Source of the DNA: Anderseniella sp.
GTDB lineage: Bacteria > Pseudomonadota > Alphaproteobacteria > Rhizobiales > Aestuariivirgaceae
Direction: 5' to 3'
Length of the DNA stretch: 24,000 nucleotides
Assembly: GCA_030626025.1 (NCBI GenBank)
Contig: DAOUPT010000002.1
Coordinates: forward strand, 45,118 to 69,117
The notes under the pieces were generated by a model that was given only the letters and a program-made list of their open reading frames with translations, was not told the DNA's origin and did no database searches. The position numbers and the translations under genes are program-made. Below are positions 1 to 24,000 of this stretch, one piece after another (position 1 is the stretch's first letter; each line of letters starts with the position of its first letter).

Positions 1-1804
1 GCATAACCGTCTGGTTTATGCCGAGCATGATTTGCGGAATGGCAAGTTTAAGTTTGATCTTGGTGAGAATTTGCCAGGGCGTACAACCCGATACAACACC
101 GGCCTCAATCAGTTGCGGATCAACCTGCCGCAAACCCACAGCAGTATAACGAATGGCCGGTGTGATAGCATAGGCGATGATGGCAATCATCGCAGTGAAA
201 TCACCAACCCGGAAAAGCATAACCACCGGCATCAGATAGGCCAGCGACGGCATGGTTTGCAGTGTATCAATCACCACTTTGGTGCCGTTCCATAATCTAT
301 CACGAGTACTGGCCATGATGCCGATTGGAATGCCGATCAGCGCCGCGATAATGACTGAAATGCCACACAGATAAACCGTGACCATAGCCTTTTGCCATTG
401 ACCGGTGATCAGAATAAATCCGGCAAGAACCATACACAACAACGACAATCGCCAGCCTTTAAGGGTATAGCCGGCAAGGCCCAAAAAGCCGATCACCACC
501 GGCCAGGGCAGTGATAGTAAAAACCGCTTGGTCGGGATCATGATGTTGAGCAGCAAGGAAGTTTTGATGCCTTCAAGCAGATCGTAATAATGAATGTTGA
601 TATACTTCATCGCTTCATTGGCAGACTTGCCGGTGGTGATAAACCACGCCTCTGGCCAAGCCTGCATAACACCCCAAAACAAACCGATAACGCCTGTGAT
701 GATGACAACCACCAGACTGACAGACGTATAGGGGTAGCGCTTGAACAGCGTCGTTTTTTCACTCTGTAATTGTGATTGTTCGCCCCGCTGGGCAAAGCCT
801 TGCGACAGCCGGTCAAGAGCAATAGCCAGCACCACAATGGCAAATCCGGCCTCCAGTCCAGCGCCAATATCAAGGCGGCGCAGGGCGGCAAGTACGGTAA
901 AGCCAAGGCCACCAGCCCCGATCATCGAAGCGATAATCACCATATTGAGGGACAGCATAATCACCTGATTAACCCCGACCATCAGGTTCTCCTTGGCACT
1001 GGGGATCATCACTTTCCAGGTCTTTTGGCGTGGCGTGCAGCCGACCATGTTGCCAAGGTCCGATAATTCTGAGGGCACCTGTCCAAGAGCCATTATGGTG
1101 ATGCGCACCATCGGCGGCGTTGCATAAATAATCGTGGCAATAATCGCCGATATCGGACTGAAACCAAAGAACACCAATATCGGCACCAGATAGGCAAACA
1201 CCGGCACCGTCTGCATAATATCCAGAACCGGTGAGATGATCTTGGCAAACAGCGGCCAGCGGTGGGCGCCAAGGCCAAGAAACAGCCCGGCCAAAATGCC
1301 AAAAGGCACCGCGATAATGATCGATGACAGGGTAATCATCGCCCCCTGCCACTGGCCAAACAGCGCCAGATAAGTGAAACAACCCGCCGCCAGCACAGCA
1401 AGCTTCCAACCGCGGGCATAATACCCCAGCGCCCCGACAATAAACACAACTGCAACCCAGCTTAACGGCGGCAACAACTGAATGGCATCAGAACCCTGCC
1501 CTTGCAGCAACCCGGTGGCGAGAAGCGATTTCACTCCGCTGTAAGGAATATTCATCAGCCATGCCATGGCGCGGGTCATCTCGGTAAAGGTGAACAACCC
1601 AAAAGTGGCATCATTGAGCAACCAGTCGGAAAAGTCCGAAATGTGATAACGCAATCGGGTTTGCCAGCCACGCGGGAATTTAAAAGCCCATGCGGCATAC
1701 GGTTTGGCAAATTGCTGAACCAACACCGCCACCACGAACGCCACTGACCAAAGCTGAAACATCGGGCGCTGCCAAATTGGTGAGGGTTTTGATGTCATCG
1801 CCAT
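1..1804 (-). CDS. ABC transporter permease with two fused ProW/OpuAB-type transmembrane domains (partial; C-terminal end lies beyond the left edge, at least 601 codons)
   Basis: Missing from the ORF track because it has no stop inside the window. My manual minus-strand translation from the ATG at 1804 (3 nt after the ATPase stop codon) stays open down to position 2: MAMTSKPSPIWQRPMFQLWSVAFVVAVLVQQFAKPYAAW... It contains two copies of a binding-protein-dependent permease core, each with an EAA-type loop (SELSDLGNMVGCTPRQKTWKVMIPSAKENLMVGVNQ and QLIEAGVVSGCTPWQILTKIKLKLAIPQIMLGINQ). The listed ORFs at 607..912, 969..1409 and 1093..1302 are off-frame shadows of this gene. Confidence 0.85.
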   Translation of the reverse strand, partial: MAMTSKPSPIWQRPMFQLWSVAFVVAVLVQQFAKPYAAWAFKFPRGWQTRLRYHISDFSDWLLNDATFGLFTFTEMTRAMAWLMNIPYSGVKSLLATGLLQGQGSDAIQLLPPLSWVAVVFIVGALGYYARGWKLAVLAAGCFTYLALFGQWQGAMITLSSIIIAVPFGILAGLFLGLGAHRWPLFAKIISPVLDIMQTVPVFAYLVPILVFFGFSPISAIIATIIYATPPMVRITIMALGQVPSELSDLGNMVGCTPRQKTWKVMIPSAKENLMVGVNQVIMLSLNMVIIASMIGAGGLGFTVLAALRRLDIGAGLEAGFAIVVLAIALDRLSQGFAQRGEQSQLQSEKTTLFKRYPYTSVSLVVVIITGVIGLFWGVMQAWPEAWFITTGKSANEAMKYINIHYYDLLEGIKTSLLLNIMIPTKRFLLSLPWPVVIGFLGLAGYTLKGWRLSLLCMVLAGFILITGQWQKAMVTVYLCGISVIIAALIGIPIGIMASTRDRLWNGTKVVIDTLQTMPSLAYLMPVVMLFRVGDFTAMIAIIAYAITPAIRYTAVGLRQVDPQLIEAGVVSGCTPWQILTKIKLKLAIPQIMLGINQTVM

Positions 1805-1807
1805 GAT

Positions 1808-2845
1808 TCAACCCTGCATCAAAACATCAATGACGTCATCGCGGGTAATCTCCCCGATGATTTTGTCATTGTTGTTCTCATCAATCACCGCAAAGGCGGT
1901 CGTTGCTTTCTTCAACTGCGAAACAATTTCAGCAATTTTTGCGCTGGCTTTGATATAGCCGCTATAGCCGCCATCTGGCGCGTTATCTGCTTTTGCAGAC
2001 ATCACCGATTCAACCGAAACAACCTTGGCACGTGAGACATCGCGGGTAAATTCCGCCACATAATCAGTGGCCGGGTTAAGGACAATATCCTGCGGCGTGC
2101 CAACCTGATCAACCGCTCCGTCTTTCATAATCGCAATACGGTCAGCCAGACGAATGGCCTCATCAAAATCATGGGTAATGAAGACAATGGTTTTCTTCAA
2201 CACCCCCTGTAACCGTAAAAACTCATCCTGCATCTCACGCCTGATCAGTGGATCAAGGGCCGAAAACGGCTCATCAAGAAACCACAATTCAGGCTCCACC
2301 GCCAGCGACCGGGCAATGCCGACCCGTTGTTGTTGACCACCGGAAAGTTCACGCGGAAAATAATTCTCACGGCCCTTGAGGCCGACAAGCTCAATCACTT
2401 CCAGAGCCCGAACCTCGCGTTCAGCTTTGCCAATGCCTTGCACCTCCAGCGGAAAAGCAACATTACCCAAAACTGTCAAGTGAGGCAAAAGAGCAAAATG
2501 TTGAAAGACCATCCCCATCTTGTGACGACGGATTTCGATCATTTCAGCATCGGACTTTTCTGTCAGATTCTCACCATTAAACAGAACTTTTCCCTGGGTC
2601 GGTTCAATCAACCGCGACATACAACGCACCAGCGTTGATTTGCCCGAACCGGACAACCCCATGATGACAAAAATTTCGCCATCAAAAATATCGAGGGTTA
2701 CGTTTTGAACAGCACCAATAAGGTTGTTGGTCGCCAGATCCGTGGCCGAAGGAGATGATGCTGGTGATTTAAAGACAACGTCCAGATTGTCGCCGTAAAC
2801 TTTCCAAACGCCGTCGCACACTAACTTGGGAGTCTTTTGCCGCAT
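1808..2845 (-). CDS. ABC transporter ATP-binding protein, ProV/OpuAA-like (quaternary amine class) with a C-terminal CBS-like tail
   Basis: 345-aa ORF with Walker A GLSGSGKST, ABC signature LSGGQQQRVGIARSL, Walker B LWFLDEPFSALD and H-loop FITHD. The C-terminal ~90 aa (…AFAVIDENNNDKIIGEITRDDVIDVLMQG) resemble a CBS regulatory module. It is tightly packed with the downstream permease. Confidence 0.9.
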   Translation of the reverse strand: MRQKTPKLVCDGVWKVYGDNLDVVFKSPASSPSATDLATNNLIGAVQNVTLDIFDGEIFVIMGLSGSGKSTLVRCMSRLIEPTQGKVLFNGENLTEKSDAEMIEIRRHKMGMVFQHFALLPHLTVLGNVAFPLEVQGIGKAEREVRALEVIELVGLKGRENYFPRELSGGQQQRVGIARSLAVEPELWFLDEPFSALDPLIRREMQDEFLRLQGVLKKTIVFITHDFDEAIRLADRIAIMKDGAVDQVGTPQDIVLNPATDYVAEFTRDVSRAKVVSVESVMSAKADNAPDGGYSGYIKASAKIAEIVSQLKKATTAFAVIDENNNDKIIGEITRDDVIDVLMQG

Positions 2846-2885
2846 AGCGCCTCAAGGCTTTTACTGAATTTTCAGTTGGTAAGTT

Positions 2886-2915
2886 GCGGGAGGAACCGGG
2901 GGCGATCCCTCCCGC
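2886..2915 (-). other. Intercistronic stem-loop between the SBP and ATPase genes
   Basis: GCGGGAGG (2886-2893) and CCTCCCGC (2908-2915) form a perfect 8-bp GC-rich stem with a 14-nt loop. It lies in the 115-nt gap between the SBP stop and the ATPase start. No U tract follows on the minus strand, so it is more likely an mRNA-stability or attenuation element than a full terminator. Confidence 0.4.
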
Positions 2916-2960
2916 TGGGTTTTCCGGAGGTTGGAAGTCCTCCTGTTGGAAACTAGACGA

Positions 2961-3929
2961 TTACTTCAACCATTCTTTCCATCTGGATTCATTTTTCTTC
3001 ATCCATTCAGCAACAACGGCTTCAACCTTTTTACCATCAAGGTCGACAGCGCCAACCATGGCACCCATTTCATCATTGCCAATGTTGAACTTTTTCATTG
3101 CTGCATGGGCACCAGGCCATTTTTTCTTCAGACCGGCCCAGGCAACCTTCCAGATCGGACCGCGTGGTTTGCCGCAATCATATTTGGCGTCTTTGTTGAC
3201 GCCCACTTTGGCATCAGCATAACAGGCAGCGCTGTATTTGGGGAACTCAACCCATTCACCTTTATATTTGGATGGTGCCCAGTGCGGCGCATAAATCCAC
3301 AACAAAATAGGTGCTTTACGCTGATAGGCTGATTCCAGTTCGGCAAACAGCGCTGCATCAGTCCCGGCATGAACCACTTCAAAATCAAGACCAAGAGCCT
3401 CGGCCCGTTCATCATCAAAGCCACCCCAAGTTACCGGGCCACCAAGATAACGCCCTTTTGGGGCTGTTTCGGGGGTGGAAAATTCCTTGGCACATTTGTT
3501 AAGCGCTTTCCAGTCTGGCAGACCGGGACACTTCTCTTTCATATATGAAGGAAACCACCATTCCTCGATGGCTTTCATACCGGTCTCGCCGACATTTTCA
3601 ACCTTGCCGGTTTTGGTGGCTTTATCCATCGCTTCGCGACCGGTAGTTTCCCATATTTCCATGGCAATATGCAAATCACCACTTTGCAATCCGGCAAATT
3701 GGGCGATGTAGTCGGCTTGCACATACTCAATATTATACCCGGCTTTTTTCAGCACTGACCCCATAATACGGGTGGTAACGAACTGGCCCGTCCAGTCATG
3801 CAAGGTAAGCTTGATCGGATCCTTTGATTCAACCTCGGCCAGCGCCGGTGTACCAATAGCCGCCAGCGACATGGCTGCAATCGGCAGAGCAGCAAAAGCA
3901 GTTGCGCGCAATTTTGATTTTAATGACAT
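2961..3929 (-). CDS. ABC transporter substrate-binding protein, OpuAC/ProX-type (glycine betaine/choline/TMAO class), secreted
   Basis: ORF 2961..4271 trimmed to the ATG at 3929, which has GGGAGGA about 10 nt upstream. The longer version would overlap the divergent DeoR gene. MSLKSKLRATAFAALPIAAMSLAAIGTPALA is a Sec signal peptide. The mature part has the aromatic-rich pattern (HDWTG, EIWETT, EEWWFPSY, WGGFDDE) that I associate with quaternary-amine binding proteins. Confidence 0.85.
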   Translation of the reverse strand: MSLKSKLRATAFAALPIAAMSLAAIGTPALAEVESKDPIKLTLHDWTGQFVTTRIMGSVLKKAGYNIEYVQADYIAQFAGLQSGDLHIAMEIWETTGREAMDKATKTGKVENVGETGMKAIEEWWFPSYMKEKCPGLPDWKALNKCAKEFSTPETAPKGRYLGGPVTWGGFDDERAEALGLDFEVVHAGTDAALFAELESAYQRKAPILLWIYAPHWAPSKYKGEWVEFPKYSAACYADAKVGVNKDAKYDCGKPRGPIWKVAWAGLKKKWPGAHAAMKKFNIGNDEMGAMVGAVDLDGKKVEAVVAEWMKKNESRWKEWLK

Positions 3930-4101
3930 TAGAGTAGCGTCCTCCCTGAAAGACTGATGCAGCTTTATAATCTTGATTTCGAATAGGGTGTGCTGCAATA
4001 GACACAAACTGTTGATTCCTTTAAGCCTGTTGTCAATAAAATTGTTTGATTTTGCGAGAATTTCCTGTACTAAATTATCAAAACCCACAAAACCACACAA
4101 A

Positions 4102-4878
4102 ATGTCCAAATTTATTGACCTAAAGCACACAAAACGCCACGCAGCGATTATGCAGATCGTCGGCGAGGAAGGCACCAGTACCATTGCCGGACTGGCCGAG
4201 CGTCTTGGCGTCTCACAAGAGTCAATCCGCCGCGATGTCCGACCGCTGACCAATGCGGAAAAACTGGTCAAGGTTCATGGCGCGGTCACCCTGCCCCATC
4301 ATTTCGCCGAAGCTCCGTTTGAAAAGCGTATGCGCGAAAGTGCCAGCGCCAAGCGCGCCATTGCCCGACACGCCGCGGCCAAGGTTGTAGATGGCGACAG
4401 CGTGATGTTTGATACCGGCACCACCACATCGCTGGTAGCACGCGAACTGCTAGTCCGCAAAAACCTGACCGTGGTCACCAATTCATCTGATATCGCCCGG
4501 ACACTGGCCACCGTAAACGGCAACACGGTCTATATGGCCGGTGGCAAATTGCATGGCGATAACGGGGCAGCTTTTGGACCGCTGGCGGTGGATTTTCTCA
4601 ACAGTTTCTCGGTCCGGTTGTCTTTTATTTCAATCGGCGCCATTGATGCTGTTGCCGGTGCGATGGACTACCATCTCGATGAGGCCCAAATCGCCCGCGC
4701 CGTGCTCAAACAGGGTGAAACCTCCTATATTGTAACCGATGCCAGTAAATTTGAACGACGCGGACTGGTGCAGGTCTGCAACTTTAGCGGCTTTGACCGG
4801 TTAATCACCGATGAACAGCCCCCGACCGCCATAGCAACGCAACTGCGCGAAGCAGGAGTCGAGCTTGAAGTGATTTAG
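4102..4878 (+). CDS. DeoR/GlpR family transcriptional regulator
   Basis: ORF 3973..4878 trimmed to the ATG at 4102 (MSKFIDLKHTKRHAAIMQIVGEEG...). It has an N-terminal wHTH (TIAGLAERLGVSQESIRRDV) and a DeoR-C-type effector domain (MFDTGTTT, VVTNS, FISIGAID, YIVTDASKF). It is divergent from the ABC importer operon. Confidence 0.85.
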   Translation: MSKFIDLKHTKRHAAIMQIVGEEGTSTIAGLAERLGVSQESIRRDVRPLTNAEKLVKVHGAVTLPHHFAEAPFEKRMRESASAKRAIARHAAAKVVDGDSVMFDTGTTTSLVARELLVRKNLTVVTNSSDIARTLATVNGNTVYMAGGKLHGDNGAAFGPLAVDFLNSFSVRLSFISIGAIDAVAGAMDYHLDEAQIARAVLKQGETSYIVTDASKFERRGLVQVCNFSGFDRLITDEQPPTAIATQLREAGVELEVI

Positions 4879-5007
4879 GGGGGACGCCGGACGATTGAAG
4901 TTGCATCTTTGGCGTTTCAGTTTTATATAACGAGCATTCCCATCCATTTTCAATTTGGTTACACTATTCGCAGAACCGGGATAAAGGTTCTGAAAAGGAG
5001 AAAACTC

Positions 5008-5754
5008 ATGTCGCGCGCACCTCTTATGCCCAAAGCAACAGCTGTCTGGTTGATTGACAATACCGGCCTGACATTTCGTCAGATTGCTGATTTTTGCAAA
5101 TTGCACGAGCTGGAAGTCAAAGGCATTGCCGATGGCGATGTGGCCATGGGTATTAAGGGCCTGGACCCGATTGCCGCTGGCGAGTTGACCCGCGATGAAA
5201 TCGAAAAATCAGAAGCCGATCCCAGTCATCAGCTTATGATGGCCAAACCAAAAACCGAAATTCCGGTCACCAAGCCCCGTAAAGGCCCGCGTTACACACC
5301 AGTTTCACGCCGTCAGGATCGTCCTGATGCGATTTCCTGGCTGGTTCGCAATCACCCTGAATTGCCTGATTCAGCCATCATGAAACTTGTTGGCACCACC
5401 AAGCCAACGATCGCTGCCATTCGTGATCGCTCACACTGGAATTCAGCCAACATTACCCCGGTTGACCCGGTCGGTCTTGGCCTGTGCACCCAAATCCTGC
5501 TCGATCAGGCGGTCATGAAAGCAGCTAAAAAAGCCGGTAAAGTCTCAGCTGAACTGGGTAACGAAGGCGGCCCGACACTTATTCCTGCCAGTGAAACAGT
5601 AGCAGCGCCCGAAGCACCGGCCATATCACTTGGCGCCCTGCTTGAGGGTAGCGATAAACCACTGCAGGTCACAGAAGAAGAACCCAAATACGACGCTGAT
5701 TCAGTCTTTGGCAAATTGTCAGAATTGAAAAAGGACGACGAACAAGAAGACTAG
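5008..5754 (+). CDS. DUF1013-family protein (alphaproteobacteria-restricted; I recall some pipelines naming it cell-cycle transcriptional regulator TrcR)
   Basis: ORF 4909..5754 trimmed to the ATG at 5008, with AAGGAG 7 nt upstream. The N-terminus MSRAPLMPKATAVWLIDNTGLTFRQIADFCKLHELEVKGIADGDVAMGIKGLDPIAAGELTRDEIE matches my memory of the DUF1013 consensus (PLMPKATAxWLxxNTxLxFxQIAxFCxLHxLEVxGIADG). The tail is acidic. Confidence 0.7.
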   Translation: MSRAPLMPKATAVWLIDNTGLTFRQIADFCKLHELEVKGIADGDVAMGIKGLDPIAAGELTRDEIEKSEADPSHQLMMAKPKTEIPVTKPRKGPRYTPVSRRQDRPDAISWLVRNHPELPDSAIMKLVGTTKPTIAAIRDRSHWNSANITPVDPVGLGLCTQILLDQAVMKAAKKAGKVSAELGNEGGPTLIPASETVAAPEAPAISLGALLEGSDKPLQVTEEEPKYDADSVFGKLSELKKDDEQED

Positions 5755-5761
5755 GGCCTGT

Positions 5762-5857
5762 CTCCCAAAAGTGGGCACCGGTTTTGGGATAAAGACATGC
5801 GTAAAAACAAAGACTTAAAGCATGTCACATGAATCTCAAAAAAGGAGCCATGCTTTA
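5762..5857. repeat. Two-hairpin intergenic element resembling a short dispersed alphaproteobacterial intergenic repeat family
   Basis: Hairpin 1 is CCCAAAA (5764-5770) with TTTTGGG (5782-5788). Hairpin 2 is TAAAGCATG (5816-5824) with CATGCTTTA (5849-5857). The core string GTGGGCACCGGTTTTGGGATAAAGACATGCGTAAAAACAAAGACTTAAAGC resembles, from memory, a motif seen in many copies between genes in Rhizobiales and Rhodobacterales genomes. Confidence 0.35.
5796..5857 (-). terminator. Candidate intrinsic terminator of the SDR gene
   Basis: On the minus strand, the 9-bp stem UAAAGCAUG/CAUGCUUUA begins at the SDR stop codon. It is followed 2 nt later by UCUUUGUUUUU. The stem is AU-rich and the loop is 24 nt, so this is only moderate support. 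Confidence 0.3.
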
Positions 5858-6658
5858 GCTCTTAATCGGTACCGTATAATTCAGCGGCAGGCGGCCACCA
5901 TCAGCATAGATTGTCTGACCGGTGATATAACTGGCGTCTTTGGACGCCAGAAACGCTGCAATAGAGGCAATCTCTTCAGGCTCGCCAATTCGGCCAAGAG
6001 GCGTACGTGACATAATACGATCGTTGGCTTCCTTATCATTGGCAACCGCTTTGAGAATATCCGTCATAATACTGCCCGGACCAATGGCATTAACGCGAAT
6101 TCCGTGTGGAGCCAGCGACAGCGCCATAACTTTCGTCAATTGAGCAACACCGCCTTTGGAAATTGTATAGGGCACCTGTGTCGGGATCGCCAGAACAGCA
6201 TTAACCGACGACATATTGATGATAGTACCCGGATTTTCGCCATCTGCTTCAAGCTGGGCAACCATCTGACGGGCAACCGTTTGGCCAACCAGAAAAGCCC
6301 CTTTCAGATTAACCTTGATAACCCGGTCAAAATCTTTCTCGGAAATATCGAGAAAATCACCCCCGATGATAATCCCGGCATTATTGACCAAAATATCGAT
6401 TCTGCCGTGCATATCCACCACCGCAGCCACCATATTGCGCACATCAAGTTTTTTACCCACGTCACAATGGATAAAGGAAGCATCACCACCTTCGGCCCGT
6501 ATTGCCTCGCAAGAAATTTCCCCCTCGCTCTCATCAATATCGGCAATAACAACTTTGGCCCCGTCTCTGGCAAAACGCTCGGCGCAAGCAAGGCCAATAC
6601 CCTTGGCACCGCCGGTTATAACGGCAATTTTTTCAGAAAGAGACTTGGATTCCACCAT
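5855..6658 (-). CDS. Short-chain dehydrogenase/reductase (SDR) family oxidoreductase
   Basis: 267-aa ORF with the Rossmann motif TGGAKGIGLA, an NNAG motif (LVNNAGII) and the catalytic S...YxxxK (SSVNA...YTISKGGV). These are features of a classical SDR. Confidence 0.9.
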   Translation of the reverse strand: MVESKSLSEKIAVITGGAKGIGLACAERFARDGAKVVIADIDESEGEISCEAIRAEGGDASFIHCDVGKKLDVRNMVAAVVDMHGRIDILVNNAGIIIGGDFLDISEKDFDRVIKVNLKGAFLVGQTVARQMVAQLEADGENPGTIINMSSVNAVLAIPTQVPYTISKGGVAQLTKVMALSLAPHGIRVNAIGPGSIMTDILKAVANDKEANDRIMSRTPLGRIGEPEEIASIAAFLASKDASYITGQTIYADGGRLPLNYTVPIKS

Positions 6659-6760
6659 TTTTAGTTCCGCTCATTTGTTATCAGCCCGCCCCGGAATGAC
6701 CTGTTCATTTTTTTCAAAACGACCTTAATTCAATGAGCAGGTAAATGTAAAGATGTACCC

Positions 6761-8467
6761 TCAGCTCTTTGCTCTACCCTTTGCCCTGCCCTTTGGTCTT
6801 CCTTGTGAAACCACTTTTGACAGTAAAATCACCGGCACCAGACCAATCAGCACAATGGCCAACGCCGTCGGGGCACTTTCTTCAAACTGGTCGAGAGAAA
6901 CCAGCGTATAAACATGGGTGGCCAGAGTGTCGAAGTTGAACGGACGCAGAAGCAATGTCGCCGGCAACTCTTTCATCGCATCGACAAACACCAGCAGGCC
7001 GGCAGTGCCGATGGCTGAACGCAACAGCGGTAGGTGGACTTCGCGCAGCACCATGCCTTTTGTCCGGCCCAATGAACGGGCCACCGCATCAAGATTTGGC
7101 GACAGCTTGGCAAAACCGGACTCCAGCGCCCCATTCGAGATCGCCATAAAACGCACCACATAGGCAAAAACCACCGTCCCGGCGGTCCCCGAAATCAGCA
7201 GACCGGTGGTGATGCCAAAAACGCTTGAAGATATCACCCCAACCACACCCTCAACATAAGACAGAAACACCAAAATGCCGATGGCCAGCACAGTGCCGGG
7301 CACCGCATAACCAATTGAGCTAATCCGCACCAGACCATTCAACAAACCAGATGGGTTGGCCCGTTTCGCTGAGGTCAGAAAAATACCAATCAGCACCGCC
7401 ACAACAGCTGCCGCACTGGCCACCAGCACCGAATGCCCGACATTGCGCCAAAAACTCTCATCAAGAAAAACCTGCCAGTGCAACCCTACCGCTTTAACCA
7501 GCACACTTGCAGGCAATACAAATCCCAGCAAAATCGGCATCGCGCAAGCAATTGTCGCTGCCATTGCATAAAACCCTTTGAGCCTGGTTGCTGAAATATT
7601 ACGATACCGCCCTGTGGTCTGATAAAACTGTTGCCGCCGCCGACTAACCCGCTCAACCCACAACAACAGCACCACAAATATCAGCATCACACAGGCAATT
7701 TGCGCTGCACCGGGCAGCGAGCCGCGCTCAAGCCAGGTGTTGTAAACTGAAAAAGTCAGCGTATTAACGCCAAAATGCTCCACCGCACCAATGTCATTCA
7801 GACACTCCATCAGGGCCAGTGTCGCGCCCGCCACCAGTGCCGGACGGGCCAGCGGCAGGCCAACGTTCCAGAAAACACCCCAATGCGACCGCCCCAATGT
7901 CCGGGCCACCTCAAGGGCGCAAATCGACTGGCCGACAAAACTGGCCCGCGCTGTCAGATACACATAAGGATAAAGCACAAATGACATGACAAATATCGCC
8001 CCGCCCAGCGAGCGGATTTCAGGAAACCAGTAATCGCGGGCCGACTGCCAACCAAAAAACCCGCGCAATGTCGTCTGCATCAGACCGGAATAATCCCAGA
8101 TTTCCGTATAACTGAAAGCAGTCAGATAAGTCGGCATCGCCAGCGGTATCAGCGACAGCCAGACAAACACCTTGCGACCGGGAAACCGGTACATGGTCAC
8201 CAGCCAGGCCGAACTGGCCCCGATCGACATGGTCAGCAAACCAACCCCGATCATCAGCAAAACCGTATCGCTCAAGGCCCGCGGCAACACCGTTGCCAGC
8301 AGGTGCGGCCAGATATTGTCTTGCGCCGACAACGCCACCCCGAACAATGCCAATATAGGCCCGACAACAATCAATGCCACCAGCACCACCCAGCCCAAGG
8401 CTCCCGGCGTAATCCGCGATAATCTCAATCGTTTTGAAAAACTGTTATGGCTTGCAACTTCGCTCAT
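6761..8467 (-). CDS. ABC transporter permease with two tandem domains, Fe(III)/thiamine (FbpB/AfuB/ThiP)-type
   Basis: 568-aa ORF with about 12 hydrophobic segments and two permease cores. Its length and duplicated architecture fit FbpB-like iron(III) permeases. The C-terminal tail GRPKGRAKGRAKS is encoded by a short near-tandem DNA repeat (CCCTTTGC-like units at 6761-6800). Confidence 0.8.
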   Translation of the reverse strand: MSEVASHNSFSKRLRLSRITPGALGWVVLVALIVVGPILALFGVALSAQDNIWPHLLATVLPRALSDTVLLMIGVGLLTMSIGASSAWLVTMYRFPGRKVFVWLSLIPLAMPTYLTAFSYTEIWDYSGLMQTTLRGFFGWQSARDYWFPEIRSLGGAIFVMSFVLYPYVYLTARASFVGQSICALEVARTLGRSHWGVFWNVGLPLARPALVAGATLALMECLNDIGAVEHFGVNTLTFSVYNTWLERGSLPGAAQIACVMLIFVVLLLWVERVSRRRQQFYQTTGRYRNISATRLKGFYAMAATIACAMPILLGFVLPASVLVKAVGLHWQVFLDESFWRNVGHSVLVASAAAVVAVLIGIFLTSAKRANPSGLLNGLVRISSIGYAVPGTVLAIGILVFLSYVEGVVGVISSSVFGITTGLLISGTAGTVVFAYVVRFMAISNGALESGFAKLSPNLDAVARSLGRTKGMVLREVHLPLLRSAIGTAGLLVFVDAMKELPATLLLRPFNFDTLATHVYTLVSLDQFEESAPTALAIVLIGLVPVILLSKVVSQGRPKGRAKGRAKS

Positions 8468-8540
8468 AAATCCACTTAAGAATCATTTGCAACTAATGTC
8501 AAAGCCCATCATGACGGCGCAATGCCGCGCCAACCAGCAA

Positions 8541-9305
8541 TCAAACCAGACCATCGATAAAACTGGCAATAATTTCCCGGGTTATCTGACCCTGTTCCAG
8601 ATGCGGACTGTGCCCGCAATCGGGTATGATATGTTTTTCAACTCCAGAACCAACACCGGTAACAATAGCCTCAATCTGAGCCTGCGTGCCGTAAGGATCA
8701 TTTATCCCCTGCACCACCAACACCGGCACATTGATATCGGGTAAAAACCCCTCAATGTTCCACTTGCGAAAATCACGATGAAGCCAGACATCGTTCCAGC
8801 CACGAAAGGCATTATCGACATTTTCACCGTGGTACTTCTTCAAACGCGCCCGCAAATCACCCTCTTCATAAGCGACTTTTGCGGCCTTGATACTCTCAAC
8901 ACAGATATCTTCATTAAACACATGGGCAGCGAGCGTGATCACCGCACAAATCCGGTCCGTTTTATCATTACCCGCATGGATGAGAGATATGGAACCACCG
9001 TCGCTGTGGCCAATCAAAATAGCCTTGTCGATCCCGGCCGCATCCAAAACCTGAGACAAGACCACTTGTCCCTCATGATGCATAAAGCTGACCGGACGTG
9101 GTAACTCACAAAGGTCTGATCCACCATATCCAGCCCGGCTATAGATAAACCCGCGCATCTCTAATTCGTCACACAACCTGCCGGGAAAATCCCGCCACAG
9201 ATCAATACACCCCAATCCTTCGTGCAGAAAAACCAGCACCGGTTCAGCTGAAGTTTCAACGCCGATCCACTGGCATTCCAGTTGTCGGCCATCAGCAACA
9301 ATCAT
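8541..9305 (-). CDS. Alpha/beta-fold hydrolase
   Basis: ORF 8541..9374. I prefer the ATG at 9305 (MIVADGRQLECQWIG...), because the longer form overlaps the upstream EamA gene by 37 nt. It has an oxyanion-region HEGLG, the nucleophile elbow GHSDGG, and a C-terminal DCGHSPHLE carrying the catalytic His. Confidence 0.8.
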   Translation of the reverse strand: MIVADGRQLECQWIGVETSAEPVLVFLHEGLGCIDLWRDFPGRLCDELEMRGFIYSRAGYGGSDLCELPRPVSFMHHEGQVVLSQVLDAAGIDKAILIGHSDGGSISLIHAGNDKTDRICAVITLAAHVFNEDICVESIKAAKVAYEEGDLRARLKKYHGENVDNAFRGWNDVWLHRDFRKWNIEGFLPDINVPVLVVQGINDPYGTQAQIEAIVTGVGSGVEKHIIPDCGHSPHLEQGQITREIIASFIDGLV

Positions 9306-9337
9306 TTGTTTTTGATCAGGATGAATACGCCAAACTC

Positions 9338-10222
9338 CTACTTTTTCGTCACCAGCAAAACCGCTGCGCCACAAACCACCATGCCGACCACCTGAATGAC
9401 CCCAAGCGTCTCATCAAACAGAAAATAGGCAATGACCGCCGTAACCGCTGGCACCAGAAAAAACAGGCTCGAGACTTTTGAGACTTCACCATGCCGGATC
9501 ATCAGATACAACATGCTTATCGCTCCAAGAGACAATACCAGCACCAGCCAGGTCATGGCAAAAATGACATCACCATTCCAGATGATTTTAAAATCCTCGG
9601 TCAGCAACGCCCCTGCAAACACCACCAAACCGCCACCGGCAAATTGCAAGGCATTACCGGGTCGCAAATCAGTCCCCGACATAAAACGCTTTTGCATCAC
9701 CGCCCCGATGGTGATCGAGACCGTTGCCATAAATGTTACTGCAGTCGTCACCGGGGTTATCCCGACACTGTCAAAACTCAGCTTGGGCCAGACCACCAAA
9801 GCAACCCCCGCAAGTCCAAGGATCAAACCGGCCCAATGGCGCCAACCGGTTTTCTCCCCCAACACCGGTCCGGCAAGCGCCGTGGTCAGCAACGGTTGTA
9901 GAGCAGTAATCAAGGCTGCCACCCCGGCTGGCATGCCATAATAAATAGCCCAGAACACCCCGCCCAGATATCCACCTTGCGTAAACATGCCGGTTACCAG
10001 CGCCAGCATACCATCACGCGGTGATGGCCACTTGGCCCTGAAGATCAGAGACGCCAGAATAAAAATCACCGTCACCATGGCAAATCTGACGGCCAGAAAG
10101 CTCAACGGCTCGGCATAAGGCGCGCTCAGACGCGAACCGATAAACCCGGTGGCCCACAAACACACAAACACCATCGGGGCAAGCGACAGCCAGTTAAATG
10201 ACTTGGGAGATTTTTGAGACAT
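9338..10222 (-). CDS. EamA/DMT-superfamily transporter
   Basis: 294-aa ORF with about 10 TM segments arranged as two EamA-like halves. Confidence 0.85.
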   Translation of the reverse strand: MSQKSPKSFNWLSLAPMVFVCLWATGFIGSRLSAPYAEPLSFLAVRFAMVTVIFILASLIFRAKWPSPRDGMLALVTGMFTQGGYLGGVFWAIYYGMPAGVAALITALQPLLTTALAGPVLGEKTGWRHWAGLILGLAGVALVVWPKLSFDSVGITPVTTAVTFMATVSITIGAVMQKRFMSGTDLRPGNALQFAGGGLVVFAGALLTEDFKIIWNGDVIFAMTWLVLVLSLGAISMLYLMIRHGEVSKVSSLFFLVPAVTAVIAYFLFDETLGVIQVVGMVVCGAAVLLVTKK

Positions 10223-10388
10223 TGATGAGGGACTTGTTTTTATTGTGCAAGATCAATAGATAAGATGGCACAGGACAAACACAAAGGCCAACAGCATTTT
10301 AAGCATTTTTTCATTCATCGCTGACGTTTATAATCGCTTCGTTGACGATGACGGAATTCCGCTGGCTGGCAACATCGCTTTTTCTTCC

Positions 10389-11150
10389 TTGCTGGCCCTG
10401 TTTCCCTTTCTGATTTTCCTCACCTCAATTGCCGGTTTTTTCGGCAATGCCCAGCTTGCTCAAACCATCGTCGACTATCTTTTATCGGTCGCCCCGGAAG
10501 AAATCGTCAAACCGTTTACCGACGATATCCATTCGATTCTCACCGTGCCCGACCGCTCGGTACTGGCGCTGTCCATTGCCATAACCCTCTATAGTGCTGC
10601 AAACGGTGTTGAAAGCATCCGCGTCGGACTTAACCGGGCTTACGGCTACACAGAAACCCGCTGGGGTATTTTTCGCTTTCTGCAGGATGTGGTTTTTGTC
10701 ATCGGTGGAACGGCTGTTTTGCTGACCGTATCCTTCCTCATCGTCTTTGGCCCCCTGTGGTGGGCAAAAGCTGAAGAATGGATCCCGTGGCTGTCCAATT
10801 TCACCGCCTGGTTCCATCTGCTGCGCTATCCGGTCGGGCTGGGTTTAATGTTTATTGCCCTGATCATCGGCCACAAATTCTTACCCGTAAAACGCCATAA
10901 AATGCGCGAAATCCTGCCCGGCATCATCGCCACCATAGGCCTGTGGCTGCTGGCCGCCTGGACCTATGCTGAATACGTTGCAAACTTTTCGCGCATACAG
11001 GTGATGTACGCCGGATTAGGCAACGTCGTCATCGCCCTGATTTTTCTGTACATCTCGGCATTGGTGATTATTTTAGGCGGCGAAATCAATCAAGCCCTGA
11101 TTGCAAGGCGACGGGACAAGAACCTAGCTGCGCTTGAGGAAGTCCTTTAG
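10389..11150 (+). CDS. YihY/BrkB (formerly 'ribonuclease BN-like') family membrane protein; the conserved N-terminal segment lies upstream and out of frame (a full-length gene would span 10265..11150)
   Basis: The TTG-initiated ORF encodes a polytopic membrane protein with the C-terminal YihY pattern LYISALVIILGGEINQAL. The family-typical N-terminal motif (...RFVDDDGIPLAGNIAFSSLLALFPFL) is encoded in the same frame upstream of 10389 but has no ATG/GTG/TTG start. The only ATG with a plausible N-terminus (10265, MAQDKHKGQQHFKHF...) is in another frame, and the two frames meet at a T6 run (10306-10311). Confidence 0.7.
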   Translation: MLALFPFLIFLTSIAGFFGNAQLAQTIVDYLLSVAPEEIVKPFTDDIHSILTVPDRSVLALSIAITLYSAANGVESIRVGLNRAYGYTETRWGIFRFLQDVVFVIGGTAVLLTVSFLIVFGPLWWAKAEEWIPWLSNFTAWFHLLRYPVGLGLMFIALIIGHKFLPVKRHKMREILPGIIATIGLWLLAAWTYAEYVANFSRIQVMYAGLGNVVIALIFLYISALVIILGGEINQALIARRRDKNLAALEEVL

Positions 11151-11741
11151 CTCCTGATTTTCCTCCTGCAACTGCGCAATTTGCTGACGCATTTGGCCAA
11201 GAACCGGCTCCAACTCCTGAACCGTCAGGCGCTGTGGAATATGAGCCGGGCAGTTCCAATCAAAGGCCTCAACATTAATGACCACCGCCCGTTCGGGTCG
11301 GGCTTTATAGCCCTCCACATGAAGTTGCCCAATTAGTTGGTCATCTTCCACCAACTTGGCCCGGCCCCATATTTTCAGCCGCCGACGATTGGGGTAATCC
11401 ATCAAGATCATTGAAACCTTGTCATTGTCGGTCAGATTGCCAACACTGACATATTGCCTATTGCCACGAAAATCAGCGTAAGCAATTGTCTTGGTATCCA
11501 GCACTTTCAAAAACCCGACCGGGCCACCGCGAAACTGCACATAAGGCCAACCTGATTCAGAAACTGTCGCCTGATAAAACCCGTCACGCGCAGTAATGAA
11601 TGAAGCTTCAGCCTCACTCAACTCATCGCGCCGGTCTACATCAGGTTCCAGAAATTTCCCATTGCCCTTGTCAGCGCCCATTTGCGTTTGAACTTTTTGA
11701 ACCGCAGGTGTGAAAGCGATTTCTGCAAATGCGCGCGCCAT
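11124..11741 (-). CDS. Pyridoxamine 5'-phosphate oxidase (PNPOx)-like FMN-binding split-barrel family protein
   Basis: 205-aa ORF. The core FITARDGFYQATVSESGWPYVQFRGGPVGFLKVLDTKTIAYADFRGNRQYVSVGNL...RLKIWGRA fits the PNPOx-like fold family. The C-terminal 35 aa are heptad-like (LGQMRQQIAQLQEENQELKDFLK). The start lies 2 nt after the DUF1348 stop. Confidence 0.75.
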   Translation of the reverse strand: MARAFAEIAFTPAVQKVQTQMGADKGNGKFLEPDVDRRDELSEAEASFITARDGFYQATVSESGWPYVQFRGGPVGFLKVLDTKTIAYADFRGNRQYVSVGNLTDNDKVSMILMDYPNRRRLKIWGRAKLVEDDQLIGQLHVEGYKARPERAVVINVEAFDWNCPAHIPQRLTVQELEPVLGQMRQQIAQLQEENQELKDFLKRS

Positions 11742-11743
11742 GA

Positions 11744-12208
11744 TTATAACCCCAAATCTGACAGCCCGGGATGATCATCCGGACGCCTTCCTGAAGGCCA
11801 GTGAAACTTGCAGTCGCTTTCGGCAATCGGCAAATCATTGATGCTGGCGATACGCACTTGCATCAAACCGTCTTCATCAAATTCCCAGTTCTCATTGCCA
11901 TAAGAGCGAAACCAGTTGTTGTCATCATCATGCCACTCATAGGCAAAGCGCACCGCAATACGGTTTCCCGCACAGGCCCATAACTCCTTGATCAACCGAT
12001 AATCCAGTTCACGCTGCCATTTGCGGGTTAAAAACGCTTCAATCGCCGGTCTGCCGGTTAAGAATTCAGCCCGATTGCGCCATTGACTGTTTTCAGTGTA
12101 GGCCAGCGCAATCTTGGCCGGGTCTTGCCCGTTCCAGCCATCTTCGGCGGCACGCACTTTGACACGGGCGGTTTCATCGGTGAACGGGGGTAGAGGGGGA
12201 CGGCTCAT
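11744..12208 (-). CDS. DUF1348 / NTF2-like (SnoaL-like) family protein
   Basis: ORF 11744..12298 trimmed to the ATG at 12208, with AAGGAA upstream. [77 protein letters not shown]... matches my memory of the DUF1348 consensus. Confidence 0.75.
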
Positions 12209-12240
12209 AATATAGTTTCCTTGACATGCACGGCATAAAG

Positions 12241-12285
12241 TGTACCGATCTGTTAACTTACGTTTTGGCAAACTGTACCGATCGG
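12241..12285. promoter_or_regulatory. Candidate TetR operator pair in the divergent promoter region
   Basis: TGTACCGATCTG (12241-12252) and TGTACCGATCGG (12274-12285) are 11/12 identical and spaced 33 bp apart. The second contains the perfect 10-bp palindrome ACCGATCGGT. Each site lies just downstream of a TTGACA hexamer (12221-12226 on +, 12298-12293 on -) in the 114-bp gap between divergent genes. Confidence 0.45.
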
Positions 12286-12322
12286 TCCATTTTGTCAAGC
12301 ATTGATTTCAACTGGAGTAAAA

Positions 12323-12892
12323 ATGCGCCCGTCCAAACGCGATGAACTGGTCGAAAAGGCCCTGAAAACTTTCTACCGCAACGGCTTCCACGCCACCGGC
12401 ATGGACATGCTGGCGGCTGAAACCGGCATTTCCAAAACCTCCATGTACAAACACTTTGCCACCAAGGAAGATTTGATACTGGCGACACTAAAACTGCGTG
12501 ACGAAAAATTTCTCGACTGGTTTGTCAGCCGTCTGGAACAACTGGCTCCAACACCATCAGAACAATTGATCGCCATTTTCGATGTGCTGACCGAATGGTT
12601 TGCTCAACCCGAATTTGCCGGTTGCATGTTCATCAAAGCCTCAGCCGAATACCAGCACCCCGGCCACCCCATTCATGTCCAGTCAGCCGAACACAAACGC
12701 CTGCTGCTCGACCACATCACCAAAATTGCCAAAGCCGCCGGAACGATCCATCCAAATAGTACCGCCCGCCAACTTATGCTCCTGATCGAAGGCGCCACGG
12801 TAACAGCCCATTTTGGCCACACGAGCAACCCGGCCGGGGATGCAAAACGGGCGGCGGAAAACATGTTGACCAGCACAAGGTCAAAAGAATAA
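12323..12892 (+). CDS. TetR/AcrR family transcriptional regulator
   Basis: ORF 12302..12892 trimmed to the ATG at 12323, with GGAG upstream. The N-terminal TetR HTH is ALKTFYRNGFHATGMDMLAAETGISKTSMYKHFATKEDL. Confidence 0.9.
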   Translation: MRPSKRDELVEKALKTFYRNGFHATGMDMLAAETGISKTSMYKHFATKEDLILATLKLRDEKFLDWFVSRLEQLAPTPSEQLIAIFDVLTEWFAQPEFAGCMFIKASAEYQHPGHPIHVQSAEHKRLLLDHITKIAKAAGTIHPNSTARQLMLLIEGATVTAHFGHTSNPAGDAKRAAENMLTSTRSKE

Positions 12893-12901
12893 ACAGGCCG
12901 G

Positions 12902-13792
12902 ATGAAAAATAGAAATCCCCTCATCAACTGGTTGTTTCTCATCATCGCTGGTGCTGGCTGGGGAGGATCAATCAGCCTGACCAAAATCGCCGCTGATTCC
13001 GGTTACCACCCGATAACACTTATTTTCTGGCAACTGATCATCGCCATTGCAATTCTGGTGGCATGGTTGATGGCAAATCGCATCCGCTTGCCAACCAGCC
13101 CGAAACACCTGATTTTTTATACTATCGCTGGCATCCTGGGAACCGCCCTGCCCGACAGCCTTGCTTATTTTATCGCCCCTCATTTACCAGCCGGTATAAT
13201 CTCGATCGTCTACGCCCTTGTGCCAATGATGACTTTCACCCTCGCCGTTATTCTCAGAAGCGAACGATTTGAACTGACCCGGTTTGTCGGTGTCCTGCTC
13301 GGCCTCAGTGCTATTTTGTTGCTCGTTGCACCTGCTTTTGACCTGCAACCAACCAGCAGTCCCTTATGGGTGTTTTTGCTGGTACTGGCCTGTTTTTGCT
13401 ACTCGATTGAATCAATTTTTGCCATCTTCTACATGCCCGCAAAAGACCATCCCCTAACCATACTGACCGGCATGAGCATCGCTGCTATAATCATCATCTT
13501 GCCAATCATGCTGGCAGCTGGCATCCCCTTTTCCATTCAGAATTTCCTTGGGAAATCCGAATGGGCACTCATTCTCTCATCATTTATTCACGTTGGTGCC
13601 TACGCTGGCTATCTCTATCTCATCCGCCACACCGGCGCAATTTTCGCCAGCCAGATTTCCTACGTCGTCACCCTGTCCGGCGTTCTATGGGGCATAATAA
13701 TCTTCACAGAATCCCACAGCCTGTGGACCTGGGCCGCATTGGCCACCGCAATGGTCGGTTTGGGTTTGGTGCGCCAGCAGCAGGAAAACTAA
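12902..13792 (+). CDS. EamA/DMT-superfamily transporter
   Basis: 296-aa ORF with about 10 TM segments. It starts 9 nt after the TetR stop, so it is probably co-transcribed. Confidence 0.85.
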   Translation: MKNRNPLINWLFLIIAGAGWGGSISLTKIAADSGYHPITLIFWQLIIAIAILVAWLMANRIRLPTSPKHLIFYTIAGILGTALPDSLAYFIAPHLPAGIISIVYALVPMMTFTLAVILRSERFELTRFVGVLLGLSAILLLVAPAFDLQPTSSPLWVFLLVLACFCYSIESIFAIFYMPAKDHPLTILTGMSIAAIIIILPIMLAAGIPFSIQNFLGKSEWALILSSFIHVGAYAGYLYLIRHTGAIFASQISYVVTLSGVLWGIIIFTESHSLWTWAALATAMVGLGLVRQQQEN

Positions 13793-13942
13793 GCACCTTT
13801 CTTCTCACAAACCGCCCACCCGCATCTACTGCCCGATCCGACAAATGCTTGTGGCTGTCTGCACATTTCACAGCAAGGAGTGAAAACAAGACTATTGCGC
13901 GCATTATGCGTTTAAGTTATTCTGCCTAGGCGGAGGTATCGC

Positions 13943-14401
13943 ATGAGACGTACTCACCAGATTGTCGCCAGCTTTGTTGCGATGCTCCTCCTTTGCCTAA
14001 GCTTGGCCACTCCTTCAAACGCACAGAACGAGGCTTTCGAGGCCGCCGAGCAGATCCCCGCCAGCATTCATAGTGCCATATCAGGTGGTTTTTGGACGGC
14101 TGGCAAGGATGAAGGGTTTTTCCGTGTTGTCGTTATCGCGGGCGGTGTCGAGCATGTGTCGCACCGTCTCTATATCCAGTGGTTGAGGAGCGATGCAAAG
14201 ACACAGAGCTATGAGTTGGTCCGTACTGTGAACGTGACAGAACTCAATATGGGACAGGGTTATCTTCTGGATGTGAAAACCTCATTTGGCGACTTCAATT
14301 CCTTCAAGATTAACATCACTGCAAAAAGCCTGCGCGTCAAAACCAAAAAATTCGCGATCACAGCCAAAGGCGACGGGAAATATGTAATTCAGTCCCGATA
14401 A
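13943..14401 (+). CDS. Hypothetical secreted protein (152 aa), no family recognised
   Basis: GGAGG Shine-Dalgarno 7 nt upstream. The Sec signal peptide is MRRTHQIVASFVAMLLLCLSLATPSNA|QN. The mature part has an alternating beta-strand-like pattern (FFRVVVIAGG, RLYIQWL, YELVRTVNV, YLLDVKT, FKINITA, KFAITAKGDGKYVIQ). Confidence 0.65.
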   Translation: MRRTHQIVASFVAMLLLCLSLATPSNAQNEAFEAAEQIPASIHSAISGGFWTAGKDEGFFRVVVIAGGVEHVSHRLYIQWLRSDAKTQSYELVRTVNVTELNMGQGYLLDVKTSFGDFNSFKINITAKSLRVKTKKFAITAKGDGKYVIQSR

Positions 14402-14431
14402 AAACTGCTTCCGAGCAACAGGGAGAGAAAC

Positions 14432-16063
14432 ATGGCGAAGCTTTTTGGATTTTTTCTAACCATTACGTTGCTTGCATTCGCGGCGGCCGCACAGGCGCAA
14501 GCACCAAAAACCTTGTCACAAGGACCGGACTTTTCAGATATCGAAAAAGGTCAGCTTACAAGCGGAAAACTTCCACTTCACGAGAAGGAAGAATTAGACG
14601 TTTTAAGAAAATACAATCCGGCTCGCGCCCAAAAATTGGAAGCTCAAATAAAGCGAAAAATCCCTTCAATTGACCAAGTTTCGCAGTCCTTAAAAAATGT
14701 AGTAAAAATATTTAACCGATTAGATGCAGAGGAAAAACTCTACCGGGATGGAATCCTTAACAAAAAAGCACTTGTCAGGTCAAAGGTAGAGGCACAAATA
14801 GTATTACGCTTGTGGCTTTCTGCGCAATACAAATACGAAGACGATCTTGAAGAGAAGTATGGATCCCCATCAAAAAAATTCAAAAGAGCGATGCAAAAAT
14901 TTGAATCGATAAAGGGTGCATGGTTAAAGAAATTCTACAAAGCTCGCGATAAAAAACGGGAAAAAATGGGTTTGCCTAAATGGAAATTCGACATGATCTA
15001 TAACAAATCCGACCCACCTGAAAGTGAAAACAAAACACCATCACCCAAATCGGCCGATAACAAGCTACCAAAAAACCCGAAGGAGGACATTGAGAAAAAC
15101 AAGGCCAAGCGGGAGGAAACGAATAAGCCGCGCAGGCAGGTAGACCGCAAAGGAACTTCCAAACCCAGATCAGAAGAAGACCGTATTTTGGAGGCTGGCA
15201 AGGACGGAATGTTGACCGGCAAAACCATCAAACTCTCCGACTTGGAAGGATGCGGAGGTGTTCTTTTTGTCAATGCCGATGTAAAATTGATGTGGGGGCG
15301 CACATCAACTCCCTGTCCCGAACTTACAGGCGGGCGTGTGGCTAGCCAAGCCGATTATTATGCCCACTGCAACTCATTCGAAGACTTTAGCGGACCTTGC
15401 GGGCCACCGGGGCCCAGTACTGAAAGATCGGGAAGGTATAATGGTGTCCATGGGATGCCGCTTGGTGTCTTTTGTCTTGCGCTCCATTACAATATTTTAT
15501 CAAATAAGGGGGATGTGTATAACAACACGGTCATGCAGGGTAACCTTATGTCAATATTCAAATACGACAACGGCAGCCGCAAGCTGAGTTGTTTTTATAT
15601 TACCAAGGATCAGTTGAAGTCCTTATATGAACAATTTAAAAATGCCAAAAAAGGCACTACTCCCACCAAGCCCGTTGCAGGGACCAAGCCAAAAAAAGAT
15701 TGTAAGTCTAGTGGCGGCCTCACCGGTGCCATGAATTGTGTGACAAAACGGATCGAAGGTGCCGGCGGAAAAAATACAAAACAGCCAGAAAAAAACCCGG
15801 CCTCTGCGAGTACGACTGATCCAAAGACCGGCATCACTACAAAGTCGGTGAAAAACCCGGATGGAACTCGCACGATCACTCGGACCGATAAGAATGGTAA
15901 AGTTTTATCCGAACGAACTGTCGGGAAAACCTCGACCTCTGCGAGTATGACTGACCCGGAGACCGGCATCACCACCAAATCGGTGAAAAACTCGGATGGA
16001 TCGCGGACGATAACAAGAACAGACGCCCGTGGAACTGTTCTTTCCAGGGGAAACGTACGGTGA
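14432..16063 (+). CDS. Hypothetical secreted multidomain protein (543 aa): Lys-rich helical region, K/P/E-rich linker, 8-Cys domain, C-terminal tandem repeat
   Basis: GGGAGAG Shine-Dalgarno upstream. The signal peptide is MAKLFGFFLTITLLAFAAAAQAQA|PK. The long ORF lies in a locally AT-rich stretch where random ORFs would be short. It contains eight Cys residues, at 274, 295, 313, 323, 348, 387, 424 and 436. I recognise no catalytic motif. Confidence 0.75.
   Translation: MAKLFGFFLTITLLAFAAAAQAQAPKTLSQGPDFSDIEKGQLTSGKLPLHEKEELDVLRKYNPARAQKLEAQIKRKIPSIDQVSQSLKNVVKIFNRLDAEEKLYRDGILNKKALVRSKVEAQIVLRLWLSAQYKYEDDLEEKYGSPSKKFKRAMQKFESIKGAWLKKFYKARDKKREKMGLPKWKFDMIYNKSDPPESENKTPSPKSADNKLPKNPKEDIEKNKAKREETNKPRRQVDRKGTSKPRSEEDRILEAGKDGMLTGKTIKLSDLEGCGGVLFVNADVKLMWGRTSTPCPELTGGRVASQADYYAHCNSFEDFSGPCGPPGPSTERSGRYNGVHGMPLGVFCLALHYNILSNKGDVYNNTVMQGNLMSIFKYDNGSRKLSCFYITKDQLKSLYEQFKNAKKGTTPTKPVAGTKPKKDCKSSGGLTGAMNCVTKRIEGAGGKNTKQPEKNPASASTTDPKTGITTKSVKNPDGTRTITRTDKNGKVLSERTVGKTSTSASMTDPETGITTKSVKNSDGSRTITRTDARGTVLSRGNVR
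15800..16060 (+). repeat. In-frame 135-bp (45-aa) tandem repeat, about 1.9 copies, at the 3' end of the 543-aa ORF
   Basis: Copy 1 is 15800-15934 (ASASTTDPKTGITTKSVKNPDGTRTITRTDKNGKVLSERTVGKTS). Copy 2 is 15935-16060 (TSASMTDPETGITTKSVKNSDGSRTITRTDARGTVLSRGNVR). My hand alignment gives 30 identical residues out of 42 aligned positions. Confidence 0.9.
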
Positions 16064-16107
16064 GCGCGCGGCACCGGTTCAACCGGAAGACGCTAGATAG
16101 AGAGGAT

Positions 16108-16455
16108 ATGATTTTGTTGAAGACGATACTATTCCTGCTGGTCCTTGTTTTTATCTCGGGACCTGTACTTGCGGCCCAGAGCAAAATGATCTGCAAGAAT
16201 CCCGGACGAAGCTACCTTGCGACATTTGACGAAACGGCCAACACATTCCGGGTTCAAGCGGCAGGCGCGGATAACTTCTATCAAATCGAGCGCGTTGAGA
16301 ATACCGGGAACGGGCTGATCGTGCGCGGAAAGACGATCAAGGGCGGCCCTGATTTCGTAGCCCATCTCGGTGAGAAAAAGAGCATCGAGTTCATAGACGA
16401 CGGCCAGGTCATACAGACAGATCTCTGCAAACAGGCCCGTCCGGCTGTGAAATGA
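16108..16455 (+). CDS. Hypothetical small secreted protein (115 aa, 2 Cys), no family recognised
   Basis: ORF 16060..16455 trimmed to the ATG at 16108, with GAGAGGA 3-9 nt upstream. The signal peptide is MILLKTILFLLVLVFISGPVLA|AQ. The mature ~93 aa are beta-rich, with one Cys near each end (MICKNPG... and ...TDLCKQ). Confidence 0.6.
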   Translation: MILLKTILFLLVLVFISGPVLAAQSKMICKNPGRSYLATFDETANTFRVQAAGADNFYQIERVENTGNGLIVRGKTIKGGPDFVAHLGEKKSIEFIDDGQVIQTDLCKQARPAVK

Positions 16456-16502
16456 TCAATATCCGCTTATGATGCCATAACCTTCAAGCGCCTCTTACGG
16501 CC

Positions 16503-17747
16503 TCACTCTTCACAAGCTTCCACAACATCCTCATATGTCCGCAAACCTGTCTGCGGGGCGTTGACCAGAACCGCCATGTTGCCCGGCAGATGTTTGTTGT
16601 CCAGCATCCGCTTGTGGGCTTTGGGGATGTCGCGCCAGGAGAATACTTCTGACATGCACGGATCAATCCGCCGGCTGACCATCAGTTTGTTGGCTTGCGC
16701 TGCTTGTTTCAGGTGAGCAAAGTGAGAACCCTGCACACGTTTTTGATGCATCCAGACATAGCGGGCATCCATGGTCAGATTGTAGCCTGTTGTACCAGCA
16801 CAAAAAACCACCATGCCACCGCGCTTGACCACCAAACAGGATACCGGAAAAGTTGCCTGACCGGGATGTTCAAACACCGTATCAACACTAACGCCCTTGC
16901 CGGTGATATCCCAGATCGCTTTACCAAAAGCGCGCGCGCCCTTGGCCCATGCGTTATATTCATCGGTATTAACTGTTGGCATTTCGCCCCAGCAATCAAA
17001 ATCCTTGCGGTTAATGACGCCTTTGGCGCCAAGTGACATCACAAATTCACGCTTGTCTTCATTGGAAATCACCCCGATGGCATTGGCCCCGGCCGCCGCA
17101 CACAGCTGCACCGCGAATGAGCCAAGTCCGCCTGAAGCCCCCCAGACCAGCACATTATGACCGGGCCGCAAAATATGCGGGCGGTGGCCGAACAGCATCC
17201 GGTAGGCGGTGGCCAGTGTCAGCACATAACAGGCCGATTCTTCCCAGGTCAGATGTTTGGGTCGCGGCATCAATTGTTGCGCCTGCACCCGGCAAAATTG
17301 CGAAAACGATCCATCGGGTGTTTCATAGCCCCAAATCCGCTGGGTTGAGGAAAACATCGGATCACCGCCATTGCATTCTTCATCATCACCATCATCCTGA
17401 TTGCAATGGATCACCACTTCATCACCAACGTTCCAGCGTTTGACCTTGGAGCCGACGGCCCAGACAATGCCTGATGCATCAGAACCGGCCACATGAAACG
17501 GATGTTTATGCACATTCAAAACCGAAATCGGTGTCCCGAGCGCCGCCCACACGCCGTTATAATTAACCCCGGCGGCCATCACCAGCACCAGAACTTCATG
17601 GCTATCAATTTGCCAGGTCGGCACCACCTCGACCTGCATGGCATCTTGTGGCTGACCATGACGGTCCTGACGAATCGCCCAAGCATACATTTCTTTGGGG
17701 ACATGGCCCAAAGGTGGTAATTCACCGATTTCGTATAGATCTTTCAT
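16503..17747 (-). CDS. ccr: Crotonyl-CoA carboxylase/reductase (ethylmalonyl-CoA pathway)
   Basis: The 414-aa ORF is nearly colinear with Rhodobacter sphaeroides Ccr as I remember it: KDLYEIGELPPLGHVPKEMYAWAIR, HEVLVLVMAAGVNYNG, HCNQDDGDDEECNGGDPMF, RIWGYETPDGSF, VWGASGGLGS (NADPH site), WMHQKRVQGSHFA and PGNMAVLV. Confidence 0.92.
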   Translation of the reverse strand: MKDLYEIGELPPLGHVPKEMYAWAIRQDRHGQPQDAMQVEVVPTWQIDSHEVLVLVMAAGVNYNGVWAALGTPISVLNVHKHPFHVAGSDASGIVWAVGSKVKRWNVGDEVVIHCNQDDGDDEECNGGDPMFSSTQRIWGYETPDGSFSQFCRVQAQQLMPRPKHLTWEESACYVLTLATAYRMLFGHRPHILRPGHNVLVWGASGGLGSFAVQLCAAAGANAIGVISNEDKREFVMSLGAKGVINRKDFDCWGEMPTVNTDEYNAWAKGARAFGKAIWDITGKGVSVDTVFEHPGQATFPVSCLVVKRGGMVVFCAGTTGYNLTMDARYVWMHQKRVQGSHFAHLKQAAQANKLMVSRRIDPCMSEVFSWRDIPKAHKRMLDNKHLPGNMAVLVNAPQTGLRTYEDVVEACEE

Positions 17748-17910
17748 CTTTATTCCCTGCTAAATGAGCTTGTCTGATTTTTTATTATGCGCTGCACTAT
17801 ACACAATCACAAATCTTATTGCACTGCAACAAAAGTTATAGATTTCTCTATCAACAAATTAGTAAAAAATTTAGTAAAAGTTGAGGTTTAACCATGACTG
17901 AAACTTAAAA

Positions 17911-17939
17911 TTAACAAACCCTCCCCTTGACCCTATAAT
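17911..17939 (+). promoter_or_regulatory. Sigma70-like promoter candidate (TTAACA-N17-TATAAT)
   Basis: TTAACA is at 17911-17916 and TATAAT at 17934-17939, with an exact 17-nt spacer. It sits 44 nt upstream of the small-ORF ATG, inside an AT-rich region. Confidence 0.35.
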
Positions 17940-17982
17940 TTCCTGACTAATTGGGCGGCAGCAACTGGAGAGAGGTGTCGAT

Positions 17983-18333
17983 ATGGAAGGACTAATGAGT
18001 TTTTTGGGACTAGCAACGAGCGGGCGCACAGTGACGTCAACGTTTAGTGGTTTGTTTGATATTTCGGACACAACATTGATCCTTGTTGTCGGTTTGTGCT
18101 TCCTTGGCACCAATCTGGTCAGCAATATTACTTGCCGCAATTCTCCGGTTGAGTATGCCACAACATTTTCCTGCCTGTTTATTGGCGCATTGATGGCCAA
18201 CGCGTTGATTGCAGAAATAGAACTACCGGTAACCAGCGACCTCGCCCAATCAGCAATAACAGCAAATATCGGCATGACTTGCGCCGCCTTGCTGGTAATG
18301 GCACTTTTTGGCCGCGAAGGTCATTTGGAATAA
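17983..18333 (+). CDS. Hypothetical small membrane protein (116 aa, about 3 TM)
   Basis: GGAGAGAGG Shine-Dalgarno 8 nt upstream of the ATG. There are three hydrophobic segments (TTLILVVGLCFLGTNLV, TTFSCLFIGALMANALIA, ITANIGMTCAALLVMALFG). It uses several codons that are rare in the neighbours (CTA, ATA, GGA), so coding status is uncertain. The 134-aa ORF antisense to it looks less gene-like. Confidence 0.45.
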   Translation: MEGLMSFLGLATSGRTVTSTFSGLFDISDTTLILVVGLCFLGTNLVSNITCRNSPVEYATTFSCLFIGALMANALIAEIELPVTSDLAQSAITANIGMTCAALLVMALFGREGHLE

Positions 18334-18402
18334 TCGCCTTACAAATAATCTGGCCAAAAGTCTTGGTTGCACTGCAGCATTTTCCATGCTTTGCTGTGTT
18401 TC

Positions 18403-20406
18403 ATGACCAAGATAAAAAAAGATACAGCCCAAAAAGACAGAGCCCAAAAAGACAGGCCGTGGATTTTCCGCACCTATGCCGGACACTCCACGGCCAAAGC
18501 CTCAAATGAGCTTTATCGTGCCAATCTGAAAAACGGCCAAACCGGGCTTTCGGTCGCTTTCGACCTGCCCACCCAGACCGGCTATGACAGCGACCACGAA
18601 CTGGCCCGCGGCGAAGTCGGCAAGGTCGGTGTGCCGGTTTCCCACATCGGTGATATGCGCCAACTGTTCGACAACATCCCGCTTGAACAGATGAATACCT
18701 CATTGACCATCAATGCCACAGCGGCATGGTTGCTGGCGCTTTATGTAGCGACAGCACAAGAGCAGGGAGCCGACGTATCAAAGCTCACCGGCACCACCCA
18801 GAACGATATAATCAAGGAATATCTGTCACGCGGTACCTATGTTTTCCCGCCCGATCATTCCTTGCGACTGACCACAGATACGATCAACTGGAGCTATCGC
18901 AACCTGCCAAAATGGAACCCGATGAATGTCTGTTCTTATCACTTGCAGGAAGCAGGCGCGACACCCGAGCAGGAATTGTCGTTCGCGCTGGCCAACGCCA
19001 TCGCCGTGCTTGACGGGGTAAAAGCCTCCGGTCTTGTATCTGATGAAGACTTCCCCAAAGTTGTTGGCCGCATCAGCTTTTTCGTCAACGCCGGCATTCG
19101 CTTTGTCACTGAACTGTGCAAAATGCGCGCCTTTACTGAATTATGGGACGAGATCACCCGTGAACGTTACGGCGTTGAAGAAGAACGCTACCGCCGTTTT
19201 CGTTATGGTGTGCAAGTCAACTCCCTCGGTCTGACCGAACAACAACCCGAAAACAACGTCTACCGCATCCTGCTTGAAATGCTCGCCGTGGTACTGTCCA
19301 AAAACGCCCGCGCCCGCGCCGTGCAACTCCCGGCCTGGAACGAGGCGTTGGGCCTGCCCCGCCCTTTTGACCAGCAATGGTCCCTGCGCATGCAACAGAT
19401 CGTTGCTTATGAAACCGACCTGCTGGAATACGCCGATATTTTCGATGGCTCCAAAGAAATCGAACGCAAGGTTGAAGAGCTCAAGAACGGTGCCCGGACC
19501 GAGTTGCATAAGCTTGAAGACATGGGCGGTGCCGTGGCCGGTATTTCCAGCGGCTATATGAAAGAGCAATTGGTCATCTCAAACACCGCCCGCCTGAAAG
19601 CCATCGAAACCGGCGAGACCACGCTGGTTGGCGTTAACGCTTATCAGCAAGGAGAGCCCTCACCGCTGGCCACCGGCGATGGTGAAGCTATCCTGACCGT
19701 GCCCGACCATGTGGAATTTGACCAGATCAACAACCTCAAAGCCTGGCGCAAACAACGCGATAAAAACGCCGTAGCCGAGGCGCTTAGCGCCCTCAAAGCT
19801 GCCGCTGCTGGCGGCGATAACATCATGCCGCCGTCCATCGCCTGCGCCAAAGCCGGCGTGACAACCGGTGAATGGAGTGCCATTCTGCGCGAAATCTTTG
19901 GCGAGTTCCGTGCCCCGACCGGCGTTGGCGTAGTTTTTTCCAGCACAGGTGACGACATTGAAAAAATCCAAAAAGACGTTGCGGCGCTGGCCAAAAAACT
20001 GGGCACCAACCCCAAATTACTGGTCGGCAAACCGGGCCTTGACGGCCACTCCAACGGTGCCGAACAAATCGCCGTCCGCGCCCGCGAAACCGGCATGGAC
20101 GTCATCTATGACGGCATCCGCCTGACCCCGGCCGAAATCGTAAAAACCGCCATCGACCAAAAACCCCACGCCATAGGCCTGTCAATCCTCTCGGGCAGCC
20201 ATGTGTCGCTGGTCCGCGATGTCATCAACAAGTTGAAAGAAGCAGGCATCGGAAACACCCCGGTCATCGTCGGCGGCATCATTCCCGATGATGACGTGAA
20301 CGTGCTGAAGCAGTTAGGCGTGACAAGGGTTTATACACCCAAGGATTTCAAGCTGAATACGATGATGGCTGAGATTGTTAAGTTGATCGAAAAAACCTGC
20401 ACCTGA
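18403..20406 (+). CDS. ecm: Ethylmalonyl-CoA mutase (B12-dependent, fused catalytic + cobalamin-binding domains)
   Basis: ORF 18367..20406 trimmed to the ATG at 18403. DRPWIFRTYAGHSTAKASNELYRANLKNGQTGLSVAFDLPTQTGYDSDHELARGEVGKVGVPVSHIGDM matches my memory of R. sphaeroides Ecm. The C-terminal B12 domain has DxHxxG (GLDGHSNGAEQIA). It is divergent from ccr, as in Rhodobacter. Confidence 0.9.
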   Translation: MTKIKKDTAQKDRAQKDRPWIFRTYAGHSTAKASNELYRANLKNGQTGLSVAFDLPTQTGYDSDHELARGEVGKVGVPVSHIGDMRQLFDNIPLEQMNTSLTINATAAWLLALYVATAQEQGADVSKLTGTTQNDIIKEYLSRGTYVFPPDHSLRLTTDTINWSYRNLPKWNPMNVCSYHLQEAGATPEQELSFALANAIAVLDGVKASGLVSDEDFPKVVGRISFFVNAGIRFVTELCKMRAFTELWDEITRERYGVEEERYRRFRYGVQVNSLGLTEQQPENNVYRILLEMLAVVLSKNARARAVQLPAWNEALGLPRPFDQQWSLRMQQIVAYETDLLEYADIFDGSKEIERKVEELKNGARTELHKLEDMGGAVAGISSGYMKEQLVISNTARLKAIETGETTLVGVNAYQQGEPSPLATGDGEAILTVPDHVEFDQINNLKAWRKQRDKNAVAEALSALKAAAAGGDNIMPPSIACAKAGVTTGEWSAILREIFGEFRAPTGVGVVFSSTGDDIEKIQKDVAALAKKLGTNPKLLVGKPGLDGHSNGAEQIAVRARETGMDVIYDGIRLTPAEIVKTAIDQKPHAIGLSILSGSHVSLVRDVINKLKEAGIGNTPVIVGGIIPDDDVNVLKQLGVTRVYTPKDFKLNTMMAEIVKLIEKTCT

Positions 20407-20504
20407 TCAAAGTCAGGAAAACACCTATCCCCTCCACCATGCCGGGAATCTGAACCAGCCACCGCCCACCATCACGATGGCTGGTAGAAATCCCAAAAGG
20501 GCAA

Positions 20505-21053
20505 TTACCGGGTATAGGTGGCTGTAATTGTAGCTTTTGCCAGTGCATTTGAACGTGTCATAAAGCCGACTAAAGCGGCACTGGCATTTTCATCCAAATC
20601 AAGTTTTTCCGTGCTCAGGGCAAAGATAGAAAAAACATAACGATGAACTTCACCTGGAGGCGGACAAGCACCGCCAAATCCGTTTGACCCAAAATCGGTA
20701 CGTCCCTGAATTGCTTTTTTGGGCAAGCCTTTGCCACTTCCAGCGCCGCGCGGCAATGTTGTTGCTTTACTGGGAATATTGAAAACGACCCAATGCCACC
20801 ATCCAGAGCCTGTTGGGGCATCAGGATCATAGGCCGTAATAACAAAACTTTTCGTTCCAGCAGGCGCGTTGGACCATGTCAAAGAGGGTGAAATATTTTT
20901 TCCTTTGCAGCCAAAACCATTCAATACTTGTTCTTTGGAAAGTTTATGCCCTTCAGAAATATCTGTGCTCATCAGGGTAAACTCGGCGGCATTTGCTATT
21001 GTCGGCAGTAACATCGCAACGGCAACCATTGCAGATTTTGTATATTTAAACAT
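20505..21053 (-). CDS. YbhB/YbcL-family PEBP (Raf kinase inhibitor-like) periplasmic protein
   Basis: ORF 20505..21110 trimmed to the ATG at 21053, with AGGAG 6 nt upstream. The signal peptide is MFKYTKSAMVAVAMLLPTIANA|AE. It has the family motifs AYDPDAPTGSGWWHWVVFNIP and GEVHRYVFSIFAL. Confidence 0.85.
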   Translation of the reverse strand: MFKYTKSAMVAVAMLLPTIANAAEFTLMSTDISEGHKLSKEQVLNGFGCKGKNISPSLTWSNAPAGTKSFVITAYDPDAPTGSGWWHWVVFNIPSKATTLPRGAGSGKGLPKKAIQGRTDFGSNGFGGACPPPGEVHRYVFSIFALSTEKLDLDENASAALVGFMTRSNALAKATITATYTR

Positions 21054-21149
21054 GATAGTCTCCTGTATAGAATTAACAGAAAAACTATAGTCGGGGGGTA
21101 CTGATCGCACATTCCAAAATCGATCATTTGTTGTGCCGAAACGATCATA

Positions 21150-21947
21150 TCACTTAAACTTACGTCTGATTTCAATCGGAGATAGATCAAACCGGGCTTT
21201 AAAGCGGGCAGAAAACCTTGATGGGGAATTATAGCCAACATCCATGGCGATGGTTGTTATGGGGATATCAGTTGTTTGCAACATTTCCAGCGCCCTACTC
21301 ATTCGTAAATCCGTCAAAATACCGGTAAATGATGTCCCATGTGTCCTTAGTCGCCTTCGCAGGGTAGGTTCGCTAACATGTAGTTTTTCAGCTATTTTTG
21401 CGAACGTCCATTGCTGAGAAACATCATCGGAAATAAGGTGCCTGACAATTTCAACTATCGTACTAAAATTGTTATTTTTAAAAAATATGTTGTTTTCATT
21501 CAACCATACAATCAGCTCGCTGATGCGGTGGGATACAATTGTTTGAGGCACATGCAGGTCTTCCGTTATTGTATCTTTGGTACGCAAAAATGTGTTTAGA
21601 AACTCTTGCGTTGCAACGCATCCTCTTTTCTTGCCTGTTGTCGGTATAGCTTTTGAGTTAATCGCTAAGCTGGCATCAAGCAGTATAATAAATTCTGCAC
21701 GGTATAAGCCCTCTCCGTCAGGGATATTCTCAATATCAAGACTTTCTCCAGGTGAAAAAACACCAATCGTTCCTTTTTTCAGGCATTGAGGATTTTTGCC
21801 ACCGCCCACCCGCTTTTCACCGGATAGAATACGAAAAATAACAGGCTGCTTAATCCACAAATGCTTGAAATATGCACGACTGACCTGACGCACCACAGCA
21901 TACCCCGCAACAGGTTTTTGTGTATCAAGGTCTAATTTTTCCAACAA
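21150..21947 (-). CDS. AraC/XylS family transcriptional regulator
   Basis: 265-aa ORF with a TTG start and GGAGG 9 nt upstream. The C-terminal double HTH is FAKIAEKLHVSEPTLRRRLRTHGTSFTGILTDLRMSRALEMLQTTDIPITTIAMDVGYNSPSRFSARFKARF. The N-terminal domain is cupin-like. The gene is distinctly AT-rich (18/60 and 27/60 G+C in two rows I counted). Confidence 0.85.
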   Translation of the reverse strand: MLEKLDLDTQKPVAGYAVVRQVSRAYFKHLWIKQPVIFRILSGEKRVGGGKNPQCLKKGTIGVFSPGESLDIENIPDGEGLYRAEFIILLDASLAINSKAIPTTGKKRGCVATQEFLNTFLRTKDTITEDLHVPQTIVSHRISELIVWLNENNIFFKNNNFSTIVEIVRHLISDDVSQQWTFAKIAEKLHVSEPTLRRRLRTHGTSFTGILTDLRMSRALEMLQTTDIPITTIAMDVGYNSPSRFSARFKARFDLSPIEIRRKFK

Positions 21948-22036
21948 GGTAATCTGCCTCCATTTCTTCGCTACGGTGACAACTTAACACATACACTAAA
22001 CAGAAAGACGATCTTTCCATCAAAGACAGAATCCTC

Positions 22037-23146
22037 CTAGTCTCCAGCATACGGATACCCGTTCTTGTCAAATTTCCAGTCAGCAAATGCAAAAATATAA
22101 CGGGGATTGAGTTTTTTTGCGTCCAGATGCCAGGCGTTTTTGTGGTTGAAACGGATGCCGCGCATCATCACTGTCAGATCAAGCTTCCAGGCGCCATTTT
22201 CCACTCGGACAAAATACGGTGAGCATTGGCGTTGACGAACGTTGTATCGCACCACGGCATAGTCGCCTCGGGTTTTGGTGCCATCGATGGTACATTTTTT
22301 GTAGGTATTGTAGACGTTGCGCATCTGGCCTTTGGTAACCCGCCAGCTTTTCATCATCTTTTTGCTGGCATCGGTGTAAATCGACAGACTGGGATTAGCG
22401 TCATAATCGGCCATTGCCTTGAGATAAGCATCAACAACCGATTGCGGTGAATTGTTGGCAGAAGCAATATTTGAGGTCCCGTATTTTTTGGTTTTATTGC
22501 CTGCACCGATTTGCGCTGAAGTACTGGCACCGGCACCGGTAGAGACCTCTGCCTGACGATGCAACGCCGGATCAAAAGCGATATTCTTTCCAGCTTCATT
22601 ATAACGGGCAACAATCAATTCGGTCGTTGCAAGAATACCGTCGGCGATACGACTGTCACGGAAGAACGGTACCATCTGCTCACGCTCAATAAAGCTGACA
22701 AATCCATCGGTATAAGCCCCCTCAAGCGAGCGCCCGACTTCCAGCCTTACCCGGTTGGCACCTTTATCAATCACCAGCAGCAACCCGTGTCCACCACTGC
22801 TGCGCGCGCCAACTTTCAGCGCGGCAAAACGCTTGGCGGCAAACAAATTGACATCACCTGTGCTGGCAGCCGTGACAATACGATAGTCAATGTCATAAGC
22901 CTCAAGAATTTTCGCATGATAGCTGGCCAACCGCTTTTTTTGATCTTCATTGAGCAGCAAGGCACTGTCATCCAGTAAATCGCGGTGCAGCAATTTTGTT
23001 TGCTGTTGGGCAATAAATTCCCGACCGCCCCACCGGTCATAAACCCGGTACCCCATTCTGGCCGCAAGCAGCAACACCACCACCAGTATCAACAGATTTC
23101 GTTTATTTTGCAAAAGATCAGGCATCGGACTTACTTTTTTATTCAC
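22037..23146 (-). CDS. Membrane-anchored TPM-domain (TLP18.3/Psb32/MOLO-1, YgcG-like) protein with an extra C-terminal domain
   Basis: 369-aa ORF with an N-terminal TM (NLLILVVVLLLAA). The TPM-like core spans residues ~55-180 (LLNEDQKKRLASYHAKILEAYDIDYRIVTAAS...GLLLVIDKGANRVRLEVGRSLEGAYTD...ILATTELIV). A G/A/S/T-rich linker follows, then a ~135-aa C-terminal domain (22040-22450). Confidence 0.7.
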   Translation of the reverse strand: MNKKVSPMPDLLQNKRNLLILVVVLLLAARMGYRVYDRWGGREFIAQQQTKLLHRDLLDDSALLLNEDQKKRLASYHAKILEAYDIDYRIVTAASTGDVNLFAAKRFAALKVGARSSGGHGLLLVIDKGANRVRLEVGRSLEGAYTDGFVSFIEREQMVPFFRDSRIADGILATTELIVARYNEAGKNIAFDPALHRQAEVSTGAGASTSAQIGAGNKTKKYGTSNIASANNSPQSVVDAYLKAMADYDANPSLSIYTDASKKMMKSWRVTKGQMRNVYNTYKKCTIDGTKTRGDYAVVRYNVRQRQCSPYFVRVENGAWKLDLTVMMRGIRFNHKNAWHLDAKKLNPRYIFAFADWKFDKNGYPYAGD

Positions 23147-23179
23147 AGACTAGAGAGAACGGGACAGGCGCTTTATCTC

Positions 23180-23977
23180 TCAATCAAAATTCAGCTTCTT
23201 GACCGTGTCGGCTCCTTCATCGGACTTAAAGTAAGCCTTGCGATTGAAATGCCCCATCGAAGCGACCATGCTGGTCGGCATACGGCGGATGCTGGCGTTA
23301 AACGTGCCAACAGCTTCGTTAAAGCGTATGCGGGCAACGTTAATACGGTTCTCTGTACCTTCAAGCTGTGCCTGAAGCTGCTGCATTGGTTCGCTGGCCC
23401 GCAAAGTCGGATAGGCCTCGGCCGTTGCCATTATGGTGTGCATCATCTGCCCAACCCGTTTCTGGCTGGCCCCAAGCATCGAAATGTAAGTGCTGTCTTC
23501 CGGCGCTTTGCCACCAGCTTTTTGGAGCAATTCAGCGCTTTCTTTCTGAGCCGCAATCAGAGCCGCAATATCCTCGTCCAGGCCGTCATTACGTTTGGCC
23601 GTAACATTTTCCAGGGTCGATTTTTCATGCTTCAAAAATTTTGATACGGTCTCAACCAGATTAGGAATCAAGTCGGCGCGGCGTTGATAATTACTTTCAA
23701 CCTGCGACCATGCTGTGTGAATGACTTCCTCTTCTTTCACCAGACCATTATGCATCCAGCTAAAACCAATTAATGGTAGGAGTAGAAAAATTCCCACAAA
23801 AAGAATGGCAGATATTTTGTTTGTCGTAGAATCCATTGCTCCGACCTTTCCCTGATTAAATGTATCTTTGATATTTTCCACGCTGTCGATTGAGGCTGTA
23901 TCGCCCAAACCGCCAAAAACAATAAACAGCACGGCAATAACGATAATTCCCATACCGATGAGAGGCAGTAACGCCAT
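23180..23977 (-). CDS. lemA: LemA family protein (N-terminally extended; the reading frame stays open to the right edge of the window)
   Basis: The LemA core is VIHTAWSQVESNYQRRADLIPNLVETV...AYPTLRASEPMQQLQAQLEGTENRINVARIRFNEAVGTFNASIRRMPTSMVA. The ATG at 23977 is the first Met, but no stop lies upstream through 24000. An internal ATG at 23836 (GGAG 3 nt upstream) would give a canonical single-TM LemA of 218 aa. Confidence 0.85.
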   Translation of the reverse strand: MALLPLIGMGIIVIAVLFIVFGGLGDTASIDSVENIKDTFNQGKVGAMDSTTNKISAILFVGIFLLLPLIGFSWMHNGLVKEEEVIHTAWSQVESNYQRRADLIPNLVETVSKFLKHEKSTLENVTAKRNDGLDEDIAALIAAQKESAELLQKAGGKAPEDSTYISMLGASQKRVGQMMHTIMATAEAYPTLRASEPMQQLQAQLEGTENRINVARIRFNEAVGTFNASIRRMPTSMVASMGHFNRKAYFKSDEGADTVKKLNFD

Positions 23978-24000
23978 ACCCTTTTTCTTTTGTGAAGCCT

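Follow-up and report, generated by a model that had tools for sequence, protein, structure and literature searches.

A self-contained cassette of three predicted exported proteins with a mosaic central member in uncultured Alphaproteobacteria

Modular surface proteins with a constant C-terminal repeat anchor are known from pneumococci (the choline-binding proteins) and from Listeria (the GW proteins). Polymorphic toxins possess a constant N-terminal trafficking part and a variable C-terminal toxin domain. The cassette described here has features in common with both. It lies in a window of 24,000 nucleotides (the whole stretch of DNA that was analysed) and comprises three genes on the plus strand, orf1 (13943-14401, 152 amino acids), orf2 (14432-16063, 543 amino acids) and a type 1 orf3 (from an ATG at 16108 to 16455, 115 amino acids), with gaps of 30 and 44 nt between them. 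A sequence-only reading of this DNA had placed the genes and gaps in the same way, and the Shine-Dalgarno strings it named are indeed found upstream of the respective genes, namely GGAGG for orf1, GGGAGAG for orf2 and GAGAGGA for orf3. The lengths given for orf1 and orf2 stand, but the start of orf3 is ambiguous: its 115 amino acids fit the ATG at 16108, which follows the Shine-Dalgarno sequence after only ~2 nt, whereas a TTG at 16114 (113 amino acids) is favoured by the homologues and agrees with the public gene call P0117; the mechanically called reading frame opens at a GTG at 16060 (131 amino acids). As in the initial description, the trio is flanked by an EamA gene (12902-13792) and by a convergent crotonyl-CoA carboxylase/reductase gene (ccr, 16503-17747; TIGR01751 with 617.8 bits, cut-off 378.55). 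Genes for a secretion system, a regulator or an enzyme that would go with it were not found in the 24-kb window.

The upstream region (13863..13942, plus strand) moves with the genes: loci whose flanks are unrelated become similar in DNA sequence (79-86% identity) from 13863-13877 onwards, and in an alignment of upstream regions ~75 nt are conserved together with the cassette. This region is promoter-like, contains a small inverted repeat (CGCAT-n-ATGCG, 13900-13910) and terminates in the Shine-Dalgarno sequence GGAGG. The string TTGCGC-17 nt-TATTCT at ~13894-13922 is a candidate promoter; a consensus promoter scan did not call it, and in a scan for promoters and terminators the site count was not above that of shuffled sequence. 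An Rfam search over 12800-17000 gave nothing credible, direct or inverted repeats that could mark the boundaries of a mobile element were not found at the flanks, and no relatives of the cassette were found on viral contigs. The stretch 13863-16455 is a self-contained cassette of ~2.6 kb with its own putative promoter region.

None of the three proteins had been assigned to a named family by the sequence-only reading, and the searches agree with this. The curated cut-offs of Pfam-A were not reached, the best scores being those of orf1 with DUF4478 (15.5 bits, cut-off 25) and of orf3 with FKBP-like_N (12.5 bits, cut-off 26), with no match for orf2; NCBIfam gave only noise for the trio, and PADLOC and PHROGs gave no match. 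With members of the alignments and neighbours in related loci, the same four collections yielded sub-threshold noise, with the exception of one orf2 relative (P0007) that matched the CFSR family. PDB sequence profiles for orf1, orf2, both types of orf3 and the repeat unit of orf2 found nothing at E<0.05, according to profile-profile comparisons orf1, orf2, orf3 and the repeat unit are mutually unrelated, and no profile or structure match was confident enough to put one of the three proteins into a known family. The three proteins therefore appear to belong to no recognised family in the databases searched.

As for the transport of these proteins, the signal peptides that had been read at all three N-termini were recovered: in each, a hydrophobic core that scores 2.5-3.8 on the Kyte-Doolittle scale over 10 residues is accompanied by a basic n-region and a site of the Ala-X-Ala type. 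Cleavage is predicted at AQA|PK in orf2 and at VLA|AQ in orf3; in orf1, where the Cys in LLLCLS varies across the family, the conserved cleavage site is A|Q. No second hydrophobic segment was found in the mature proteins, and a lipobox ([LVI][ASTVI][GAS]C) is absent from all three signal-peptide ends, which is why a lipoprotein identity was ruled out. The three proteins are predicted to be Sec-exported to the cell envelope, and we infer a location in the envelope or at the surface beyond the inner membrane. A surface location as such is unsupported, as neither an anchor nor a route of export across the outer membrane could be recognised, with lipobox, beta-signal and secretion genes all lacking, and an envelope or surface complex, as had been suggested for the trio, is a plausible reading.

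The cassette is confined to a narrow group of uncultured marine-sediment and hydrothermal Alphaproteobacteria, whose metagenome-assembled genomes are labelled Hyphomicrobiaceae, Rhizobiales or Alphaproteobacteria, in a small sample of about 20 distinct loci, many of them on short contigs. The genes are found together in these other genomes, and seven or more unrelated genomic contexts contain the cassette as a unit; the flanking genes (EamA/ccr, abhydrolase/YjbQ, Bax1-I/FtsX, TPR/amidase and others) are unrelated from one genome to the next. In all seven loci that were found via orf2 (L001, L004, L007, L037, L038, L039, L040), orf1 is located immediately upstream at a distance of 30-60 nt, and among the 15 evaluable loci found via orf1, nine have a repeat-module protein immediately downstream. 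In other loci, orf1 stands alone (L008) or has other neighbours (L014, L015, L020, L023, L026). The third gene is missing in L007, L039, L009 and L010. The core unit is orf1 plus orf2, and orf3 is optional; of the three-gene unit that had been proposed, the operon-like arrangement of exported proteins thus stands, but the obligate part is limited to the first two genes, and the third comes in two types. All three genes are under purifying selection, with dN/dS values of 0.18-0.23 for orf1, ~0.16-0.23 for orf2 and 0.26-0.41 for orf3, and since this coincides with synteny in many unrelated contexts, the cassette is not a product of chance. It could nevertheless be argued that these are three functionally independent, lineage-specific exported proteins which are adjacent due to a common promoter and joint movement, without forming a complex or having a joint function, and the lack of a functional annotation for any of them, the optional orf3 and the ability of orf1 to stand alone would agree with that. 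However, the position of orf1 directly upstream of every one of the independently ascertained orf2 genes between unrelated flanks, the co-occurrence of the orf1 and orf3 families in L014 even at 41% orf1 identity, and a conserved DNA block that covers orf1, the intergenic region and the start of orf2 all speak against independence, which makes this the least probable of the explanations considered here.

The largest protein, orf2, had been described as a Cys-containing repeat protein, and it does have eight Cys and two repeats of 44/45 amino acids. Its modules follow each other on the plus strand, beginning with the signal peptide (14432..14503), which holds the constant N-terminal tag MAKLFGFFLTIT. 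The variable N-terminal module (14504..14983, residues 25-184) is Lys-rich and predicted to be helical or coiled-coil (AF2 helices in residues 49-178), and belongs to a set of five or more mutually unrelated N-modules that occur across the family. It is joined to the central module by a Lys/Glu/Pro-rich, disordered linker (14984..15172, residues 185-247; pLDDT<50 for residues 185-250), inside of which lies a constant junction, the KEDI..RRQ linker KEDIEKNKAKREETNKPRRQ (15079-15140), with 85% DNA identity to L037, a locus whose flanking modules differ. The central module of type A (15173..15655, residues 248-408) is an alpha/beta domain with six conserved Cys (AF2 pLDDT 55-77), of which an exhaustive phmmer search, run over 1.84 billion representative proteins, detected no more than 15 relatives; an alignment of 17 sequences shows invariant Cys, Gly and Pro residues and a KY..EC motif, a few conserved hydrophobic positions and no conserved catalytic-type residues. 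Other family members have an unrelated central module of type B, or none. A constant two-cysteine motif, KKDCKSSGGLTGAMNCVTKRIEGAGG (15686..15769, residues 419-446, with a predicted helix at 430-443), is present in most family members, and the constant C-terminal module (15797..16063) consists of two Thr-rich beta-hairpin repeats of 44 amino acids, with eight strands predicted at residues 458-542, and ends with ..VR before the stop codon.

The repeats, with the consensus SASxTDxxTGITTKSVKNxDGxRTITRTDxxGxVLSxxxV, are encoded by a 135-nt direct DNA repeat (15791-15888 and 15926-16023, 81% identity). They occur in 1-4 copies per orf2-family protein and are highly charged, being rich in Lys, Asp, Arg and Thr and also Ser/Thr-rich; 56 distinct units were gathered, and an alignment of 26 of them has a mean column identity of 76%. 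The orf2 linkers contain conserved dibasic sites. In minimal family members of 191-261 amino acids, the signal peptide is joined only by the two-cysteine motif and the repeats, with no central module, and the genes for these forms still follow orf1. The AF2 model of orf2 has a low confidence (pLDDT 56.9 overall) and comprises a helical N-terminal part, disordered Lys/Pro/Glu linkers and C-terminal beta hairpins, a predicted layout that suits an extended envelope protein. Sixteen relatives of orf2 were found among 5.8 billion sequence clusters.

Comparison of these relatives shows that orf2 is a mosaic in which a constant signal-peptide tag and a constant C-terminal part enclose interchangeable N-terminal and central modules. 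The latter are found in all four tested combinations and are only 30-60% identical or unrelated between members, whereas orf1 and the repeat units are the two most conserved elements of the cassette. DNA similarity between loci breaks exactly at the module junctions: a conserved block that begins upstream of orf1 and crosses the intergenic region ends at 14466 within the orf2 tag, there is no similarity to other loci across the N-module (14504..14983), identity resumes at 15079-15140 and at ~15684-15796, and it ends again at 16175, which is within orf3. In the same locus pairs, dS is 0.4-0.8 for orf1 and orf3 and saturated for orf2.

A similar pattern is seen in orf3, which had been described as a small protein with two Cys, both of which are invariant across the type 1 family (mature protein ~90 amino acids). 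The homologues of type 1 form 10 clusters with 58-74% identity among 5.8 billion sequence clusters; a 99% match outside of this range, P0117, is simply orf3 of the window itself, with its start set at the TTG at 16114. The gene exists in the form of two unrelated mature proteins, type 1 and type 2, that have one signal peptide in common: in an hhalign comparison, only residues 2-26 align, and the signal-peptide coding part up to ~16175 is shared with the type 2 allele of other loci. Periplasmic lysozyme inhibitors of the MliC/PliC type were considered for orf3; neither of its types matches the Pfam family MliC (PF09864) at E<=1. Type 1 follows central module A in the window, L004 and L034 and central module B in L038, and type 2 likewise follows A in L001 and B in L037 and L040.

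This distribution bears on the idea of an exported effector with a chaperone and a cognate immunity protein, which had been offered for the trio and in its developed form would regard the cassette as a polymorphic toxin system, with the central module of orf2 as the warhead, orf3 as immunity protein or inhibitor and orf1 as chaperone or delivery factor. Like polymorphic toxin-immunity cassettes, the locus shows module swapping at conserved junctions and a cassette-like mobility between differing genomic contexts, with a small exported two-Cys protein encoded immediately downstream, and in L001 there is even a paralogous type-A domain protein nearby. However, a toxin-immunity pair is disfavoured because the type of orf3 does not track the central module, whose type A in addition has no conserved catalytic-type residues, and orf3 can be missing altogether. 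In polymorphic toxins, moreover, the variable domain is the C-terminal one, while orf2 has the reversed order with variable N-terminal and central parts and a constant C-terminus, and its minimal forms have no central module at all. Toxin, trafficking or immunity families gave no match, and neither a toxin domain nor linked T5, T6, T7, CDI, PAAR or Rhs components were detected with Pfam, PADLOC and NCBIfam in the 24-kb window, which also lacks genes for T1-T7SS. The effector suggestion is thus not supported, and a toxin function of this kind is quite improbable. The L001 paralog (4454-5560) is informative in another respect, as it carries the type-A domain without any repeats, has no orf1 in front of it, and is the sole such protein in the examined loci, so that orf1 tracks the repeat module and not the central domain.

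The best conserved protein of the cassette is orf1. Its homologues form about 100 tight clusters, all of ~151 amino acids and 47-88% identical, with 18 invariant residues that include E57, R61, E70, H74, Q79, W80, Y90, R94 and N102, and the invariant polar residues cluster in GGVEHVxHR, EGFFR and RT..ELN. The mature protein (~125 amino acids, pI 9.4) has no Cys and is predicted to fold into one short helix and an 8-stranded antiparallel beta meander (AF2 pLDDT 84.9, pTM 0.69). A comparison of the orf1 profile with itself gave only the identity match and thus no sign of an internal duplication. With this model, Foldseek found no match at E<0.001 in the PDB or BFVD and only partial propeller blades with TM<0.5, so that the confident orf1 model, for which the PDB offers no close structure, may represent a new fold. 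An 8-stranded outer-membrane barrel was rejected, as no barrel was matched and the C-terminal aromatic signal is lacking.

The extreme conservation and the clustered polar residues might also indicate that orf1 acts in the periplasm, either as a small enzyme or by binding a metal or ligand. It would then modify or process the Ser/Thr-rich repeats or the basic linkers of orf2, making orf2 a client rather than a docking partner, or have a substrate of its own. The invariant E57, R61, E70, H74 and R94 are equally compatible with a ligand-, metal- or substrate-binding site, the repeats and the conserved dibasic sites would offer targets, and orf1 is sometimes found alone or with other downstream proteins. 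On the other hand, the searches found no enzyme or metal-binding protein that resembles orf1 in family or fold, its mature form is small and all-beta and has no cofactor motif, and the strict adjacency and the DNA block shared with the beginning of orf2 suit a stoichiometric partner no less well, which is why such an activity is considered unlikely, if less so than a toxin function.

We rather favour a partnership in which orf1 would be associated with the constant repeat module of orf2, and orf2 would thereby display its variable modules in the envelope; this reading, drawn from sequence comparisons, is given a probability of about one in three (0.35). In such a partnership, orf2 would be a long, basic and flexible carrier, its two-cysteine motif and Thr-rich 44-amino-acid beta repeats would constitute a docking or anchoring module, and orf1 would be the dedicated partner of this module, be it as receptor, holder or chaperone. 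The tracking of the repeats by orf1 suggests a physical binding between the two. Together orf1 and orf2 could expose swappable N-terminal and central modules of a non-catalytic kind, either in the periplasm or at the cell surface, and their role would lie in binding or adhesion and not in catalysis, while orf3 would be an optional small disulfide-bonded accessory. The variants may result from homologous recombination at short constant junctions, for which the signal-peptide tags of orf2 and orf3, the KEDI..RRQ linker and the two-cysteine motif are candidates. A more far-reaching version, and a rather doubtful one, would be an undescribed Gram-negative envelope docking system, in which orf1, with its fold unmatched in the PDB, is the receptor for the 44-amino-acid-repeat module, possibly by completing a common beta sheet or propeller with it, and unrelated cargo is swapped by recombination at signal-peptide and linker junctions. 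If the partnership model is right, the cassette would stand for three new exported protein families and for a means, new for Gram-negative bacteria, of attaching exchangeable modules to a constant docking unit, with recombination junctions inside signal peptides as an unusual location. Due to the very narrow distribution and as there is no pointer to a phenotype, the cassette offers a firm starting point for structural and genetic studies and is not a solved or broadly important system.

Several other known systems were compared. Curli- or Fap-type amyloid operons were rejected, as there is no CsgG or FapF in the window or in related loci and the repeats are charged and not Gln/Asn/Gly-rich; a holdfast hfa operon was rejected as there is no CsgG-like HfaB, and an ice-binding TxT array as the Thr strands are not adjacent. 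The collagen-flanked surface repeat (CFSR, Pfam PF19079) has a similar repeat length (49-position profile) and matches weakly over the 44-amino-acid repeats in 9 of 16 orf2 relatives, the best being P0007 with 27.9 bits (cut-off 27), and five other individually scanned members had at most 21 bits (P0002, P0012, P0004 and P0006 at 14-21 bits). However, orf2 of the window has no CFSR match at E<=1, collagen-like flanks are missing in orf2, and a literature search on the CFSR family found no paper. In Foldseek comparisons, the eight strands of orf1 and the four strands per 44 amino acids of the orf2 repeats match runs of propeller blades, including those of PLL/PHL lectins and of 6r5x ("8-bladed propeller formed by four 2-bladed fragments"), which brings to mind lectins assembled from 2-blade subunits, but these matches are weak (all E>0.01, TM<0.5, rmsd 5-8 Å), any beta meander yields such matches, and orf1 and the repeats have no sequence relation.

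The architecture of orf2 resembles that of the choline-binding and GW proteins, which like orf2 have a Sec signal, variable modules and constant C-terminal beta-hairpin repeats in varying copy number, and which likewise evolve as mosaics by recombination. The differences are that the orf2 repeats have no match to CW_binding, GW, LysM, SH3b or other Pfam repeats, that the host is a Gram-negative alphaproteobacterium, and that a small dedicated partner, orf1, is co-encoded. With the cohesin-dockerin pairs of cellulosomes, the cassette shares a constant duplicated C-terminal module on varied cargo and, in the proposed pairing, a conserved all-beta partner domain of ~125-150 amino acids. There is no homology, the orf2 repeats are beta units of 44 amino acids whereas dockerins contain Ca-binding helices of 22 amino acids, and orf1 is a free single-domain protein and not part of a scaffoldin. 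If the docking reading is true, the cassette would thus be a functional analogue of cohesin-dockerin or choline-binding display.

The cassette consists of three consecutive plus-strand genes for exported proteins, orf1 (13943-14401, 152 aa), orf2 (14432-16063, 543 aa) and orf3 (ATG 16108 to 16455, 115 aa), separated by 30 and 44 nt, exactly as the sequence-only reading had placed them, and the Shine-Dalgarno strings it had claimed are found upstream of each. Also the proposed signal peptides stand, by sequence features, with a Sec layout and a small-residue cleavage site in all three (between SNA and QN in orf1, AQA and PK in orf2, VLA and AQ in orf3), and neither a lipobox nor a second hydrophobic segment downstream of the signal peptide was found in any of them. 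The mature proteins are all basic (pI 9.4, 9.8 and 8.7, respectively). The true start of orf3 is ambiguous among GTG 16060 (longest ORF, 131 aa), ATG 16108 and TTG 16114 (113 aa), the last of which has the better Shine-Dalgarno spacing and agrees with the orf3 homologues and with the public gene call P0117 (113 aa). The flanks are, as had been noted, an EamA transporter gene and the convergent crotonyl-CoA carboxylase/reductase gene ccr (TIGR01751, 617.8 bits), followed by an ethylmalonyl/methylmalonyl-CoA mutase gene, and within the window no secretion-system, regulator or enzyme genes were found to accompany the trio, in line with the earlier statement on regulators and enzymes. The mutase (679 aa) is MCM-like and has a B12-binding domain; its gene and ccr point away from each other at 16503-20406, are separated by an unusually long gap (17748-18366) and constitute the core of the ethylmalonyl-CoA pathway. 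Elsewhere, a TrcR-family cell-cycle regulator gene (4909-5754) supports an alphaproteobacterial origin, and the right end carries a LemA gene paired with a TPM-domain gene (22037-23977). The G+C background of about 0.51 dips at 14000-15500 (0.44, the Lys-rich variable half of orf2) and at 20500-22000 (0.41-0.43, PEBP-family and AraC-family genes).

That none of the three carries a motif of a named family is borne out by searches of the proteins, their homologues and the isolated orf2 repeat unit against Pfam, NCBIfam, PADLOC, PHROGs and PDB sequence profiles, which gave noise only. The sole recurrent weak signal was Pfam CFSR ("collagen-flanked surface repeat") in the C-terminal repeats of 9 of the 16 orf2 homologues, with a top score of 27.9 bits at a cut-off of 27; the window's orf2 did not match it. 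The families are rare: 16 relatives of orf2 were found among 5.8 billion clusters, 15 of its central domain when 1.84 billion representatives were searched exhaustively, 10 homologue clusters of orf3, and about 100 clusters of orf1, every one about 151 aa long, 47-88% identical and sharing 18 invariant residues. The named sources are metagenome-assembled genomes of marine or hydrothermal Alphaproteobacteria labelled Hyphomicrobiaceae or Rhizobiales, and no relatives were found on viral contigs. The AF2 model of orf1 (36 homologues) is confident (pLDDT 84.9, pTM 0.69) and has the signal peptide followed by a short helix and an eight-stranded antiparallel meander, for which Foldseek against PDB and BFVD returned nothing with E<0.001, the best alignments being to two propeller-like blades (TM 0.3-0.49). 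A rival reading, in which orf1 is a small enzyme or binds a ligand and has orf2 or something else as its target, is rather unlikely.

The orf2 proteins are mosaics. A constant N-terminal tag (MAKFFGxxLTIT) is followed by one of at least five mutually unrelated N-modules or by none, a Lys/Glu/Pro linker with the constant junction KEDIxKxKxKREETNKxRRQ, a central module that is of type A (as in the window), of the unrelated type B, of another type or absent, a constant two-cysteine motif (CKxxGGLxGAMNCVTKRIEGAG), and one to four copies of a 44-aa Thr-rich repeat ending in ..REKVR. The model of the window's orf2 is of low confidence (pLDDT 56.9) and clear in layout: in it residues 49-178 are helical, the linker at 185-250 is disordered, the Cys domain at 250-405 is alpha/beta, another helix (430-443) spans the two-cysteine motif, and eight beta strands occupy 458-542. 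All four tested pairings of N- and central modules occur (coil or beta with A or B), and the repeats are strikingly uniform (56 units collected; 76% mean column identity in an alignment of 26). At the end of each protein the repeat takes a distinct form that is specific to this position (..SVANPDGSRTVTTTDKDGNVLSREKVR) and is conserved from protein to protein, and the final Arg is almost invariant, which suggests that the extreme C-terminus may be a recognised feature in its own right. One N-module, at the N-termini of the homologues P0007 and P0130, is a repeated Cys unit of about 60 aa (YCxxxFG..a...C.v.t.GG) with no Pfam assignment.

The mosaic is equally visible in the DNA, where comparison of the window with five other loci shows recombination breakpoints. 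Identity is 79-86% over a block that starts at 13863-13877 and takes in about 75 nt of upstream sequence, the entire orf1, the gap behind it and 35 nt of the orf2 start, up to 14466; past it similarity is lost in every locus. It is regained in the linker, where the constant junction (15079-15140) is 85% identical to L037, is limited to type-A loci in the central domain (67%), and extends at 70-73% from about 15684-15796 to 16447, over the two-cysteine motif, the repeats and type-1 orf3. This type is also found in L004, L034 and L038, and is replaced in L001, L037 and L040 by type 2, a different 111-116 aa 2-Cys protein that in L020 directly follows orf1; L007, L039, L009 and L010 have neither. 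The types share residues 2-26 only (hhalign), and against type-2 loci DNA similarity ends at 16175, where the orf3 signal peptide ends. In the same locus pairs dS is saturated for orf2 and 0.4-0.8 for the other two genes; the dN/dS values against orthologues in other loci, which mark the genes as real, are 0.18-0.23 (orf1), 0.26-0.41 (orf3) and, where measurable, about 0.16-0.23 (orf2). The conserved stretch upstream is laid out like a promoter and may contain one, with a small inverted repeat at 13900-13910 (CGCAT-n-ATGCG; GACGCA-n5-TGCGTC in L004) between the presumptive -35 and -10 elements (13894-13925) that could be an operator for a regulator. No transposase, integrase or terminal repeats were found to bound the cassette. 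All this shows a self-contained cassette of a constant frame (orf1, orf2 tag, linker junction, two-cysteine motif with repeats, orf3 signal peptide) and exchangeable inserts.

The cassette also recurs as a unit, with orf1 and orf2 adjacent in wholly different flanks: abhydrolase/YjbQ in L004 (BMS3Bbin10), VWA/YfiO-like in L007, Bax1-I/FtsX in L034 and TPR/amidase in L038, and further in L001 (Hyphomicrobiaceae UBA2767), L037, L039 and L040. Directly upstream of orf2 stands orf1 in 7/7 loci ascertained through orf2; in the reverse direction, a repeat-module protein lies directly 3' of orf1 in 9 of 15 evaluable loci ascertained through orf1 and is missing in six, and in L008 orf1 is solitary. 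That the genes are just co-transcribed and otherwise independent is improbable, the least likely of the readings weighed here. In L014 an orf1 of just 41% identity precedes an unrelated 617-aa exported protein (1133-2986), which carries the YCxxxFG unit and is followed by a convergent type-1 orf3 homologue. The sole protein among the loci examined that has a type-A domain and no repeats (L001, 4454-5560) is not preceded by orf1; it is a 368-aa exported paralogue with a Cys-rich duplicated N-terminal segment. With a 135-aa exported Cys protein it is part of a cluster of unannotated genes just upstream of the orf1-orf2 pair (3667-7240), which raises the possibility of a more extensive island of related exported proteins. 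A small protein (GWWGYDxxCPASDxGFGL..DGxASDGSGVY..RWSL), perhaps an additional accessory gene product, adjoins the cassette on the minus strand in L001 (6662-7240) and L040 (2497-2856), both with type-2 orf3. In L037 (2435-5703) and L007 (4125-6170) the neighbours are a 448-aa leucine-rich-repeat protein and VWA-domain proteins, which hints at a surface or adhesion neighbourhood, inconsistent between loci.

As conservation is highest in orf1 and the repeat module, which are also the strictly linked two, orf1 would, in the preferred model, serve the repeat module as its dedicated partner, and orf2 would be an extended envelope protein that displays variable, probably non-catalytic modules; this joint model is given a probability of about 0.35. 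The earlier suggestion of an effector with its immunity protein found no support, and a toxin-immunity system is quite unlikely: orf3 type and central module do not co-vary, the polarity is reversed, minimal orf2 members of 191-261 aa exist, still 3' of orf1, that consist of signal peptide, two-cysteine motif and repeats only, and the 17 aligned type-A domains, whose invariant positions are six Cys, KY..EC and several Gly and Pro residues, lack a His/Asp/Glu/Ser set suggestive of catalysis. The remaining probability falls to functions other than these four readings.

The sequence-only observation is confirmed, and neither of its two computational refuting conditions came true. For the protein families and the locus architecture the label of an undescribed system is justified; the cassette is real, new and structurally intriguing, and confined to a narrow uncultured lineage. 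Membership in modular surface proteins, cohesin-dockerin systems or polymorphic cassettes was rejected because all tested defining features failed, which places it outside these known systems. By general likeness and not by homology, it would come closest in its possible working to modular surface proteins that are anchored by constant C-terminal repeats and to the cohesin-dockerin pairing, and in its evolution it resembles polymorphic cassettes.
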